A DNA stretch of 64,000 nt, taken from positions 25,355-89,354 of the forward strand of contig JAVEVA010000004.1 of NCBI GenBank assembly GCA_034005275.1, in the 5' to 3' direction. Shown in pieces: positions 1-64,000 of this stretch. A program made the position numbers and the translations under genes. The first letter of the stretch is position 1. Each line of letters begins with the position of its first letter. This DNA is from Thauera sp. (GTDB lineage Bacteria; Pseudomonadota; Gammaproteobacteria; Burkholderiales; Rhodocyclaceae). The notes under the pieces were generated by a model. It was not told the DNA's origin. It searched no databases and was given only the letters and a program-made list of their open reading frames with translations.

Positions 1-924
1 GCCGATGTCCGTGGCCAGTTGCAGGCGAGGCGGGCGCTTGAGGTGGCGGCGGCCGGCGGTCATTCGCTGCTGCTGTTTGGTCCGCCCGGAACCGGCAAGT
101 CGATGCTCGCCCAGCGTCTGCCTGGCCTGTTGCCGCCGATGAGCGAGGAGGAGGCTTTGCAAAGTGCGGCCATTCTGTCGCTCGACGGCAGCTTCAGGTT
201 GGAGCGCTGGGCACGGCGTCCGTTTCGTGAGCCGCATCATTCCACTTCCGCAGCGGCGCTGGTCGGTGGCGGGGCGATTCCGCAGCCGGGAGAAATCTCG
301 CTCGCTCATCATGGCGTGCTGTTTCTGGATGAATTGCCCGAGTACGATCGGCGGGTACTCGAATCGCTGCGCGAGCCGCTGGAACGGGGCTCGATCAGCA
401 TCGCCCGCGCACGCCGCCGGGCGGAGTTTCCGGCCCGCTTCCAGCTGGTGGCAGCGATGAACCCTTGTCCTTGCGGTTATGCCGGTCATCCGCGCAAGGC
501 CTGCCGCTGCTCACCCGAGCAGATCGCCCGCTACCGCAGCCGTCTGTCCGGCCCTTTTCTCGATCGCATCGATCTGCTGGTGGAAGTGCCGGTGCTGGAA
601 CATGCCGAGCTGGTGAGCGCCGCAGCGGCGGAATCTTCCGCCAGCGTGCGGGCCCGGGTCGAGCAGGCTCGTGCGCTGCAGCTTGCCCGCCAGCAGGGTA
701 TCAATGCCCGCCTGGGCAGCCGCGAGCTGGAGCGTTTCTGTCAGCCGGATCGTGCCGGAGCGAAATTGCTTGCGCAGGCGATGGACAAGCTCGAGCTGTC
801 GGCGCGCGCCTATCACCGCATCCTGCGGGTCGCGCGCAGCATTGCCGATCTGGCGGGGGCGGAGCAGCCCGGAGCTGCGCACGTCGCGGAAGCGATTCAA
901 TACCGGCGAGAGTTGGCGCGCTGA
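1..924 (+). CDS. comM: YifB/ComM-family Mg-chelatase-like AAA+ ATPase, C-terminal ~300 codons (5' end outside the window)
   Basis: Walker A 'LLLFGPPGTGKSM', Walker B 'GVLFLDELPEYD' and the Cys cluster 'NPCPCGY...ACRCS' typical of the family. The first 'M' in the ORF track is a TTG at 19, so the frame is open to position 1. Confidence 0.85.
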   Translation, partial: ADVRGQLQARRALEVAAAGGHSLLLFGPPGTGKSMLAQRLPGLLPPMSEEEALQSAAILSLDGSFRLERWARRPFREPHHSTSAAALVGGGAIPQPGEISLAHHGVLFLDELPEYDRRVLESLREPLERGSISIARARRRAEFPARFQLVAAMNPCPCGYAGHPRKACRCSPEQIARYRSRLSGPFLDRIDLLVEVPVLEHAELVSAAAAESSASVRARVEQARALQLARQQGINARLGSRELERFCQPDRAGAKLLAQAMDKLELSARAYHRILRVARSIADLAGAEQPGAAHVAEAIQYRRELAR

Positions 925-1004
925 GGGGCGGGCACAGGACTCAGTACCGCCTGCAGGGCAGTCGCCTGAATGGCTCTTTGTGTTTTTCGCCTCCGGGGAG
1001 TTTG

Positions 1005-1033
1005 CTTGTGGCGCCGGGGCCATGCCCCGGCTC
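1005..1033. repeat. REP-like element, family A (core hairpin CCGGGGC-cat-GCCCCGG preceded by CTTGTGG)
   Basis: 'cttgtggcgccggggccatgccccggctc' recurs at 26410, 28166-28261 and 52457-52537. This copy overlaps the livF stop codon. Confidence 0.7.
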
Positions 1034-1760
1034 AGGCGCCGAGATAGCTTTGTCGCAGCGCGGGGTCGGCATGCAGGTGCTTGCTGTCGCCGCTGTATAC
1101 CAGGCGGCCGGCTTTGAGCAGGTAGGCGCGGCTGGCGTGGCGCAAGGCGAGCTGGGTGTTCTGTTCCACCAGCAGGATGGCGACGCCTTGTGCGCGGATC
1201 TGCTCAATGAAGCGATAGACTTCCTGCACCATCAGGGGCGCGAGGCCGAGCGAGGGCTCGTCGAGCAGCAGTAGTTGCGGGCGGGCGAGCAGGGCGCGGG
1301 CGAGGGCCAGCATCTGCTGTTCGCCGCCGGACAAGGTGCCGGCGCGCTGCTTGAGGCGTTCGCGCAGCCGTGGCAGGCGGTCGAGGATGGCGTCGAGCTC
1401 TTCCTTGACGGTCTGGCGGTCAGCGCGGCAGTAGCTGCCGAGGCGCAGGTTTTCGGCGACGCTGAGTGCTTGAAAGATGCCGCGCCCTTCCGGCACCAGC
1501 GCGATGCCGCAGCGCAGCCGCTGGTCGGGACGCAGGGCGTTGATCACTTCGTTCCGGTAACGGATTTCGCCGCTCTGCGGGCGCAGCAGGCCGGCAATCG
1601 CTTTCAGCGCGCTGCTCTTGCCGGCGCCATTGGCGCCCAGCAGGCAGACCATTTCGCCTGCGGCAAGCTGCAGCTCCAGTCCGCTGAGCGCCGGGATCTT
1701 GCCGTAACGCACTTCAAGCTGATGGATGACGAGCAGGGGCGGGGTCTCGGTCATCGTCAT
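1032..1760 (-). CDS. livF: branched-chain amino acid ABC transporter ATP-binding protein LivF
   Basis: '[16 protein letters not shown]', 'LSGGEQQMLALARAL', 'LLLLDEPSLGLAP'. ATG at 1760 overlaps the livG stop (ATGA). Confidence 0.9.
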   Translation of the reverse strand: MTMTETPPLLVIHQLEVRYGKIPALSGLELQLAAGEMVCLLGANGAGKSSALKAIAGLLRPQSGEIRYRNEVINALRPDQRLRCGIALVPEGRGIFQALSVAENLRLGSYCRADRQTVKEELDAILDRLPRLRERLKQRAGTLSGGEQQMLALARALLARPQLLLLDEPSLGLAPLMVQEVYRFIEQIRAQGVAILLVEQNTQLALRHASRAYLLKAGRLVYSGDSKHLHADPALRQSYLGA

Positions 1761-2530
1761 CCGTCGTCAACGGGGCTCGGCCCCAGCCAGGCGCGGATCA
1801 CTGCCGGATCGTGCTGGACGCTCGCCGGGCCGCCTTCGGCGATCTTGCGCCCGCAGTCGAGCACCGCGAGGCGGTCGCAGAGCTGCATCACCAGGCCGAC
1901 CTTGTGCTCGATGAGCAGGATGCTGATGCCGCGGGCGCGGATGCTGTGCAACAGCCTGGCAAGCTCGGCACTTTCCTCGTCATTCATGCCGGCGGCCGGT
2001 TCGTCGAGGGCGAGCAGGCGCGGCGCGCAAGCCAGCGCGCGGGCGATTTCAACCCGACGCTGGATGCCGAGCGGCTGGTCGGCACAGCGGCGCGACGCAC
2101 TGTCGGCAACGCCGAGCTCTTCCAGCAAGGCGATGGCGCGCTGGTGCAGGTTGCGTTCGTTGTCACGCTGGCGGCGATTGTTGAGCACGATGTCCCACAG
2201 GCGCTGGTGCTGTTGGCGGTGAAAGCCGATGAGGACATTGTCGAGTGCGCTCAGGCTGGGGAACAGGCGGCCGTTCTGGAAGCTGCGGGCGATGCCGCAG
2301 GCGGCAACGCGGTGGGCACCGTGTGGCAGCGGCTTGCCGGCAAAGCTCAGTGCGCCCCGGTCGGGGCGATCGAGACCGCACAGCAGATTGAAGAAGCTGG
2401 TCTTGCCGGCGCCATTGGGGCCGATGAGGCCGTAGATCTCCCCTTCCTCAATGTGCAGGCTGACTTCGTCGAGTGCCTGCACCCCGCCGTAGCGTTTGCT
2501 CAGCTGGTCGGCCCGCAGCAGGACGCCCAT
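1757..2530 (-). CDS. livG: branched-chain amino acid ABC transporter ATP-binding protein LivG
   Basis: 'LIGPNGAGKTSFFNLL', 'LALDEPAAGMN'. I chose the internal ATG at 2530 (MGVLLRADQLSKRYGG), which matches the usual LivG N-terminus and sits 25 nt after the ptsI stop. The ORF track extends to 2605. Confidence 0.85.
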   Translation of the reverse strand: MGVLLRADQLSKRYGGVQALDEVSLHIEEGEIYGLIGPNGAGKTSFFNLLCGLDRPDRGALSFAGKPLPHGAHRVAACGIARSFQNGRLFPSLSALDNVLIGFHRQQHQRLWDIVLNNRRQRDNERNLHQRAIALLEELGVADSASRRCADQPLGIQRRVEIARALACAPRLLALDEPAAGMNDEESAELARLLHSIRARGISILLIEHKVGLVMQLCDRLAVLDCGRKIAEGGPASVQHDPAVIRAWLGPSPVDDG

Positions 2531-2555
2531 CAGTGGCTGCCCATTATTTGTTGCA

Positions 2556-4292
2556 TTACTTGCTGGCCAGCCGTTCGAATGCATCCCGTATCCGTGCCGG
2601 CTCATCGAGCTTGAGCAGGCGCTGGACTTTGGGGCCGAGCTCGCTCAGGTCGGCGCGCAACACCTGTTGTTTCAGTTCGAGCAGATTGGCCGGATGGACC
2701 GAGAAATTGCGCAAGCCCATGCCGAGCAGCAGCAAGGTGTATTCCGGGTCGCCAGCCATCTCGCCGCAGACTGCCACCGGCACTTCATGGCGGGCACCGG
2801 TGGCGATGGTGTTGGCGATCAGCCGGAGCACGCCCGGATGAAGCGGGTCGTAGAGGTGGGCGACGGTTTCGTCGGCGCGGTCGACCGCCAGGGTGTACTG
2901 GATGAGGTCATTGGTGCCGATCGACAGGAAGGACAGGCGGCGGACGAACATCCCCAGTGCCATTGCGGCCGCCGGAATCTCGATCATGCCGCCGACCGCC
3001 AGTTCCTCGTCGAATTTGATTTTTTCCGCCCGCAGTTCGGTCTTCGCTTCTTCGAGCAAGGCCAGGCACTGGTCGATTTCCTGCGCATCGGCCAGCATCG
3101 GAATCATGATCTTCAGCTTGCCGAAGGCCGATGCACGCAGCAGGGCGCGCAACTGGGTGAGAAAGAGCTGCGGCTCGGCGAGCGCATAGCGCACGCCGCG
3201 CAGGCCGAGCGCCGGATTGAGCGGTGGGCGGTTGAGCGGGCGCTTGAGCGATTTGTCGGCACCGATGTCGAAGGTGCGGATGGTGACCGGTTTGCCGGCC
3301 ATCGCCTTCACCACGCTGCGATACGCTTCGAACTGTTCTTCTTCGTCGGGCAGGCTGTCGCGGCCGATGAACAGGAATTCGGTGCGGTAAAGGCCGATGC
3401 CGTCGGCCTTGACTTCCTTGACCGCCGGCAGATCCTTGGGGCCTTCGATGTTGCAGTAGAAGTTGATTTCCTCGCCATCAAGGGTGGAGGCGCGGGCGTC
3501 GCGCAGGCGGTTGAGCTTGGAGCGCTCGATCTCCAGCTCGCTGCGGCGCAGGTGGTATTCCTCAACGATGCCCGGATCGGGATCGACGATGATCACCCCG
3601 CGCGTGCCATCGATGATCACCAGCTCATCGGCTTCGACCAGATCGCGGATGTGGTGCAGGCCGACTACTGCCGGAATTTTCAGGCTGCGAGCGACGATGG
3701 CGGTGTGGCTGGTCGGGCCGCCGACATCGGTGACGAAACCAGCGATGTTGTGATCGCGAAAACCGAAGGTGTCGGTTGGTGACAAGTCGTGGGCCACGAC
3801 GATGCTGCCCAGACCGTCGCGGCGCTTGGGCGGCAGCTTGCCGGGCTGGCCGAGCAGCGCTTTCACCAGCCGTTCGACCACCTGCACCACATCGGCCTGA
3901 CGTTCGCGCAGGTAGGAATCCTCAATGCGGAGGAATTGCTCGACCAGCTGCTCCATCTGCTGCACCAGGGCCCATTCGGCATTGCAGCGTCGGGTTTCAA
4001 TCAGGTTGCGTGCAGTATCGATCAGCAGCGGGTCGCTGAGCATCATCAGCTGCAGATCGACAAAGGCGCCGAGCTCGGCATGGCTCTGGCCGGCAGCAGT
4101 GGTAGTTTCGCGCAAGACCTTGAGCTCGTCCTGCACGGTGGCAATCGCCTCGTCGAAGCGGGTGATCTCCGCTGCAAGATGGCGCGGCGCTACATGGTAG
4201 TGGTTGACTTCGAGCAGAGCGTGCGAGACCAGATGGACGTGGCCGATGGCAATCCCTTGCGAAACCGGCAGGCCGTGAACCGTGAACGCCAT
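2556..4292 (-). CDS. ptsI: phosphoenolpyruvate-protein phosphotransferase (PTS enzyme I, no N-terminal GAF domain)
   Basis: 578 aa. N-terminus 'GIAIGHVHL', 'GGPTSHTAIVARSL' (active-site His region), 'FLSIGTNDLIQYTLA', 'CGEMAGDP'. Confidence 0.93.
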   Translation of the reverse strand: MAFTVHGLPVSQGIAIGHVHLVSHALLEVNHYHVAPRHLAAEITRFDEAIATVQDELKVLRETTTAAGQSHAELGAFVDLQLMMLSDPLLIDTARNLIETRRCNAEWALVQQMEQLVEQFLRIEDSYLRERQADVVQVVERLVKALLGQPGKLPPKRRDGLGSIVVAHDLSPTDTFGFRDHNIAGFVTDVGGPTSHTAIVARSLKIPAVVGLHHIRDLVEADELVIIDGTRGVIIVDPDPGIVEEYHLRRSELEIERSKLNRLRDARASTLDGEEINFYCNIEGPKDLPAVKEVKADGIGLYRTEFLFIGRDSLPDEEEQFEAYRSVVKAMAGKPVTIRTFDIGADKSLKRPLNRPPLNPALGLRGVRYALAEPQLFLTQLRALLRASAFGKLKIMIPMLADAQEIDQCLALLEEAKTELRAEKIKFDEELAVGGMIEIPAAAMALGMFVRRLSFLSIGTNDLIQYTLAVDRADETVAHLYDPLHPGVLRLIANTIATGARHEVPVAVCGEMAGDPEYTLLLLGMGLRNFSVHPANLLELKQQVLRADLSELGPKVQRLLKLDEPARIRDAFERLASK

Positions 4293-4293
4293 G

Positions 4294-4563
4294 TCATTCC
4301 TCCTCGCCGAAACGGTCGGCGATCAGCGCCAGCACCGCCGCCAGTGCCGCTTCAGCTTCTGCGCCGCTGGTGTGAATGGTGAGCTGGCTGCCTTGAGCTG
4401 CAGCGAGCATCATGATCCCCATGATGCTTTTGGCGTTGACGCGGCGGTCGTTGGCTTCAAGCTCGACCTCGGCATCAAAACTGGCTGCCAGCTGGGTGAG
4501 CTTGGCTGAAGCGCGAGCATGCAGGCCCAGTCGGTTGATGATCTCGGCTTCGGCTTCCGGCAT
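4294..4563 (-). CDS. ptsH: phosphocarrier protein HPr
   Basis: 'NRLGLHARASAKL' (His15 region) and 'NAKSIMGIMML' (Ser46 region). ATG at 4563 gives 89 aa; the track's longer start is unlikely. The stop lies 1 nt before the ptsI start. Confidence 0.9.
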   Translation of the reverse strand: MPEAEAEIINRLGLHARASAKLTQLAASFDAEVELEANDRRVNAKSIMGIMMLAAAQGSQLTIHTSGAEAEAALAAVLALIADRFGEEE

Positions 4564-4716
4564 GTCGACGTCCTCGCTGGGCTGGGTATTGGAGACCGAT
4601 TTTAGCGGATTCAACCCGGGCACACTGCAGACTTGTCGGCTGCAGAAGGTGAGGGTTCCTCTGTGTATGTGGCGGATGAGGGCGATTCGCCTTCCTTCTG
4701 TGGCCCCGTACCCACA

Positions 4717-4752
4717 GGTGCTGGTGCTGGTGCTGGTGCTGGTCTCGGTCCT
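4717..4752. repeat. hexanucleotide tandem repeat (GGTGCT)x4 plus two degenerate units
   Basis: 'ggtgctggtgctggtgctggtgctggtctcggtcct' read directly, in the divergent ptsH / BCCT intergenic region. Confidence 0.8.
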
Positions 4753-4757
4753 CGGTT

Positions 4758-4785
4758 TTGAGGCTTGCGGGTGAAATGTTAGAAT
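4758..4785 (+). promoter_or_regulatory. candidate sigma70 promoter for the BCCT transporter (TTGAGG-16 nt-TGtTAGAAT, extended -10)
   Basis: Read directly. It is followed by the inverted repeat ATTCTT-gag-AAGAAT at about 4799-4813, before the ATG at 4867. Confidence 0.35.
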
Positions 4786-4866
4786 ACATTTGTTGAAATA
4801 TTCTTGAGAAGAATCTGTTCGCCCGCCACGGTGGTGGCGGTGTGGCGTTCAGGGCAGACAAAAACA

Positions 4867-6498
4867 ATGACTGTAAAGAAAGATCCGATGATTCCCGATG
4901 GGGAGGTCAATCCCATCGATACTGATTATCAGGTTGGTCAGGACAACGTGGTCGTCAAGGTCGGCCCGTTCGGGCTGGATGTGCATAACCGGGTGTTTGC
5001 TGTTTCCGGCGCGCTGGTGGTGCTGTTCGTGGTGTTGACGCTTGCGTTCCACGCGCAGATGGAGCCCTTGTTCAGCGGGGCCAAGAACTGGCTCACTTCG
5101 CAGATGGACGGTTTTTTCCTGGTGGCCGGCAATATCTTTGTTCTGCTCTGCCTCGGCCTGGTGGTGTCGCCGTTGGGACGGGTGCGGCTGGGCGGCACTG
5201 AAGCCAAGCCGGATTACAGCTACGTGGCGTGGTTTTCGATGCTGTTTGCCGCCGGGATGGGCATTGGCCTGATGTTTTTCGGTGTGTCCGAGCCGCTGGC
5301 GCATTTTGGTTCGGCGTTTGGCGGTGTGGCCAGCGACGGCGGCGTGCGCACCGACTGGGCGCCGCTGGCCGGTGCGGCGGGCGATGCCGGTGCGGCGACC
5401 CGACTGGGCATGGCGGCAACGATTTACCACTGGGCGCTGCATCCGTGGGCGATCTACGCCGTGCTGGCGCTGGGGCTGGCGCTGTTCTCGTTCAACAAGG
5501 GACTGCCGCTCACCATTCGTTCGGTGTTCTACCCGCTGCTCGGCGAACGGGTGTGGGGTTGGCCGGGACATTGCATCGACATTCTGGCGGTGATCGCCAC
5601 CTTGTTCGGTCTGGCGACTTCGCTCGGTTTTGGCGCGGCGCAGGCCAGTTCCGGGTTGAATTTTCTGTTCGGCATTCCGCAAGGCACCACGACCCAGGTG
5701 GTGCTGATCGTCGTCATCACTGCGCTGGCGCTGACTTCCGTGGTGGCCGGGCTGGATGCCGGGGTGAAGCGTCTGTCCGAGCTCAACATGCTGCTGGCGC
5801 TGTTGCTGCTGCTGTTCGTGGTTGCGGTCGGGCCCACTGCCGACATCCTCAGCGGCATCGTCGGCAATGCGGTGGCCTATGTGCAGCATCTGCCGGCGCT
5901 GTCCAATCCGCTCGGCCGTGAAGACGTGAACTTCCTGCAGGGCTGGACCGCTTTTTACTGGGCGTGGTGGATTTCCTGGTCGCCTTTTGTCGGCATGTTC
6001 ATTGCCCGCGTTTCGCGCGGCCGCACGGTGCGCGAATTCCTCATCGCGGTGCTGATCGTGCCTTCGCTGGCCTGTACGCTGTGGATGACGGTGTTCGGCG
6101 AAACGGCGATCAGTCAGGTGGTGCGGGATGGTTATCAGGCTGCCGCCGAAGCGGAACTGCCGCTGCAACTGTTCATGGTGCTCGACGCCTTGCCGATGGC
6201 GCAGATCACTTCGCTGCTTGGCATCATCCTGGTGGTGGTGTTCTTCGTCACTTCGTCGGACTCCGGTTCGCTGGTGGTCGATTTCATCGCTGCCGGCGGC
6301 AAGGTCGACGCGCCTTTGCCGCAGCGGGTATTCTGGGCGGTGCTGCAAGGTCTGACTGCTGCAGTGTTGATGCTCGGTGGTGGGCTGGTGGCCTTGCAGG
6401 CGATGGCCGTGTCGACCGGCTTCCCGTTTGCGATCGTGTTGCTGGTCGCCTGTGTGGCGATCGTCAAAGGGCTGATTTCAGAGCCGCGCTGGCGCTGA
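4867..6498 (+). CDS. BCCT-family (betaine/carnitine/choline) transporter
   Basis: 'WFSMLFAAGMGIGLMFFGVSEPLAHF', 'GWTAFYWAWWISWSPFVGMFIARVSRGRTVREF'. ATG at 4867 (MTVKKDP) was preferred over the track start at 4804. Confidence 0.9.
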   Translation: MTVKKDPMIPDGEVNPIDTDYQVGQDNVVVKVGPFGLDVHNRVFAVSGALVVLFVVLTLAFHAQMEPLFSGAKNWLTSQMDGFFLVAGNIFVLLCLGLVVSPLGRVRLGGTEAKPDYSYVAWFSMLFAAGMGIGLMFFGVSEPLAHFGSAFGGVASDGGVRTDWAPLAGAAGDAGAATRLGMAATIYHWALHPWAIYAVLALGLALFSFNKGLPLTIRSVFYPLLGERVWGWPGHCIDILAVIATLFGLATSLGFGAAQASSGLNFLFGIPQGTTTQVVLIVVITALALTSVVAGLDAGVKRLSELNMLLALLLLLFVVAVGPTADILSGIVGNAVAYVQHLPALSNPLGREDVNFLQGWTAFYWAWWISWSPFVGMFIARVSRGRTVREFLIAVLIVPSLACTLWMTVFGETAISQVVRDGYQAAAEAELPLQLFMVLDALPMAQITSLLGIILVVVFFVTSSDSGSLVVDFIAAGGKVDAPLPQRVFWAVLQGLTAAVLMLGGGLVALQAMAVSTGFPFAIVLLVACVAIVKGLISEPRWR

Positions 6499-6539
6499 TG
6501 GCTTGCGTGGAAAGGGCATTGCGTTGACGGGAGGCAGAG

Positions 6540-8420
6540 GTGCAGGTCGAACAGCTTGAGATTCTCGATTTTCTCGTCCAGCACCCGCCTTTCGATACGC
6601 TGCCTGAAGAAGCGCTGCACAAGACTGTGGCCGCAGTCGATGTGCGCTACTACAAGGCCGGCGAGCAGATTGTCGAATTCGGCGAGCCGGCGGCACACTG
6701 GCATGTGCTGCGCAGCGGCGCGGTCGAAGTCTTTCGCCGCAATGGCAGCCTGTACAACCGCCTCACGGCTGGTGGCTATTTCGGCGAGTTCGGCCTGCTG
6801 CGTCAGGGGCGGGTGCGTTTTCCGGTGCGCGCGCTGGAAGACAGCCTGGTTTACCTGATTCCGCAGGCGGTATTCCTCGAACTGTTCGACGAATACGAAG
6901 CGTTTGCCGATCAGGTCGAGCTGGAGGACCGCACCCGGCTGCGTCAGGCGCTGTCGCGGCGTGATGATGCTGGCAATGACTTGATGAGTGCCAGCGTGGC
7001 CAGCCTGCTGGTGCGCGAAGTGGTCACCATCGCCAGCACGGCGAGCGGGCGTGAAGCGGCGCAGCGGATGAGTGCAGAAGGGGTGTCCTGTCTGCTGATC
7101 GTCGATGACAACCCGGAGGTGCCCGAGCTGCCTTTGCTGGTCGGCATCCTCACCGACCGCGATTTGCGCAATCGCCTGCTTGCGCCTGGCCTTGACTACG
7201 ACACGCCGGTGGCCGGCATCATGTCGACCGATCTGGTGACGGTCACCCACAACCAGCTGGTGTTCGAAGCGATGCTGGCGATGCTGCGCCACAACGTGCA
7301 TCACCTGCCGGTGCTGAAAGATCAGCGCCCGCTCGGCATCGTCGCCCTGTCCGACATCATCCGCTACGAGTCGAACAACAGCCTGTTCCTGGTCGGGCGC
7401 ATTTTCCGCCAGCAAAGCGTCGATGAACTGGCGGCCTTGCTGCCCGATGTGCAAGCCTGTTTCAGCCGCATGGTCGGTGAAGAAAGCAGTGCCCATCTGG
7501 TCGGCAGCGCGATGGCGGCGATCGGGCGCAGTTTCAAGCAGCGCCTGCTCGAACTGGCCGAAGCGGAACTGGGGCCACCGCCGCTGCCGTACTGTTTTCT
7601 TGCGCTGGGCTCGATGGCGCGTCAGGAGCAGCTGATCGTCACCGATCAGGACAATGCCCTCATCCTCGACAACCGCTTCGATCCGGCGCAGCACGATGCG
7701 TATTTCAAGGCGCTGGCCGAGTTCGTCAGCGATGGCCTCGCCCGTTGCGGCTACAGCTATTGCAGTGGCGGCGTGATGGCGAGCAATGCCAAGTGGCGGC
7801 AGCCGCTGAAAGTGTGGGAGCAGTATTTCACCCGCTGGATCGAGCAGCCGACGCCGGAATCGCTGCTTCATGCCGGCATCTTTTTCGATCTGGATGGTGT
7901 GTGGGGGCGGGTGGACTGGGCGCAGCGCTTGCGTGAGCTGATTGCGCGCAAGGCGCGCGGCAACGGCCGCTTTCTCGCCAGCATGGCGCGCAATGCCTTG
8001 CTGCGTACCCCGCCATTGGGTTTTTTCAAGGACTTCGTCGTTGAATCCGATGGCCGTCATGCACGGGTGATCAACATCAAGCGCCGCGGCACCGCGCCGC
8101 TCACCGATCTGATCCGTGTGCATGCGCTGGCGGTCGGTTCGCTGTCGATCAATTCCTATGCGCGCATGCGTGACATCATCGACGCCGCCATTCTGCCGTT
8201 GGGTCGCGGACAGGATCTGTACGATGCGCTGGAGTTCATCGCCGGGGTGCGTGCCCGCCACCAGGCGGAAGACCTGCTTGCCGGCAATGAGGCCGACAAC
8301 AGCATCGACCCGGAAAAACTGTCCGAATTCGAGCGCAAGACTTTACGTGATGCTTTTCTGGTGCTCGGCAATGCGCAGCGTTTCATGAAGTACCGCTATC
8401 AGTCGGTACGTGGCAGCTGA
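6540..8420 (+). CDS. cyclic-nucleotide-binding / tandem CBS / DUF294 putative nucleotidyltransferase
   Basis: N-terminal cNMP-binding-like segment ('GGYFGEFGLL'), CBS pair ('HHLPVL', 'GIVALSDI') and a nucleotidyltransferase core ('ALGSMARQEQLIVTDQDNALI'). GTG start. Confidence 0.8.
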   Translation: MQVEQLEILDFLVQHPPFDTLPEEALHKTVAAVDVRYYKAGEQIVEFGEPAAHWHVLRSGAVEVFRRNGSLYNRLTAGGYFGEFGLLRQGRVRFPVRALEDSLVYLIPQAVFLELFDEYEAFADQVELEDRTRLRQALSRRDDAGNDLMSASVASLLVREVVTIASTASGREAAQRMSAEGVSCLLIVDDNPEVPELPLLVGILTDRDLRNRLLAPGLDYDTPVAGIMSTDLVTVTHNQLVFEAMLAMLRHNVHHLPVLKDQRPLGIVALSDIIRYESNNSLFLVGRIFRQQSVDELAALLPDVQACFSRMVGEESSAHLVGSAMAAIGRSFKQRLLELAEAELGPPPLPYCFLALGSMARQEQLIVTDQDNALILDNRFDPAQHDAYFKALAEFVSDGLARCGYSYCSGGVMASNAKWRQPLKVWEQYFTRWIEQPTPESLLHAGIFFDLDGVWGRVDWAQRLRELIARKARGNGRFLASMARNALLRTPPLGFFKDFVVESDGRHARVINIKRRGTAPLTDLIRVHALAVGSLSINSYARMRDIIDAAILPLGRGQDLYDALEFIAGVRARHQAEDLLAGNEADNSIDPEKLSEFERKTLRDAFLVLGNAQRFMKYRYQSVRGS

Positions 8421-8430
8421 GGACGTGGCG

Positions 8431-9210
8431 ATGCTGCACCGGGGAGATCTGCAAGCGCTGGCGGCGACCACTGCCGGCGGCCGCGCAGTGTCCGCTGGGC
8501 GTGTCGACTGGGCGCAGCGTTTTCGCGCGCTCGCCGCCAGTGCGCAGGACCCGCGCCTGCGTGCCTATTACGCCCATGGCCTGCCGGATGCGCGTACGCC
8601 AATCCGTGAAGTGCCTTTGCTGGCGCTTGATGTCGAAACCACCGGCCTCGATCCGACACAGGACGAGATCGTCAGCATCGGCGCCTTGCCGCTGTACGGT
8701 CGCCATATCGAAGCCAGTGCCGCCCGCTACTGGCTGCTGCGTCCCCAGGGGGAGCTGCATGCCGAGTCAGTGACCATTCACAGCCTGACGCATGCGCAGC
8801 TGGCCGATGCACCGGCGCTCGACAGCATCATCACCGAGCTGCTCGATTGTCTGCGCGGTCGTGTGCTGGTGGTGCATTGCGCAGCGATCGAGCGTCGTTT
8901 CCTCGACCGCGCTCTGCGCGCCTGCCTTGGCGAAGGGATCGAATTTCCGGTGATCGACACCATGGCGCTCGAAGCCCGTCTTCATCGCCGTCCGCCCGGC
9001 TTGTGGCGCTGGCTGTCAGGCATGCTGGGCCGCCGTCGCCCGCAGCAGGTGTCGATCCGCCTCGCCGACAGCCGCGCCCGTTATCGCCTGCCGCGTTATC
9101 GTGCCCATCACGCGCTGACCGACGCACTGGCCAGTGCCGAATTGCTCCAGGCCCAGCTTGCTCATCACTACCGCAGCGATACCCCGCTTGCGCAGTTGTG
9201 GAGCTCGTAG
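8431..9210 (+). CDS. DEDD-type 3'-5' exonuclease (DNA polymerase III epsilon-like)
   Basis: 'LALDVETTGLDPTQDEIVSIG' (ExoI), 'LVVHCAAIERRFL' (ExoII), 'HHALTDALASAELL' (ExoIII). ATG at 8431 follows GAGGA by 7 nt. The track start at 8410 is a GTG that overlaps the upstream gene. Confidence 0.85.
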   Translation: MLHRGDLQALAATTAGGRAVSAGRVDWAQRFRALAASAQDPRLRAYYAHGLPDARTPIREVPLLALDVETTGLDPTQDEIVSIGALPLYGRHIEASAARYWLLRPQGELHAESVTIHSLTHAQLADAPALDSIITELLDCLRGRVLVVHCAAIERRFLDRALRACLGEGIEFPVIDTMALEARLHRRPPGLWRWLSGMLGRRRPQQVSIRLADSRARYRLPRYRAHHALTDALASAELLQAQLAHHYRSDTPLAQLWSS

Positions 9211-9490
9211 GGGCGACCCTTGTGGTCGTCCTGTTTGCCTCGCTGCCGCCGTCAGGGCAGGCACAAGGCCTGCCCCTACCAAACCCTGCTGTCATCCTGC
9301 CGTGCCGCTGATCCGTGGCGTAGGGGCGAGCCTTGTGGTCGTCCTGTTCGCCTCGCTGCCGTCGTCAGGGCAGGCACAAGGCCTGCCCCTACCAAACCCT
9401 GCTGTCACTCTGCCTTGCCGCCGGTCGTGCGTAGGGGCGACCCTTGTGGTCGCCCTGTCTGCCTTGCCGTCATCGTCAGGGCTGGCACGG
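9207..9490. repeat. tandem array (about 2.5 copies, period 113 and 111 bp) of REP-like family B palindromic units
   Basis: Units start at 9207, 9320 and 9431. Each reads 'GTAGGGGCGAcCCTTGTGGTCG...CAGGCACAAGGCCTGCCCCTAC', and the inter-unit segments are also conserved ('ccaaaccctgctgtca'). The first unit overlaps the exonuclease stop codon. Confidence 0.85.
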
Positions 9491-9517
9491 GCGGATGCGG
9501 GCGTTTGGCCGATGGTT

Positions 9518-9970
9518 TCATCCCGGCGGCAGGTGTCGTGGGCTCAGCGCTTTGCCTGGATCGAGCAACAGGATCGGTGCGGTGGCGTGCTCTTGTCGGG
9601 CGAGGGCGCGCAGGCCGGGGAGGCGGCAGCTGGCGGCGAGCAGCCTGGGCAGGGGGCGGATGGTGTGGAGGGCGAGGGTGCTGAGCTCCACCGGGGCCGG
9701 CAGGGCGAGGCTGAGGTCGGGGGCAGCGTGCAGGCGGAGCCATTGGCGGGGACCGGTGCCAGCCGGGCCGAGGCCGAGCAGGGTCTCGATCGCCAGGCTG
9801 TCCGCCGTGGGTGCTTGCTGATGAAGCGCACGTACTGTGCGGGCTTCGAGCGCCAGTTGCAGGTTGCCGAGCTGGAAGCGGACGACGGCGAGACCGTCCT
9901 CATGGTGCGCGGCGTCAGGTTCTGAGGACGACGTCACCGCTTCAGTCCAGACTGCGCAGCCAGCCGGCAA
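9518..9970 (-). CDS. degenerate CheW-like coupling protein (second CheW of the cluster)
   Basis: 'LAVVRFQLGNLQLALEARTVRAL' and 'LPGLRALARQEHATAPILLLDPGKAL' resemble the two halves of a CheW domain. It is the last ORF of the operon. No ATG is present: candidate starts are TTG at 9970 or GTG at 9937, 4 nt after the cheW stop. Confidence 0.5.
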   Translation of the reverse strand: MPAGCAVWTEAVTSSSEPDAAHHEDGLAVVRFQLGNLQLALEARTVRALHQQAPTADSLAIETLLGLGPAGTGPRQWLRLHAAPDLSLALPAPVELSTLALHTIRPLPRLLAASCRLPGLRALARQEHATAPILLLDPGKALSPRHLPPG

Positions 9971-10463
9971 TCAGCTGGTTGAAGTCCAGCAGGCTGACCG
10001 GTTGAGCGTTGAATTCGAATACCGCGCTCACCAGGCTGCGCAGTGGCTCGGCAAAGTTGCCGGGCGGGCTGTGCAGCGCGCTGTGCGGCAGGTCGATGAC
10101 GTCGATGACGCGCTCGATGGCGATGCCGGTGCGCAGCTCGGCGTTGTGTGCCAGCAGGATGGTCGGTGTGGTCTGGTGTTCAGCAATCGCGGGCAGCTGC
10201 AGTACGGTGTCGAGGGCGAGCACCGATTCGATGTCGCCACGGACGTTGATCACCCCGGCCAGCGCCGGTGGGCAGGCGGGGATGAAGTGGAGCGGGGTGT
10301 CGACCAGGATCTCGCGGATGTATTGGCCGTCGAAGGCGAAGCAGTCCTTGCCGAGACTGAAGATGACCAGCTTGAGCTCGGGCTCATCAACATTGACCAC
10401 TGCTTCGCTGTCTCCGCCCTGCCGGGCGAGGATGTCGTCGAGCTGGAGTGCGGAATCGCTCAT
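9942..10463 (-). CDS. cheW: chemotaxis coupling protein CheW
   Basis: 'KLVIFSLGKDCFAFDGQYIREIL', 'LAGVINVRGDIESVLALD'. The ATG overlaps the upstream stop (ATGA). Confidence 0.88.
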   Translation of the reverse strand: MSDSALQLDDILARQGGDSEAVVNVDEPELKLVIFSLGKDCFAFDGQYIREILVDTPLHFIPACPPALAGVINVRGDIESVLALDTVLQLPAIAEHQTTPTILLAHNAELRTGIAIERVIDVIDLPHSALHSPPGNFAEPLRSLVSAVFEFNAQPVSLLDFNQLIAGWLRSLD

Positions 10464-12136
10464 GGTGTCTGGGGATTGCTCTGGGCGTCGATCACGACAC
10501 GGTTGCGCCCGCCACGCTTGGCGGCATAGAGCGCGACGTCGGCAGCGGCGGAGAGCGCTTCGACCGAACCGTGCTGGGGGAAGCCGGCCACGCCGGCGCT
10601 GAAGCTGCAGCGGAAGCTCTGACCGGCGCTGTGAAAGCTGATGCGGGAAAAGTCCTCGCGCAAGCGGTCGATCACGCTGGCGGCATGGATGGGACTTTCG
10701 TTTTGCAGGGCGATGATGAATTCCTCGCCGCCATAGCGGCCGATGATGTCGGTGCCGCGCAGACGTTGCTGCAGGACGCGGGCGAGCGCGATCAGCACCT
10801 GGTCGCCGCTGGGGTGGCCGTAGTTGTCATTCACCAGCTTGAAGTTGTCGATGTCGAGCATCACCAGGCTGAGCGGCAGCCGGTCACGTCGTGCGTGCTT
10901 GAAGGCGCGTTCGATCAGCTTGGCGCTCATGGTGTGGTTGAACAGGCCGGTGAGGCCGTCGCGCGCCATCAGGCTGCGCAAGGTGCGCATGCGTTCGGCA
11001 CGCACGCTGACTGCCGAAATCAGCTCGGCCGGGTCGACCGGTTTGCTGAGGAAGCCTTCGGCACCGATCTGCATGGCGTTGAGCAGGGTCTTGCGATCGG
11101 TCTCCGAGGTCAGGTAAATGATCGGCAGGCCGACGTGCTGGGGGTCCTGGCGGATGACTTCAGCCACTTCGCGCCCGCTGCAGAAAGGCATGTACATGTC
11201 CATCAGGACGAGGTCGGGACGGAAGCTGTTGAGTGCCTCCAGCGCCTTGCGCGGATCGTGCAGTTCGTGGGTGAGCATGCCGGCTTGTTGCAGGATCAGG
11301 GCATGGAAGGCTGCGGCTTCGGGCTCGTCGTCGATGATGAGGATGCGGAACGCTTCGTTGTGCTCGCTGCGGGTGAGCTGATCCAGCGCAGCCACGACGA
11401 TGCTGGCCGGCGCAGGCTTGACAAAATAGGCTTTGCCGCCGGCGCGGGCGGCGCCGAGACGGGCGTCGAAGTCGCTGCGTGAGGACAGGAAGATTGCCGG
11501 CACATCCAGCCCGGTTTCACCACGCAGGGCGAGCAGGACATCAATGCCGGCTCGTTCGCCCTGGGGGAAATGAATGTCCATGATGACTGCGTCGGGCGGC
11601 GAAGCAAGGAAGGCCGCACGAAAGCTTTCCGGCGTGGTGAAGCACTGAGTCTGGTAGCCGAAGCAGCCCAGCTCGGCAGCAAGCTGTTCGAGCACGAAGC
11701 TTTCGTCGTCGCAGATGTAGATCCGCTCACCTGGCTTGTTGCGGGCCGGTTTGTCGTCGTCGGGCAGAATGGCAGAGATCGATACGGCGCTCGCACCGGT
11801 GCTGACCGCCTGCGCTCCCAGTTCGGCAATCACTTCCAGTTGCAGACCCAGTCGAGCCAGCGCGTCCGGCTGGCGTTCATTGAGCAGGGTCTCGGCGTCT
11901 TCAGCCGCGTCGCCGAGCGCACCGAAGCCAAGCGAGCGCCCGGTGCCCTTGAGATTGTGGAGGATGCGGTGCAGATCGGCACGGGCGCCGAAGTCGCTGT
12001 CGTGCTGTTGCAGCCGGGCGAGCAGGACGCGCATCTCGCTGACCCGTTTCAGCACCTGAGCGAGAAAGGAGGTGCGCAGACGGGCAATCCGGCTGGAAGC
12101 TGAGCTGTTGTCGGTGTTGGGCGTGTTCTCAGTCAT
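10460..12136 (-). CDS. Hpt-REC-REC-GGDEF response regulator / diguanylate cyclase (output of the chemosensory pathway)
   Basis: Hpt 'LHRILHNLKGTGRSLGFGALG'. REC1 'IYICDDES...AVIMDIHFP...YFVKP'. REC2 'ILIIDDEP...LVLMDMYMP...FLSKP'. GGDEF 'DIDNFKLVNDNYGH...RGTDIIGRYGGEEF', with the RxxD I-site five residues before GGEEF. I chose the ATG at 12136 (MTENTP). Confidence 0.88.
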   Translation of the reverse strand: MTENTPNTDNSSASSRIARLRTSFLAQVLKRVSEMRVLLARLQQHDSDFGARADLHRILHNLKGTGRSLGFGALGDAAEDAETLLNERQPDALARLGLQLEVIAELGAQAVSTGASAVSISAILPDDDKPARNKPGERIYICDDESFVLEQLAAELGCFGYQTQCFTTPESFRAAFLASPPDAVIMDIHFPQGERAGIDVLLALRGETGLDVPAIFLSSRSDFDARLGAARAGGKAYFVKPAPASIVVAALDQLTRSEHNEAFRILIIDDEPEAAAFHALILQQAGMLTHELHDPRKALEALNSFRPDLVLMDMYMPFCSGREVAEVIRQDPQHVGLPIIYLTSETDRKTLLNAMQIGAEGFLSKPVDPAELISAVSVRAERMRTLRSLMARDGLTGLFNHTMSAKLIERAFKHARRDRLPLSLVMLDIDNFKLVNDNYGHPSGDQVLIALARVLQQRLRGTDIIGRYGGEEFIIALQNESPIHAASVIDRLREDFSRISFHSAGQSFRCSFSAGVAGFPQHGSVEALSAAADVALYAAKRGGRNRVVIDAQSNPQTP

Positions 12137-12509
12137 GACCAGAGCTTGTGCCGGGTACGGAAACCAGTCCGGCAATGAGGGCGGGCAGGCTGTTTTCGAG
12201 GTCGAAATCTTTCATCAGGCAGGCGTCAAGGCCTGGTTCTTCGGCGAGCAGGGCAGCCGGATCGTCACCGGTGAGCAGGACAAAAGGCAGCGGACTGGCC
12301 TGGACGCGCAGTTCCCGGAAAAAATCGATGCCGCTCATCAGCGGCATGTTCATGTCGCTGATGATGAGCGCAATGTCCGGATGGGCATCCAGCTGGGCAC
12401 TGCCATCGAGCGCGTCCTCGCTGAGCACCACCTGATGGCCGCTGTCTTCGAGAATGGCGGCGAGCATTTCGCCGGCCATGGGGTCATCATCCACCACCAG
12501 TAGCTTCAT
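12129..12509 (-). CDS. stand-alone CheY-like response regulator receiver
   Basis: 'MKLLVVDDDPM', 'ALIISDMNMPLMSG', 'FVLLTG', 'CLMKD'. All conserved REC positions are visible. Confidence 0.85.
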   Translation of the reverse strand: MKLLVVDDDPMAGEMLAAILEDSGHQVVLSEDALDGSAQLDAHPDIALIISDMNMPLMSGIDFFRELRVQASPLPFVLLTGDDPAALLAEEPGLDACLMKDFDLENSLPALIAGLVSVPGTSSGHD

Positions 12510-12577
12510 GTGCTGTGTCCTCCACTTGTCAGGGCTGTGGCCCGGGCTGCATGGTTGTACCCTTGATCTTCATCTGC

Positions 12578-14857
12578 TCAGCCGAGCAGGGTACGCAAGG
12601 TATCGATCAGATTGCTTTGATCAAAGTCACCCTTGACGATGTAAGCGTCGGCGCCGACCTGCATTCCCCGCCGTTTGTCGGCTTCCTTTTCGCGTGAGGT
12701 GATGATGATGATCGGCGTGTCACGGTATTTTTCCTGCTGACGCAATTCGGCAGTGAGGCTGAAGCCGTCCATGTGCGGCATTTCCACGTCGGTGAGGATG
12801 GCATCGAAATCATGGGCAAGTGCCTTGCGCAAGCCATCGGCACCGTCTTCGGCAAGCGTGACATGGTAGCCATAAGCCTGGAGCACGTCCTTTTCGATTT
12901 CACGGGTGTTGAGCGAGTCGTCGACCACCAGCACATGATGCTGGAGGACGGGCAGGATTGTCCCCTGCTCGCTGTCCGGGCTGCGTTGACGCAGCTGGCG
13001 GGCTCGCTCAATCAGGCCGGGTGGGTGCAGCACGCTCACCGGTTCATTGCTGCCGGTGATCACCATGCCGGAAATCAGCGCCAGCTTGCGCAGGTGAGCG
13101 GGCAGGGTCTTGATCACCATATCATGTTCATCGACCAGGGTATCGGCGACGATGGAGATCTTTTCGCCGCCGGTCTGCAGCACCACCAGTTGCAGCGTGC
13201 TGGCGCTGCCGGTGCGCGGAGTGGCCGGGGCGGGCAGTCCGAGCAGCTCGTCGAGGCGCAGTACCGGGACGAATTCGTTGCGGATGATCACCACGTCGCG
13301 GCCGCCGATCTGCAGCAGGCTGGAGGTTTCGATCTGCGGCAGCTCGGCGATGTACTGAGCGGTGAAGGCGAAGTGGTAATCGTGGGCGCGGATAATCAGC
13401 ACCCGCATCATCGCCAGCGACAGCGGCAGGCGGATGCTGAAACGGGTACCCGCGCCGGCGCGGGTGTCGACGCTGAGCGTGCCGAGCAGCTCGTCAAGCA
13501 CGGTACGCCGCACCACATCCATGCCGACGCCCCGGCCGGACAGGTCGGTGATGATCGCGGTGGTCGAGAAGCCGGGCAGGAAGATCAGTTCGATGGTTTC
13601 CTGATCACTCAGGCTGGCAGCCTTGTCGGCGTCGAGGAGACCTTTGCGGACTGCTTTTTCACGCACCAGCTGGAGGGGGATGCCGGCACCGTCATCGCTG
13701 ATCTCGATCAGCACCCAGCCGGCATCCTGGCGGGCCGACAGCAAGAGGCGACCGTGAGCGGGCTTGCCGGCGGCAATGCGGTCGGCGGTGTCTTCCAGGC
13801 CGTGATCGATGGCATTGCGGATGAGGTGGATCACCGGGTCGGAGAGGCGGTCGATGAGCTGGCGGTCCAGCTCGATTTCACCACCGCTGACCACGCATTC
13901 AACCTGTTTGCCGACGGAGTGGGCCAGCTCGCGTACCAGACGGGCAGCAGGCTCCCAGACGATGTTGAGCGGCAGCATGCGCATCGACAGCAGGCGGTCG
14001 TGCAGTTCGCGCATCAGGCCGGCCTGATGCTGGCTGTTGTCCTTGAAGGCGAGGGCGAATTCGCCGAGCGCTTTTTGCCCGGCTTCATCCAGTACGGCTG
14101 CGAGGCGGTGCTGCAGTTCGCCGAGCTCCTGCTCGCGTTGGCGCAGATGAGCCTGAGTGGCAACGACTTCGGTCATCAGCTTGATGAGTTCGTCGAGCTT
14201 GCTCAGGCGGATGCGGACGGTCTCGGCAGTCCTGAGCTGGACGGCGGGCTTGTTGTCGGCAACGGTGTTTGCGGTGGCACCAGCGTCGGCGGAGGGGCTG
14301 GCCGGGGCAGGTGCGGAAGATGCTGGTGCAGGCGTTGGGGTGCGGTCTCCGGCAGGCGGGAGGGACGTGCCGGCGCTGCTGCTGTCATCCGTGGGCTGTT
14401 GTGTGGTGGCTGGCGACGGGGCGACAGAGCCTGGTGAGGCGGTAGGGGCTGCAGGCGTTTCGCGGTCGCCGTTGGCAGCGGCGGCGAGTGCTGCGCACAG
14501 CGCTTCATCGGTGGGTGGCAGTTGGTCGACGGCGCTGTTGCTGGCGAGATGCTCGCTCAGGCGGGAGAGCTCATCGACCGCACGCTGCATGAGCTGGATG
14601 AGAGCAGGGGTGGCCGCCAGCTTGCTTTCGCGCAGGCTGCCGAGCACCTCTTCGAGCTGATGGGCGGTGTCGGTGATGCTGCGCAGGCGCAGCATGCGTG
14701 ACGAACCCTTGATGGTATGTGCCGAGCGGAACAGGGTGTTGATGGTTTCCGGGTCGCTGTTGCTGCCCAGTTCGCGCAGCCCTTCGTCGAGGCGGCTGAG
14801 GTGTTCCCGCGCCTCGTCGATGAAGCGGCCGATGAATTTGCTGACATCAATTGCCAT
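12578..14857 (-). CDS. cheA: hybrid chemotaxis histidine kinase CheA with C-terminal receiver (WspE-like)
   Basis: Hpt 'FRSAHTIKGSSRML', a Pro/Ala/Ser-rich linker, HATPase 'HLIRNAIDHGLE ... DDGAGI ... GRGVGMDVV', a CheW-like domain, and REC 'VLVVDDSLNT...ILTDVEMPHMDG...YIVKG'. The ATG at 14857 (MAIDVSKF) sits directly after the cheR stop at 14860. The track's 92-codon N-terminal extension was rejected. Confidence 0.9.
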   Translation of the reverse strand: MAIDVSKFIGRFIDEAREHLSRLDEGLRELGSNSDPETINTLFRSAHTIKGSSRMLRLRSITDTAHQLEEVLGSLRESKLAATPALIQLMQRAVDELSRLSEHLASNSAVDQLPPTDEALCAALAAAANGDRETPAAPTASPGSVAPSPATTQQPTDDSSSAGTSLPPAGDRTPTPAPASSAPAPASPSADAGATANTVADNKPAVQLRTAETVRIRLSKLDELIKLMTEVVATQAHLRQREQELGELQHRLAAVLDEAGQKALGEFALAFKDNSQHQAGLMRELHDRLLSMRMLPLNIVWEPAARLVRELAHSVGKQVECVVSGGEIELDRQLIDRLSDPVIHLIRNAIDHGLEDTADRIAAGKPAHGRLLLSARQDAGWVLIEISDDGAGIPLQLVREKAVRKGLLDADKAASLSDQETIELIFLPGFSTTAIITDLSGRGVGMDVVRRTVLDELLGTLSVDTRAGAGTRFSIRLPLSLAMMRVLIIRAHDYHFAFTAQYIAELPQIETSSLLQIGGRDVVIIRNEFVPVLRLDELLGLPAPATPRTGSASTLQLVVLQTGGEKISIVADTLVDEHDMVIKTLPAHLRKLALISGMVITGSNEPVSVLHPPGLIERARQLRQRSPDSEQGTILPVLQHHVLVVDDSLNTREIEKDVLQAYGYHVTLAEDGADGLRKALAHDFDAILTDVEMPHMDGFSLTAELRQQEKYRDTPIIIITSREKEADKRRGMQVGADAYIVKGDFDQSNLIDTLRTLLG

Positions 14858-14859
14858 GC

Positions 14860-16344
14860 TCAGGCCTCGGAATGGTGCTCGTCCAGGCGGGCAAGCTGAC
14901 GTTCGCACATGAAACGAATCTGCGCGGCTGGCTGCTCCAGTGGCAGCTCGCGCAGGCCGGTTTCGCCGCCGGCATTGAGCAGCTGAAGGACCACCCGCAG
15001 GGCGCGCTGGGCCTGCAGCGGCTTGCCCTGGCTGCACCACAGATCGGCGAGGAAATAATGGGCCGGCCAGCAGGCGTGTTCGATATAGACCGTCTGGCGG
15101 AAATGCTTGATGGCGAGCTCGTCCTCGCCGGCCCACTTGGCGGTCAGGCCGAGCAGCATGCAGGCATCGAGTGACCAGGGGTCTCGCGCGAGCACGGCCT
15201 CTGCCAGCTCGCGGGCGGTGCTGAAGTGCTTGTGCTCGAGCTGCAGATAGGCTTTCAGCAGCATTGAACCGGGGTCGGCTGGTGCGGCCGCGAGCATGCT
15301 GTCGAGTTGACGGGCGGCCTGACTGAACTGCTTGTCGCGGATCAGGGCGCGTGCCTGTTCGCGGGCCGCCGGCAGCTCTGCCGGGCTCAGGCTGGGGGGC
15401 GGGCGCACCCAGTCTGCGGGGATCACCAGCGGCATGGGGGCGGTTGGTGCGGAGCTGGCAGCAGGCACCGTGGCCTGCCGCAGCGGTCTGCCGCTGGCCG
15501 GCAGCTGGCTGCTGGCTGCCAGCGGTGGCGCGCCCTTGATGAAATAGAATTGACCGTTCTCTTCAACCAGCCTGAGCACGCCCAGGTCATTGGCGAGGGT
15601 TTCCGCGCTGCCGACGATGAGAAAGCCGTCGCTCTTGAGCAGTCCGGCGAGGCCTTGCTGGATCTGGCGTCGGGTTTCGGTATCGAAGTAGATCGAAACA
15701 TTGCGCAGCAGGATCAGGTCGCAGCCCTGCAGTCCGGTGACCAGCCCGGTGGCGAGCAGGTTGAGCGGCTGGAAGCGGACATGTTGTCTGACGGCCGTCT
15801 TCAGCTGCCAGCCGCGTTCGCAGGGGTCGAAATAGCGGCTCCGGATTCCCGGAGCGACGCCGCGAAACGAGAACGGTGAGTATTGTGCCCGCTCGGCCTG
15901 GGCGAGAGCGTTGCTGTCGAGGTCGGCGCCGAGCAGCTCGAAATTCGCGCGTACGAATTCGCTGCCGTGACGATCGAGCAAAGCCATCGCCAGTGAATAA
16001 GGCTCTTCGCCGCTCGAACAGCCGGCGGAGAGGATACGCAGCTTCTCGCCTTCCTGCCTGGCGGCGAGCAGGCGGGGCAGGATGTGTTCGGTGATCAGGC
16101 TGATCTGCTCGGGTTCGCGGAAAAAATAGGTTTCGTTGATGGTGAGCAGATTGACCAGCGCCTGCAGCTCGTCACGGTCGTGTTCGAGGTGATGCAGGTA
16201 CTGGCTTGTGTCAAGGGCGAGGGCCGCCGCCCGCTCGGCGAGCGCCTGGCGCAGACGGATTTCATCGTCGCCTTCGAAACGCAGACCGCAGTGAGCCTTG
16301 ATCCGGGCGTGAAGGCAGGCGAGTGTGTGGGTGTCGATCATCAT
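14860..16344 (-). CDS. cheR: CheR-type chemoreceptor methyltransferase with C-terminal TPR region (WspC-like)
   Basis: 'ETYFFREPEQ', 'LRILSAGCSSGEEPYSLA', 'DLILLRNVSIYFD'. The C-terminal helical repeats look TPR-like. The ATG at 16344 overlaps the cheB stop (ATGA). Confidence 0.88.
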   Translation of the reverse strand: MMIDTHTLACLHARIKAHCGLRFEGDDEIRLRQALAERAAALALDTSQYLHHLEHDRDELQALVNLLTINETYFFREPEQISLITEHILPRLLAARQEGEKLRILSAGCSSGEEPYSLAMALLDRHGSEFVRANFELLGADLDSNALAQAERAQYSPFSFRGVAPGIRSRYFDPCERGWQLKTAVRQHVRFQPLNLLATGLVTGLQGCDLILLRNVSIYFDTETRRQIQQGLAGLLKSDGFLIVGSAETLANDLGVLRLVEENGQFYFIKGAPPLAASSQLPASGRPLRQATVPAASSAPTAPMPLVIPADWVRPPPSLSPAELPAAREQARALIRDKQFSQAARQLDSMLAAAPADPGSMLLKAYLQLEHKHFSTARELAEAVLARDPWSLDACMLLGLTAKWAGEDELAIKHFRQTVYIEHACWPAHYFLADLWCSQGKPLQAQRALRVVLQLLNAGGETGLRELPLEQPAAQIRFMCERQLARLDEHHSEA

Positions 16345-17402
16345 CTGGTCGCCTGGATGTCCGGACCTGTTTCCTTGCGGGCGATGGCGGCCAGGGTGGG
16401 GGCAATTTCCACCAGCGGCAGCACGCGCTGCACGCAACCGCGTTCGATGGCGACCCGGTTCATGCCGTAGATCACCGAGCTGGCCTCGTCTTGGGCGAGG
16501 GTCAGGCCGCCGGCCGCACGGATGGCGGCCATCCCGGCTGCACCGTCATGGCCCATGCCGCTCAGAATGAGGCCGGTGGCCGCTGCACCGCAATTTCTGG
16601 CGACCGAAGTCAGCAGTACGTCACAGCTCGGATGGTAAAGCTCGGTTTCGGCGCGTGCCTGCAGGTGCAGGGTATGGGTTGGACCGACGCGCAGGTTGTG
16701 CTCGGAAGGGGAGATGTAGATCTGGCCGGGGGCAAGCGGCATGCCGTTCTCTGCCAGCTTCACTGGCAGGGCACACAGTGAAGCCAGCCAGTCGACCATG
16801 CCCTGCGCAAAGCCGTCGCTGATGTGCTGCGCGATGACGATCGCTGCGGGGAAATCGGCCGGCAGGCCGGGCAGGATGTGGGCGAGCGCCTGGGGGCCGC
16901 CGGTGGATGCGGCGAAAGCGAACACCCGGCTGCCGGAGGGGGGCAGGGGGGCGAGGCCCGGCAAGATGGTCGGACTGTGGTCGGGCTGGAGTGAGGGGCG
17001 CAGGCGGGTGATCACCGAAACGCCGGCGAGCAGGCGCACCCGCTCGCACAGCTGCTCGGCCGCTGCTGGGCAGGCCTCCGGTTTGGCGGCCACTTCGAGC
17101 GCGCCCTTGGCAGTCGCTTCCAGCGCGCGTTGAGCGTCGCTCACACTGCTCAGCACCAGGATGGGCACTGCACGGGTGCACATGATCTCTTCGATCGCCT
17201 GCAGCCCGTCCATCACCGGCATCTCCAGATCCATGGTGATCAGGTCTGGTCGCAACTGGCGGGCGAGCTCAAGTGCCTGACGGCCATCTTCGGCTTCGCC
17301 AACCACTTCGATGTCGGGGGTGTCCTCCAGGATGGCGCGCAGCAGGCTGCGCGCCATCCTGCTGTCGTCCACCACCAGAACGCGCAGTTTGCTCATGCTC
17401 AT
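16341..17402 (-). CDS. cheB: chemotaxis response regulator protein-glutamate methylesterase CheB
   Basis: REC 'LRVLVVDDSRMARS...LITMDLEMPVMDG'. Esterase 'AFAASTGGPQAL', 'IVIAQHI', 'LSGMGHDGA'. Confidence 0.92.
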   Translation of the reverse strand: MSMSKLRVLVVDDSRMARSLLRAILEDTPDIEVVGEAEDGRQALELARQLRPDLITMDLEMPVMDGLQAIEEIMCTRAVPILVLSSVSDAQRALEATAKGALEVAAKPEACPAAAEQLCERVRLLAGVSVITRLRPSLQPDHSPTILPGLAPLPPSGSRVFAFAASTGGPQALAHILPGLPADFPAAIVIAQHISDGFAQGMVDWLASLCALPVKLAENGMPLAPGQIYISPSEHNLRVGPTHTLHLQARAETELYHPSCDVLLTSVARNCGAAATGLILSGMGHDGAAGMAAIRAAGGLTLAQDEASSVIYGMNRVAIERGCVQRVLPLVEIAPTLAAIARKETGPDIQATR

Positions 17403-17459
17403 TCAGCCTTGGGTGGAGTGGAAGGCAGGCGGCGAAAGTGGTCGGGCATGTGGGCGTGC

Positions 17460-19406
17460 TCAGGAGGCAGGCTTGCTGCCGTTGTCGCCGAGCTTGAAGT
17501 TCTGCACCAGCTGGTCAAGCTGACCGGACAGCGCCGACATGTCCTTGCTCACCTGGGAGATGCGGGTGATCGACTGTGCGGTGTGCGAACTGGCGCCGAC
17601 AATTTCCCGCAAGGCCACCACCACCTGGCTGCTGGCGGTTTTCTGCTGTTCGGTGGACAGGGAGATCTGCTGGGCAGCACGGCTGGTCTCGCTGGCAGCC
17701 TCGACGATGGCGTTGAGCCGTTCGGTGGCATGGGCGCTGGCTTCCAGACCGGCGGAAATGCCATTGGCGCCTTTTTCGGAAGTGATCACCAGACGGGCGA
17801 TCGCATCCTGGATGTCGTTGATGTGGGTTTCGATGTCACGGGTGGATTCGGTGACACTGTCCGCCAGACGGCGGATCTCGCTGGCGACGACCGAGAAGCG
17901 TTTGCCTGCTTCGCCCGCACTGGAGGCTTCGAGCGCGGCGTTGAAGGCGATCAGCTTGGTCTGATCGGCCACGGTGTTGATGATTTCCATCACCCGGCTG
18001 ATCTGCTTGGACTTGTTGCCCAGCGCGACGATTTCTTCGAGATTGTGCTGATTGTCGTTGCGAATGTCGTTCATGCGGCCGAGCACGGTCTGCATGGCAC
18101 TGGTGCCCTGGCGCGAGCCTTCGAGTGTCTGGTTGGCGATGTCGACCACTGAACGCGAATGGTCGGCGATCTGGGTCGAGGATGCCGACAGCTCTTCCAT
18201 GGTGGTGGTGATTTCGGCGACTGAGGATGACATCTGGGTCGAAGTCGCAGCTTGACCAGCCACCGTGCGGCTGATGTCGTCAGCTGCGTGATGGACGAGC
18301 GCCGAGTTGCTGCTCACTTCGGCCACCAGGCTGCGCAAGGTGTCCTGCATCTGGCGTGTGGTCGCGGCCAGCGAGGCAACTTCGTCACCGCCATCGACCT
18401 CGACCAGGGCGCTGAGATCACCGGTGGCAACTTGATGGACGCCGTGGGCAACCTGCTCCAGACGGCGGGTGATGTGACGGGCGAGCAGCAGGGTCAGCAA
18501 CATGCCGAGCAGGATGGAAACCACACCGACAATGATTGCCACTGTGCGCGAATGCTGCAGCGATGCCTGAAACTCACTGGCATCCATGGCAATTTCGATC
18601 ACCCCGATCGGCTGGGAGGAAAAGTCGCTCACTGGCGCGGCATAAATCGCCAGCGGCACGCCGTCGATGCTGCGGTGGGTGTATTGGATCTGACCTTCGA
18701 AAGCGGCGCGCAACAGGTTTTCGTCAAGCAGGGCTTCACGGCCGAAAGTGGCGGCCAGAGTCTTGAAGCTGCCCTTGCTGCGGTCGAAGACGTGCAGGCC
18801 GGCATCGACCGCATTGTCGCGCTTGAAGCTGTCGAAGAAAGCCTGATTGAAGCTCATGCCGAATTCGACCGAGCCAAGATGGCGGCCGCCGCTGCGCAGC
18901 GGGACGATGCCGCGCACGCCCAGCCCGGCGACCCCGCCTTCAAGGCCGCGTACCGGCTGCAGGGTGGTGTTGGTCGCCACCACAGTATGGCGGAAGGCGG
19001 AAAGATCATCGCCGTGCTTTTGCGGCATGTGCACCCGCAGCCAGGAAGTGGCCGGCGGAGTGTGGAACTGGAACTGCTCGATGCCGTAATCCTGGGACAG
19101 CACGCTGAAGCCAGGCACGAAGAGGCGGCTCAAGGTCTGCCGGTCATCGTTGGCAAAGCTTTCCTGCACCAGCGGCATGCTGGCCACCAGCGCACTCAGT
19201 GCTTCAGCAGTGTGGCTTTCGGCAGCAATCGAGCGGGTGAGCGCCCGCAGGTGGCCATCCAGCGCGCTGCGTTCGGCGGTCTCGATCAGCGCGCTCAGAT
19301 TGTTGAGGTTGGTGAAGGTGAGCGTTGCCCCCACGCCACCGATGGCGACCCCGACCACCAGCATGATCTTGGCCCAGAGGCCGAATTTGCCCGCTACCAT
19401 CTGCAT
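17460..19406 (-). CDS. methyl-accepting chemotaxis protein with Cache-type periplasmic sensor and HAMP domains
   Basis: Two TM segments flank a periplasmic region of about 270 aa. This is followed by a HAMP domain and the signalling hairpin 'IADQTKLIAFNAALEASSAGEAGKRFSVVASEIRRLA'. Confidence 0.9.
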   Translation of the reverse strand: MQMVAGKFGLWAKIMLVVGVAIGGVGATLTFTNLNNLSALIETAERSALDGHLRALTRSIAAESHTAEALSALVASMPLVQESFANDDRQTLSRLFVPGFSVLSQDYGIEQFQFHTPPATSWLRVHMPQKHGDDLSAFRHTVVATNTTLQPVRGLEGGVAGLGVRGIVPLRSGGRHLGSVEFGMSFNQAFFDSFKRDNAVDAGLHVFDRSKGSFKTLAATFGREALLDENLLRAAFEGQIQYTHRSIDGVPLAIYAAPVSDFSSQPIGVIEIAMDASEFQASLQHSRTVAIIVGVVSILLGMLLTLLLARHITRRLEQVAHGVHQVATGDLSALVEVDGGDEVASLAATTRQMQDTLRSLVAEVSSNSALVHHAADDISRTVAGQAATSTQMSSSVAEITTTMEELSASSTQIADHSRSVVDIANQTLEGSRQGTSAMQTVLGRMNDIRNDNQHNLEEIVALGNKSKQISRVMEIINTVADQTKLIAFNAALEASSAGEAGKRFSVVASEIRRLADSVTESTRDIETHINDIQDAIARLVITSEKGANGISAGLEASAHATERLNAIVEAASETSRAAQQISLSTEQQKTASSQVVVALREIVGASSHTAQSITRISQVSKDMSALSGQLDQLVQNFKLGDNGSKPAS

Positions 19407-19533
19407 ACGTTTCCGCCAGAAATTGGTGAATGCCCCGTCCCTCCGGGACGCAGACCGAGCGCAGATTCTTGCATAACCGAACGCGCTTGTCTCGATTGCC
19501 GCGCAGCTCAGGCCGTCGAGCCGGGCGGTCGCT

Positions 19534-19705
19534 TCAGCCTTGTGTCAGGGTTTCGAATTGGAGGCCGGTGATGTTGCTGGCCGGTTTGGATGCCGACGAG
19601 CTGGACAGGACCGCTGGCGCGGTATTGTCGGCGTAGTGGCGTGCCTTGGGCTGGACGAGGGTGGAGCCATGCGCCCGGGCAGCCTCTTCATCGACATGGC
19701 TGAAA
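19534..19705 (-). pseudogene. remnant: last ~50 codons of an AAA-ATPase-like/PD-(D/E)XK (PF09820/PF08011-type) gene
   Basis: Translation '...GSTLVQPKARHYADNTAPAVLSSSSASKPASNITGLQFETLTQG*' parallels the C-terminus of the intact gene at 26532-28097 ('...GRALAQLKARHYADKYRTSGPVHLVGVEFSQRERNIVGFEFETLAPE*'). A 20-nt identical run 'tcggcgtagtggcgtgcctt' occurs at 19628-19647 and 26635-26654. Confidence 0.65.
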
Positions 19706-19710
19706 CCAGG

Positions 19711-19737
19711 AAAACCAAGCGGTTGTCCTGTTGTTTG
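19711..19737. repeat. left copy of a 27-bp direct repeat (24/27 identical, 16-bp perfect core GTTGTCCTGTTGTTTG) bracketing fic
   Basis: 'aaaaccaagcggttgtcctgttgtttg' here versus 'aaaacgaagtagttgtcctgttgtttg' at 21047-21073. Confidence 0.7.
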
Positions 19738-19762
19738 TCCCCTGCGGTGAATAGCACTCCTT

Positions 19763-19785
19763 ATCACCGCACAATGTGCGGTGAT
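19763..19785. promoter_or_regulatory. perfect 11-bp-arm palindrome ATCACCGCACA-a-TGTGCGGTGAT, 40 nt upstream of fic (candidate operator)
   Basis: Read directly. 'cataat' lies at 19813-19818, just before the fic ATG. Confidence 0.4.
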
Positions 19786-19825
19786 TGGCATTGCGAATGC
19801 CGAGCTTGTGGCACATAATCTCCGC

Positions 19826-20950
19826 ATGAATAGCGGTGATTGCACGTATATCTGGCAGGTCAGCGATTGGCCTCACTGGCGCTTCGACCTGGCTGCATTG
19901 GCGGAGCCGATGGTGGGGGTCAGTCGTGCCCAAGGCGTTTTGCTGGGTCGATTATCGGACGTCGGCATGGCCTTGCGCGATCAGGCCAGCCTGGCTGCGC
20001 TCACCGATGATGTGGTCAAAACCAGCGAGATCGAGGGCGAGACGCTCAGTGTCGAATCCGTGCGCTCTTCCATCGCTCGCCGCCTTGGAGTCGACATTGG
20101 TGCGCTGGCACCGGTGGATCGCCATGTCGAAGGCGTGGTGGAAATGGTGCTGGATGCCACCGTCAATGCCCGCACCCCTGTCAATCAGGAGCGTCTGTTC
20201 GGTTGGCATGCCGCCCTGTTCCCCACGGGCTACTCCGGTCTGGCGAAAATCAGCGTGGGCGTCTGGCGTGATGATGCCAACGGCCCAATGCAAGTGGTGT
20301 CCGGTCCCATCGGTCGTCAGCGGGTGCATTACGAAGCGCCACCGGCGAATCGGCTGGATACCGAAATTTGCAGATTCTTTGACTGGGTCAATGGCCCTGC
20401 AAACGATCCGTCCTTGCTCAGGGCTGGCCTCGGCCATCTGTGGTTTGTAAGCTTGCATCCGTTCGAGGATGGTAACGGTCGTATCGCCCGAGCCATGGGG
20501 GATTTGCTTCTGGCGCGTGCCGATGGCAGTCCTCAGCGCTTTTACAGTTTGTCTGCCCAGATCCAGAGAGAACGCAAGGCCTACTACGACATCCTGGAGC
20601 GAACCCAGAAACGGTCGATGGATGTTACCGAGTGGCTTCTCTGGTTCCTTGAAACCTTGCATCGCGCCGTCGATCAGGCGCAGGCCACGCTCGACACCGT
20701 GCTGGTCAAGGCACGATTCTGGCGGCACTGGGGCTCAATGCCGCTGAACGGACGACAAGTGAAAATGTTGAACAAATTGCTGGATGGTTTTGATGGCAAG
20801 CTGACCACCAGCAAGTGGGCGGCCATCGCCAAGTGCTCGCAAGATACCGCGTTGCGGGATATCAGCGACTTGCTGACACGCCGTGTGCTGCGCAAATCCG
20901 ATGGCGGTGGCCGGAGCACCAGCTACGAGCTGGATGATCTACCGCAATAG
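19826..20950 (+). CDS. Fic-family protein (DUF4172-type N-terminus, Fic core, C-terminal winged-helix-like tail), class II with N-terminal inhibitory motif
   Basis: Fic motif 'HPFEDGNGRIARAMG'. The inhibitory (S/T)xxxE(G/N) motif is seen as 'KTSEIEGE'. The N-terminus 'YIWQVSDWPHWRFD' is typical of this subfamily. I chose the ATG at 19826. Confidence 0.88.
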   Translation: MNSGDCTYIWQVSDWPHWRFDLAALAEPMVGVSRAQGVLLGRLSDVGMALRDQASLAALTDDVVKTSEIEGETLSVESVRSSIARRLGVDIGALAPVDRHVEGVVEMVLDATVNARTPVNQERLFGWHAALFPTGYSGLAKISVGVWRDDANGPMQVVSGPIGRQRVHYEAPPANRLDTEICRFFDWVNGPANDPSLLRAGLGHLWFVSLHPFEDGNGRIARAMGDLLLARADGSPQRFYSLSAQIQRERKAYYDILERTQKRSMDVTEWLLWFLETLHRAVDQAQATLDTVLVKARFWRHWGSMPLNGRQVKMLNKLLDGFDGKLTTSKWAAIAKCSQDTALRDISDLLTRRVLRKSDGGGRSTSYELDDLPQ

Positions 20951-21046
20951 AGCCACCGATGATCGGCATATAGCAGCCACTTGAGCCGGGCTCAGACGGA
21001 CGTCTTTGGGGATCAAGAACCAGTGTTTTTCGGGTGTTTGCAAGCT

Positions 21047-21073
21047 AAAACGAAGTAGTTGTCCTGTTGTTTG
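21047..21073. repeat. right copy of the 27-bp direct repeat bracketing fic
   Basis: See 19711-19737. Confidence 0.7.
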
Positions 21074-21259
21074 CACTGCTGCTTTAACGGCTGATGACTC
21101 GGAGCTCCGGCGGCGTGCGAAAACTGAGCAAGGCAGGCAATATCGGTCACCGTAAAGGGGCAGGCGGGTTATTTGGCCGTCGAGTGGCGGGTCGGTCATA
21201 ATTCTTGACGCGGATGCCTATTTGTGACCCAATGCAGGGGAACAATATGAGGTGATCCC

Positions 21260-21592
21260 ATGCAGGCCTTCACTATCCGCGAACTGCGCGAACGCTCCGG
21301 CGACCTGAGTCGTGAGGCCGATGAGGGTCGGCTGGCGCTTGTCACCCGGCACGGACAGCCACTGTTTGTCAGCGTTCCCTTCACCGAGGAGCTGCTGGAG
21401 GCGGGCGTCCATGCGGCATTAGCTGTGAATCTGTTCAAGAGCGGCGAGATGACCTCTGCACGCGCTGCCAAAGTGGCACGAATGAGCGTGCCTCAATTTT
21501 TGGCGTATCTGTCTGCACAGGGCATTCCGGTAGTTGATCACGATCCCGCGGAGCTGGAGCAAGAACTCGCAGCCTTTGATGCGGCGCAATGA
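21260..21592 (+). CDS. type II antitoxin, apparent fusion of a Phd/YefM-like N-terminus and a UPF0175-like C-terminus
   Basis: N-terminus 'FTIRELRERSGDLSREADEGRLALVTRHGQPLFVSVP'. C-terminus 'AVNLFKSGEMTSARAAKVARMSVPQFLAYLSAQGIPVVDHDPAELEQEL'. RBS GAGGTGA; the stop overlaps the next ATG (ATGA). Confidence 0.75.
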   Translation: MQAFTIRELRERSGDLSREADEGRLALVTRHGQPLFVSVPFTEELLEAGVHAALAVNLFKSGEMTSARAAKVARMSVPQFLAYLSAQGIPVVDHDPAELEQELAAFDAAQ

Positions 21593-22086
21593 GTCGGCCT
21601 GTCGTTGTTGCTGACTCCGGCCCCCTGATTGCGCTGGCCGGGTGTGGGGAACTGGATCTGTTGGTCGCCGTTTTCGATACTCTCCATGTGCCGCAAAAGG
21701 TGCTGGATGAAACCACGGCAGATCGCTCGCGCCCCGGTGCGGCCGACATCGCCGCCTTTGTTCAGGTCCGCGCACAGGTGCATCCCAACCGCAGTGATGC
21801 GGTCTACGCTGCCGCTGTCAGCTACCTCGACGATGGCGAGGCGCAGGCTCTGAGCCTGGCGCAAGCTTTGGGCTGCGGTGTGCTGATGGACGAGCGCCGT
21901 GGCCGCCAAACGGCGACCCGCCAAGGTGTGTCCCTGTTTGGCGTGCTGGGTGTGCTGTTGCAGGCCAAGCGAATCGGCAAGCTCGAACGCATTGCGCCCG
22001 CATTGGAGCGGATGCAGACCAACGGCTACCGTATTTCGCAGGCGCTCATTGATGAGGCCCTGCGGCTCGCCGGCGAAACCCGCTGA
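21589..22086 (+). CDS. DUF3368-type PIN-like nuclease toxin
   Basis: 'VVVADSGPLIALAGCGELDLL', 'DDGEAQALSLA', 'VLMDERRGR', 'GVLGVLLQAKRIG', 'GYRISQALIDEAL'. This is the usual partner of UPF0175 antitoxins. Confidence 0.75.
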   Translation: MSRPVVVADSGPLIALAGCGELDLLVAVFDTLHVPQKVLDETTADRSRPGAADIAAFVQVRAQVHPNRSDAVYAAAVSYLDDGEAQALSLAQALGCGVLMDERRGRQTATRQGVSLFGVLGVLLQAKRIGKLERIAPALERMQTNGYRISQALIDEALRLAGETR

Positions 22087-22229
22087 GCCATCAAACGGGC
22101 AGAACAACGCACGGAAAAACGCATGGAAAAACGGGGTGGGTGTCCTGTCGACTTTCCTGGCATGGCAAACCTGCGGGACGGTCAGTTTTTTCCCTTCATG
22201 CCCCTCAGGGGCTCGTAAATCAAAATTGG

Positions 22230-22502
22230 TTATCGCCGATAAACATCCCGGCGGTTACCGATCTTGACGACCAGGATGTGCATCAATCCGTCCTCGATGC
22301 TGGAGATCAGCCGGTAGTCGCCCACGCGATACTTCCAGAACTCCCCGAGCTTGCTGCCCTTGAGGGCCTCGCCAATGCTGCGCGGGTCTTCAAGCTTCGC
22401 CACGCGCTCGAACAAGAAGAGCAGGATGCGCCGGGCGTCCTGAGGGTCGAGTTTTGCCAACTCGCGTTCGGCGGCGGGATCGAGCTCAACCTTCCACGCC
22501 AT
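22230..22502 (-). CDS. RelE/ParE-family type II toxin
   Basis: 'WKVELDPAAERELAKLDPQDARRI', 'FWKYRVGDYRLISSIEDGLMHILVVKIGNRRDVY'. Confidence 0.85.
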   Translation of the reverse strand: MAWKVELDPAAERELAKLDPQDARRILLFLFERVAKLEDPRSIGEALKGSKLGEFWKYRVGDYRLISSIEDGLMHILVVKIGNRRDVYRR

Positions 22503-22716
22503 AGCGCTCCATCACATCTTCGAGTGGAACCGTCCGGGTCTTGCCCGAGCGGATATCTGCCAGGCGTTGCTCGGCGAGGTACAGATCCTCAAGGTCATCA
22601 AGGTGCTCCCGGATGGCCTCGACCATGTAGTAGGTCTTGCTGCGCCCCGTCATCTGAGCCAGATTCTGCAGCCTTTGCGAGATGTCATCAGGCAGGCGGA
22701 TGGAAATGGCACTCAT
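22486..22716 (-). CDS. ribbon-helix-helix (RelB/ParD-like) antitoxin
   Basis: 'ISIRLPDDISQRLQNLAQMTGRSKTYYMVEAIREHL'. It overlaps the toxin gene by 17 nt. Confidence 0.82.
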   Translation of the reverse strand: MSAISIRLPDDISQRLQNLAQMTGRSKTYYMVEAIREHLDDLEDLYLAEQRLADIRSGKTRTVPLEDVMERYGVEG

Positions 22717-22785
22717 CGCAGATGACTCCTGACAACCGAATAGAGGTGCAAGTATCTCACACCGGGCTGTGATCTGAGCACCCCA

Positions 22786-25700
22786 CTACACCGCTCCGGC
22801 GCCAGCCGAGGTGTAGCGGCCATCCTGCTGTTTGCTCAGCATGCCGAGTTCTTCGAGGGCGTCGAGTACCGCCTGGACGGCGGCGGTGGGTTTGCGCTTG
22901 AAGCGGGTGGCGAGTTCGGCGGTGGTCTGGGCGTCGCTGGCGAGGGCGCTGCGCACGGCGGCGATCTGTTCGCGCATGGTCTTGGGCCAGTTCAGTTTGT
23001 CGCTGCTGATGGCGGTGTTGTCCGGTACGCCGTCTGCATCGGCTGAAGTGGATTCGGTGTCGAGCCGGGTCTGGTGGCTGCTGTGACCTTGCGGATTCTG
23101 GTAGTCGGGGCGCAGCCAGCGGATGTGGCCCTGCGCTTCTTCGGCGGCGCGCTGGCGGTTGAGTTCGACCAGGCGTTTGAGCAGTTCTTCTTCGGCCGCT
23201 GCCTGGGTTTCAGTTTTGTCGGGCAGCGGAGTGGTGGCACCGGGCAGGCCGATCAGTTGTGCGGCGAGATCGTGCCAGCCGTAGGCGTCGAGCACCGCGC
23301 GGTCGAGCTCGTCGTGCAGTTCGCGCAGCACCGAGACCAGGCCCTGTTCGTGGGTGATCTTGTCCTTGGCGGTCAACGGTTCGCTGGCGCGCAGTTTTTC
23401 CAGCACGTTGTACAGATTGGTCAGCGTCAGCTCGGGGTGCTGTGCCTGCTGGCGTTTGCGGTGGGCGTCGAGACGTTCGGCGAGATCGCGGATTGTGGCC
23501 TGCTGTTCGGGACTGGTGTCGGGGAAGGGGAAGGTTTCGAAGCAGACGCTTTTGTTATAGCGAGGACGGTCTTCGAGCGTACCGCCAGCGGCCAAAGCCC
23601 AGGCGCAATGGATGCGGCTGGAGAGGACGCCCAGCGGATAGGTGTCGGCACTGGCAATGCTGATGAGCATGTTGTCGGGCAGGATGTCAGCTTCAAGGAA
23701 CTGGAACAGCCGGTGTTTGGTGGTTTCGACTGTTGCTATGAAACGAGGCAAGCCGGCAAGCTGCTTTCTCAACTCGCTGCGAGGCTTCCCGAAAAGCCAC
23801 CACAAGGCAGCATAGCCTGCGCCATCTTTGGTGTCGGATTTAGCATCGCGATCGGGCTTTACCCGCTCAAGCACATGCTGATACAGCGATGGAAACTCGT
23901 TGCGCAGTTGTTGCAGATCCAGGCCGAACAGGTCGATCACCATCACGCCGCGTGGTGACTGGGTCAAATCGCGGCCATTGCGATAATCGCGGATGTGCCG
24001 CTCAATGTCCGGCTGAGTGCCCAGTCCCAGTTTGGCGGCTTCTTCCGGCGTGACGATAAAGCCGGAACCGTGCAGTTTGACTCCCGGTGAGCTGATGTTT
24101 TGCATGGCTTGCAGCGCCTGAGCAGCAGCGACATTGGCGCCGGTTTTGAGGTCAGCAAACAAGACGCCACGCTGCTCCCCGAGACGTACTTCAACTTCAT
24201 CCTGCACACTTTGTGAAGCGGTTTCTTCCCGCACCTGCAACAAACGTCCCGTTTCAATATTCCGTCCGCCGACGGTCATCGCAATGCGTACCGCAGCGCC
24301 GTCCGCTGCATCCACCCAGGGATGATCAGGAATGGCAAAAGCCAGCGTGAGCGGATTCTTTTTCGCTTCCAGCTGGGCCTGTACCACGCGTCGGTTGAAA
24401 GTCTGCTTGATCGAGTTGGTGGTGATGAAACCGAACTGGCGGGCGCTGCCGGCGCGTACTGCTTCAGCGGCGATGTGCCACCAGTACATGACGAAATCTG
24501 CTGATTCGGGAATTTCCTTCCAGGTGCTGCGCACCGCATCGACATAGCCATCGCCAAGCGCGCGGCGCATGGTGGAAGCGCCGATGAACGGCGGATTGCC
24601 CACAATGTAATCCGCCTGCGGCCACTCCGCCTTGCGCGGATTCAGGTAACGATATTGCACGATCTGCGCAGTTTCATCGGGAATCGGCTCGCCGGTGATC
24701 GGGCTGGTCTTGTAGCGGATGCCGTCCCAGCGCGTGAGCGGCTGGCCGTGTTCGTTGCAGAGCACTTCCTCCGCATCGTAGGCGAGCAAGGCGTCGCGGT
24801 TTTCGATGTTCTTGAAGTCACGCAGTACCGGTTCAGGTGGGCTGATGCGGCCGTGAGTGCGGAAATGCCATTGCAGATAGCCGATCCACAGCACCATTTC
24901 GGCAATGCGCGCGGCGCGGGGATTGATTTCCAGACCGAGAAACTGGTGCGGGTCGACGGTGACGCCTTCCATATCGAGCAGGCCCTGGGACTCACCCAGA
25001 TCGTGCAGCAGATTGAGCACTTCGCCTTCGAGGCGCTTCATGTGCTCCAGCGTGACATACAAAAAGTTGCCGCTGCCGCAGGCCGGGTCGAGGATGCGCA
25101 GCTGGCAGAGGTGCTGATGGAAGCTGCGTACTTCGGCGACCGCCTGTTTGCGCTTGTGTTGGTTTTCGTACGCGAGTGCGGCAGTCTGGACTTCCTGCCA
25201 TTCCTTGCGCAGCGGTTCGATCACCGTTGGCAACACCAGGCGTTCGACGTAGGCGCGTGGCGTGTAGTGGGCGCCGAGCTTGTGGCGTTCGCGGGGGTCG
25301 AGCGCGCGTTCGAGCAAAGTGCCGAAAATCGCCGGTTCAACATACGTCCAGTCGGCGGTCGCTGCCTTGATCAGCAGTTCGATCTGCTCGCGTTTCAGGG
25401 GCAGCGCCCTGGAGCTGGCAAACAGGCCGCCGTTGAAGCGCAGGATGCTGCGCTCCAGAATCGGCGAGAAGCCGCCGCTGTTCATGCTGCCCCACAGGTG
25501 TTCGAGCATCGGCGCGAAGGTGTCGGGGGTGTTTTTCAGCCGTTCGAGCAGGCTGGCAAAGCTGCGCGCCGGCAGCAGGCCGACGTCTTCGGCAAACATG
25601 GTGAACAGCGCCCGCATCATGAATTCCGCCACTTGCTGGGCGGGATGGCCATCGGCTTCCAGCGATTTGGCCAGTCTGGCGAGCTGGTCGGCAATGTCGC

Positions 25701-26301
25701 GAGTGACGCGGGCCGCTTCGCGGCTGGGGTCGAGGCTCAGTGGCTCCAGCCAGACCGCACGCAGACGCTGACGGATCGCCGGCTGGTGCAGCTCGGCAAG
25801 CTGGATGCGGTGGCTGCGTGCGTCGGGAAACGGTGTGTAGGTGGCGCCGGAGCGGGAGAACTCGGCGTACAGCTCGATATTGCGGCCGACATCGGTGACA
25901 ACGATGAAAGGCGGACGGCCTTCATCAGCAGGCAGGGCGCGGACGTATTGATCGGCCTGGTTGTGCGCGCGCAGCATGGCTTTGTCCCAGCCGCTGCTCT
26001 CCATGTTGAGACCGCTCTGCTTGGCTTCGAGCACGAAACTGCCGCGGCGGTAGAGGTCAATGAAGCCGTTGCTGGTGCTGCCGTCGGGCTTGCTGAGAAT
26101 GACGCGGCGCTCGAACACGTAGGCGTTGTCACGCCGCTCCTCACTTGCCGGCTCGGGCTGGGGCAGGTCGAGCAGGGCGCACAGTTCGAGCAGAAAGAGC
26201 TGATAGTTGGCGCGCTCGCTGCCGCTGACATCCTGCCAGCGTTCGATGAAAGCGGTGATGGCCGGCTGACCGGCCTGAGTGTCGGAAATGGGGGCGTTCA
26301 T
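22786..26301 (-). CDS. MmeI-family type IIL (IIG) restriction-modification enzyme: N-terminal PD-(D/E)XK nuclease, gamma-class N6-adenine methyltransferase, target-recognition region, long C-terminal extension
   Basis: The nuclease motif '[19 protein letters not shown]' has the same D-x9-E-x-K spacing as MmeI 'FVDLFWPGILLIEMK' (recalled from memory). Also '[12 protein letters not shown]', '[27 protein letters not shown]', motif I '[13 protein letters not shown]' and motif IV 'GNPPFIG'. Confidence 0.8.
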
Positions 26302-26409
26302 GGGCGGATTATGACGGTTTTAGCGAGAAAATCGGGTGCGGCGCTTGATCCACGCATGAATGCCCCGCTGCAGTCCTCCGTCCTCTTTTGAAGGTGGGTT
26401 TTTCTTGTT

Positions 26410-26440
26410 CTTGTGGTGTCGGGGCCATGCCCCGGCTTGC
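26410..26440. repeat. REP-like element, family A
   Basis: 'cttgtggtgtcggggccatgccccggcttgc', between the MmeI-like gene and the AAA-ATPase gene. Confidence 0.7.
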
Positions 26441-26531
26441 TCCGATTGGCAACACAAACCCCACGCGCAATGCTGTGTGGCAAGGCTTTGCTCCCCTCGC
26501 GGGCGAGTGGTCGGGGGTGGGGGGAGAGACT

Positions 26532-28097
26532 TTACTCCGGCGCCAGGGTTTCAAACTCGAAGCCGACGATGTTGCGTTCGCGCTGGCTGAATTCGACGCC
26601 GACGAGGTGCACGGGGCCGCTGGTGCGGTATTTATCGGCGTAGTGGCGTGCCTTGAGCTGGGCGAGGGCGCGGCCTTCAGGGACAAGTTCGACCACCTTG
26701 AATTCGAACAGCCAGGTGTGGCCGTGGCAGCGGACGGTGAGGTCGATGCGGCCCTGGTTGGTGACGTCTTCGACGGCGAGGTCGATGCCGAGGGCGGCGA
26801 AATGGCTGTAGAACACGCTGGCCCAATAGCCTTCGTAATGGGCGATGGGGTTGTTGCGATACCAATCGTGGGGAATGCTGGCGAAGAAAGCGGTGAATAG
26901 TGCTTTGAGCGCCGGTAGGTCATTGGCCTGAAGCAGGTGGTAGAGATTGCCGACCTGGCGGGCGTAGTGGCTGGGATGGCCGGTGAGGGTCTGCAGCAGG
27001 GCACCGTTGAGCGCAGTGCGCACTTCGAGATTGGGGTAGTGGAGCTGCACCCGGGTGAGGCCGGGAATGTGTTCAACTGCGCCGATGGTCAGATAGCCGG
27101 TCTGAAAGAGCAGGGTTTCGGTCGGGATGTGGTCGACATCGAAGCTGGAAAGCAGCGCTTCGGGGGTGAGCAGCTGGTCGAGTGCCGGGGTGAATTGCTG
27201 GCGCTCGGTGAGCAGCTTGATCAGAAAAGCCGGGGTGCCGGTTTCGAACCACCACGGACGGAAACTGCGCTGTTCGAACAGCAGCAGCACATCGAACGGG
27301 TTGTAGACTGCTTCGCCGAGCCAGTTGTAGCCGTTGTACCAGCGGCGGATTTCGGCTCGCTCAAGGCCGGGCAGTTCCGGAGCAAAGACCTGGTCGAGGT
27401 CGGCTTCGGTGTAGCCGCACAAGGCGCTGTAACGGGCGTCGAGGGTGATGTCCTGCAGATTGTTGAGACCGGAAAACAGGCTCACTTTGCTGAATTTCGA
27501 CACCCCGGTAAGGAAAGCGAAATGCACGTACTGGTCGCTGTCCTTGATGACCGAGTAGAAGTCCTTGAGCTGTTCGCGGATGGCAAGCGCCAGCGCCGGC
27601 TGTTCGATGCGGTCGAGAATCGGTTTGTCGTATTCGTCGATGAGGATCACCACGCGCTGGCCGCTGTGCTGTGCCCAGTGCTGGATCAGGCTGCGGAAAC
27701 GTTCGGTGACGCTGTCATCGGCTGGGCAGATGCCGGCCTCGGCTTCGAGGCGCTGCAAGTGGGACACCAGCCGGCTGCGCAGATCGGCCGCATCCTGCAC
27801 CACGCCGCCGCCAAAGCTGAAACGCAGCACCGGATGTTTGCTCGTCCAGTCCCAATGCTGTTCGGCGTACAGCCCTTTGAACAGGGCGGCGTTGCCTTCA
27901 AACAGTTCTTTCAGCGTGTCGAGGAACAGGCTTTTGCCAAAGCGGCGCGGGCGCGAGAGAAAGAAATGGCTGCCTTGCGCCGCCAGCTGGACGGCGAACG
28001 GCGTCTTGTCGACGTAGTAATAGTCGTCTTCGCGGATTTTGGCGAAAGTCTGGATGCCGATCGGCAGCTTGCGACGAGGCAGGGTGGCAGTGCTCAT
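26532..28097 (-). CDS. AAA-ATPase-like (PF09820-type) protein with C-terminal PD-(D/E)XK (PDDEXK_9/DUF1703-type) domain
   Basis: 'LPIGIQTFAKIREDDYYYVDKTPF', 'FFLSRPRRFGKSLFLDTLKELFEG', 'VILIDEYDKPI'. C-terminus 'GRIDLTVRCHGHTWLFEFKVV'. I chose the ATG at 28097 (MSTATLPRRK); the track's extension runs through a REP element. Confidence 0.8.
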   Translation of the reverse strand: MSTATLPRRKLPIGIQTFAKIREDDYYYVDKTPFAVQLAAQGSHFFLSRPRRFGKSLFLDTLKELFEGNAALFKGLYAEQHWDWTSKHPVLRFSFGGGVVQDAADLRSRLVSHLQRLEAEAGICPADDSVTERFRSLIQHWAQHSGQRVVILIDEYDKPILDRIEQPALALAIREQLKDFYSVIKDSDQYVHFAFLTGVSKFSKVSLFSGLNNLQDITLDARYSALCGYTEADLDQVFAPELPGLERAEIRRWYNGYNWLGEAVYNPFDVLLLFEQRSFRPWWFETGTPAFLIKLLTERQQFTPALDQLLTPEALLSSFDVDHIPTETLLFQTGYLTIGAVEHIPGLTRVQLHYPNLEVRTALNGALLQTLTGHPSHYARQVGNLYHLLQANDLPALKALFTAFFASIPHDWYRNNPIAHYEGYWASVFYSHFAALGIDLAVEDVTNQGRIDLTVRCHGHTWLFEFKVVELVPEGRALAQLKARHYADKYRTSGPVHLVGVEFSQRERNIVGFEFETLAPE

Positions 28098-28165
28098 GAG
28101 GCTGATTATGCCGCGTTTGCGCTGCGGAGGACGGGGTGTCGCCGGTCTTGTCGGGCAAGTGCAGG

Positions 28166-28261
28166 TTTTTCTTGTGGCGACGGGTCCGTGACCCGGAGTT
28201 CCTGCGCTGGTGCTGTAGCACGCGCTTGCTCGGGGCATGGCCCCGGCGCCACAAGGAAAAA
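28166..28261. repeat. composite family A REP element (two inverted half-sites)
   Basis: 'tttttcttgtggcgacgggtccgtgacccgg ... gcttgctcggggcatggccccggcgccacaaggaaaaa'. It is co-linear with the element at 52457-52537. Confidence 0.75.
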
Positions 28262-28267
28262 CGATGC

Positions 28268-29905
28268 TCAGGCGAGGCCTTGCGAGTCGAGGTATTCGTC
28301 GTAGGTGCCGCGGTAGTCGATGATCTGGCCGTCGAGCTTGATTTCGATGATGCGGGTGGCCAGGGTGGAGACGAATTCACGGTCGTGGGAGATGAACACC
28401 AGCGTGCCATTGAACTTGTCGAGCGCGGTGTTGAGCGATTCGATCGATTCCATATCGAGGTGGTTGGTCGGCTCATCCATCAGCAGCACATTGGGCCGTG
28501 ACAGCATCAGCTTGCCGAACAGCATGCGACCTTGTTCGCCGCCGGAAATGACTTTCACCGATTTTTTCACTTCTTCACCGGAGAACAGCAAGCGTCCCAG
28601 CGTGCCGCGCAGCAGGGTTTCGTTGTCTTCGCCGGTGGCGGCAGCAGTGATGCGCGCGTAGGGGGCGATCCAGTCGGTGAGGCTGCTGTCTTCGGCAAAG
28701 TCGGCCGAGTGATCCTGGGCGTAATAGCCCGGTTTGGCTTTTTCGGCCCACTTCACGGCGCCTTTGTTCGGCGTGAGGCCGCCCAGTTCAGGGCCGGCGA
28801 GCAGTTTGATGAGTGTGGTCTTGCCGACGCCGTTCTCACCGATGATGGCGATCTTCTCGCCAGCTTCGATGGCCAGCGACAGCTTGTTGATCAGCGGCTT
28901 GTCCATGCCGTCGTAAGCGAAACTGATGTTGTCCAGTTCGCAGGCAAGACGGTGCAGCTTGTCCTTGTCGTCGTATTCGAAGCGGATCCAGGGATACTGG
29001 CGGCTGGACGGCTTGACGTCTTCGGGTTTGAGCTTGTCGATCAGCTTGAGGCGGCTGGTGGCCTGCTTGGCCTTGGATTTGTTGGCCGAGAAGCGGCGGA
29101 CGAATTCCTGCAGCTCGGCGATCTTTTCCTTGGCACGGCTGTTGGCCGCCGACTGGCGCTGGCGGGCCAGGGTGGACGCTTCCATGTAGTCGTCGTAGTT
29201 GCCCGGATAGATGGTGATGGTGCCGTAGTCCAGGTCGGCCATGTGGGTGCACACCTGGTTGAGGAAGTGGCGGTCGTGGGAAATGATCACCATCGTGCAG
29301 TCGCGTTCGTTGAGCACGTCTTCGACCCAGCGGATGGTGTTGATGTCGAGGTTGTTGGTCGGTTCGTCGAGCAGCAGGATGTCGGGGTTGGCGAACAGGG
29401 CCTGGCACAGCAGCACGCGCAGCTTCCAGCCGGGAGCGACTTCGCTCATCGGGCCATTGTGCAGTGCGCTGTCGATGCCGACGCCGAGCAGCAGCTCGCC
29501 GGCACGGGCTTCGGCGGTATAGCCGTCGAACTCGGCAAAGCGGCCTTCGAGCTCGGCGGCGTGCATGTAGTCGTCTTCGGTCGCTTCAGGATTGGCGTAG
29601 ATCGCGTCCTTTTCCTGCATGCAGGCCCACATCTCTTCGTGGCCCATCATCACCACGTCGAGCACGCGGCGGTCCTCGTAGGCGAACTGATCCTGGCGCA
29701 GATAGGCCATGCGCTCGTGAGCCTCTTTGGAGATGTTGCCGGCGGAAGGTTCGAGAATGCCGCACAGGATCTTCATGAAGGTGGACTTGCCGGCGCCGTT
29801 GGCGCCGATGAGGCCGTAACGGTTGCCTTCGCCAAACTTGACGGAGACATTCTCGAACAGGGGCTTGGCCCCGAACTGCATGGTGATGTTGGCGGCGACG
29901 AGCAC
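28268..29905 (-). CDS. ABC-F family ATPase (YbiT-like, two ABC domains, no TM domain)
   Basis: '[42 protein letters not shown]' and a second cassette '[18 protein letters not shown]', with '[13 protein letters not shown]'. I chose the GTG at 29905, preceded by AGGA 7 nt upstream, which gives a YbiT-like N-terminus. The track start is 30061. Confidence 0.88.
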
Positions 29906-30253
29906 GGAATAATCCTGTTTGATCGGTAAAACAAAGCCTTGCATTCTAGCGCAGAACAAGGCAGGCAGGATTGTCGGTTCGAGCCCCGTCCGGGGGAAAC
30001 GGTCATGTTCCTGCCGGGGCGCAGCGCTGGCTGGACTGGGTTCCTGATGGTTGAAAATCATCCGTTTTCCGTCAGGAGAAAAGAGGAGGGTTTCTGTATC
30101 CGGTAATATTCGAAACTATTTCCATAGTATAGAATTCTGTCCTCGGTGGAGTTGAGCGCCAAGGCTCGCGAGTTTCTTGACCAGCAAGCTGGCGCAAATG
30201 GAGCGGTGACGAGTGGTGCAGTCACCACAAACCATCTGATCCTGGAGTGGTGC

Positions 30254-32345
30254 ATGAGCTGTGGGCTGCTCGCCCTGAGCGTGGAGAAGGGCTTTCTTCG
30301 TCACAACTGCCGGCCTGCGCATGGCGCTGGACTGCTGGTGTGGTGGGGGGTTTCGTTGTGTGCTTTTCTGTCGACTCTGCCGTGTGCAGCGCAGCCCAGT
30401 GCGGCACTGACCCCGGTGGTGCTGCAGCTCAAATGGACTCATGCTTTCCAGTTTGCCGGTTATTACATGGCGGAAGAACTGGGCTATTACCGGGATGCCG
30501 GACTGGAAGTGCGGATTGTCGAAGCCGGGCAGGGGCAGAACCCGGTCGATGAAGTGGTCGCCGGGCGGGCGCAGTTCGGTGTGGGCGCGAGCAGCACCTG
30601 TGGCGCATGCGGCTGGCAAGCCGGTGGTGGTGCTGGGTGTTGTCCAGCAGCATTCGCCACAGGTGCTGATTGCACTCGAGGCCCGTTCGGCGCAAAGCGT
30701 GCATGACCTGGCCGATGCGGCGCTGATGATCGAGCCGCAGGCGGAAGAACTGCTGGCGTATCTGCAGCGCGAAGGAATCAGGGTCGTGCCCACCATGCTG
30801 CGACCGCATGAGCACAGCATCCAGCCCTTGCTTGACGGGCGGGCACGGGTGATGTCGGCCTACAGCAGCTATGAACCCTACTTCCTGCGTCAGCTGGGCG
30901 TGCCGTATCACCTGTATACGCCGCGTTCGGCCGGGATCGATTTTTATGGCGACAATCTGTTCACCAGTGCCGACGAAGTGCGTCGGCGTCCGCTGCTGGT
31001 CGAAGCATTCCGTGCCGCCAGCATGCGTGGCTGGCAGGCGGCAGTGGCGGATCCAGAAGCGGCGATCGAGCTTGTCCGGCGCAAATATGCGCCGGGGCTG
31101 ACCGAAGACTTCCTGCGTTTCGAGGCTGCCGAACTGATTCCGATGATGCATGCCGACCTGATCCGGATCGGCTACATGTCGAGCGAACGCTGGCAGCACA
31201 TTGCCAGCGTCTATGGCGAGCTTGGGCTACTGGCGGAGACCAGTCTGCCGGCCGGTTTTCTGTACCAGCCTGAGCTCGACAATGCCAGACTGGCGCAGGC
31301 ACAGAAGGCGCTGATGCTGGCATTGAGTGGTGGCCTGCTTGCCCTGTTGCTGCTGGTTTACCTGTATTCGCTCAATCGCCGCCTGCGCACCGCGCGTGAC
31401 AGCCTGGAGGAGAGTGAGTGGCGTTACCGCATGCTGGCCGAGCAGATGCGTGACGTGATCTGGGTGCTTGATCTCGAGGAAGAGCGCTTTACCTACATGA
31501 GTCCATCGGTGACCGGGTTGTCGGGGCAGCTGCCGGCAGAGATCATGGCAGGTCATTATCTTGCTCACGCGCGTCCGAGTGACGCAGAGGGGTTCAAGAG
31601 CTGGCTGGCCGGCGTGGTGCCACGCTTTCTGGCCGGTGAAATTGACGAAGACTGGCACGAGGTGATCGAAAGCCAGATCGAGCACCAGGATGGTCACGAA
31701 GTCTGGCTGGAGACGGTGTGTCATCTATTGCGCAATCTGCGCTCTGGTCATCTTGAAGTGCATGGGGTCACGCGGGATATCAGCGAACGTCGCCGGCAGG
31801 AAGAAACCATCCGCCATCTGGCACGCCATGATCCGCTCACCGGTTTGCCCAACCGGACACTGTTTTCGCAGCAGTTTGCCAGCAGTCTCGGCTGGGCGCG
31901 ACGCGAACGGAGCGGGCTGGCGCTGGTTTTTCTCGACCTCGATCGCTTCAAGCCGGTCAATGACACCTATGGTCATCAATTCGGCGATCGTCTGCTGTGC
32001 AAGGTTGCGCAGCGGATTCGTGCTTGTCTGCGTGAAGTGGATCTGCTGGCACGGCTGGGAGGCGATGAGTTCGTCATCGTGCTCCATGGGGTGGCGGATG
32101 AGCGCGCAGCGCAAAAAGTGACGGGGAAAATTGCGATCGCCTTGCGGGAGCCCTTCTGGCTGGACGGGATTCCGATCAGGATTTCATGTAGCCAGGGGAT
32201 TGCGCTCTATCCGCAGCACGGCGGCGACGAATTCGAGCTTTCGCGCAAAGCGGATGCAGCGATGTATGCCGCCAAGCGCGATGGGCGCGACCAGGTGTGT
32301 CTCTATGTTGCCGGTTTGATCGAGCAGCAGTGCCTCAACCCCTGA
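30254..32345 (+). pseudogene. sensor diguanylate cyclase (periplasmic NMT1/SBP-like domain, TM, PAS, GGDEF) interrupted by an apparent +1 frameshift near 30596
   Basis: Frame of ORF 30146-30706 reads '...LQLKWTHAFQFAGYYMAEELGYYRDAGLEVRIVEAGQGQNPVDEVVAGRAQFGVGASS', then noise. The frame of ORF 30441-32345 resumes 'VAHAAGKPVVVLGVVQQHSPQVLIAL...' and continues to PAS and 'RLGGDEFVIV'. The exact N-terminal start is uncertain. Confidence 0.7.
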
Positions 32346-33654
32346 GCTGTCCGGCGCGCCAGTGCAGCAGGCCGCGGGCGGCAGCGATGCCGGTGGCAAA
32401 GCAGGCGGTGAGCAGATAGCCGCCAGTTGGAGCTTCCCAGTCGAGCATTTCACCAGCGGCAAAAACGCCGGGATGGCGGCGCAGCATGTAATGCGCGTCG
32501 AGTTCGTCAAAGGCGAGGCCGCCCGCACAGCTGATCGCCTCGTCCAGCGGCCGGGGTGCGATCAGCGGCAGCGGCAAAGCCTTGATCGCACGTGCGAGTC
32601 GGGCAGGATCGTCAAGCACTGCCGGCGCGAGAACTTCACGCAGCAAGCCGGCCTTGACACCCTTGATGCCGGCCTGGGCCTGCAGGTGGGTGGACAGTGA
32701 GCGGCTGCCACGCGGTCGCGCGAGTTCGCGCTGCAGACGAGTGAGCTCGCGCCCGGGGGCAAGATCGAGCTCGAGCACTGCTGCGCCATGGTTTTCGATC
32801 TGATCGCGCAGCGCGGCCGAGAGCGCGTAGATCAGCCCGCCTTCGATGCCGTGGGCGCTGATCATGCATTCGCCGCTGCGGGCATGCAGTTGACCATCGT
32901 TGGCGACGAAGCGGGCAGAGACCGATTTGAGCGGGGAGCCACGGAAGCGCTCGCGGAAATGGGCGCTCCAGCCCGGACCCGCCGGACGGCCGATGCCGGA
33001 GCTGCCGACGTCGAAGCCACCGACGTCGAAGCCGCAGTTTGCCGGGCGGAAAGGAGCGAGCTGCAGGCCGTGTGCCTGCAGGCTTTCAGTCCAGCGACCG
33101 TCGCTGCCGAAGCGGCTCCAGCTCGCGCCGCCGACGGCGAGCAGCAGCCCGCCCACTTCGACACAACGTTCACCTTCGGGGGTGGCAAAGCGCAGGGTGC
33201 GGGCGCCGGAAGGAGTACCCGTGTCCTGCCAGTCGAGCCAGTCGAGCCAGCGGTGGCGCGGGGCAAAGCGTACGCCGAGCGCACGCAGCCGCGCCAGCCA
33301 GGCGCGCAGCAGGGGGGCTGCTTTCATCCCGGTGGGGAAGACTCGCCCCGAGCTGCCGGTGAAGGTGTCGATCCCCAGGTCATGCACCCAGTCGCGCAGT
33401 GCCTGAGGGGGGAAGTTGCGCAGTGCATTTTCCAGTGCATCGCGGCGCTCGCCGTAACGGTCGAGGAAGTGTTCGAGCGCTTCGCTGTGGGTCAGATTGA
33501 GGCCGCCACGGCCGGCAAGCAGAAACTTGCGGCCGACGGTCGGCATGCGCTCGAAGACGATCACTTCCTCTCCGGCCGTAGCGAGGATTTCGGCGGCAAT
33601 CAGGCCGGCAGGGCCACCGCCGATGATTGCCAGCGGCAGGGCTGGGGCGGGCAC
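32335..33654 (-). CDS. BaiN/HI0933-like FAD-binding flavoprotein
   Basis: 'LAIIGGGPAGLIAAEILA', 'FLLAGRGGLNLTHSE', 'FAAGEMLDWEAPTGGYLL'. GTG start. Confidence 0.85.
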   Translation of the reverse strand: MPAPALPLAIIGGGPAGLIAAEILATAGEEVIVFERMPTVGRKFLLAGRGGLNLTHSEALEHFLDRYGERRDALENALRNFPPQALRDWVHDLGIDTFTGSSGRVFPTGMKAAPLLRAWLARLRALGVRFAPRHRWLDWLDWQDTGTPSGARTLRFATPEGERCVEVGGLLLAVGGASWSRFGSDGRWTESLQAHGLQLAPFRPANCGFDVGGFDVGSSGIGRPAGPGWSAHFRERFRGSPLKSVSARFVANDGQLHARSGECMISAHGIEGGLIYALSAALRDQIENHGAAVLELDLAPGRELTRLQRELARPRGSRSLSTHLQAQAGIKGVKAGLLREVLAPAVLDDPARLARAIKALPLPLIAPRPLDEAISCAGGLAFDELDAHYMLRRHPGVFAAGEMLDWEAPTGGYLLTACFATGIAAARGLLHWRAGQLRG

Positions 33655-33657
33655 GGC

Positions 33658-34089
33658 TCAGGCCGCAGGAGCGAAGCGGGCGCGGAAGGCGGCGGGCATG
33701 GTGGTCTTGCGCCGCACGCCGTAGTCGAAGAAGACGATGCCGGTCTTGCCATGGGCGACTTCGCGTCCGCTGGTGGCTTCAGTCATCCGCCAGACCATGT
33801 CGCAGCCGTGATCGTGGAAATCCTGGAGACCGAGTTCGATCGCCATGGTTTCGCCGTAGAAAGCTTCGGAGCGATATCTGAGCGCGGCGTCGGCGACGGT
33901 GATGCCGGCGCCTTCGACATCCATCTCGGTGTAGTTCTGGCTGCGCAGGAAGCGGACCCGTGCTTCGGAAACCAGACTGAGCAGCTGGGAATTGTCGAGA
34001 TGGCGACCATGGTTGATATGGCTGATCAGCAGCGGAATTTCAGTGCGAAAAATGAAGCTGGCAGGCAGGGCAATCTGGACGCGAGCCAT
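33658..34089 (-). CDS. hotdog-fold acyl-CoA thioesterase (4HBT/YbgC-like)
   Basis: 143 aa. 'HINHGRHLDNSQLLSLVSEARVRFL' and the length and pattern are typical of the family. Confidence 0.7.
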   Translation of the reverse strand: MARVQIALPASFIFRTEIPLLISHINHGRHLDNSQLLSLVSEARVRFLRSQNYTEMDVEGAGITVADAALRYRSEAFYGETMAIELGLQDFHDHGCDMVWRMTEATSGREVAHGKTGIVFFDYGVRRKTTMPAAFRARFAPAA

Positions 34090-34174
34090 GGCCGGAGACT
34101 CCTTGGGGGTAGAAACAACAGGCCCTGGCGCATTGGCGGCAGGGCCTGAAATGAAGCAGGGGACCGGGCAGGAA

Positions 34175-34681
34175 TCAGTCCTGGGGCGGGATGCGCAGCA
34201 CCTGGCCGGGGTAGATCTTGTCCGGATGGCTCAGCATCGGCTTGTTGGCTTCGAAAATCACCATGTATTTGTTGGCATTGCCGTAGAACTGCTTGGCAAT
34301 CGCCGACAGGGTGTCGCCACGGACCACGGTGTGGAACTGCGCCACCGGTTCGGCTTCGGTAACGGTCAGCAGGTCTTCGACCTTGGAAACTCCTGCGACG
34401 TTGCCGGCTGCCAGCAGGATCTTTTCACGAGTGGCCTGATCCGGCGCAGTGCCGCTCACGCGCACCACCGAATTGACGGCATCGAATTCAACCAGCAGAT
34501 CGGTGGGGGCCAGTTCGAGTGCGGTGATGTAGCCGTGAATCGCATTGGCTGCCTTGGCGTTGGCGGCCGCAGGGTCTGCCGCCGGCGCTGTGGTGCTGCC
34601 TGCGGTCGGGGCTGCTGCCTTGGCTTCGCCGCTGCCGAACAGTTTCTCGCCCGCTTCCTTGACGAAATCGAAGAAACCCAT
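34175..34681 (-). CDS. BON + LysM domain protein (YgaU/Kbp-like)
   Basis: 'MGFFDFVKEAGEKLFG', a BON-like middle region, and LysM 'HTVVRGDTLSAIAKQFYGNANKYMVIFEANKPMLSHPDKIYPGQVLRIP'. The ATG at 34681 is preceded by GGGAGG. Confidence 0.85.
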   Translation of the reverse strand: MGFFDFVKEAGEKLFGSGEAKAAAPTAGSTTAPAADPAAANAKAANAIHGYITALELAPTDLLVEFDAVNSVVRVSGTAPDQATREKILLAAGNVAGVSKVEDLLTVTEAEPVAQFHTVVRGDTLSAIAKQFYGNANKYMVIFEANKPMLSHPDKIYPGQVLRIPPQD

Positions 34682-34829
34682 TCCAACCTCCCATGTTGAT
34701 CGTGGTGAAAACCTGCAGGATAGACGAAAGCTGGGGAAGAGGTCCATTGCAGTGCAGCGGAATCGGCTAAAATGGGCCGATTTTGCAGCCAGGGTTCGTC
34801 GACGACGACCGTTATAGAGGAGAGGGTGA

Positions 34830-35363
34830 ATGTTCGATCAGGAAGATGGCGACATCGGAATTGCGCTTGGTGTGGTGTTTGGTCTGCTGGCGCTGGTGAT
34901 TGCACTGGTGATCGGCCTGGGCAGTTACCAGCTGCGCGGCAAGGCGGCGACTACCGAGAGTGCGATTGCGGCCGAGAGTGCGCTTGCGAACGCTGCGGTA
35001 TTCAGGCTTGAAGGGGTGGATGTCGAGTTTGTCGACGTGGCCGAGGAAGGCGAGCTGCTGGCCAAGGTCTATTTTGCTCTGGGCCAGAAAGAGCCGGGCG
35101 AGGAAGCGGCTGCGGCGCTGGAGCCGGTGATTGCTGCGCTCAATGCCGATGCGCAAGCCAGGGCCTTGCTGTCGGGTTATCACGATGAAAGCGGCGGCGC
35201 GGCGGTCAATGCTCAGGTCGCTGCGGCCCGTGCGGTTGCGGTGCGCGCGGCTTTGCTGGAGGCCGGTGTCGATGCCGGGCGCATCCTGCTGCGTCGTCCG
35301 GCGGTGACGCTGGGTGGTAGTGATGCCAACGAAGCGCGCCGGGTTGAAGTTCGCATCCAGTAA
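34830..35363 (+). CDS. membrane-anchored OmpA-C-like domain protein
   Basis: N-terminal TM 'IGIALGVVFGLLALVIALVIGL'. C-terminus 'VYFALGQ...LLSGYHDESGG...NAQVAAARAVAVRAALLEAGV...ARRVEVRI'. Confidence 0.7.
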   Translation: MFDQEDGDIGIALGVVFGLLALVIALVIGLGSYQLRGKAATTESAIAAESALANAAVFRLEGVDVEFVDVAEEGELLAKVYFALGQKEPGEEAAAALEPVIAALNADAQARALLSGYHDESGGAAVNAQVAAARAVAVRAALLEAGVDAGRILLRRPAVTLGGSDANEARRVEVRIQ

Positions 35364-35434
35364 GTCCGCGCAGGAAGGTTCGACAGATTTGCCCTGCTCC
35401 AGATAAGCGGGGCGCAGACATGAGGTGGTAGCTG

Positions 35435-36076
35435 ATGATCCAGGCCAGCATCGTCCCGGTGACGCCGTTTGAACAGAATTGCAGCATCCTGTGGTGCGAG
35501 CAGAGCCGGAAGGCGGTGGTTGTCGATCCGGGTGGGGACATCGAGCGCATTCTTGCGGCGCGTGACAAGCTGGGGGTGGAGGTTGAGCGCATCCTCATCA
35601 CCCATGGTCATCTCGACCACGCCGGTGGTGCGGCGCAACTGGCGCGCACGCTCGCAGTGCCGATCGAGGGGCCGCACGAGGACGATCTGTTCTGGATCGA
35701 AGGCATGCCGGAGCAGAGCAAGATGTTCGGCTTTGCTGCGGAAACCTTCATTCCCGACCGCTGGTTGCAGGATGGCGATACGGTCCGCTTTGGCGAACAG
35801 CAGCTGCAGGTCATTCATGCGCCCGGTCATACGCCTGGTCACGTGATCTTTTTCCACGAAGGCGCACGGCTGGCGGTGGTCGGTGATGTGCTGTTTGCCG
35901 GCTCGATTGGCCGTACCGATTTCCCCCGTGGCGATCACCAGACCCTGATCAGTTCGATCCGGGACAAGCTTTTTCCGCTTGGTGATGATGTTCGTTTCAT
36001 TCCCGGGCATGGCCCGCTATCCACTTTTGGTGAAGAGCAGCGCAGCAATCCTTTCGTCGGCGGTCGTTTCGGCTGA
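35435..36076 (+). CDS. MBL-fold metallo-hydrolase (YcbL/glyoxalase II-like)
   Basis: 'ILITHGHLDHAGG', 'HAPGHTPGH', 'GDVLFAGSIGRTDFP', 'IPGHGP'. Confidence 0.88.
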   Translation: MIQASIVPVTPFEQNCSILWCEQSRKAVVVDPGGDIERILAARDKLGVEVERILITHGHLDHAGGAAQLARTLAVPIEGPHEDDLFWIEGMPEQSKMFGFAAETFIPDRWLQDGDTVRFGEQQLQVIHAPGHTPGHVIFFHEGARLAVVGDVLFAGSIGRTDFPRGDHQTLISSIRDKLFPLGDDVRFIPGHGPLSTFGEEQRSNPFVGGRFG

Positions 36077-36153
36077 GGCCGACTTGCGCGGTCCGCCCTT
36101 TTCAGCCCGGCTTCCACTCGGCTTCCATTTCCCCACTCAGCACAGAGGTTTTC

Positions 36154-38328
36154 ATGCAGACCGCTGAACACAAGCATCCGTGGCGTTTTTTCCGTTCCGG
36201 CGGATTTGATCAGGTGCTCATCGAAAACGTCGATGACCTGCGTCATCTCGGCGAGCTCGATCAGAAGTTGTGGACGGTACTGGCCTGTCCGAGCGCCGGC
36301 CTCGAATTCGATGCCCGCACCCTGAGCCTGCTCGATCAGGACGGCGACGGTCATATCCGCGCGCCGGAAATCATCGCGGCCGCGCAATGGCTGTGCACGG
36401 TGCTGAAGACGCCGGAAGTACTGTTTCAAGAAGCCGACAGCCTGCCGCTGGCAGCAATCGACGAGACCCATGAGCAGGGCGCGAGCCTGCTGGCGACGGC
36501 GCACAAGGTGCTGGGCTATGTCGGCAAGGCGGGGGCGGAGCAGATCAGCATTGACGATTTCGCCGAACCGGGACTGCTGTTTGCGGCCGATCATCCCAAC
36601 GGAGATGGCGTGATTCCGGCAGTGCTGGCGCCGACGCCGGCACTGGCAGCGGCCATCGAACTGATCATCGAGCATGGCGGCGCTGCCGAAGATCGCAGCG
36701 GTGAAGCCGGGGTGGATGAAGAGCGGGTGCGCAGCTTCTTTGCGGCGGCAGGCGAAGTGCTCGCCTGGCACCAGCAGGCCGAAGCCGGGGCAGACAGCGT
36801 GCTGCTGCTTGGCGAAGGCACGACTGCGGCCGCCGCAGCGCTGGAGGTGGTGCGCGAGAAGGTCGATGATTTCTTCACCCGCTGCCGGCTTGCTGCCTAT
36901 GACGAACGTGCTGCCAGCCTGCTCAATCCGGCTGAAACCACCTATGCCGAGCTGGCATTGAAGCAGCTTGGCGCCGGCAATGAGGATGTCGCCGCGCTGC
37001 CGCTGGCGCAGATCGGCAGTGGGCATCAGCTGCCGCTGCGGCAAGGCCTCAACCCGGCCTGGCAGGGCGCAGTCGAAGCTTTGCGCGTCACGGTGGTCGA
37101 GCCGCTGCTCGGCAGTCGCGAAACCCTGTCGTGGGCCGAATGGCAGGATCTGCTCGGCCGCTTTGATGCTTATCGCGACTGGTTTGCCCTGCGTCCGGAG
37201 AGCACGGTGGCTGCGATCGACGCTGCCGACTTGCGGGCGCTGGTCGCCGCCGACACCGAAGCGGCCTTGCTGGAATTGATCGCCGCCGATCTGGGCGCGG
37301 AAACGGCTGCCGCCCAGGTCGATGCGCTTGAGCAGCTGGTGCGTTACAGCCGTCATTTTGTCACCTTGGTGCGCAACTTCGTCAGTCTGAGTGATTTCTA
37401 TCAGGGCAAGCAGAAAGCGATCTTCCAGGCTGGCACGCTGTACCTCGATCAGCGCAGCTGCGATTTGTGCTTGCGGGTGAGCAATGTTGACCGTCACCAG
37501 GCGATTGCGCCGCTGTCGGCAAGCTATCTGGTGTATTGCGAGTGTGTCCGTCATGACGAGGCGCCGATCCACATCGTCGCCGCCCTGACCGGCGGTAATG
37601 CGGACGAAATGCTGGTCGCCGGTCGCAATGGTGTGTTCTATGACCGTCAGGGGCGTGACTGGAGCGCGACCGTGACTCAGGTGGTGGAAGCGCCGATCAG
37701 CGTTGCGCAGGCGTTCTGGTCACCGTATCAGCGCATTGCACGCATGATCAGTGAACAGATCCAGAAGTTTGCTGCCGCGCGTGATGGCGCGGTGGCAAGT
37801 GGCGCGGAAGGGGCGATCAGCGGTGCAGCCGAGTCGCCGCCGGCGCCACCGTTCGACATCGCCAAGTTCGCCGGGATCTTTGCCGCCATCGGCCTCGCCC
37901 TCGGCGCGCTCGGCACGGCGCTGGCCGCAGTGGTGAGCGGTTTTCTGTCCTTGCCGCTGTGGCAGATGCCGCTGGTGGTGGCCGGCATCGTGTTGTTGAT
38001 TTCCGGGCCTTCAGTGCTGATGGCCTGGTTCAAGCTGCGTCAGCGTAACCTGGGACCGCTGCTGGACGCCAACGGCTGGGCGATCAATACCCGTGCGCGC
38101 ATCAACATCCCCTTTGGCGGCGCGCTGACCCAGGTTGCCAGCCTGCCGGCTGGCTCCCGCCATGCCAGTGTCGATCTGTTTGCCGAGCGCCGGACGCCGT
38201 GGAAACGCTGGGTATTCCTGCTGGCGCTGATCGTTGCGGCGGCGGTGGCGTGGCAGCAAGGTGCTTTCGAGCGCTTTCTGAACCCACCTGAAGTGACGGA
38301 GCCGGTTGCAGCGGAGTCGGCCGAGTAG
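36154..38328 (+). CDS. conserved-looking hypothetical membrane protein with an N-terminal canonical EF-hand loop
   Basis: 'DQDGDGHIRAPE' fits DxDxDGxIxxxE. A soluble region of about 560 aa is followed by hydrophobic segments ('FAGIFAAIGLALGALGTALAAVV', 'LVVAGIVLLISGPSVLMAWF', 'VFLLALIVAAAVAW'). It has good GC3 codon usage and an RBS (AGAGG). Confidence 0.6.
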   Translation: MQTAEHKHPWRFFRSGGFDQVLIENVDDLRHLGELDQKLWTVLACPSAGLEFDARTLSLLDQDGDGHIRAPEIIAAAQWLCTVLKTPEVLFQEADSLPLAAIDETHEQGASLLATAHKVLGYVGKAGAEQISIDDFAEPGLLFAADHPNGDGVIPAVLAPTPALAAAIELIIEHGGAAEDRSGEAGVDEERVRSFFAAAGEVLAWHQQAEAGADSVLLLGEGTTAAAAALEVVREKVDDFFTRCRLAAYDERAASLLNPAETTYAELALKQLGAGNEDVAALPLAQIGSGHQLPLRQGLNPAWQGAVEALRVTVVEPLLGSRETLSWAEWQDLLGRFDAYRDWFALRPESTVAAIDAADLRALVAADTEAALLELIAADLGAETAAAQVDALEQLVRYSRHFVTLVRNFVSLSDFYQGKQKAIFQAGTLYLDQRSCDLCLRVSNVDRHQAIAPLSASYLVYCECVRHDEAPIHIVAALTGGNADEMLVAGRNGVFYDRQGRDWSATVTQVVEAPISVAQAFWSPYQRIARMISEQIQKFAAARDGAVASGAEGAISGAAESPPAPPFDIAKFAGIFAAIGLALGALGTALAAVVSGFLSLPLWQMPLVVAGIVLLISGPSVLMAWFKLRQRNLGPLLDANGWAINTRARINIPFGGALTQVASLPAGSRHASVDLFAERRTPWKRWVFLLALIVAAAVAWQQGAFERFLNPPEVTEPVAAESAE

Positions 38329-38403
38329 GAGCGGCGCAAGCCGCGAACCGGAGAAGGTTCAGGCACGGATGCGTAGCCCGGATACGCTGACGCTCATCCG
38401 GAC

Positions 38404-38430
38404 GTAGGGGCGACCCTTGTGGTCGCCCTG
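38404..38430. repeat. solo family B REP half-unit (GTAGGGGCGACCCTTGTGGTCGCCC)
   Basis: Identical to the start of the third unit of the array at 9431. It sits between convergent genes and is preceded by 'ccggatgcgtagcccggatacgctgacgctcatccgg'. Confidence 0.75.
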
Positions 38431-38466
38431 GCAGCGTCACCCCGTCAGCCGGGAACCAGCGGGTAC

Positions 38467-39087
38467 TCAGGCGCGGGCGCGGAACAGCGGCAGGCGCCAG
38501 CCGAAGCGCATCGCCCCGAGGCGCATCAGCAAGGTGGTGCTGCCTCCCGCAGCGGCAGCCCAGGCCGGACTGAGGTCGAGCGCGCTCAGACCGAGCAGAA
38601 CGAGGGCGCCGCACCAGGAGGCGGTGGCGTAAAGCTCGCCGCTGAACACCAGCGGTACTTCGTTGCACAGCACGTCGCGGACGATGCCGCCACAGACGCC
38701 GGTGATCACGCCCATCAGGCTGGCGACCAGCCAGGGGGCGTCGAGCGCGAGCGCGGCCTGGGTGCCGAACACGGTGAACAGGGCGAGGCCGATCGCGTCA
38801 GGGACGAGGAAAAGGCGCGCCGGCAGGCGGACATGGCGCACGAGGGCAAAAGTGAGCAGTCCGGCAATGATGGCGGCGATCAGATAGGTCTGGTCGGCGA
38901 TCCAGAACACGGTGCGATCCAGCAGCACGTCACGCAGGCTGCCGCCGCCGAGTGAGGCGGCGAGAGCCACCACCACCATGCCGAACAGGTCGAACGGCTT
39001 GCGTCCGGCATCCAGCACCGCTGCTGCTGCCTGGGCGGCAACGCCGCCGATGCCGATCACGTAAAGAATGGTTTCAATATTTTCCAT
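38467..39087 (-). CDS. UPF0126/YadS (TRIC-like) membrane protein
   Basis: Duplicated glycine motifs 'LGGGSLRDVLL' and 'VCGGIVRDVL'. Confidence 0.85.
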   Translation of the reverse strand: MENIETILYVIGIGGVAAQAAAAVLDAGRKPFDLFGMVVVALAASLGGGSLRDVLLDRTVFWIADQTYLIAAIIAGLLTFALVRHVRLPARLFLVPDAIGLALFTVFGTQAALALDAPWLVASLMGVITGVCGGIVRDVLCNEVPLVFSGELYATASWCGALVLLGLSALDLSPAWAAAAGGSTTLLMRLGAMRFGWRLPLFRARA

Positions 39088-39170
39088 CGCCGAAGAATAG
39101 CACTCCTCAGCCGGGCCAGATCAGGCCGGATGAATCCCGGCGACGGTCAATTTCGCTATCATTCCCGCCC

Positions 39171-40061
39171 ATGTCTTCCTTGCTGCAGGTTTTGCTGAGT
39201 GGTGCGGCCACGGGCTGTGTGTACGGCCTGGTGGCGCTGTCTTTCGTGCTCATTTTCAAGGCGACTTCGGTGCTCAGCTTCATGCAGGGAGAGTTGCTGA
39301 TGGCCGGCGCCTTTGCTGCGCTGGCTGCTCATCAGGGGCTCGGCCTGCCCTTGCTGCCGGCGGTGTTGCTGGCGGTACTGGCAATGGCTGGTTTTGCCAT
39401 GCTTGGCGAGCGTCTGTTCCTGCGTCGTCTTGTCGCCCAGCCGGCCTTGCTCGCGGTGCTGCTCACCTTCGGGCTGGGGATGATGTTGCGTGGTTTGGTG
39501 GCTTCCTGGCCGGGTGCGGCCCAGCAGGTCTATCGCCTGCCTTTTGGCGGGGAGCAGTTGCGGATTGGCGAGGTGCTGCTGCCGACCGCACAGCTGTGGG
39601 TGATTGCCGCAGCCCTGCTGCTGGCATTGCTGCTGGCCGCCTTTTTCCGCTACACCCGGCTCGGACTGGCATTGCGTGCCTGTGCGGAGAACCCCGAGCT
39701 GGCAACATTGATGGGCGTGCGGGTGAGCACCATGCAGGCGCTTGCCTGGGGACTGGGCGGTGGCCTGGCAGCGCTCGCCGGGGTGCTGCTGGCGCCGCTG
39801 AGTTTCGTGCATCTCAACATGGGCGACATCGCTTTCAAGGCTTTTCCGGCGGCGGTGCTGGGCGGGATGTCCAGCCTCGGCGGGGCGCTGCTCGGCGGGC
39901 TGGCGCTCGGCCTGATCGAGGCGCTGGCAGGACTGTGGCTGCCGGAAGGTTTCAAGGATGCGCTGCCTTATCTGCTGTTGCTGTTCGCCCTGCTGCTCTT
40001 TCCGCGGGGACTGGGGCAGTGGCGCCTGGCCGGGGCAGGACCATCGCGGGGCGGCCAATGA
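39171..40061 (+). CDS. branched-chain amino acid ABC transporter permease (LivH-like)
   Basis: 'LLSGAATGCVYGLVALSFVLIFKATSVLSFMQGELLM'. I chose the ATG at 39171; the track's upstream extension is Arg/Pro-rich noise. Confidence 0.88.
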   Translation: MSSLLQVLLSGAATGCVYGLVALSFVLIFKATSVLSFMQGELLMAGAFAALAAHQGLGLPLLPAVLLAVLAMAGFAMLGERLFLRRLVAQPALLAVLLTFGLGMMLRGLVASWPGAAQQVYRLPFGGEQLRIGEVLLPTAQLWVIAAALLLALLLAAFFRYTRLGLALRACAENPELATLMGVRVSTMQALAWGLGGGLAALAGVLLAPLSFVHLNMGDIAFKAFPAAVLGGMSSLGGALLGGLALGLIEALAGLWLPEGFKDALPYLLLLFALLLFPRGLGQWRLAGAGPSRGGQ

Positions 40062-40981
40062 AGGTGCGTGCTGTGGAAATCGGGGCAGGACTGGTGCTGC
40101 TGGTGCTGCTGCTGTTCTGGTTCGGGCGCGCTTACGGTCTTGCCCAGCTCAACCTGCTGTTTACGTATGCACTTGCCGGTCTCGGGGTGGTGATCATTCT
40201 TGGCCATGCCGGTCAGACGGTGCTCGGCCAGGGGGCGTTTGTCGCCCTGGGTGCCTATGCCCAGGCTTTGCTGGTGGCGACCGGCCTGACGCCCTTGCTG
40301 GCGCTGCCGCTGGCGGCAGGTGCGGGGGCGCTGGGCGGGGTGCTTGCCAGTCTGCCGGCGGCGCGCCTCGGCGGGCTGTATTTCGGCATGAGCACCTTTG
40401 CTTTCGCGCTGTTGGTCGAGGAGTTGCTGCGGCGCTGGGAAAGTCTCACTGGTGGTGCCGCCGGCCTGATGGTGAAGGGCTTCAGCATTGCCGGCTGGCG
40501 GCTGGAGCAGGCGGGGGAGCAGGCGGCTTTCAGTTTGTTGCTGTTGTTGGGCGCCATTGCGCTCTGTCGGCGGATGCTCGCTTCCGCGCTGGGGCGCAGC
40601 TGGCAGGCGGTGCGTGAGGATGAGGCTGCAGCGGCGGCCTGCGGCGTTGATGCGGTGCGGGCGAAGATTGGTGCCTTTGCCCTTGGTGGCGGAGTTTCCG
40701 GGCTGGCAGGAGGACTCTATGCGCACTGGATTGCCTATTTGAGTCCGGAGCAGTTCGGCCTGCGACTGTCCTTCGAGCTGCTGATTCTCGCTTTTCTGGG
40801 TGGGGTGCGACGGCTGGGCGGCGTATTATGGGGCGCTGCACTGGTGGTGGCCTTGCCGCAGGCGATTGCCCTGCTGCGTGATCAGCTGCCTGGCGAATGG
40901 ACGCGTGCTGCGGGTTTCGAGCTGTTCGTGTTTGGGGCAGCGGTGGTTGCGGTGGTGCTCTTGCGCCGGCCGCCGGCTTGA
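40058..40981 (+). CDS. branched-chain amino acid ABC transporter permease (LivM-like)
   Basis: 'LNLLFTYALAGLGVVIILGHAGQTVLGQGAFVALGAY', 'REDEAAAAACGVD'. The ATG overlaps the livH-like stop (ATGA). Confidence 0.88.
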   Translation: MKVRAVEIGAGLVLLVLLLFWFGRAYGLAQLNLLFTYALAGLGVVIILGHAGQTVLGQGAFVALGAYAQALLVATGLTPLLALPLAAGAGALGGVLASLPAARLGGLYFGMSTFAFALLVEELLRRWESLTGGAAGLMVKGFSIAGWRLEQAGEQAAFSLLLLLGAIALCRRMLASALGRSWQAVREDEAAAAACGVDAVRAKIGAFALGGGVSGLAGGLYAHWIAYLSPEQFGLRLSFELLILAFLGGVRRLGGVLWGAALVVALPQAIALLRDQLPGEWTRAAGFELFVFGAAVVAVVLLRRPPA

Positions 40982-42186
40982 TGTCGATGGAGAAATCAAT
41001 GAATTGCAAAATGATGCGCAAGTTGCTGACGGTGTGCGCGATGTTTGCCGCGCTGCCGCTGACTGCAGTGACGACGCCGGCGGTGGCGGCTGCCCCGGGA
41101 GTGAGTGCGGACGAAATCGTCATCGGCCATGTCTCGGACCTGTCGGGGCCGATTGCCCTGCTTGGTACCCCTTTGCGTGACGGGCTGTTGATGCGCTTTG
41201 ATGAAGCGAATGCCAATGGGGGGGTGTATGGCCGCAAGTTGCGGCTGGTGGTCGAGGATGCGGCTTATGACCCACGCCGGGGCGTGCTGGCGACCCGCAA
41301 GCTGATCGAGCGCGATCGGGCTTTTGCCTTCATTGCCACGACAGGCACGCCGGTGGTGATGGCCACCATGCCGTTGGTGCTGGAAGCCGGTCGCTTGCAC
41401 CTGTTCCCCTTCTCGCCGCATGAAGCGACCTACACGCCGCTGCATCCGCTCAAGTTCCAGAATTTTGCCCCTTATCAGGATTACATGGCGGCGGCGGCCC
41501 GCCACATGATCAGCCGGGGTAATTACCAGCGCAGCTGCTTGCTGTATCAGGATGACGAGTATGGTCAGGAGGTGATGCGCGGTGTCGAGCAGGGGCTGGA
41601 GACCGTCGGTCGTGAACTGGTGGCGCGCACCAGTTACAAGCGCGGCGCGCTCGATTTGTCGAGTCAGGTTGCCCGTTTGCGGGCGGCGGATTGTGATCTG
41701 GTGGTGCTCGCCACCGTGGTACGGGAGACGGTGGCGGCAGTCACCGAGGCGCGGCGTCAGGGCTGGCAGGTGGACATGCTGGTGACTGCTTCCGGTTATT
41801 CGGCGCAGACCCATGAGCTGGGCGGTGAGGCGCTGGAAGGCTTGTATGGCGTCAGCGTCCTGCCTCATCCCTATCGGGAAGGAGCCAGCCTGGCACTCGC
41901 TGAATGGATTGCAGCTTATCAGGCCCGCTACAAGGCCGCGCCCAATGTGTGGAGTGTGATGGGCTATACCCTGGCCGATCTTTTTGTCCGTGCAGCGATG
42001 GCAGCCGGTCCCGAGCCGGATGCCGAAAGTTTTGCACGGGCGCTGGAAAACCTTTCACCTCAGTCGGATATTTTTGGCAGTCCGCCTTACCGTTTCAGCG
42101 CGGAAGATCATCTCGGCAATCGTCGTGGCCGGCTGGCGCAGATCCGCGACGGACGCTGGCAGCTGCTGAGCGATTACCTTGACTGA
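40981..42186 (+). CDS. ABC transporter periplasmic substrate-binding protein (LivK/amide-type cluster)
   Basis: Signal peptide 'MMRKLLTVCAMFAALPLTAVTTPAVAAAP', then 'IVIGHVSDLSGPIALLG'. Several in-frame ATGs (40981, 40987, 40999, 41011) are possible starts. Confidence 0.82.
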   Translation: MSMEKSMNCKMMRKLLTVCAMFAALPLTAVTTPAVAAAPGVSADEIVIGHVSDLSGPIALLGTPLRDGLLMRFDEANANGGVYGRKLRLVVEDAAYDPRRGVLATRKLIERDRAFAFIATTGTPVVMATMPLVLEAGRLHLFPFSPHEATYTPLHPLKFQNFAPYQDYMAAAARHMISRGNYQRSCLLYQDDEYGQEVMRGVEQGLETVGRELVARTSYKRGALDLSSQVARLRAADCDLVVLATVVRETVAAVTEARRQGWQVDMLVTASGYSAQTHELGGEALEGLYGVSVLPHPYREGASLALAEWIAAYQARYKAAPNVWSVMGYTLADLFVRAAMAAGPEPDAESFARALENLSPQSDIFGSPPYRFSAEDHLGNRRGRLAQIRDGRWQLLSDYLD

Positions 42187-42202
42187 GGCGGGAGCGCGGG
42201 CG

Positions 42203-42823
42203 ATGAAACAGGTCGGGCCGACGATTGCGGTGGCATTTACCGGAGCCTCCGGGATGCCTTATGGGTTGCGTCTGGTCGAATGTCTGCTGCAGGCCGGGGC
42301 GAAAGTCTGGTTGCTGTATTCGCAGGCGGCGCAGATTGTCGCCCGGCAGGAGCTGGACTGGGCGCTTGCTGCCCAGCCGGCAGCGGTCGAAGCGGAGCTG
42401 GGTGCGCGTTTTGCTGCGGCGCCTGGCCAGCTGCGTGTCTTTGGTCGCGAAGAATGGTTTGCACCGCCGGCTTCCGGCTCCAATCCGCCACAGGCGATGG
42501 TGGTCTGTCCGTGCACCATGGGGACGCTGGCGGCGATTGCGGCCGGCATGAGCCAGAGTCTGATCGAGCGTGCGGCCGATGTAGTGATCAAGGAAGGGCG
42601 CAAGCTGATTCTGGTGCCACGCGAGACACCGTTTTCAGTACTCCATCTGGAGAACATGCTCAGGCTGGCACGCATGGGCGTGTGCATCCTGCCGCCCAAT
42701 CCGGGTTTCTATCACCACCCGCAAACCATCGACGATCTGGTCGATTTCGTGGTCGCGCGCATTCTTGACCAGCTCGGCATCGAGCATCAGCTGATGCGCC
42801 CGTGGGGCGAAGAGCGCGGCTAA
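42203..42823 (+). CDS. ubiX: flavin prenyltransferase UbiX
   Basis: 'IAVAFTGASGMPYGLRL', 'MVVCPCTMGTLAAIAAGMSQSLIERAADV', 'KLILVPRETPFS', 'PPNPGFYHHPQTIDDLVDFVVARILD'. Confidence 0.92.
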   Translation: MKQVGPTIAVAFTGASGMPYGLRLVECLLQAGAKVWLLYSQAAQIVARQELDWALAAQPAAVEAELGARFAAAPGQLRVFGREEWFAPPASGSNPPQAMVVCPCTMGTLAAIAAGMSQSLIERAADVVIKEGRKLILVPRETPFSVLHLENMLRLARMGVCILPPNPGFYHHPQTIDDLVDFVVARILDQLGIEHQLMRPWGEERG

Positions 42824-43902
42824 GGCTGAACAGTAGCGGTGCCAGCCGGCAGCGCGGCGAGAATGTGGCGGATCGGCGTTGGCAGCGCGGCTTCTGCCAG
42901 CTGGTCGAGTGCCAGCCAGCGCCAGCTCGCCTCGTCGCAGCGGGATAGCGCAGCGTCCGGGCCGATGTCGAACAGCAGCGGTTCGAGTTCGAGACTGAAG
43001 TGGGTGAACAGATGCCGGAGACCGGGGAGCGGAACCGCTGTGGGGCAGTGCAGGCCGAAATGCTGTTCCAGCCATTGGGCTGGCGTGATAAGTGGGCTGG
43101 CCGTGGCCGGCAACTCGGGCAGGCTCAGCAGTCCGCCCCAGATGCCGCTCGGCGGGCGCGCTTCGACCACTACCTGCCCGCCCTGGCGGATGACTGCGTA
43201 ACGTGCATGCCGGTTTGGCAAGGCCTTGCGTGGTCTGGGGGTGGGCAGTTCGCCAGTGCGGCCCTGGGCGAGTGCACGGCAATCGTGCTGGAAGGGGCAG
43301 CGTCCGCAGGCCGGGCGCGCGCGGGTGCAGACCAGCGCCCCCAGATCCATCTGCGCCTGGGTGTAGCGGCCGAGCTCGGTTGCGGGAAGCAGGGATTCGG
43401 CCAGCGTCCATAGTTGCTGCTCGACCGCACGCTGGCCGGGATGGCCGTCGATGGCAAACAGCCGGCAGAGCACGCGCTTGACGTTGCCGTCGAGAATCGC
43501 GGCACGCTCGCCAAAGGCGAAGGCGGCGATCGCGGCGGCGGTGGAGCGGCCGATGCCGGGCAAGGTGGCGAGAGTGGCGGCGCTGCGCGGGAATTCACCG
43601 CCATGGCTGCTGACGATGAGCTGGGCACAGCGGTGCAGGTTGCGTGCGCGGGCGTAGTAGCCCAGTCCGCTCCACAAGGCCATCACTTCTTCCTGGTGGG
43701 CGCTGGCCAGACGGCGCACATCGGGAAAACGCTCGATGAAGCGTTCGAAGTAGGGAATGACGCTGTCAACCCGGGTTTGCTGCAGCATGATTTCCGACAG
43801 CCATACCGGATAGGGGTCCTTGCTGCCTTGCCAGGGGAGCTGGTGGCGGCCATGGACCTGCTGCCAGGCGAGCAGGCGAGAGGCAAAATCGGTGATAATC
43901 AT
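42820..43902 (-). CDS. mutY: A/G-specific adenine DNA glycosylase MutY
   Basis: 'YPVWLSEIMLQQTRV', 'GLGYYARARNLH', 'LPGIGRSTAAAI', and an Fe-S Cys cluster 'CTRARPACGRCPFQHDC'. I chose the ATG at 43902; the track ORF over-extends by 162 codons. Confidence 0.92.
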   Translation of the reverse strand: MIITDFASRLLAWQQVHGRHQLPWQGSKDPYPVWLSEIMLQQTRVDSVIPYFERFIERFPDVRRLASAHQEEVMALWSGLGYYARARNLHRCAQLIVSSHGGEFPRSAATLATLPGIGRSTAAAIAAFAFGERAAILDGNVKRVLCRLFAIDGHPGQRAVEQQLWTLAESLLPATELGRYTQAQMDLGALVCTRARPACGRCPFQHDCRALAQGRTGELPTPRPRKALPNRHARYAVIRQGGQVVVEARPPSGIWGGLLSLPELPATASPLITPAQWLEQHFGLHCPTAVPLPGLRHLFTHFSLELEPLLFDIGPDAALSRCDEASWRWLALDQLAEAALPTPIRHILAALPAGTATVQP

Positions 43903-43971
43903 CGGTTTTCCCGGCCGTTGCCGCCGGTTTGTCCTGATTTTTTGCCCCACGGCGCAAAGGCCCTGCTGTCC

Positions 43972-44484
43972 ATGACGACGTATTCCACTGCCACGACTTC
44001 TCCCGAATTGTTTACCCGCCAGCTGCGCAACAGCTTCGGCATGTTTGCCACCGGCATCACGGTGGTCACCACCCGCACGCCGGCTGGCGAGCCGATCGGC
44101 ATCACGGTGAATTCCTTCAATTCCGTGTCGCTGCAGCCGCCGCTGATTGTCTGGAGCCTGAGCCTCGATCTGCCCAGCCGTGCCCTGTTTGAAAATTGCG
44201 AATACTACGCCATCAATGTGCTGGCTGAAGATCAGCAGGCGCTTTCCGAGCGTTTTGGCGGGCGCGGGGAAGGCGACCGGTTTGCCGGTCTCGAGCTCGA
44301 GACCGGTGAAGGTGATGTGCCGCTGCTGAGCGGCTGCTGTGCCCGTTTTGTCTGCCGGAACACCGTGCGTCACCAGGGCGGTGACCATCTGGTGTTCATC
44401 AGCGACGTGCTCAGTTTCGAGCGCAATGAAGCGCGCGAGCCGCTGCTCTATTTCGGCGGTCGCTATCGCCGTCTGGTGCCCTGA
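43972..44484 (+). CDS. flavin reductase family protein (RutF/HpaC-like)
   Basis: 'FRQLRNSFGMFATGITVVTT', 'GITVNSFNSVSLQPPLIVWSL', 'GGDHLVFISDV'. I chose the ATG at 43972. Confidence 0.85.
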   Translation: MTTYSTATTSPELFTRQLRNSFGMFATGITVVTTRTPAGEPIGITVNSFNSVSLQPPLIVWSLSLDLPSRALFENCEYYAINVLAEDQQALSERFGGRGEGDRFAGLELETGEGDVPLLSGCCARFVCRNTVRHQGGDHLVFISDVLSFERNEAREPLLYFGGRYRRLVP

Positions 44485-45689
44485 TCACGACTGCGCTTCG
44501 CCCTGGGTCTGGCAACCGCTTCCGGCTTGGCCGCAGTGTCCGGTTTGTCCGGCTCAATGAAGCGGATCTCGCCGAGCAGGGCCGGTTCGAGCGCCAGCGC
44601 AAGCAGGCTCAGGCGCAGGCTGGCGGCAGCGGGCGTTTCAACGGTGTCGGCACAGGCTTCGTTGTTGAATACGCCCTGAGGGTGGAAATTCCAGGCGGCA
44701 GGCGGGATGAAGGCGCAGTCGGCAATCCTGTCTTCCGCCAGCCGCAGCCAGCACAGCAGCACGCCGGAAGCGGTGTTGACGCGGGCGATGCCGACCCCGG
44801 GACCGGCAGGTGCGGCGTCGAGCAGAGGAGCGACTTCATCGCTGAGCGGGTCGCGCAGCCGGCTGGCACAGTCGGCCAGTTCGCTGACTTTGGCAAACAG
44901 CCGCGCCGACAGACGGTGGCCGCGCTTGAGCAGCATATGCACCAGCGGCGAAGCGGCGTGACGGGCAAGCGGCCCGGTTTCTGCCGGTTCGCCGAAAAAC
45001 AATGGCGCGCGCAGCGCTTCGGCTGAAGGCCAGCTGCCGAGTGCGCTGAGCCAGGCGGCGGCGCTCAGCTCGCCGAGGATGGGGGTCGGTTTGTCTTGCT
45101 GGGGCTGGGATGGGCCAAGATCGAGCAATTTGCGCAATACTTCTCCGAGTACCGAACCGCGATCGGCACGATCGATGAATTCACTGAGGCTGCGCGGGTA
45201 GCGGATGTTGTTGTAGAAGCCGCCCAGCATCTCGCGGGCCAGCAGATCGAGCAGTTCGCCCCCCAGCTCGAAGCTTTCTTCGGGGCTGTTGTCGCTGCGC
45301 AGGCGGCGATGATGTTCGGTGTATTGGGTGCGGTGGGTGTCGACGCCCAGTGCGCGTGGCCACAGCAGCATCAGCTGGTAAAGGTGGATGTCGGCCGCTT
45401 CGGCCGCGAGCTGACGTTCGATGCTTGCCCGCTCCTGTTCGTCGAGGGTCACCGGATTGCCGCCGGCCGCCCGACCGGCGGCAAGCAGCAGCTGGCTGTA
45501 GGCCTGACGTGGATAGGGGCCACTGCTGTGCAGATAGTCGGCGGCGGCGGCCAGCTCAAGGCCGATGAGCCGGGCGTGATGGGGCTGATGGTCGGGGAGG
45601 CGGCTGCGGGTCGAAACCACGCGTCCGTCGCGTTGTTCGATGTCGAGTTCGATGATCAGCTCTGCCCCGGTGGCAGCGGTAGTCTGCAT
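44463..45689 (-). CDS. hypothetical protein resembling a [NiFe]-hydrogenase large subunit / HupK-type scaffold but lacking the metal-ligand cysteine motifs
   Basis: C-terminal 'ASGVLLCWLRLAEDRIADCAFIPPAAWNFHPQGVF ... LALEPALLGEIRF' parallels the recalled 'APRGALGHW..I.DGKI....VVPTTWN.SP.D ... SFDPCLACSTH'. The N-terminal 'LHSSGPYPRQAYSQ' sits where RxCGxC would be. Confidence 0.45.
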   Translation of the reverse strand: MQTTAATGAELIIELDIEQRDGRVVSTRSRLPDHQPHHARLIGLELAAAADYLHSSGPYPRQAYSQLLLAAGRAAGGNPVTLDEQERASIERQLAAEAADIHLYQLMLLWPRALGVDTHRTQYTEHHRRLRSDNSPEESFELGGELLDLLAREMLGGFYNNIRYPRSLSEFIDRADRGSVLGEVLRKLLDLGPSQPQQDKPTPILGELSAAAWLSALGSWPSAEALRAPLFFGEPAETGPLARHAASPLVHMLLKRGHRLSARLFAKVSELADCASRLRDPLSDEVAPLLDAAPAGPGVGIARVNTASGVLLCWLRLAEDRIADCAFIPPAAWNFHPQGVFNNEACADTVETPAAASLRLSLLALALEPALLGEIRFIEPDKPDTAAKPEAVARPRAKRSRDQGTRRR

Positions 45690-45840
45690 GATGAAAATCC
45701 GGCCGGATGCAAGGGAAAGACGGTTGAGCGCAAGGATAACGCGGAAGTGCCCCGGAAACCCAATGTCTGCGTGACATTGGCGCCAAATTGGTGCACGATG
45801 GCGAGGCTCTGCGAGGACTTTACGCGTCAGGCGATGACGG

Positions 45841-45849
45841 TGCTAGAAT
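45841..45849 (+). promoter_or_regulatory. extended -10 element TGcTAGAAT upstream of hupB
   Basis: Read directly, 47 nt before the hupB ATG. The -35 (TTACGC, 18-nt spacer) is weak. Confidence 0.3.
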
Positions 45850-45895
45850 CGGCAGCCAGGCGGGAATTTTTGGATCACATCAATCGAGGAAAAGC

Positions 45896-46171
45896 ATGAA
45901 CAAGGGAGAATTTGTTGACGAACTGGCCGATCGCTTGAATATGCCGCGTACCCAGGCTGATCGGGCTTTGTCTGCCGTGCTTGAGATCATCACCGAACAG
46001 CTGGGCAAGGGCGAAAAGATCGCCTTCACCGGTTTTGGTTCCTTCGAGGTTTCCGAGCGGGCTGCACGTACCGGGCGTAACCCCCAGACTGGTGCTGCGA
46101 TCGAGATTGCAGCAGCCAATGTGCCCAAGTTTACCGCTGGTGCCAGCCTGAAGGCTGCAGTCAACAAGTAA
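45896..46171 (+). CDS. hupB: nucleoid-associated DNA-binding protein HU (beta-type)
   Basis: 'MNKGEFVDELA', 'GFGSFEVSERAARTGRNPQTGAAIEIAAANVPKFTAGASLK'. 91 aa. Confidence 0.95.
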   Translation: MNKGEFVDELADRLNMPRTQADRALSAVLEIITEQLGKGEKIAFTGFGSFEVSERAARTGRNPQTGAAIEIAAANVPKFTAGASLKAAVNK

Positions 46172-46231
46172 CAACAAGCGCGTCAGCGCATGCTCTGCCG
46201 GTGCCAGCACAGCCTGGCACACCAGGAGAAC

Positions 46232-46262
46232 AGGCCTGCATGACAACATGCAGGCCTTTTTT
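46232..46262 (+). terminator. rho-independent terminator after hupB (11-bp stem AGGCCTGCATG / CATGCAGGCCT, loop ACAA, T5-6 tract)
   Basis: Read directly. It lies between convergent hupB and the ABC ATPase gene, with a second hairpin GTGCCAG-cacagc-CTGGCAC at 46201-46220. Confidence 0.8.
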
Positions 46263-46278
46263 GTGCGTGCGAGCCTGC

Positions 46279-47058
46279 TCAGAGCATGCTGTCGAGGAAG
46301 GCGCGGGTGCGCGGGTGACTCGGCGCAGCGAAGAATTCGGCAGCGGGCCGACTTTCGATCAGCTCGCCGCCATCCATGAACACCACCTGGCTGGCGACTT
46401 CGCGGGCAAAGCCCATTTCGTGGGTGACCACCAGCATCGTCATGTGTTCGTCAGCGAGCTGGCGCATGGTGCGCAGCACTTCACCGGTCAGTTCGGGGTC
46501 GAGCGCTGAAGTCGGCTCGTCAAACAGCATGATGTCGGGTTCCATCGCCAGCGCGCGGGCAATCGCCACCCGCTGTTTCTGGCCGCCCGACAGGCGCGAG
46601 GGGTAGGCGTCACTTTTGTCGAGCAGGCCGACTTTCTTCAGCAAGGTTTCGGCTCTGGGCAGGATCTGCTCGCGTTTCATGCCCTTCACCGTCATCGGTG
46701 CTTCGATGATGTTCTGCAGTACGGTGAGGTGAGGAAAAAGGTTGAAGTGCTGGAATACCATCCCCATGCGGCCGCAGAGGCGGCGCAATTCGCTGTCGGC
46801 GGCGTAACGGGCCTGACCGCTGGCGTCGTTGGCCACCAGGGTGTCGCCTTCGATCTCGATGTGGCCGGCGTCAATCGTTTCGAGGTGATTGAGGCAGCGC
46901 AGGAAAGTGCTTTTGCCGGAGCCGGAAGGGCCGATGAGGGCGATCACTTCGCCTTTGGCCAGCGTCAGCGATACGCCATTCAGCACCTGATGGCTGCCGA
47001 AGCGCTTGTACAGCTTGTCGGCCACGATCATCGGCGCACGCTCAGTCGTAGACGGCAT
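46279..47058 (-). CDS. polar amino acid ABC transporter ATP-binding protein (GlnQ/ArtP-like)
   Basis: 'LIGPSGSGKSTFLRCLN', 'LSGGQKQRVAIARALA', 'IMLFDEPTSALDP'. Confidence 0.92.
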   Translation of the reverse strand: MPSTTERAPMIVADKLYKRFGSHQVLNGVSLTLAKGEVIALIGPSGSGKSTFLRCLNHLETIDAGHIEIEGDTLVANDASGQARYAADSELRRLCGRMGMVFQHFNLFPHLTVLQNIIEAPMTVKGMKREQILPRAETLLKKVGLLDKSDAYPSRLSGGQKQRVAIARALAMEPDIMLFDEPTSALDPELTGEVLRTMRQLADEHMTMLVVTHEMGFAREVASQVVFMDGGELIESRPAAEFFAAPSHPRTRAFLDSML

Positions 47059-47692
47059 GGCGTTGCTCCAGGCGCTGGAAGAACCAGGTGAGAACCAGGG
47101 TCATCAGCAGGTAGAAAGCCGCCGCGACGATGAACGGCGTGATGGTGAAGTCGCGCTGGACGATGCCGCGTGCGGCGCGCAGCAGGTCGTTGAGCGCCAG
47201 CACATAGATCAGCGAAGTGTCCTTCACCAGGGTGATGGTTTCGTTGCTCAGCGGCGGCAGGATGCGCTTCATCACCTGGGGCATGACGATACGGCGCATG
47301 GTCTGCGGGTAGGACAGACCGAGCACTTTTGCCCCTTCATACTGACCGCGATCGATCGACTGAATGCCGGCGCGGAAGATTTCGGCAAAATAGGCTGCGT
47401 AATTGAGCGCGAAGGCGACGATCGCTGCAGGAAAGTCGGGCAGACGAATACCGATCACCGGCACGAAGGGCAGGGCGAAATAGATGAACAGCATCTGCAG
47501 CATCAGCGGCGTGCCGCGCATCAGCCAGATGTAGGCACCCACCGCCTGACTGGCGGCGCGCAAGGAGGAAATGCGGATCAGTGCCAGCGCCAGTCCGAGC
47601 GGCAGTGCCAGCGCCAGGGTGATGAAGAACAGCTTGAGCGTGAGCAGCGAGCCTTCGGCCAGCGGGCCGATGATGCTGAAAATGTAGTCCAT
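47042..47692 (-). CDS. polar amino acid ABC transporter permease
   Basis: 'YIWLMRGTPLMLQMLFIYF' and the EAA-like loop 'SIDRGQYEGAKVLGLSYPQTMRRIVMPQV'. Confidence 0.9.
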   Translation of the reverse strand: MDYIFSIIGPLAEGSLLTLKLFFITLALALPLGLALALIRISSLRAASQAVGAYIWLMRGTPLMLQMLFIYFALPFVPVIGIRLPDFPAAIVAFALNYAAYFAEIFRAGIQSIDRGQYEGAKVLGLSYPQTMRRIVMPQVMKRILPPLSNETITLVKDTSLIYVLALNDLLRAARGIVQRDFTITPFIVAAAFYLLMTLVLTWFFQRLEQRHAVYD

Positions 47693-47764
47693 GGCAGTCC
47701 AGATGATCCCGGCTGGCGCACGTGGTGCGTTGCGCCAGCCGGGAAATGAGAGGCGAAGGTGGAC

Positions 47765-48568
47765 TTACTTGATGATGTCCTTGCCGAACCACTGGACCGA
47801 AATGCGCGCGGCGCTGCCGTCGGCTTTCATCTCGTTCATCGCCTGTTGCAGGCGCTCGAGCAGGGCGCTGTCATCCTTGCGTGTGCCGACGCCGTACTCC
47901 TCGGTGCCGAAGTGTTCGTCAAGCACGCTGTACTGTTCCGGCTTCTTGGCAATGTAGTAACGGCCGACCACTTCGTCGAGCACCACCGCGTCCAGACGGC
48001 CGGCGGCCAGATCCATCAGCGCGGTGACGTTGTCGCCAAAACGCTTCATTTCCTTGAAGCTGGTGTGCACCGGATCCTTTTCGATGGCGTCGACTGCACT
48101 GCTGCCGTCCTGTACGCCAACCACCTTGTCGGCCAGATCCGCCTTGAGCGCGATTTCGCTGCCGGTGCTGACGATGATGATCTGGTGGTTTTCCATGTAG
48201 GGGTCAGTGAAGCCGATGTTCTGGCGGCGCTGTTCGGTGATGGTGAGGCCGTTCCACAGTGCGTCGACCCGCTTGCCATTCAGTTCAGCTTCCTTGGCGC
48301 TCCAGTCGATCGGCTTGAATTCGACTTCCATGCCGAGGCGCTTGGCCGCTTCGCGGGCGAGGTCGATGTCAAAGCCGACCAGCGCGTTTTTTTCGTCACG
48401 GAAACCCATCGGTGGGAAATTGTCGTCGAGACCGATGACGATGCGTGCCGGCGCTGCGGCCGGTGCAGCACCGCTGCTGGCCGGGGCGGTATTGTCCTGC
48501 TGGCCGCAGCCGCTGAGGAAAACGCCGGCGGCGAGGGAGGAAAGCAGCAGCGAAGTGAGTCTGTTCAT
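47765..48568 (-). CDS. polar amino acid ABC transporter substrate-binding lipoprotein
   Basis: Lipobox 'VFLSGC', 'GFDIDLAREAAKRLG', 'DALWNGLTITEQR'. I chose the ATG at 48568. Confidence 0.88.
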   Translation of the reverse strand: MNRLTSLLLSSLAAGVFLSGCGQQDNTAPASSGAAPAAAPARIVIGLDDNFPPMGFRDEKNALVGFDIDLAREAAKRLGMEVEFKPIDWSAKEAELNGKRVDALWNGLTITEQRRQNIGFTDPYMENHQIIIVSTGSEIALKADLADKVVGVQDGSSAVDAIEKDPVHTSFKEMKRFGDNVTALMDLAAGRLDAVVLDEVVGRYYIAKKPEQYSVLDEHFGTEEYGVGTRKDDSALLERLQQAMNEMKADGSAARISVQWFGKDIIK

Positions 48569-48695
48569 GTGGATGCCCGTAAAAAGAAGATCAATGGCCC
48601 GGCGTTGTCGCCCGGCCGAAGGCGTGATTTTCGCCGTGAAGTGCAATTAGATCAACCTTTTGCAGGCATGCATGTTGCTCATGAATACATTGGTT

Positions 48696-49229
48696 TCATT
48701 GATCAGCGCCTGCGTTCGGCGTCAAAGGTGCTTCGCCCCGCTCTCTGTTGCGGCTGGTTCTGCCTGACTGCTGGTGCTGGTCGCGCATTGCCTGGTGGGC
48801 GATATTCCGGTCGGGGAGCGATGGTGGCTCCGGGCTTGTGGTGTTGCGGGCGCTGCTGATGCGGTGGCTTGCCCGCAGGAGGCTGAGGCTTGCCGGGCGC
48901 GGTGACATCAGGCCGGGGCCGGAGGAGTGGGGCGGCCGTGGTTTCTGCCCATGCTTGTCCGGGTGAAGCGGCAGCGGGCGAGGCGGAGGGGGTTTGGCGG
49001 TCGGGGGCGGCACCGGATGAATGATCACCGGTCCGGGGCGCTGAACGACGACTCGCGGTGGCGGAACGACCACCAGCGGCGGCGGCGAGCGATAGTAGGT
49101 GTAGGGATAGGCGTGGTACGTGTCGTAGACCAGCGCAGCCCGGTAGGCCGGGCGCTCATGGGCGGGCACCACCGCGCAGGCGCCAAGCAGCAGGCTGGCA
49201 AGGGGAATGAGCAGATGGCGCGGTTTCAT
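48696..49229 (-). CDS. proline-rich putative lipoprotein
   Basis: Signal peptide plus lipobox 'LASLLLGAC', and GGAGG 8 nt before the ATG. The body is low-complexity ('PPPLVVVPPPRVVVQRPGPVIIHPVPPPTAKPPPPRP'). Confidence 0.5.
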   Translation of the reverse strand: MKPRHLLIPLASLLLGACAVVPAHERPAYRAALVYDTYHAYPYTYYRSPPPLVVVPPPRVVVQRPGPVIIHPVPPPTAKPPPPRPLPLHPDKHGQKPRPPHSSGPGLMSPRPASLSLLRASHRISSARNTTSPEPPSLPDRNIAHQAMRDQHQQSGRTSRNRERGEAPLTPNAGADQ

Positions 49230-49420
49230 CCGGTGGTCCTCCGGGCGGGATGGCAGCGCGGTCAGCGCAGGACTGGCATGTCTCCGCCAGCTTAAGCGGC
49301 GACGAAGGCTTCAGGTGTTGCGCAAAGTAAGCAATTGTCGGTGTTTATGAGCTCGGGCAGCGTTTTGCCTGTTTTTTGCGCTTATAGTGCGCGGCTGTCG
49401 TTCTTCGAGTCCTGGTCCCC

Positions 49421-50653
49421 ATGTTCCGTTCCCTGCGTTCGCCCGAGGTGCTGGGCGTCACCCTGGCTGCTGCCGGCATTCTGCTGGTGACGATGGGAAT
49501 CCGTCAGTCGATGGGCTTGTTTGTCAGCCCGCTCAATACCGCTACCGGGCTGGGGATTGCCAGCATCAGTCTGGCGCTGGCGGTGGCTCAGCTGGTGTGG
49601 GGGGCGATTCAGCCAGTGGCCGGCGCAATTGCCGATCGTCACGGCCCGCGTCCGGTACTGATTGGCGCCTTGTTTCTGCTCGCTGCCGGCAGTGCGCTCA
49701 CACCCTGGATGACGTCCGGCTGGGGCTTGGTGCTGACCATTGGCCTGATGTCGGCGATCGGCTCGGGCGCGGCCAGCTTTTCGGTGCTGATCGGTGCGGC
49801 GGCACAGCGCATGCCGCTCGAAGCGCGTGGCACGGCTTCCGGGGTGATCAATGCCGGCGGCTCTTTCGGCCAGTTCCTGTTCGCGCCCATCCTGCAGAAG
49901 CTGATCCAGAGCGTGGGCTGGATGGGCGCGATGTGGGCGATGGCGCTTGCCACGCTCGCCGCTTTGCCGCTGGTGGGCAGGCTGACGCGGACCAGCGAAC
50001 CGGCTGAGGGGTCTGCCGAGGCGAGCGCTCAGGCAGCGGCGGACAAGGGGGTGATGGATGCGATGGCGACGGCGATGAAGGATGGCAGCTACCTGCTGCT
50101 TCATGCCGGCTTTTTTGCCTGCGGTTTCCACATCGCCTTTCTTGCCACCCATCTGCCGGGTGAAGTCGATCTGTGCGGTCTGCCGCCGACGGTGGCGAGC
50201 TGGTCGCTGGCGATCATCGGTCTGGCCAATATTTTCGGCAGTCTGTATGCCGGTGCCTGTGTCAGCCGTTATCGCAGCAAGCACATTCTGGCAGCGATGT
50301 ATGCGTCACGCGCCGTGCTGGTGATCGCTTATCTGTATGCGCCACCGACGCCGTGGACTTTCTACATTTTTGCTGCCGGCCTTGGTTTCACCTGGCTGGG
50401 CACGGTGCCGCCGACTGCCGCGCTGGTCGGCAAGCTGTTTGGCGTGCGCTATCTGGGCACCCTGTTCGGGCTTACCTTGCTGTCGCACCAGCTCGGCGGC
50501 TTTCTCGGTGCCTGGCTGGGTGGGCTGGCACTGACCGAGTTCGGTGACTTCCGCTGGATGTGGTATGCCGACATTGCTTTAGCCAGTCTGGCCGCGCTGC
50601 TCAATCTGCCGATCCGCGAGCAGCCGCTGTCTCGTCAGGCCGTGCCCGCCTGA
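49421..50653 (+). CDS. MFS transporter
   Basis: About 12 hydrophobic segments, with 'GAIADRHGPRPVL' (MFS motif A-like) after TM2. Confidence 0.85.
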   Translation: MFRSLRSPEVLGVTLAAAGILLVTMGIRQSMGLFVSPLNTATGLGIASISLALAVAQLVWGAIQPVAGAIADRHGPRPVLIGALFLLAAGSALTPWMTSGWGLVLTIGLMSAIGSGAASFSVLIGAAAQRMPLEARGTASGVINAGGSFGQFLFAPILQKLIQSVGWMGAMWAMALATLAALPLVGRLTRTSEPAEGSAEASAQAAADKGVMDAMATAMKDGSYLLLHAGFFACGFHIAFLATHLPGEVDLCGLPPTVASWSLAIIGLANIFGSLYAGACVSRYRSKHILAAMYASRAVLVIAYLYAPPTPWTFYIFAAGLGFTWLGTVPPTAALVGKLFGVRYLGTLFGLTLLSHQLGGFLGAWLGGLALTEFGDFRWMWYADIALASLAALLNLPIREQPLSRQAVPA

Positions 50654-50677
50654 GCACCTGCGAGTGGAACGCAGGGC

Positions 50678-51187
50678 TCAGTTCTTGCCGACCTTGCCGG
50701 TGAAATACAGGCCGACCGACAGGGCGACGATGGCGAGCGCGAAATAGAGCAGTTCGAGCGGGGTGGTGTAGCTGGTGTGCAGCACGCGCTGGAAGTAGTT
50801 CACCACCAGCACCATGATGATCACTTTGGCCAGCTTGTCCTTGAGCTGGTCGAGCGAACTGATCACCAGCACTGAATTGTCCTGCTCGTCATCCGCTGCG
50901 TCGATCTTGCCGATGAACAGTTCGTAGATGCCGAAGGCGAAGATCAGCAACACCACGGCGATCAGGTAAAGGTCGATCGCCTCGATCACCCCGGAAACGA
51001 TGTCTTCGTGAAAATGCTCGGGATGGGCGCCGGAGAGCAGGGTCTGCAGCACGTAGTTGCCGACGCCGATCACGTCGAGGCTGGCAATGATGAACAGGAT
51101 CACCGAGCCGAGAAAACTGAAAATGACTGCCAGAATGACAATGAAGCGGCTTTTCCAGAGCAGGTTTTCAAGCAGACGGGTCAGCAT
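50678..51187 (-). CDS. YqhA (UPF0114) family membrane protein
   Basis: 'LLENLLWKSRFIVILAVIFSFLGSVILF', 'IEAIDLYLIAVVLLIFAFGIYELF'. I chose the ATG at 51187. Confidence 0.8.
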   Translation of the reverse strand: MLTRLLENLLWKSRFIVILAVIFSFLGSVILFIIASLDVIGVGNYVLQTLLSGAHPEHFHEDIVSGVIEAIDLYLIAVVLLIFAFGIYELFIGKIDAADDEQDNSVLVISSLDQLKDKLAKVIIMVLVVNYFQRVLHTSYTTPLELLYFALAIVALSVGLYFTGKVGKN

Positions 51188-51335
51188 GGGCAGGAATCCT
51201 CGAAAAATTTGTGGGCGTATGTCAGCCGGAGCGAGACGGTAAATTGCCACAAAGTTTTCGAGGGGTGAAGGTTTTTTGACGGGCTGACGGCGGCAAGGCC
51301 GCCTTGCGGTCAGCGGCCAGCCATCGCTGCTGCCT

Positions 51336-52334
51336 TCAGTCTGCGATGCGCAGGTCGAGCCGTTCGAGCAGGCTGCGGTCGCGTCCGCATTCGGGGTTGG
51401 GGGTGGTCAGCAGGTGATCGCCGTAGAAAATCGAGTTGGCGCCGGCAAGCAGGCAAAGAGCCTGCAAGGCGTCATCCATCTGCTCGCGTCCGGCGGACAG
51501 GCGCACGTGGCTGGACGGCATGGTGATGCGGGCGACGGCGATGGTGCGCACGAATTCGAAGGGGTCGAGCACCGCGCGATTGGCCAGCGGCGTGCCAGCA
51601 ATCGCCACCAGATGATTGATCGGCACCGATTCCGGCGGTGGATCCAGGCTGGCGAGTTGGGCGATGAGGCTGGCGCGATGAGCGCGGCTTTCGCCCATGC
51701 CGATGATGCCGCCACTGCAGACCTTGATGCCGGCTTCACGCACCGCATCGAGGGTGTCGAGCCGATCCTGATAGCTGCGCGTACTGACCACTTCGGCGTA
51801 ATACTCGGGCGCGGTGTCCAGATTGTGGTTGTAGTAATCGAGACCGGCATCCTTGAGCGCCTGCGCCTGCTGTTCATCGAGCATGCCCAGCGTCATGCAG
51901 GTTTCCATGCCGAGCGCTTTGACCTCGCGCACCATGCTGCCGAGCTTTTCCATGTCGCGCGCCTTGGGCGAGCGCCAGGCCGCGCCCATGCAGAAGCGGC
52001 TGGCGCCGCCCGCCTTGGCTGCTTTGGCCGCTGTCAGCACTTCATCGACCGGCATCAGCTTGCCGGCGCGCAAGCCGGTGTCGAAGTGGGCTGACTGAGA
52101 GCAGTAGCCGCAGTCCTCCGCGCAACCCCCGGTCTTGATCGACAACAGGGTCGACAGCTGGATTTCATTGGGGTCGAAATGGGCACGATGGACTTGCTGT
52201 GCGCGGTAGACCAGATCCATGAACGGCAGGGCAAACAGCGCTTCCACCGCCTCTGCGCTCCAGGTTTTGGCAAAGTTGGTGGTAGGAGGCAGGGCCGGGG
52301 TGTCGGTGACGGTAGCGACGGTGTTCATGCGCAT
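51336..52334 (-). CDS. bioB: biotin synthase
   Basis: Radical-SAM '[13 protein letters not shown]', 'RFCMGAAWR', 'YNHNLDT', '[10 protein letters not shown]'. Confidence 0.95.
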
Positions 52335-52406
52335 TCCTTGCAGGGATAAATATTCGACGACGCTTATTTGTTATTTTGTGTACATAATTATGAATAAGCG
52401 GGCGAA

Positions 52407-52434
52407 ATTATAAACCGGATTACGCAGATGGCAA
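52407..52434 (-). promoter_or_regulatory. candidate sigma70 promoter for bioB (TTGCCA-16 nt-TATAAT on the minus strand)
   Basis: The plus strand shows 'attata' at 52407-52412 and 'tggcaa' at 52429-52434. The AT-rich leader has the inverted repeat CGCTTATT...AATAAGCG at about 52359-52400. Confidence 0.45.
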
Positions 52435-52456
52435 GTGTTTGGCCCTCTTTCAGCTT

Positions 52457-52537
52457 CTTTTCTTGTGGTGCCGGGGCCATGCCCCGGCTCGCAGGCGCGG
52501 GTGCTGCAACGAAGGCTTGCTCGGGGCATGGCCCCGA
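52457..52537. repeat. composite family A REP element
   Basis: 'cttttcttgtggtgccggggccatgccccggctcgcaggcgcgggtgctgcaacgaaggcttgctcggggcatggccccgag', between nusB and bioB. Confidence 0.75.
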
Positions 52538-52596
52538 GTTCACCAAAAATCAAAAGGTGCTTTTTCTGCCCGCAGTGGGTGAGGTGTGTGCTGTTG

Positions 52597-53106
52597 TCAG
52601 CGGCGACGGGTGGTTTTGACTTCGTCAGCACGCAGGCGGGCGGCAGTGCGGTCAAGGACGCCGTTGACGAACTTGTGGCCGTCGGTGCCGCCGTAAGCTT
52701 TGGCGAGTTCGATCGCTTCGTTGATGATCACTCGATATGGCGTGTCGAGGCTGTGGCACAATTCGTGGCTGCCGATCAGCAGCACTGCGTGTTCGATCGG
52801 TGACAGCTCGCTCACCGGCCGCGAGAGCATGGGTTCGAAGTGGCCGCGCAATTCATCGACGTTGTTGATCACCCCGGTGAGCAGGGTGGTGAGCAGGTCC
52901 TGATCGCAGCTGGCAAAGTCGTCGTTTTCCGCTTGCAGGTGATGCTTGATCGTGGTGCTCGAAGTGCCGGCCAGCAGCCACTGATAAATGCCTTGCAGGG
53001 CAAGCTCGCGCGCCCGGCGACGGGCCTGCTGCATGCTGGTGCGGGGGTTGGCCGCGCTGGCCGTGTCTGGCGTCCCGTCCTGCCCGACGTCTGGCTGTTC
53101 GCTCAT
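52597..53106 (-). CDS. nusB: transcription antitermination factor NusB
   Basis: '[17 protein letters not shown]', '[13 protein letters not shown]', '[27 protein letters not shown]'. ATGA overlap with ribH. Confidence 0.93.
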
Positions 53107-53606
53107 TGCACCACCTTCAGCAGGCGGGCCATTTCGACTGCCGCACGGGCGCAGTCGGCGCCTTTTTCCTGCACCCTGGCCTGCGCCTGAGGGTGGTCTT
53201 CGGTGGTGAGCACGCCATTGGCGATCGGCAGCGCGCAGTCAAGGCCGACGCGGGTGATGCCGGCGCCCATTTCGTTGGAAACCAGTTCGAAATGATAGGT
53301 TTCGCCGCGGATGATCGCGCCAAGCGCGACCAGGGCGTCATGGCGGCCGCTGCGGGCCATGGTCTGCAGTACCAGCGGGATTTCGAGGGCGCCGGGCACG
53401 GTGACGATGCTGATGTTGCCGGGGCTGACGCCGAGGGCGAGCAGCTCCTGGACGCAGGAATCGAGCAGAGCTTCGCAGATGTCGAGGTTGAAGCGCGCCA
53501 TGACGATGCCGACGCGCAGCGCACGGCCGTCGAAATCGGGATCGGTCTCGTGGACGTCGGGATAGCGGGCGCCACTGCGGGCGTGTTCGGAATGATTGCG
53601 TTGCAT
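53103..53606 (-). CDS. ribH: 6,7-dimethyl-8-ribityllumazine synthase
   Basis: '[11 protein letters not shown]', '[10 protein letters not shown]', '[16 protein letters not shown]', 'IANGVLTTE'. I chose the ATG at 53606. Confidence 0.9.
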
Positions 53607-53634
53607 GTCAGTCTCTTGAAGAGGAGGTGGCCGC

Positions 53635-54723
53635 TCAGAGCTTGTCCACGTAGCCGGTGATTTCAAGGCCGAAGCCGGCCATGCTGGGAATCTTGCGCGG
53701 GCTGGCGAGCAGCTGCATCCTGCCGACATTCAGTGCGCGCAGGATCTGGGCGCCGACGCCGAACAGGCGGGCATCCCATTTGAGCTGGCCGCTGCGTTCG
53801 CCGTTGAGGCTGGCGAGCAGTTCGCGGCCGGACTGCGGCCGATAGAGCAGCACCATCACACCGCGTTCGGCGGCCGCGAGGGTGGCCAGCGCAGGATTCA
53901 CCGCAAAGCTGTGCAGGCTGCTGCTGTCGTCGAGGAAGTCGACTACCGAAATCGGCTCGTGCACCCGCACCAGGGTTTCCAGCCCGGGCTGGATGTCGCC
54001 GCGCGAGAGGGCGAAATGGACGTCGCCGGAAGTCTTGTCTTCAAAGGCAGTGAGACGGAAGCGGCCGTGGGCGGTGTCGACGTCTTTCTCGACCAGCTTC
54101 TCGACCAGGTTTTCGGTGGCAGCACGGTATTCGATCAGGTCGCGGATGGCGCCGATCTTGAGTCCGTGTTCGGCAGCGAATTCGATCAGGTCGGGCAGGC
54201 GTGCCATGCTGCCGTCTTCCTTGAGGATTTCGCAGATCACCGCTGCCGGCTCGAGGCCGGCGAGTTGGGCAAGGTCGCAGCCGGCTTCGGTGTGGCCGGC
54301 GCGGATCAGCACGCCGCCTTTCTGGGCAGTGAGCGGGAAGATGTGGCCGGGCGCGACGATGTCTTCCGGGCGGGCATGGCGCGCCACCGCGACCTGAACG
54401 GTGCGTGAGCGGTCGTGGGCAGAAATCCCGGTGGTGACGCCAGTGGCCGCTTCGATCGAGGCGGTGAACGCAGTGCCGTAGGGCGTGCGGTTGTCGGGCA
54501 CCATCTGTTCGAGGCCGAGCTGGCGGCAGCGTTCGTCGGTGAGGGTGAGGCAGACCAGACCACGGCAGTGAGTGACCATGAAGTTGATCGCTTCCGGGGT
54601 GACGAATTCGGCGGCGAGGACGACATCGCCTTCGTTTTCACGGTCTTCTTCGTCGACCAGGATCACCATCTTGCCGGCCTTGATGTCGGCGATGATGTCC
54701 TTGATTGGCGCCAGTGCGCTCAT
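53635..54723 (-). CDS. ribBA: bifunctional 3,4-dihydroxy-2-butanone-4-phosphate synthase / GTP cyclohydrolase II-like protein
   Basis: '[22 protein letters not shown]', 'GLVCLTL', '[11 protein letters not shown]', and a C-terminal GCH-II-like half. Confidence 0.9.
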
Positions 54724-54792
54724 GTTGCAGTCCTTTGCCAGCAGGTGGCGGTGAAACGGGGTGGGGCGGCCGGGCTCAGCGCAGTGGTCGGT

Positions 54793-55416
54793 TCAGTTGC
54801 TCTGTTGGCTACTGAGTTGGTAACTGAGCTGCCAGCTGAGCATGCGTTCGACGTAGCGGGCGATGAGGTCGATTTCGAGGTTGACCTGGCTGCCGGCCTG
54901 CAGGCGCTTGAGGGTGGTCACCGCCACCGTGTGCGGGATGAGGTTGATCGAAAACTCCTGGCCATCGACCCGGTTTACGGTGAGGCTGACGCCGTCGACG
55001 GTGATCGAGCCTTTGGCCGCGATATAGCCGGCGATCGTCGCCGGGGCACGGATGATCAGTTCGTGGCTTTCGCCAATTGGAGCGAAACGGACTACTTCGC
55101 CGACGCCATCGACATGGCCGCTGACCAGGTGGCCGCCGAGGCGATCGGCCAGGCGCAAGGCTTTTTCGAGATTGACTTCGGCGCCAGTCTGGTCGAGTCC
55201 GACCGTGCAGTTGAGCGTTTCGCGCGAGACGTCGTACTGCAGGCGGGCGCCATCGATGCTGACCACGGTGAGGCAGACGCCGTTGTGGGCAATGCTGTCA
55301 CCGAGGATGACGTCGCTCAGGTCGAGTTCGCCGCTGTCGACGGTGATGCGAATCCCGTCGGCGAGCGGCTCAATGTGTTCGATGCGGCCAAGTGCCGCGA
55401 CAATGCCGGAAAACAT
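54793..55416 (-). CDS. ribE: riboflavin synthase (alpha chain)
   Basis: 'MFSGIVAALGRI', 'LGDSIAHNGVCLTVV', and the duplicated 'GSITVDGVSLTV'. Confidence 0.92.
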   Translation of the reverse strand: MFSGIVAALGRIEHIEPLADGIRITVDSGELDLSDVILGDSIAHNGVCLTVVSIDGARLQYDVSRETLNCTVGLDQTGAEVNLEKALRLADRLGGHLVSGHVDGVGEVVRFAPIGESHELIIRAPATIAGYIAAKGSITVDGVSLTVNRVDGQEFSINLIPHTVAVTTLKRLQAGSQVNLEIDLIARYVERMLSWQLSYQLSSQQSN

Positions 55417-55506
55417 GAAGGCCTTGATCGAAAAGGGAGAAAGGGCGAATTATAGGGGGAAATGCTGCCGTGTGCTTGCAGCCTGGCTTGTCCCCGGGGA
55501 CTCTGT

Positions 55507-57393
55507 TCAGCGCAGGGCGCGATCAAGAATGGTACTGAACGGCCCGGGTTTCATGTAGCCAACCACGCGCAGACCATCGATTTCCTCGCCCTGACGATCG
55601 AAAAAGATGATTCCCGGTGGGCCGAACAGCTCGAAGCGCTTGAGCAAGGCTTTGTCTTCAGCTGAGTTGGCGGTGACATCGGCTTTGAGCAGCAGCATGT
55701 TGTCCATGCGGGCGGCGACCGCGCCGTCGCTGAAGGTGAAACGTTCCATTTCCTTGCAGGACACGCACCAGTCGGCGTAGAAATCGAGCATCACCGGACG
55801 GCTGCTTTCTGCCAGTCGGGCATCGAGCTCCGCCACCGATGCGACACGCTCGAATTGCGGCTGGCTGGCGGGAGCGCTGATTCCGGTGCCGGCAAGAAAA
55901 CCCAGCGGCTGCAGCGGGTCGCGTGCGCCGCCGAGTGCGCCGGCGAGTTGAGCTGCGCCGGCAAGCAGCAGCAGTACTCCGCAGGCTTTCCAGAAACGTT
56001 GCCAGCCGCCGGCTTCGGCCGGCAAAGGGTCGAGTGCGCGCAGGAATACGGCGGAAAACAGCAGCAGCGTCGCCCAGCCGATCATCAGCGCTGGCAGTGG
56101 CAGCAGCGGGGTGAGCAGCCACAGCGCCACTGCCAGCAGCAGCACGCCAAACGCTTTTTTCACCCCTTCCATCCACGGGCCGACTTTCGGCAGCAGGCTG
56201 CGTGAAGCGAGCCCGACCGCCAGCAGCGGCACGCCCATGCCCAGTGCCATGACGAACAGCGCCAGACCGCCGAGCACCGCGTCGCCGGTGCGAGCGATGT
56301 AGAGCAGCGCGCCAGCGAGCGGGGCGGCGACGCAAGGGCCGACGATGAGCGCGGACAGCGCCCCCATCACTGCCACGCCCGGCAGGCTGCCGCCTTTGCG
56401 GGCGATGCCGCTGTGTGCCAGCCGGCTTTGCAGGGCGGCAGGCATCTGCAGCTCGTAGAAGCCGAACATCGACAAGGACAGCAGGACGAAGACCAGGGCA
56501 AAGAAGGACAGCACCCAGACGTTTTGCAAGGCGGCGCTCAGCATGGTGCCCGACAGGCCGGCCGCGACGCCAGCCAGCGCGTAGGTCAGCGCCATGCCCA
56601 GTACATAGGCAAGCGAAAGGCTGAAAGCGCGTCCGTGCGAGCTGTGTTCTCCCTGACCGACGATGATGCTCGACAGGATGGGAATCATCGGGAACGTGCA
56701 CGGAGTGAAGGCGAGCAGCAGGCCGAAGCCGAAAAAGCTGAGCAGGATGAGGGCCAGGCCGGCGTCACCGAGCAGGCGGGCGATGTCGCCACTTTCGTCA
56801 CCGCCGGCGAGGAGGCTCGGCTGGGGGCTTGCACTGTCCGGGCCGCTGCTGGCAAATCCGCCGCTGTTCAGCTTGCCAAGAAAGCTGGTGTCGGCGGTTT
56901 GCTGCGGACTGGCGTCGAGGTCGATCAGCGTACTCTGGGTGAGCGGCGGATAGCAGATGCCGCCGTCCCAGCAGCCCTGGCTGGTGACGAACAGTTCGAA
57001 CTGGCGCTGCCCGGTGCTGTTGAGCGGCAACAGGATGCGCAAGAGGCCGCGATGAGTTTCGACTTCACCGAAAAAGTCGTCCTTGTGCAGCTTGCCGGCC
57101 GGCTTGAGCGCCGACTCGAAGGTGGTGGTGTCGGGTTCGGCTTCGAAGCGGAACTTGTCGCCGTAAAGGTAATACGCCTTGTTGATGTCGAAAATGACTT
57201 CGACTGTGTGCTCATCGATCGCCTGTGCCTGCATCGGGAAAGCCAGTTCCGGTGCAATCGGATTGGCGCGGGCTGGCGCGGCGAGCAGCAGGCTGCAGAG
57301 CAGGGCGAACAGCAGCAGGAAGCGGGCTGACGTGGCCAATGGGGCAGAGTTGGCAAATCGGGCTGAGCTGGAAAACGGAGCAGTCAACGGCAT
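55507..57393 (-). CDS. dsbD: thiol:disulfide interchange protein DsbD
   Basis: N-terminal periplasmic domain, TM core 'LAFTPCTFPMIP' and 'VGPCVAAPL', and a C-terminal thioredoxin 'DFYADWCVSCKEME'. I chose the ATG at 57393, 16 nt after the cutA stop; the ATG at 57429 is an alternative. Confidence 0.9.
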   Translation of the reverse strand: MPLTAPFSSSARFANSAPLATSARFLLLFALLCSLLLAAPARANPIAPELAFPMQAQAIDEHTVEVIFDINKAYYLYGDKFRFEAEPDTTTFESALKPAGKLHKDDFFGEVETHRGLLRILLPLNSTGQRQFELFVTSQGCWDGGICYPPLTQSTLIDLDASPQQTADTSFLGKLNSGGFASSGPDSASPQPSLLAGGDESGDIARLLGDAGLALILLSFFGFGLLLAFTPCTFPMIPILSSIIVGQGEHSSHGRAFSLSLAYVLGMALTYALAGVAAGLSGTMLSAALQNVWVLSFFALVFVLLSLSMFGFYELQMPAALQSRLAHSGIARKGGSLPGVAVMGALSALIVGPCVAAPLAGALLYIARTGDAVLGGLALFVMALGMGVPLLAVGLASRSLLPKVGPWMEGVKKAFGVLLLAVALWLLTPLLPLPALMIGWATLLLFSAVFLRALDPLPAEAGGWQRFWKACGVLLLLAGAAQLAGALGGARDPLQPLGFLAGTGISAPASQPQFERVASVAELDARLAESSRPVMLDFYADWCVSCKEMERFTFSDGAVAARMDNMLLLKADVTANSAEDKALLKRFELFGPPGIIFFDRQGEEIDGLRVVGYMKPGPFSTILDRALR

Positions 57394-57409
57394 CGTGAAA
57401 GTGGGCAGA

Positions 57410-57784
57410 TCAGTCAATCGGGGTGTCATCGCTGGCAGGCGTGGTGACAGATGAGGTGGCAGATGAGGCGGCTGTTTCGCCGGCGACCCAGGCGAGGTAG
57501 GCAGGCAGGCCATGCTCCACAGAGACCGCGATGATCTCGGGAAGTTCGTAAGGGTGCAGATGGCGGATGCAGCGTTCGAGCGCCGGATAGGCGGTGGCGG
57601 TAGTTTTGATCAGCAGCGGATATTCGCTGGCGTGCTCGATTTCATCCTGCCAGCGATAGACCGAAGTGCAGGGCGCCAGGATGTTGACGCAGGCTGCGAG
57701 GCGCTGATCGATCAGCGCTTCGGCGAGGGTGCGGGCGCTGGCCGCGTCGGGAAGATTGCTGACAACCAGCAGGGTTTCGGACAT
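57410..57784 (-). CDS. cutA: divalent-cation tolerance protein CutA
   Basis: 'LAACVNILAPCTSVYRWQDEIEHASEYPLLIKT', 'HPYELPEIIAV'. Confidence 0.9.
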   Translation of the reverse strand: MSETLLVVSNLPDAASARTLAEALIDQRLAACVNILAPCTSVYRWQDEIEHASEYPLLIKTTATAYPALERCIRHLHPYELPEIIAVSVEHGLPAYLAWVAGETAASSATSSVTTPASDDTPID

Positions 57785-57880
57785 CGACAGTCTCCGCAAG
57801 GACAGGCCTGCTGCGCGGGCAGCAGCGGCCCGGGAGGTGAAGCAATGGTTTGAACCAGTGACGTGACCCGGTGGCTTGAA

Positions 57881-58549
57881 TCAGTCGCGGGGGCCGAGAG
57901 TGCTGAGCAGGTGGGCGCGGATCAGGTGCAGCTTGCCGTGGAAGAAGTGGTCGGCCCCAGGGATGATGCACACCACCCGCTCCTGAGGACGGGCCCAGTC
58001 AAGGACGTTGGCGATCGGGACGGTGTCGTCGACTTCGCCGTGCAGGATGACGGCGGGGAGGTCTGCGGGCAGATTTGGCGTCCGGTAGTTGCGGCCGCTG
58101 CCGGTGGTTTCGCCAGTCGCGGTGCCAACCAGGATCAGTTGCTGCGGCGGTTGGCCGCTGTCGGCAAGCTGATTGGCGAGCTGGCTCTGCACGTAACTGC
58201 CGAAGGAAAAACCGGCAAGAGTCAGTGGCAGCTTGCCCCAGCGCGCCTGTGCCCAGTTGAGCACGCTCAACATGTCGGCCGTTTCGCCCACGCCTTCATC
58301 GTGTTCGCCGGCGCTGAGGCCGACACCACGAAAATTGGGCCGCAGACAGACGTAGCCGAGCTCGCGCAGGGTGCGCGCCAGGGTGTGCACCACCTTGTTG
58401 GTGTTGCTGCCGCCAAACAGCGGATGCGGGTGGCCGATCAGCGCAATCCCGCGCGGGCTGTCCGGCTTGGTCGGACTGTCGATCAGGGTGTCGATGTTGC
58501 CGGCTGCACCTTCGATGAGGACGGACTCGGTGGGCAAGGGGCGGCTCAT
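57881..58549 (-). CDS. alpha/beta hydrolase (COG2945-like)
   Basis: 'GIALIGHPHPLFGGSNTNKVV', 'LRPNFRGVGLSAG', nucleophile elbow 'LAGFSFGSYV', 'GADHFFHGKL'. Confidence 0.8.
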   Translation of the reverse strand: MSRPLPTESVLIEGAAGNIDTLIDSPTKPDSPRGIALIGHPHPLFGGSNTNKVVHTLARTLRELGYVCLRPNFRGVGLSAGEHDEGVGETADMLSVLNWAQARWGKLPLTLAGFSFGSYVQSQLANQLADSGQPPQQLILVGTATGETTGSGRNYRTPNLPADLPAVILHGEVDDTVPIANVLDWARPQERVVCIIPGADHFFHGKLHLIRAHLLSTLGPRD

Positions 58550-58875
58550 GATTGCTCCGGTGTTTCCGGCAGGTGCAGGCGTTCGACGATGCGGCCGTGG
58601 ACCAGATGCTGGTCGATGATTTCGTCGATGTCTTCCTGGTCGACATAGGTGTACCAGGTTTCCTGCGGGTAGATCGCGATCACCGGACCGTCGTCACAGC
58701 GGCCGAGACAGCCGGCCTTGTTGATGCGCACCGCACCCTTGCCGTTCAGGCCGAGGGCGCGGATGCGCTCCTTGGCATAGGTCTGCAGTGCGCTGGCCTG
58801 ATGATCGTTGCAGCAGGTTTTGCCGTCATCGCGCTGATTGCAGCAGAAAAAGACGTGATGCTGGAAGTAGGACAT
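58546..58875 (-). CDS. thioredoxin-like [2Fe-2S] ferredoxin domain protein
   Basis: 'HHVFFCCNQRDDGKTCC', 'AGCLGRCDDGPVIAIYPQETWY'. ATGA overlap with the hydrolase gene. Confidence 0.8.
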   Translation of the reverse strand: MSYFQHHVFFCCNQRDDGKTCCNDHQASALQTYAKERIRALGLNGKGAVRINKAGCLGRCDDGPVIAIYPQETWYTYVDQEDIDEIIDQHLVHGRIVERLHLPETPEQS

Positions 58876-58923
58876 GGGTTGGCAGATGAGTGAGGGGTGG
58901 GGATGGGGGAAGGACGCGGTCGA

Positions 58924-60018
58924 TTATAGGCTTTCTCCCCTGCGTCGGGCGCTGAGGTGCTCGCCACGCCACAGGCCGAGGGCCGACAGATAGGCGAGCG
59001 CGGCAAATGGCCACAGGCTGTCGACCAGTTCGGTTAGACCGTGAAAATTGAGGATGTTGCTGATCTGGTTGAGCTGCTGGTGGTAAGGCAGGTAAGGGTT
59101 GTCCGGCATGATGTTCACCAGTGCGGTGGCAGTGAGCAGGGCGGTGCCGGCCAGTGCATGCTGGATCAGGCGCGGCAGCAGCAGACCGAGCAGCAGCAAG
59201 GGGGTGCCGATCAGCAGGCCGCGGCTGGCACCGGGAGTGAGCCAGGTGAGCGCCGAGCCGCTGGCAAAGAACACCGTGCTGGACAGCGCCTTGGCGGCGA
59301 CGCCGAGCGCCAGCAGGATGAGCAGTGGCGCCGGGTTGGGCGTGCGGATCATGCAGCGCGCAAGCAGGCCGACGCCCAGCATCGCACTGGCGGTCAGTGC
59401 GCTGTCGAAGGCGATGAAGCGTTCGGCGCTGAAAGGTAGCGGCGCCGCAATGCCGAGCAGGCGGCGCAGGTCGCCGCTGGAAAACAGCAGATCATGGACG
59501 CTGAGCTGCGCCAGCAGCCAGAGGCCGAGCAGGATCAGGCCGGCGTCACCGCTGCGGCCGCGGATGAAGCAGTTTTCGCGCCAGCGCCGCACCAGACCGC
59601 CGCGGCCGAACCAGGCTTTGCCCCAGCCCGCGCCGAGCAGGGCGCCCAGGCTGGCGCCGATCAGATTGCCGGCGATGTCGAGATTGCTGGCGACCCGGCT
59701 GGGGAGGAAGTTCTGCAGCGTCTCGAGGCTGAAACTGAGCAGGGTGGCCAGCAGGGCGGTGAGCAGCACGCTGCGTGCGCGGGAGTGGCGATGAACCAGG
59801 CTGCTGGCCACCAGCAGGCCAAACGGCAGGTAGCCGGCGATGTTGAACAGCAGATCGTTGAGGATGAAATACTTCGGCCAGGGGGCGAGCAGATAGTCCA
59901 GCGCCGGCAAGCCGCTGCTGTACCAGCCGCTGAAAGGGTGCAGGCAGGCGTAGCAGATGAGCGCGCTCCAGGCGAGCGCAAGATTGCGCGGCAGAGCTGG
60001 GCTGGACGAAGGCTTCAT
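58924..60018 (-). CDS. VanZ-family membrane protein
   Basis: 'DLLFNIAGYLPFGLL', 'LETLQNFLPSRVASNLDIAGNLIGASLGALLG', plus further TM segments. I chose the ATG at 60018. Confidence 0.75.
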   Translation of the reverse strand: MKPSSSPALPRNLALAWSALICYACLHPFSGWYSSGLPALDYLLAPWPKYFILNDLLFNIAGYLPFGLLVASSLVHRHSRARSVLLTALLATLLSFSLETLQNFLPSRVASNLDIAGNLIGASLGALLGAGWGKAWFGRGGLVRRWRENCFIRGRSGDAGLILLGLWLLAQLSVHDLLFSSGDLRRLLGIAAPLPFSAERFIAFDSALTASAMLGVGLLARCMIRTPNPAPLLILLALGVAAKALSSTVFFASGSALTWLTPGASRGLLIGTPLLLLGLLLPRLIQHALAGTALLTATALVNIMPDNPYLPYHQQLNQISNILNFHGLTELVDSLWPFAALAYLSALGLWRGEHLSARRRGESL

Positions 60019-60222
60019 GGGCAGAGAGCCTAGCGCAGTGTGCTGGAAGTGCAAGTGTCACTGGACGCAACGGGTGTGGCACGGACTGAGACTGGTGCTG
60101 GTATCGGCTGCTGTTCAAGCTTGGGCGTGATGCTTGCCAAGCTCGATGTTGCAGTGCACAATAGATCATTCATGAAAAGCTGCGGCTTGCCGTCCGTGCG
60201 TGCAGCTACAAGGGAGAACAAT

Positions 60223-60738
60223 ATGAACATCACTACTGCCTTCGATCAGTCAGCCTTGAAAGCTGCCACTCAGTCCCGCGTCAACGAGCTTGAACTTGGA
60301 GCGCAGGCCTGGTTGTCGTTGGTTGAGCATGTCTGTGCGCTCAATCTGAACGCTGCCCGTGCTGCGCTGGACGAGGTCGAGGCGAGTAGTCGTGCCGTCT
60401 TTGCCGCGCGTGAGCCGGAAGCGCTGCTCGGCATCGAGTTCGACCTGGCCAATCAGGCACAGCAGCAGCTGTTTGCTTATGGTCGCGGTCTGGCCGGTGT
60501 CGCTGCCACGGCCCATGGCGAGGTAAGCAAGCTGGCCGAGTTTGCCCTGTCGCAATGGCTGCAGGGCCTGATCATCGGGCTCGATCATTTCAATCGTTCG
60601 CTGCCGCAGGGTGCCGGCATGGCTGCCAATCTCGCTTCACGCAGTGCACAGCTGAGTGCCAGCCAGGTGTTGTCGGCCTATGAGCAGCTGGTGAAGATTG
60701 GTACCGGACTCAAGAGCGGAGAGCAGCCTCGGATGTGA
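60223..60738 (+). CDS. phasin (PhaP) family protein
   Basis: An Ala/Gln/Leu-rich helical protein, 'QSRVNELELGAQAWLSLVEHVCALNLNAARAALDE', about 170 aa, with RBS AGGGAGA. The ATG at 60223 replaces the track start at 60040. Confidence 0.7.
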   Translation: MNITTAFDQSALKAATQSRVNELELGAQAWLSLVEHVCALNLNAARAALDEVEASSRAVFAAREPEALLGIEFDLANQAQQQLFAYGRGLAGVAATAHGEVSKLAEFALSQWLQGLIIGLDHFNRSLPQGAGMAANLASRSAQLSASQVLSAYEQLVKIGTGLKSGEQPRM

Positions 60739-60792
60739 GCTGTTCGTTCTGTGTCATCGCCATCAAGCGGAGCAGCCTGATCGGGCGTCCGC

Positions 60793-61356
60793 TCAGGTTC
60801 GCCCCGTCGCCGCCAAACCGGCCGCTGACCACAAGTGGTTGAAATCATCGCCCACGCCCCAGCCGACGTCTTGTCCCAGCTGGCGCACCCGGTCCAGGCG
60901 GGTCAGGAATCCGGGCTGTTGTGTGGTGGACAAGGCGAGCACATATTTCAATGCCTGCTCGAACATCCGCACCAGTGCGTCGAAAAAGCCTTCGTCGTCC
61001 ATGCCGCAGTCGGCGAGAAAATCGAATACCTCCTCACAATAGAACACCGTGAGTTCGGCCAAACCTTCGGGCAGGCCCAATGCCTTTTTGTAATCGCTGA
61101 TGGCTTTCTTGGCCTTGGCCACAGACTGCGGCTTGCGATAATCCGGCGGGTTGACCCATCGCGTGATGATCGCCTTGTATGGCTCCAGCGGATCATCTCC
61201 CAGCGCAAACCGGGCATGAAGGAAGGCCTGGTTGTCCTTGCTGGCAGCGTACAGATCTTGCACCAGCCTCAGCAAACCAGCGCGGTCGAAATCAGCCAGC
61301 CTGGTTTTGACGTCGCTCCAGGTCGGTTTGGCTTTGGTGACATTCTTCGTGGCCAT
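60793..61356 (-). CDS. hypothetical protein, co-oriented 37-46 nt downstream of the helicase-nuclease gene
   Basis: Protein-like composition ('LLRLVQDLYAASKDNQAFLHARFALGDDPLEPYKAIITRWVNPP'). ATG at 61356 with AAGGA upstream; the track start at 61365 is a TTG. I could not place the family with confidence. Confidence 0.6.
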   Translation of the reverse strand: MATKNVTKAKPTWSDVKTRLADFDRAGLLRLVQDLYAASKDNQAFLHARFALGDDPLEPYKAIITRWVNPPDYRKPQSVAKAKKAISDYKKALGLPEGLAELTVFYCEEVFDFLADCGMDDEGFFDALVRMFEQALKYVLALSTTQQPGFLTRLDRVRQLGQDVGWGVGDDFNHLWSAAGLAATGRT

Positions 61357-61401
61357 GCGGGTCAATCCTTGTTCGTGTCGGTAGAAAAACGGTTTGTTTG
61401 C

Positions 61402-64000
61402 TCACGTCAGCGCCTCCTCGATCCACTCCCAGCGCTTGTCCTTGACCATCACGAAACGGCATCGCCCTTCTGACAGTTTGGCCCACAGGCCGCCAATCAA
61501 GCGATCATCCTCAGCCCCGTTCCAGCGATCAGCCCCCTTGTATTCAACCGCCAGAATCAGCCCCGGTTTGTCCGCTGAACCGGGCAATTGGCAGAGGAAG
61601 TCGGGGTAGAAGCGCCCATCCGCTTTCTGCAGGAAGAATGAGCAGCCCTCGCGCCGAACGAGGTTGCGTACCCAGAACTGGATGCGATCCTGTTGCGCCC
61701 ACATATCCAACTGGCAGGCGCACTCGAACTCTTCCTTGCTGTCGAAGTCGCCGATGCGGCCGTAGAAATGCCTGCGGAACTCGAAATGTCCGAAGCGTCC
61801 GTCGTAGTCTCGGCTGGGTGCGTAGGCCTGGGCGTGAAACTCGAAGGTGTATTGATCCGTCACTGCCACGCGTGCCGCTGCATCGTCACCAAACAAGGCC
61901 TGCTGAAAAGCCTTGCCCACGGCCAGCTTGCGTAGTTCTCGAATGCGCGCCTCCAGCAGATTGCGGATCAGAAATTTCTGCAGGTTGGCACGTGCCAGCG
62001 TGAAACCCGCTCGGCGCAGCAGATCGGTGAGCCATGCGGCAACAAACGCCTGTTTACTGGTATGGGTCAGCGATGGTTCCGGCAGATTGCGGCACAGCCA
62101 GGCAGCAATACGGATCTCATTCCAGTTTTCGGGTTGGTAGACCAGACCCAGATCGCGCTGCAACTCTGGCAAGAAGCGTGATACCACGCGGCCACCATCG
62201 TCAATGTCGACCTCCCCGCCTTCCGACACCTTCAATGCCGCGCCCAGCACTTTCAAATCAGCGTCCGTCGGCACCGCGTCGTAAGGCGAGAGGTCCCACG
62301 GATAATCCAACACCTCCGGGTCATCAAACAACGCCAATTCGCCTTGCCCGCCTGGCACGCGCAAAGCCAACTGCGGTACGCGGAAGCGTTCGCCCAACTC
62401 GGCCGGGGTCTGGAAAAACTCAATTGCCGTGGTGCGACTGACTTTGGCGGCTTCGACAATGGCCGCCGCCGCTGTTTCGGAGGCCACCGATGCCTTGAGC
62501 ACCTCAGTCTCATCTTCGGTCAGCGGGGTGCTGATGGTCAGCGTGTTGAGCTTGCGGTCCCAGCTCAGTTTGTCGCGCACCGGCCTGGGCACACTCTTGA
62601 GATCAGGTTTTTCGGGCAAGGCAATCACCACGGGGCGAACCACCACGCGTCCAGCGTGGCCCTCCAGATCCAGACGTGCCTGCTCGGGCAAGGCTGCCGT
62701 GACGAACTCGGCCACCTCGCGCCGTTCAAAACCTGCGCCTGCCACCAGCCTGTCGCGCAGCGCGCCGGCAGTTTCGGCAAAGTTGCGTGACACCACGAAG
62801 GCATACGACTGGTTCAATGCTTTCGCTTGCCGATGATTCGCACCGGGTTGCCGCAGCACGCGCCCCAGCAGCTGCTCTACTGCCGTGGCCGATGACAGTG
62901 AGGCCATGCTTACCAGAATGTAGGCAAACGGGCAGTCCCAGCCTTCGGCCAGTGCCTTCTGGGTGATGACGAACTTCACCGGACAGGTCGGATCGGCAAT
63001 GCCCAGCTTGTAGTCGGCATCAAGTTGTTCCAGCCCTTTTTCCTCGCCAGTGGCCACCACGATTTCGCTGGCAGGTATGCCGTGATTGGTGATCAGCTCA
63101 TGCCTCACCCTTTCGAAATCCAGTGTTTCGACACCTGCGCGGCGCGGTTCCGATTGAATCAACACCAGCGGGCGCAAATACGCTGCCCCGGCGCGACGTT
63201 CTTCATCCGCCAGCTTGTGCAGCGCATCGCGCCGGCCAATGGCATCGGCCAGGCACTGTTGCCAATTGGGCTCCGTCTGCAAGATCACTGGCAGCTTGAT
63301 CATTTCTTCCGCCTTCAATTCGGCGGCGGACACGCTGTGCAGCACGTTGCTCGGCGTGCGCGTGAGATCGGGCGTGGCGGTTAGCTCCATCACTCCGCTG
63401 GGACGAAAGCGCGCCAGCATGTCGAATGCCAGCTCGGTGCGGCTGTTGTGCGCCTCATCCACCACCACGAACGGCCGGCGCAGGCGCAGCACGTTGGCCA
63501 GTGAATACGGCGTGATGCGATCAACGCCTTCGCCATCGGTCAGCAGTTCGTCACGCTGGCTGGGTGAAAGATTGTCGAAGTGGTGCATCAGCGCGCCGCT
63601 GCTCTGGTACACCTTGCGGCACTCCTCGTCCTCCACTTGAAACGCCTGTCGCGTGGCAACAATGATGGTGGTCGAGCTGTCCAGCGTGGCGCGGGTGACG
63701 CTTTTGGCTTCCTCCAGATCAAGCACTGTGATCGGTCCCGCCTCGCGCAGCGCGCTGTGATACGGATGGCTGCGGTCCTTCAGTGCCTTGATCGTTTGTG
63801 CGCGAATCGGCTTGCTGGGCACCAGCCACAGGATCACGCTGTGCTCGCAGCGCAGCAGGTGCATATTGACGAGCACCACGCTTTTCGCCGCCAGCCAGGT
63901 CTTGCCACCGCCCGTGGGCACCCGCAGGCAAAAGTACGGCATATCGACAGGGAAGCCCGATAGCGGGTTGTACGGATTGCCGCGACCCCACAGCCGCTCG
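61402..64000 (-). CDS. SF2 DEAH helicase with C-terminal PD-(D/E)XK-like nuclease motif (type III restriction Res-like); N-terminus outside the window
   Basis: Motif I 'VPTGGGKTWLAA', motif II 'VVVDEAHNS', motif III 'LTATPD', motifs V/VI 'ALAEGWDCPFAYILV ... LLGRVLR'. C-terminus 'FYPDFLCQL...LILAVEYKG'. The frame stays open from 63943 to 64000 ('ERLWGRGNPYNPLSGFPVD' precedes the listed Met). Confidence 0.8.
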   Translation of the reverse strand, partial: ERLWGRGNPYNPLSGFPVDMPYFCLRVPTGGGKTWLAAKSVVLVNMHLLRCEHSVILWLVPSKPIRAQTIKALKDRSHPYHSALREAGPITVLDLEEAKSVTRATLDSSTTIIVATRQAFQVEDEECRKVYQSSGALMHHFDNLSPSQRDELLTDGEGVDRITPYSLANVLRLRRPFVVVDEAHNSRTELAFDMLARFRPSGVMELTATPDLTRTPSNVLHSVSAAELKAEEMIKLPVILQTEPNWQQCLADAIGRRDALHKLADEERRAGAAYLRPLVLIQSEPRRAGVETLDFERVRHELITNHGIPASEIVVATGEEKGLEQLDADYKLGIADPTCPVKFVITQKALAEGWDCPFAYILVSMASLSSATAVEQLLGRVLRQPGANHRQAKALNQSYAFVVSRNFAETAGALRDRLVAGAGFERREVAEFVTAALPEQARLDLEGHAGRVVVRPVVIALPEKPDLKSVPRPVRDKLSWDRKLNTLTISTPLTEDETEVLKASVASETAAAAIVEAAKVSRTTAIEFFQTPAELGERFRVPQLALRVPGGQGELALFDDPEVLDYPWDLSPYDAVPTDADLKVLGAALKVSEGGEVDIDDGGRVVSRFLPELQRDLGLVYQPENWNEIRIAAWLCRNLPEPSLTHTSKQAFVAAWLTDLLRRAGFTLARANLQKFLIRNLLEARIRELRKLAVGKAFQQALFGDDAAARVAVTDQYTFEFHAQAYAPSRDYDGRFGHFEFRRHFYGRIGDFDSKEEFECACQLDMWAQQDRIQFWVRNLVRREGCSFFLQKADGRFYPDFLCQLPGSADKPGLILAVEYKGADRWNGAEDDRLIGGLWAKLSEGRCRFVMVKDKRWEWIEEALT

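Follow-up and report, generated by a model that had tools for sequence, protein, structure and literature searches.

Gene content of the locus

In the Thauera sp. sequence analysed here (64,000 nucleotides, hereafter the window), a set of accessory genes lies between an intact gene of the DUF1703 family and a decayed stump corresponding to the 3' end of that gene. Together with its flanking genes, the locus is laid out as follows.

17460–19406, minus strand: dCache_3/HAMP MCP gene on the left flank, first gene of a Wsp-like che cluster (9942–19406)
19534–19668, minus strand: decayed 3' stump of a DUF1703 gene, codons 475–521 plus stop (the ghost)
19764–19825: the Fic gene's own operator palindromes and -10 box
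19826–20950, plus strand: SoFic-like Fic/DUF4172 gene
21260–21592, plus strand: UPF0175 antitoxin-like gene
21589–22086, plus strand: DUF3368 PIN-like gene
22230–22502, minus strand: ParE toxin gene
22486–22716, minus strand: RelB-family RHH antitoxin gene
22786–26301, minus strand: gene for an MmeI-type Type IIG/IIL restriction-modification enzyme, 1171 aa
26532–28097, minus strand: intact DUF1703 gene, 521 aa, with the Pfam domains PF09820 (AAA-ATPase_like) and PF08011 (PDDEXK_9)
28268–29908, minus strand: ABC-F ATPase gene on the right flank, a core gene 85–90% identical to its Thauera/Azoarcus orthologues

An earlier note on this DNA had listed the cargo between the two copies as accessory-type genes, namely a Fic gene, two toxin-antitoxin (TA) pairs and an MmeI-like restriction-modification (RM) gene, and Pfam, PADLOC and NCBIfam searches confirmed this assignment. 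In the MmeI-type enzyme, the four Pfam domains of MmeI (MmeI_N, helicase-spacer, MTase and TRD) are united in one polypeptide and all score above threshold; the PADLOC model REase_MTase_IIG matches its full length (1568 bits). Both genes of the UPF0175/PIN pair match the PADLOC candidate PDC-S70. With PADLOC matches to REase_MTase_IIG, SoFic and PDC-S70, and the ParE/RelB pair alongside, the islet counts as a defence island by the criterion of clustering. The cargo modules have separate promoters and do not share nearest relatives: the MmeI gene is 76% identical at the nucleotide level to a Pseudomonas fulva plasmid copy, which is solitary there, and the Fic gene is 71–74% identical to those of Cupriavidus and Variovorax and is solitary where annotated in Variovorax. 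A plasmid search with the whole islet returned single-gene matches only and never the full set.

The earlier statement that no integrase, transposase or tRNA gene is present also stands. All open reading frames between 19.5 and 28.1 kb are assigned (Fic, UPF0175, PIN, ParE, RelB, MmeI) and none encodes a recombinase; the adjacent 10 kb on each side, with che genes and ABC-F/GGDEF genes, likewise lack one, no transposase was found in the islet and there is no tRNA gene within the whole window.

The intact DUF1703 gene encodes a protein that matches PF09820 (222 bits; cut-off 26.1) and PF08011 (64 bits; cut-off 25.5) in N-to-C order, both above the gathering thresholds. Its Walker A GKS (residues 54–56) is intact and the nuclease motif D452/E465-x-K467 is present, with D452, E465 and K467 invariant in 120 homologues; the ATPase fold is distantly Apaf-1/RdrA-like. 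Its nearest database relatives reach no more than 74% identity and the plasmid-borne homologues that we found are 56–62% identical, while a search of viral contigs with the protein recovered no relatives and exact-protein look-ups of the DUF1703, MCP and MmeI proteins returned nothing. The gene is single-copy in the window, stump aside, and PADLOC has no match for it. Several traits of the uncharacterised DUF1703 family, in addition to this ATPase fold, are those expected of defence or selfish genes: it is multi-copy and horizontally spread, and its genes are found solitary between core genes and, on plasmids, beside TA and defence genes. The intact gene is probably itself of the defence type.

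The ghost and the module junctions

The earlier note had proposed that the 3' end of the intact gene has a duplicate at 19534–19705. Alignment of the two copies by blastn against the whole window was significant: 19546–19668 pairs with 26544–26668 on the same strand at a distance of about 7.0 kb, with 97/125 identities and 9 gap columns (E=2e-23), and the next best match has an E value of 0.11. The duplicate is shorter than proposed, the homology being confined to about 46 codons (475–521) and the stop codon (19534–19668; 84% overall identity), with no similarity to DUF1703 at the DNA, protein or family-HMM level in 19669–19705. The identical run placed at 19628–19647 and 26635–26654 exists and is 21 rather than 20 nt long (19628–19648 vs 26635–26655). 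Between it and the repeat's inner edge lie 20 nt, and since a run of this length is within chance expectation at 84% identity, it does not by itself point to a recombination core.

The description of the duplicate as still in frame was refuted. The 9-nt indel holds as a net difference and consists of two separate deletions, one of 1 nt after ARHYAD and one of 8 nt located 16 codons further on, between which the ghost can be read only in another frame (YRASGPVQLVGIQTGQ vs YRTSGPVHLVGVEFSQ). In addition to the -1 frameshift and the 8-nt deletion, the ghost carries replacements at family-invariant residues. Its substitutions are distributed 11:7:9 over the three codon positions, which, with two frame-breaking deletions, points to neutral decay from a near-identical start. 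Because the ghost begins at G475, it lacks the catalytic residues D452, E465 and K467.

Among the 120 family members compared, the intact neighbour is the ghost's nearest relative. The two agree at 27 of 44 comparable residues, as opposed to at most 22 (mean 18) for the 119 other members, and they have in common the family-rare residues A483 (18% of the family), H485 (1%), S493 (12%) and F515 (3%) as well as a KARH motif that is present in 0/119 of the others. Eleven differences are ghost-side replacements of residues that are 63–100% conserved in the family, and one is on the intact side. Since the differences lie almost all on the ghost side and at invariant residues, the ghost appears to be an old pseudogene stump that was almost identical to the intact tail at the start.

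The 127 nt located 3' of the two stop codons gave no significant alignment (p=0.014 against shuffles; 0.03–0.16 against real window segments). The sequence CGGGGCAT, found at +99/+100 in both, was considered as shared homology beyond the stop codons and rejected, the global alignment being not significant. A second ghost candidate, VPEGRGIHQFLAETYAD at 19399–19452, was also rejected (tblastn E about 0.9; 143/200 shuffles equalled the nucleotide score).

A 27-nt motif, D1, recurs at the junctions of the modules, and REP-like units lie on both sides of the intact gene:

19711–19737, plus strand: D1a (AAAACCAAGCGGTTGTCCTGTTGTTTG), separating the ghost from the Fic unit
21047–21073, plus strand: D1b, separating Fic from the UPF0175/PIN pair and identical to D1a at 24/27 positions
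22128–22154, plus strand: D1c, 18/27, sharing AAAAC-N3-G-N2-G-N-TGTCCTGT, between PIN and ParE
26405–26434, minus strand: genome-type REP-like palindromic unit, 98 nt past the intact DUF1703 stop codon
28166–28260, no strand assigned: two inverted REP-like units in the spacer that separates ABC-F from the DUF1703 start

Short modules that include TA pairs, with a recurring motif at their junctions, resemble integron cassette arrays and CALINs. Integron attC sites are imperfect palindromes (R''/L''...L'/R') at cassette ends, whereas D1 has no attC features: GTTRRRY/RYYYAAC boxes are absent from all three D1-containing spacers, of which only that of D1a folds (z=-2.6; about +0.9 for the other two), and no common hairpin is seen. 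With neither attC-like R''/R' boxes nor a shared hairpin, D1 was rejected as an attC site. It was also rejected as a member of a known RNA family and as viral sequence. The islet further differs from integron arrays and CALINs in the lack of an integron integrase, in modules with promoters of their own and in their mixed orientation. The inverted repeats of 30 nt on either side of the DUF1703 gene were rejected as transposon ends; they belong to the REP-like family, whose members also occur at positions 1000 and 52457.

By eye, the earlier note had judged the islet slightly lower in GC than its flanks. Its GC content (0.575–0.633) is below that of the left che operon (0.62–0.67), but not below that of the right-hand genes, DUF1703 and ABC-F (0.597–0.62). 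GC3 is clearly reduced for Fic (0.69) and UPF0175 (0.63) only, and no clear island is visible in the tetranucleotide distance. In the compositional profile that the earlier note had suggested, the GC, GC3 and tetranucleotide signals are too weak to set limits of foreign DNA, and such limits were rejected.

Variation at the locus and DUF1703 copies in other replicons

The content past ABC-F, in the interval from ABC-F to RNase T, is different in every Thauera-like relative examined, and this interval is a hypervariable chromosomal site. Relatives with an ABC-F protein 85–90% identical carry other content past this gene, and no insert-free version was found among them. Nor did a scan of genome and metagenome contigs with the MCP protein find an empty site: in the best relatives (69–75% identical) the che operon is conserved, with no upstream synteny and no DUF1703 tail. 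The three independent sister-strain assemblies (L122/L125, L126 and L127; 97–99.9% identical) all carry the islet and lack one segment:

17688–20561, no strand assigned: 2,874 bp missing in sister strains L122/L125, L126 and L127

This deletion removes the 5' part of the MCP gene, the ghost, D1a and the 5' part of the Fic gene, with 3' stumps of MCP and Fic remaining. Clean, recent and illegitimate, it shows a stump-making process at the locus. The MmeI TRD block at 23747–24149 is swapped between sister strains. A split of the MmeI gene in L122 was rejected as a mutation, as it is due to a scaffold gap.

Repeated and broken DUF1703 genes occur in other replicons as well. Both pCALNI01 and a Sphaerotilus plasmid carry tandem pairs (129 nt apart in pCALNI01) and truncated copies, and in the Sphaerotilus plasmid DUF1703 fragments lie around a CRISPR/BREX block. 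In pTH1, two copies that are 90% identical at the protein level form direct repeats around UvrD/pAgo/trfA, the repeated unit taking in 67 nt past the DUF1703 stop codon. Expansion, horizontal transfer and recombination among paralogues have been reported for the family (PMC6387759). The DUF1703 expansions of Cardinium cCpun (Siozios et al. 2019, PMC6387759) are similar in their two-domain architecture, multiple copies, horizontal spread, partial copies and inter-copy recombination; however, that study deals with endosymbionts, whose DUF1703 proteins it interprets as secreted effectors (PMC6387759), whereas here the context is one of defence, with one copy and a stump.

Origin and significance of the islet

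The 6.7–7 kb or so between the two copies is best read as a patchwork defence islet, arguably including the DUF1703 gene, and not as a self-mobile island. The explanation that we favour, with about an even chance of being correct, is that a second DUF1703 copy was mostly overwritten while defence modules accreted. A near-identical second copy of the same lineage would once have been sited downstream of the present intact gene; defence modules would have been added stepwise by illegitimate insertion and deletion, erasing the first 474 codons of that copy; and the leftover 3' stump would have decayed neutrally over a long time into the ghost. This agrees with the second of two scenarios in the earlier note, a paralogue truncated by cargo, with the difference that the lost copy would have been a near-identical duplicate and not a diverged paralogue, because the family-rare residues are shared and the differences are almost all ghost-specific decay. 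We infer that the second copy was formerly complete, neither a two-copy genome nor an empty site having been found, and we likewise infer the order of events. Against an overwritten duplicate, the homology stops at the stop codon, where a simple tandem segmental duplication would carry some flank, and the persistence of a stump at about 0.2 substitutions per site beside intact cargo is somewhat surprising. This scenario also needs several steps (duplication, insertions and deletion), while integration at the 3' end needs one.

Elements that integrate at the 3' ends of genes carry a tyrosine or serine recombinase gene inside, usually beside one att site, and have an identical attL/attR core at the inner edge of the repeat. 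The first scenario of the earlier note had an element enter the gene's 3' end with a replacement for that end, displacing the original. In an e14/icd-type version of it, which we consider rather improbable, site-specific integration within the DUF1703 3' end would have supplied the new tail, with the integrase later lost and the element decayed to an islet. The topology matches that of icd, e14 and icdC of E. coli K-12 exactly (PMC13626634), with an intact gene, an accessory insert, a same-strand displaced 3' fragment at the far end and the repeat in the coding tail, where it ends at the stop codon. Moreover, the cargo is typical of genomic islands, and internal deletions of the kind demonstrated at the locus could have removed an integrase. 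However, e14 has its own integrase and excises precisely, and the tails of icd and icdC differ by few substitutions, with icdC unshifted (PMC13626634). The present locus lacks a recombinase throughout 19.5–28.1 kb and 10 kb on either side, its ghost is heavily decayed (repeats 84% identical with indels, and an identical run within chance length), and its cargo is a mosaic of modules that differ in nearest relatives and GC3. The scenario is further weakened by the host-type REP unit right past the tail, in what would be element DNA, by the requirement that the element-borne tail stem from the same narrow lineage of a very diverse family, in which no database member comes closer than 74% identity, and by viral contigs that contain no relative of the gene.

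Acquisition anchored by homology is another possibility, unlikely in our estimate, that would account for the missing recombinase. DNA of a close relative, or a circular molecule with a DUF1703 gene of this lineage and cargo, would have entered through RecA-dependent recombination within the DUF1703 gene or upstream of it, leaving the recipient's tail as the ghost; at the far side, closure would have come about through an illegitimate join (homology-facilitated illegitimate recombination) or through Campbell-type integration and a subsequent deletion. The end of homology at the stop codon would then be explained, the downstream context being donor DNA, as would the initial near-identity of the tails and the fact that the 5' break falls arbitrarily at codon 475. 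Recombination among DUF1703 paralogues is documented (PMC6387759), the gene occurs on plasmids beside TA and defence genes, the direct repeats of pTH1 surround a replicon-like segment, and the REP unit past the intact gene is consistent with a same-species donor. On the other hand, neither a donor nor a hybrid structure was seen, the plasmid homologues (56–62% identical) are too distant for shared rare residues, and the origin of cargo beside DUF1703 is merely shifted into the donor.

Insertion of restriction-modification units with long target duplication was reportedly described by Nobusato in 2000. By such a route, which we judge very improbable here, an RM block free of mobility genes would have entered, and at least some 135 nt of the gene tail would have been duplicated so as to lie on both sides. 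The screen of Furuta et al. (2010) looked for R and M in an insert of <20 kb, direct repeats of >30 bp and the absence of mobility genes (PMC2853133), and the islet has an insert of about 6.9 kb, a fused R-M gene, a 125-nt repeat and no mobility genes. The Fic unit with its flanking 27-nt D1 repeats would be a lesser instance of such an insertion, and the same authors also reported that strains differ by TRD substitution in a Type IIG gene (PMC2853133), as seen here. Published repeats, however, are 93–100% identical as against 84% with indels, although decay of a non-functional copy can account for that; the insert is a mosaic of four independent modules where a single RM unit is expected, the end of the repeat at the stop codon is left unexplained, and the mechanism itself is not established.

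Like defence islands in hotspots, the locus has clustered RM, Fic and TA genes and possibly an ATPase-nuclease, framed by the same core genes but varying in content among relatives; its genes turn over through insertions and deletions, and pseudogene remnants stay behind. It differs in that the hotspot from ABC-F to RNase T/DUF294/BCCT/ptsHI, of which we know no earlier description, also houses a whole Wsp-like che cluster. The locus is a real and fairly ordinary scar of gene turnover and not a recognisable mobile element. As such, it is a well-documented example of defence-gene turnover in a chromosomal hotspot, where modules are gained without a dedicated recombinase, older genes are reduced to stumps, and sister strains are set apart by clean deletions and a swapped Type IIG specificity domain. 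The ABC-F–RNase T interval of Thauera-like bacteria would be worth adding to hotspot surveys.

With a length of 1.7 kb and a promoter of their own, DUF1703 genes form compact units, and each encodes a STAND/RdrA-like ATPase fused to a PD-(D/E)XK nuclease. A broader proposal, which we regard as very doubtful, is that they act as semi-autonomous local duplicators and provide portable homology or nuclease-made entry points for defence cargo; the pair of intact gene and ghost, pTH1 and the Sphaerotilus plasmid would then represent stages of one recurrent process. If DUF1703 copies do seed or anchor the acquisition of cargo, for which the evidence so far is anecdotal, this would be a new route of island formation. 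Given its properties of a defence or selfish gene, the DUF1703 family merits functional testing.

The DUF1703 gene and its decayed partial copy

The product of the gene at 26532–28097 combines the two domains of the DUF1703 architecture, and the 3′ end of this gene is duplicated in part on the same strand, 7.0 kb away.

26532–28097, minus strand: DUF1703 gene, 521 aa, with PF09820 (AAA-ATPase_like, 222 bits) and PF08011 (PDDEXK_9, 64 bits)
19534–19668: decayed copy of its 3′ end (the ghost), counting the final three codons and the stop codon

In a blastn search against the window, 19546–19668 matched 26544–26668 with 97 identities in 125 columns, 9 of them gaps (E=2e-23); the second-ranked match had E=0.11. 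The duplicate proposed in the earlier note is real, but its extent and frame had to be corrected. Codon G475 is where homology ends by global alignment, in each of the three reading frames and with the family HMM; 19669–19705, previously included in the copy, is unrelated sequence. Nor is the copy still in frame: one base was lost after ARHYAD and eight bases 16 codons further on, and between these deletions YRASGPVQLVGIQTGQ is readable in another frame, versus YRTSGPVHLVGVEFSQ in the intact gene. What had been described as a 9-nt indel is thus correct only as a net loss, and the 20-nt identical run measures 21 nt (19628–19648), a length unremarkable for 84% identity. Beyond the stop codon, no convincing homology between the ghost and the intact gene was found. 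A candidate second ghost at 19399–19452 (peptide VPEGRGIHQFLAETYAD, resembling DUF1703 residues 472–488) overlaps the start of the MCP gene in another frame and was rejected for lack of statistical significance; the likeness is probably due to chance.

In an alignment of 120 DUF1703 members, 27 of 44 ghost residues agree with the intact tail; for other members the figure is no more than 22 (mean 18). Both tails carry family-rare residues, namely A483 (18%), H485 (1%), S493 (12%) and F515 (3%), as well as the motif KARH, which is found in none of the 119 other members. Eleven replacements lie on the ghost side, at residues kept in 63–100% of members (A477T, L481P, K489Q, H497Q, V501I, E502Q, F503T, S504G, V511T, F513L and E514Q), versus a single change, T492, on the intact side, and the substitutions are spread over codon positions 11:7:9. 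These shared rare residues, ghost-side changes and codon positions identify the ghost as a pseudogene stump that was nearly identical to the present tail at the start and then decayed neutrally, by approximately 0.2 substitutions per site plus the two deletions. It does not represent an ancient paralogue of independent descent, and it arose from an old event.

A hypervariable interval and a mosaic islet

The ABC-F protein is 85–90% identical to its orthologues in Thauera, Azoarcus and Aromatoleum, and the genes for PtsI, HPr, BCCT, DUF294 and RNase T (2.5–9.2 kb) have the same order in Thauera sp. WH-1. The interval between these markers is hypervariable, with other content in each relative examined: it is empty in one contig (L041), holds one unrelated 518-aa ORF in another (L042) and different genes, about 9 kb of them, in both L044 and L045; in L043 H-NS comes right after ABC-F, on a contig that stops within about 800 nt. 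The window's own version of the interval contains a chemosensory (che) cluster, the ghost, the islet of accessory genes and the DUF1703 gene.

9942–19406: Wsp-like chemosensory cluster (CheW, Hpt-REC-GGDEF, REC, CheA-CheW-REC, CheR-TPR, CheB, dCache_3 MCP)
19826–20950, plus strand: Fic/DUF4172, SoFic-like
21260–22086, plus strand: UPF0175 and DUF3368 PIN-like gene, PADLOC candidate PDC-S70
22230–22716, minus strand: RelB-type RHH and ParE
22786–26301, minus strand: full-length MmeI-type IIG enzyme

For the che cluster, Comamonadaceae supply the nearest relatives, none above 75% identity, although the core genes around it are Thauera-like; the cluster was probably acquired. Neither DUF1703 nor its tail lies 5′ of the MCP gene at the che loci of the Comamonadaceae relatives, and no empty site, with the DUF1703 gene present but the islet missing, was found among the ABC-F relatives, the che-cluster relatives or the sister strains. 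As the earlier note had it, integrase and tRNA genes are missing: other genes fill the islet, leaving no room for a recombinase between the ghost and the DUF1703 gene, and the window contains no tRNA gene and no Rfam match at gathering thresholds. The GC content of the islet (0.575–0.633) is below that of the che operon (0.62–0.67), as had been judged by eye, but not below that of the DUF1703 and ABC-F genes on the other side (0.60–0.62). Neither GC3 nor the tetranucleotide profile reveals a sharp boundary, and therefore the cargo is either old or derived from donors of like composition.

A motif, D1 (AAAAC-N3-G-N2-G-N-TGTCCTGT), and a REP-like unit, CGGGGCATGGCCCCGgCgCCACAAGaAaA, both recur in the window.

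19711–19737, 21047–21073 and 22128–22154, plus strand: D1, each copy in the spacer of one of three successive module junctions
1000–1029, 26405–26434, 28166–28195, 28231–28260, 52457–52486 and 52522–52536: REP-like family

The first two D1 copies, 24/27 identical, lie on either side of the Fic unit, whose conserved left end, as defined by Cupriavidus and Variovorax, starts just inside the first copy. D1 may mark stepwise insertions; it has no match in Rfam and does not resemble attC. Around the DUF1703 gene lie three REP-like copies, of which two form an inverted pair; apart from the sister-strain contigs, no fetched locus contains the REP-like family. Upstream of the Fic start (19764–19842), a 21-nt perfect palindrome, TCACCGCACA-A-TGTGCGGTGA, is accompanied by repeated GCGGTGA(A/T)T boxes; both are kept in Cupriavidus and Variovorax (L120 and L121, about 3990–4070) and probably form an autoregulatory operator.

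Deletion and target-recognition changes in sister strains

One sister-strain contig, L122, was reached via P0343, the closest MmeI homologue with local context, and three more (L126, L127 and L128) by exact look-up of the PIN protein; their DNA is 96.9–99.9% identical to the window. L122 has the gene order of the window (DUF1703, MmeI, RelB/ParE, PIN/UPF0175), of which L126 covers the part from MmeI on, L127 that from ParE on, and L128 also a part. Independent metagenome assemblies of near-identical strains from three different samples (L122, L126 and L127) share one junction, 20562 joined to 17687 (7622/7623 in L122), a clean 2,874-bp deletion (17688–20561) without microhomology. It removes the 5′ part of the MCP gene, the ghost, the first D1 copy and the 5′ part of Fic, fusing the 3′ stumps of Fic (129 codons) and MCP (77 codons) and depriving the che cluster of its sole MCP gene. 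The junction is direct evidence that illegitimate deletion makes 3′ gene stumps of the ghost's kind here. The MmeI target-recognition block (residues ~715–865; window 23747–24149, L122 4041–4431) is only 27–57% identical between the window and the sister strains, versus 90–100% elsewhere in the protein, which looks like a TRD swap and would probably change the recognised sequence.

Origin of the arrangement and the DUF1703 family

Even the nearest homologues in the databases share only 74% identity with the window's DUF1703 protein. Many genomes, such as those of HdN1, Melaminivora jejuensis and Acidovorax HDW3, encode several copies, and two close homologues are solitary between core genes, one between hemC and ppc and the other between a flagellin-glycosylation cluster and flagellin. 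Plasmid-borne members have TA and defence genes as neighbours. Hydrogenophilus plasmid pTH1 (L118) carries two copies (4146–5717 and 14560–16125; 90% identical protein, 93% DNA) as direct repeats 10.4 kb apart that enclose UvrD, pAgo (a Piwi-domain protein) and trfA. Each repeat spans the ORF together with 44 nt before and 67 nt after it, and the whole could represent a cointegrate or some composite structure. Five copies lie on pCALNI01, one of them truncated and two in tandem with 129 nt between them, and on a Sphaerotilus plasmid two tandem DUF1703 pseudogenes and an N-terminal fragment bracket a CRISPR/BREX/Sir2 block. Expansion, horizontal transfer, partial copies and recombination among paralogues have been described for this family (PMC6387759).

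Four models yield the observed topology of intact gene, cargo and ghost. We consider it about an even chance that a second DUF1703 copy would have lain downstream of the first and been overwritten as modules accreted. This reading draws support from the near-identity of the two tails at their origin, the tendency of the family to tandem and truncated copies, the mosaic cargo with its own promoter for each module, the demonstrated stump-making deletion and the host-genome REP-like unit 98 nt past the intact gene; its weak point is that flank homology around the two tails has not survived. Acquisition anchored by homology, with a close relative as donor and an illegitimate join within the gene of the recipient, would explain why homology stops sharply at the stop codon. 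It requires a donor that already had the same arrangement, and appears rather unlikely.

Integration of the e14/icd type followed by loss of the integrase has a well-known precedent (PMC13626634), yet the locus offers neither a recombinase nor a convincing core, and the element would have had to bring a tail out of the same narrow lineage, which makes this route quite improbable. Under the formal screen of Furuta et al. (PMC2853133), the structure also counts as a candidate insertion with long target duplication; however, the repeats in those published cases are far more identical than the ghost and the intact tail, and such an origin is very improbable. Overall, the variable interval contains a pseudogene stump of old date next to a defence islet that is mosaic and has no recombinase, and the islet is unlikely to be currently mobile.

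The DUF1703 family has no sequence match in PADLOC, NCBIfam or PDB; an AlphaFold model of moderate confidence (pLDDT 72) shows a weak likeness to ATPases of the Apaf-1/RdrA type and to nuclease domains of the CinB/CidB type. RdrA of RADAR is also listed under PF09820 (PMC10952713); a role in defence is plausible. A -10-like box (CATAAT, TAGAAT or TACAAT) lies only 7–10 nt before the ATG of the DUF1703 gene in the window (28098–28125) and of those in L017, L021, L118 and L119, which suggests that the transcripts are leaderless and the gene is a self-contained unit. The locus itself is a fresh instance of an already known kind of genome scar, and the DUF1703 family is its most interesting loose end.
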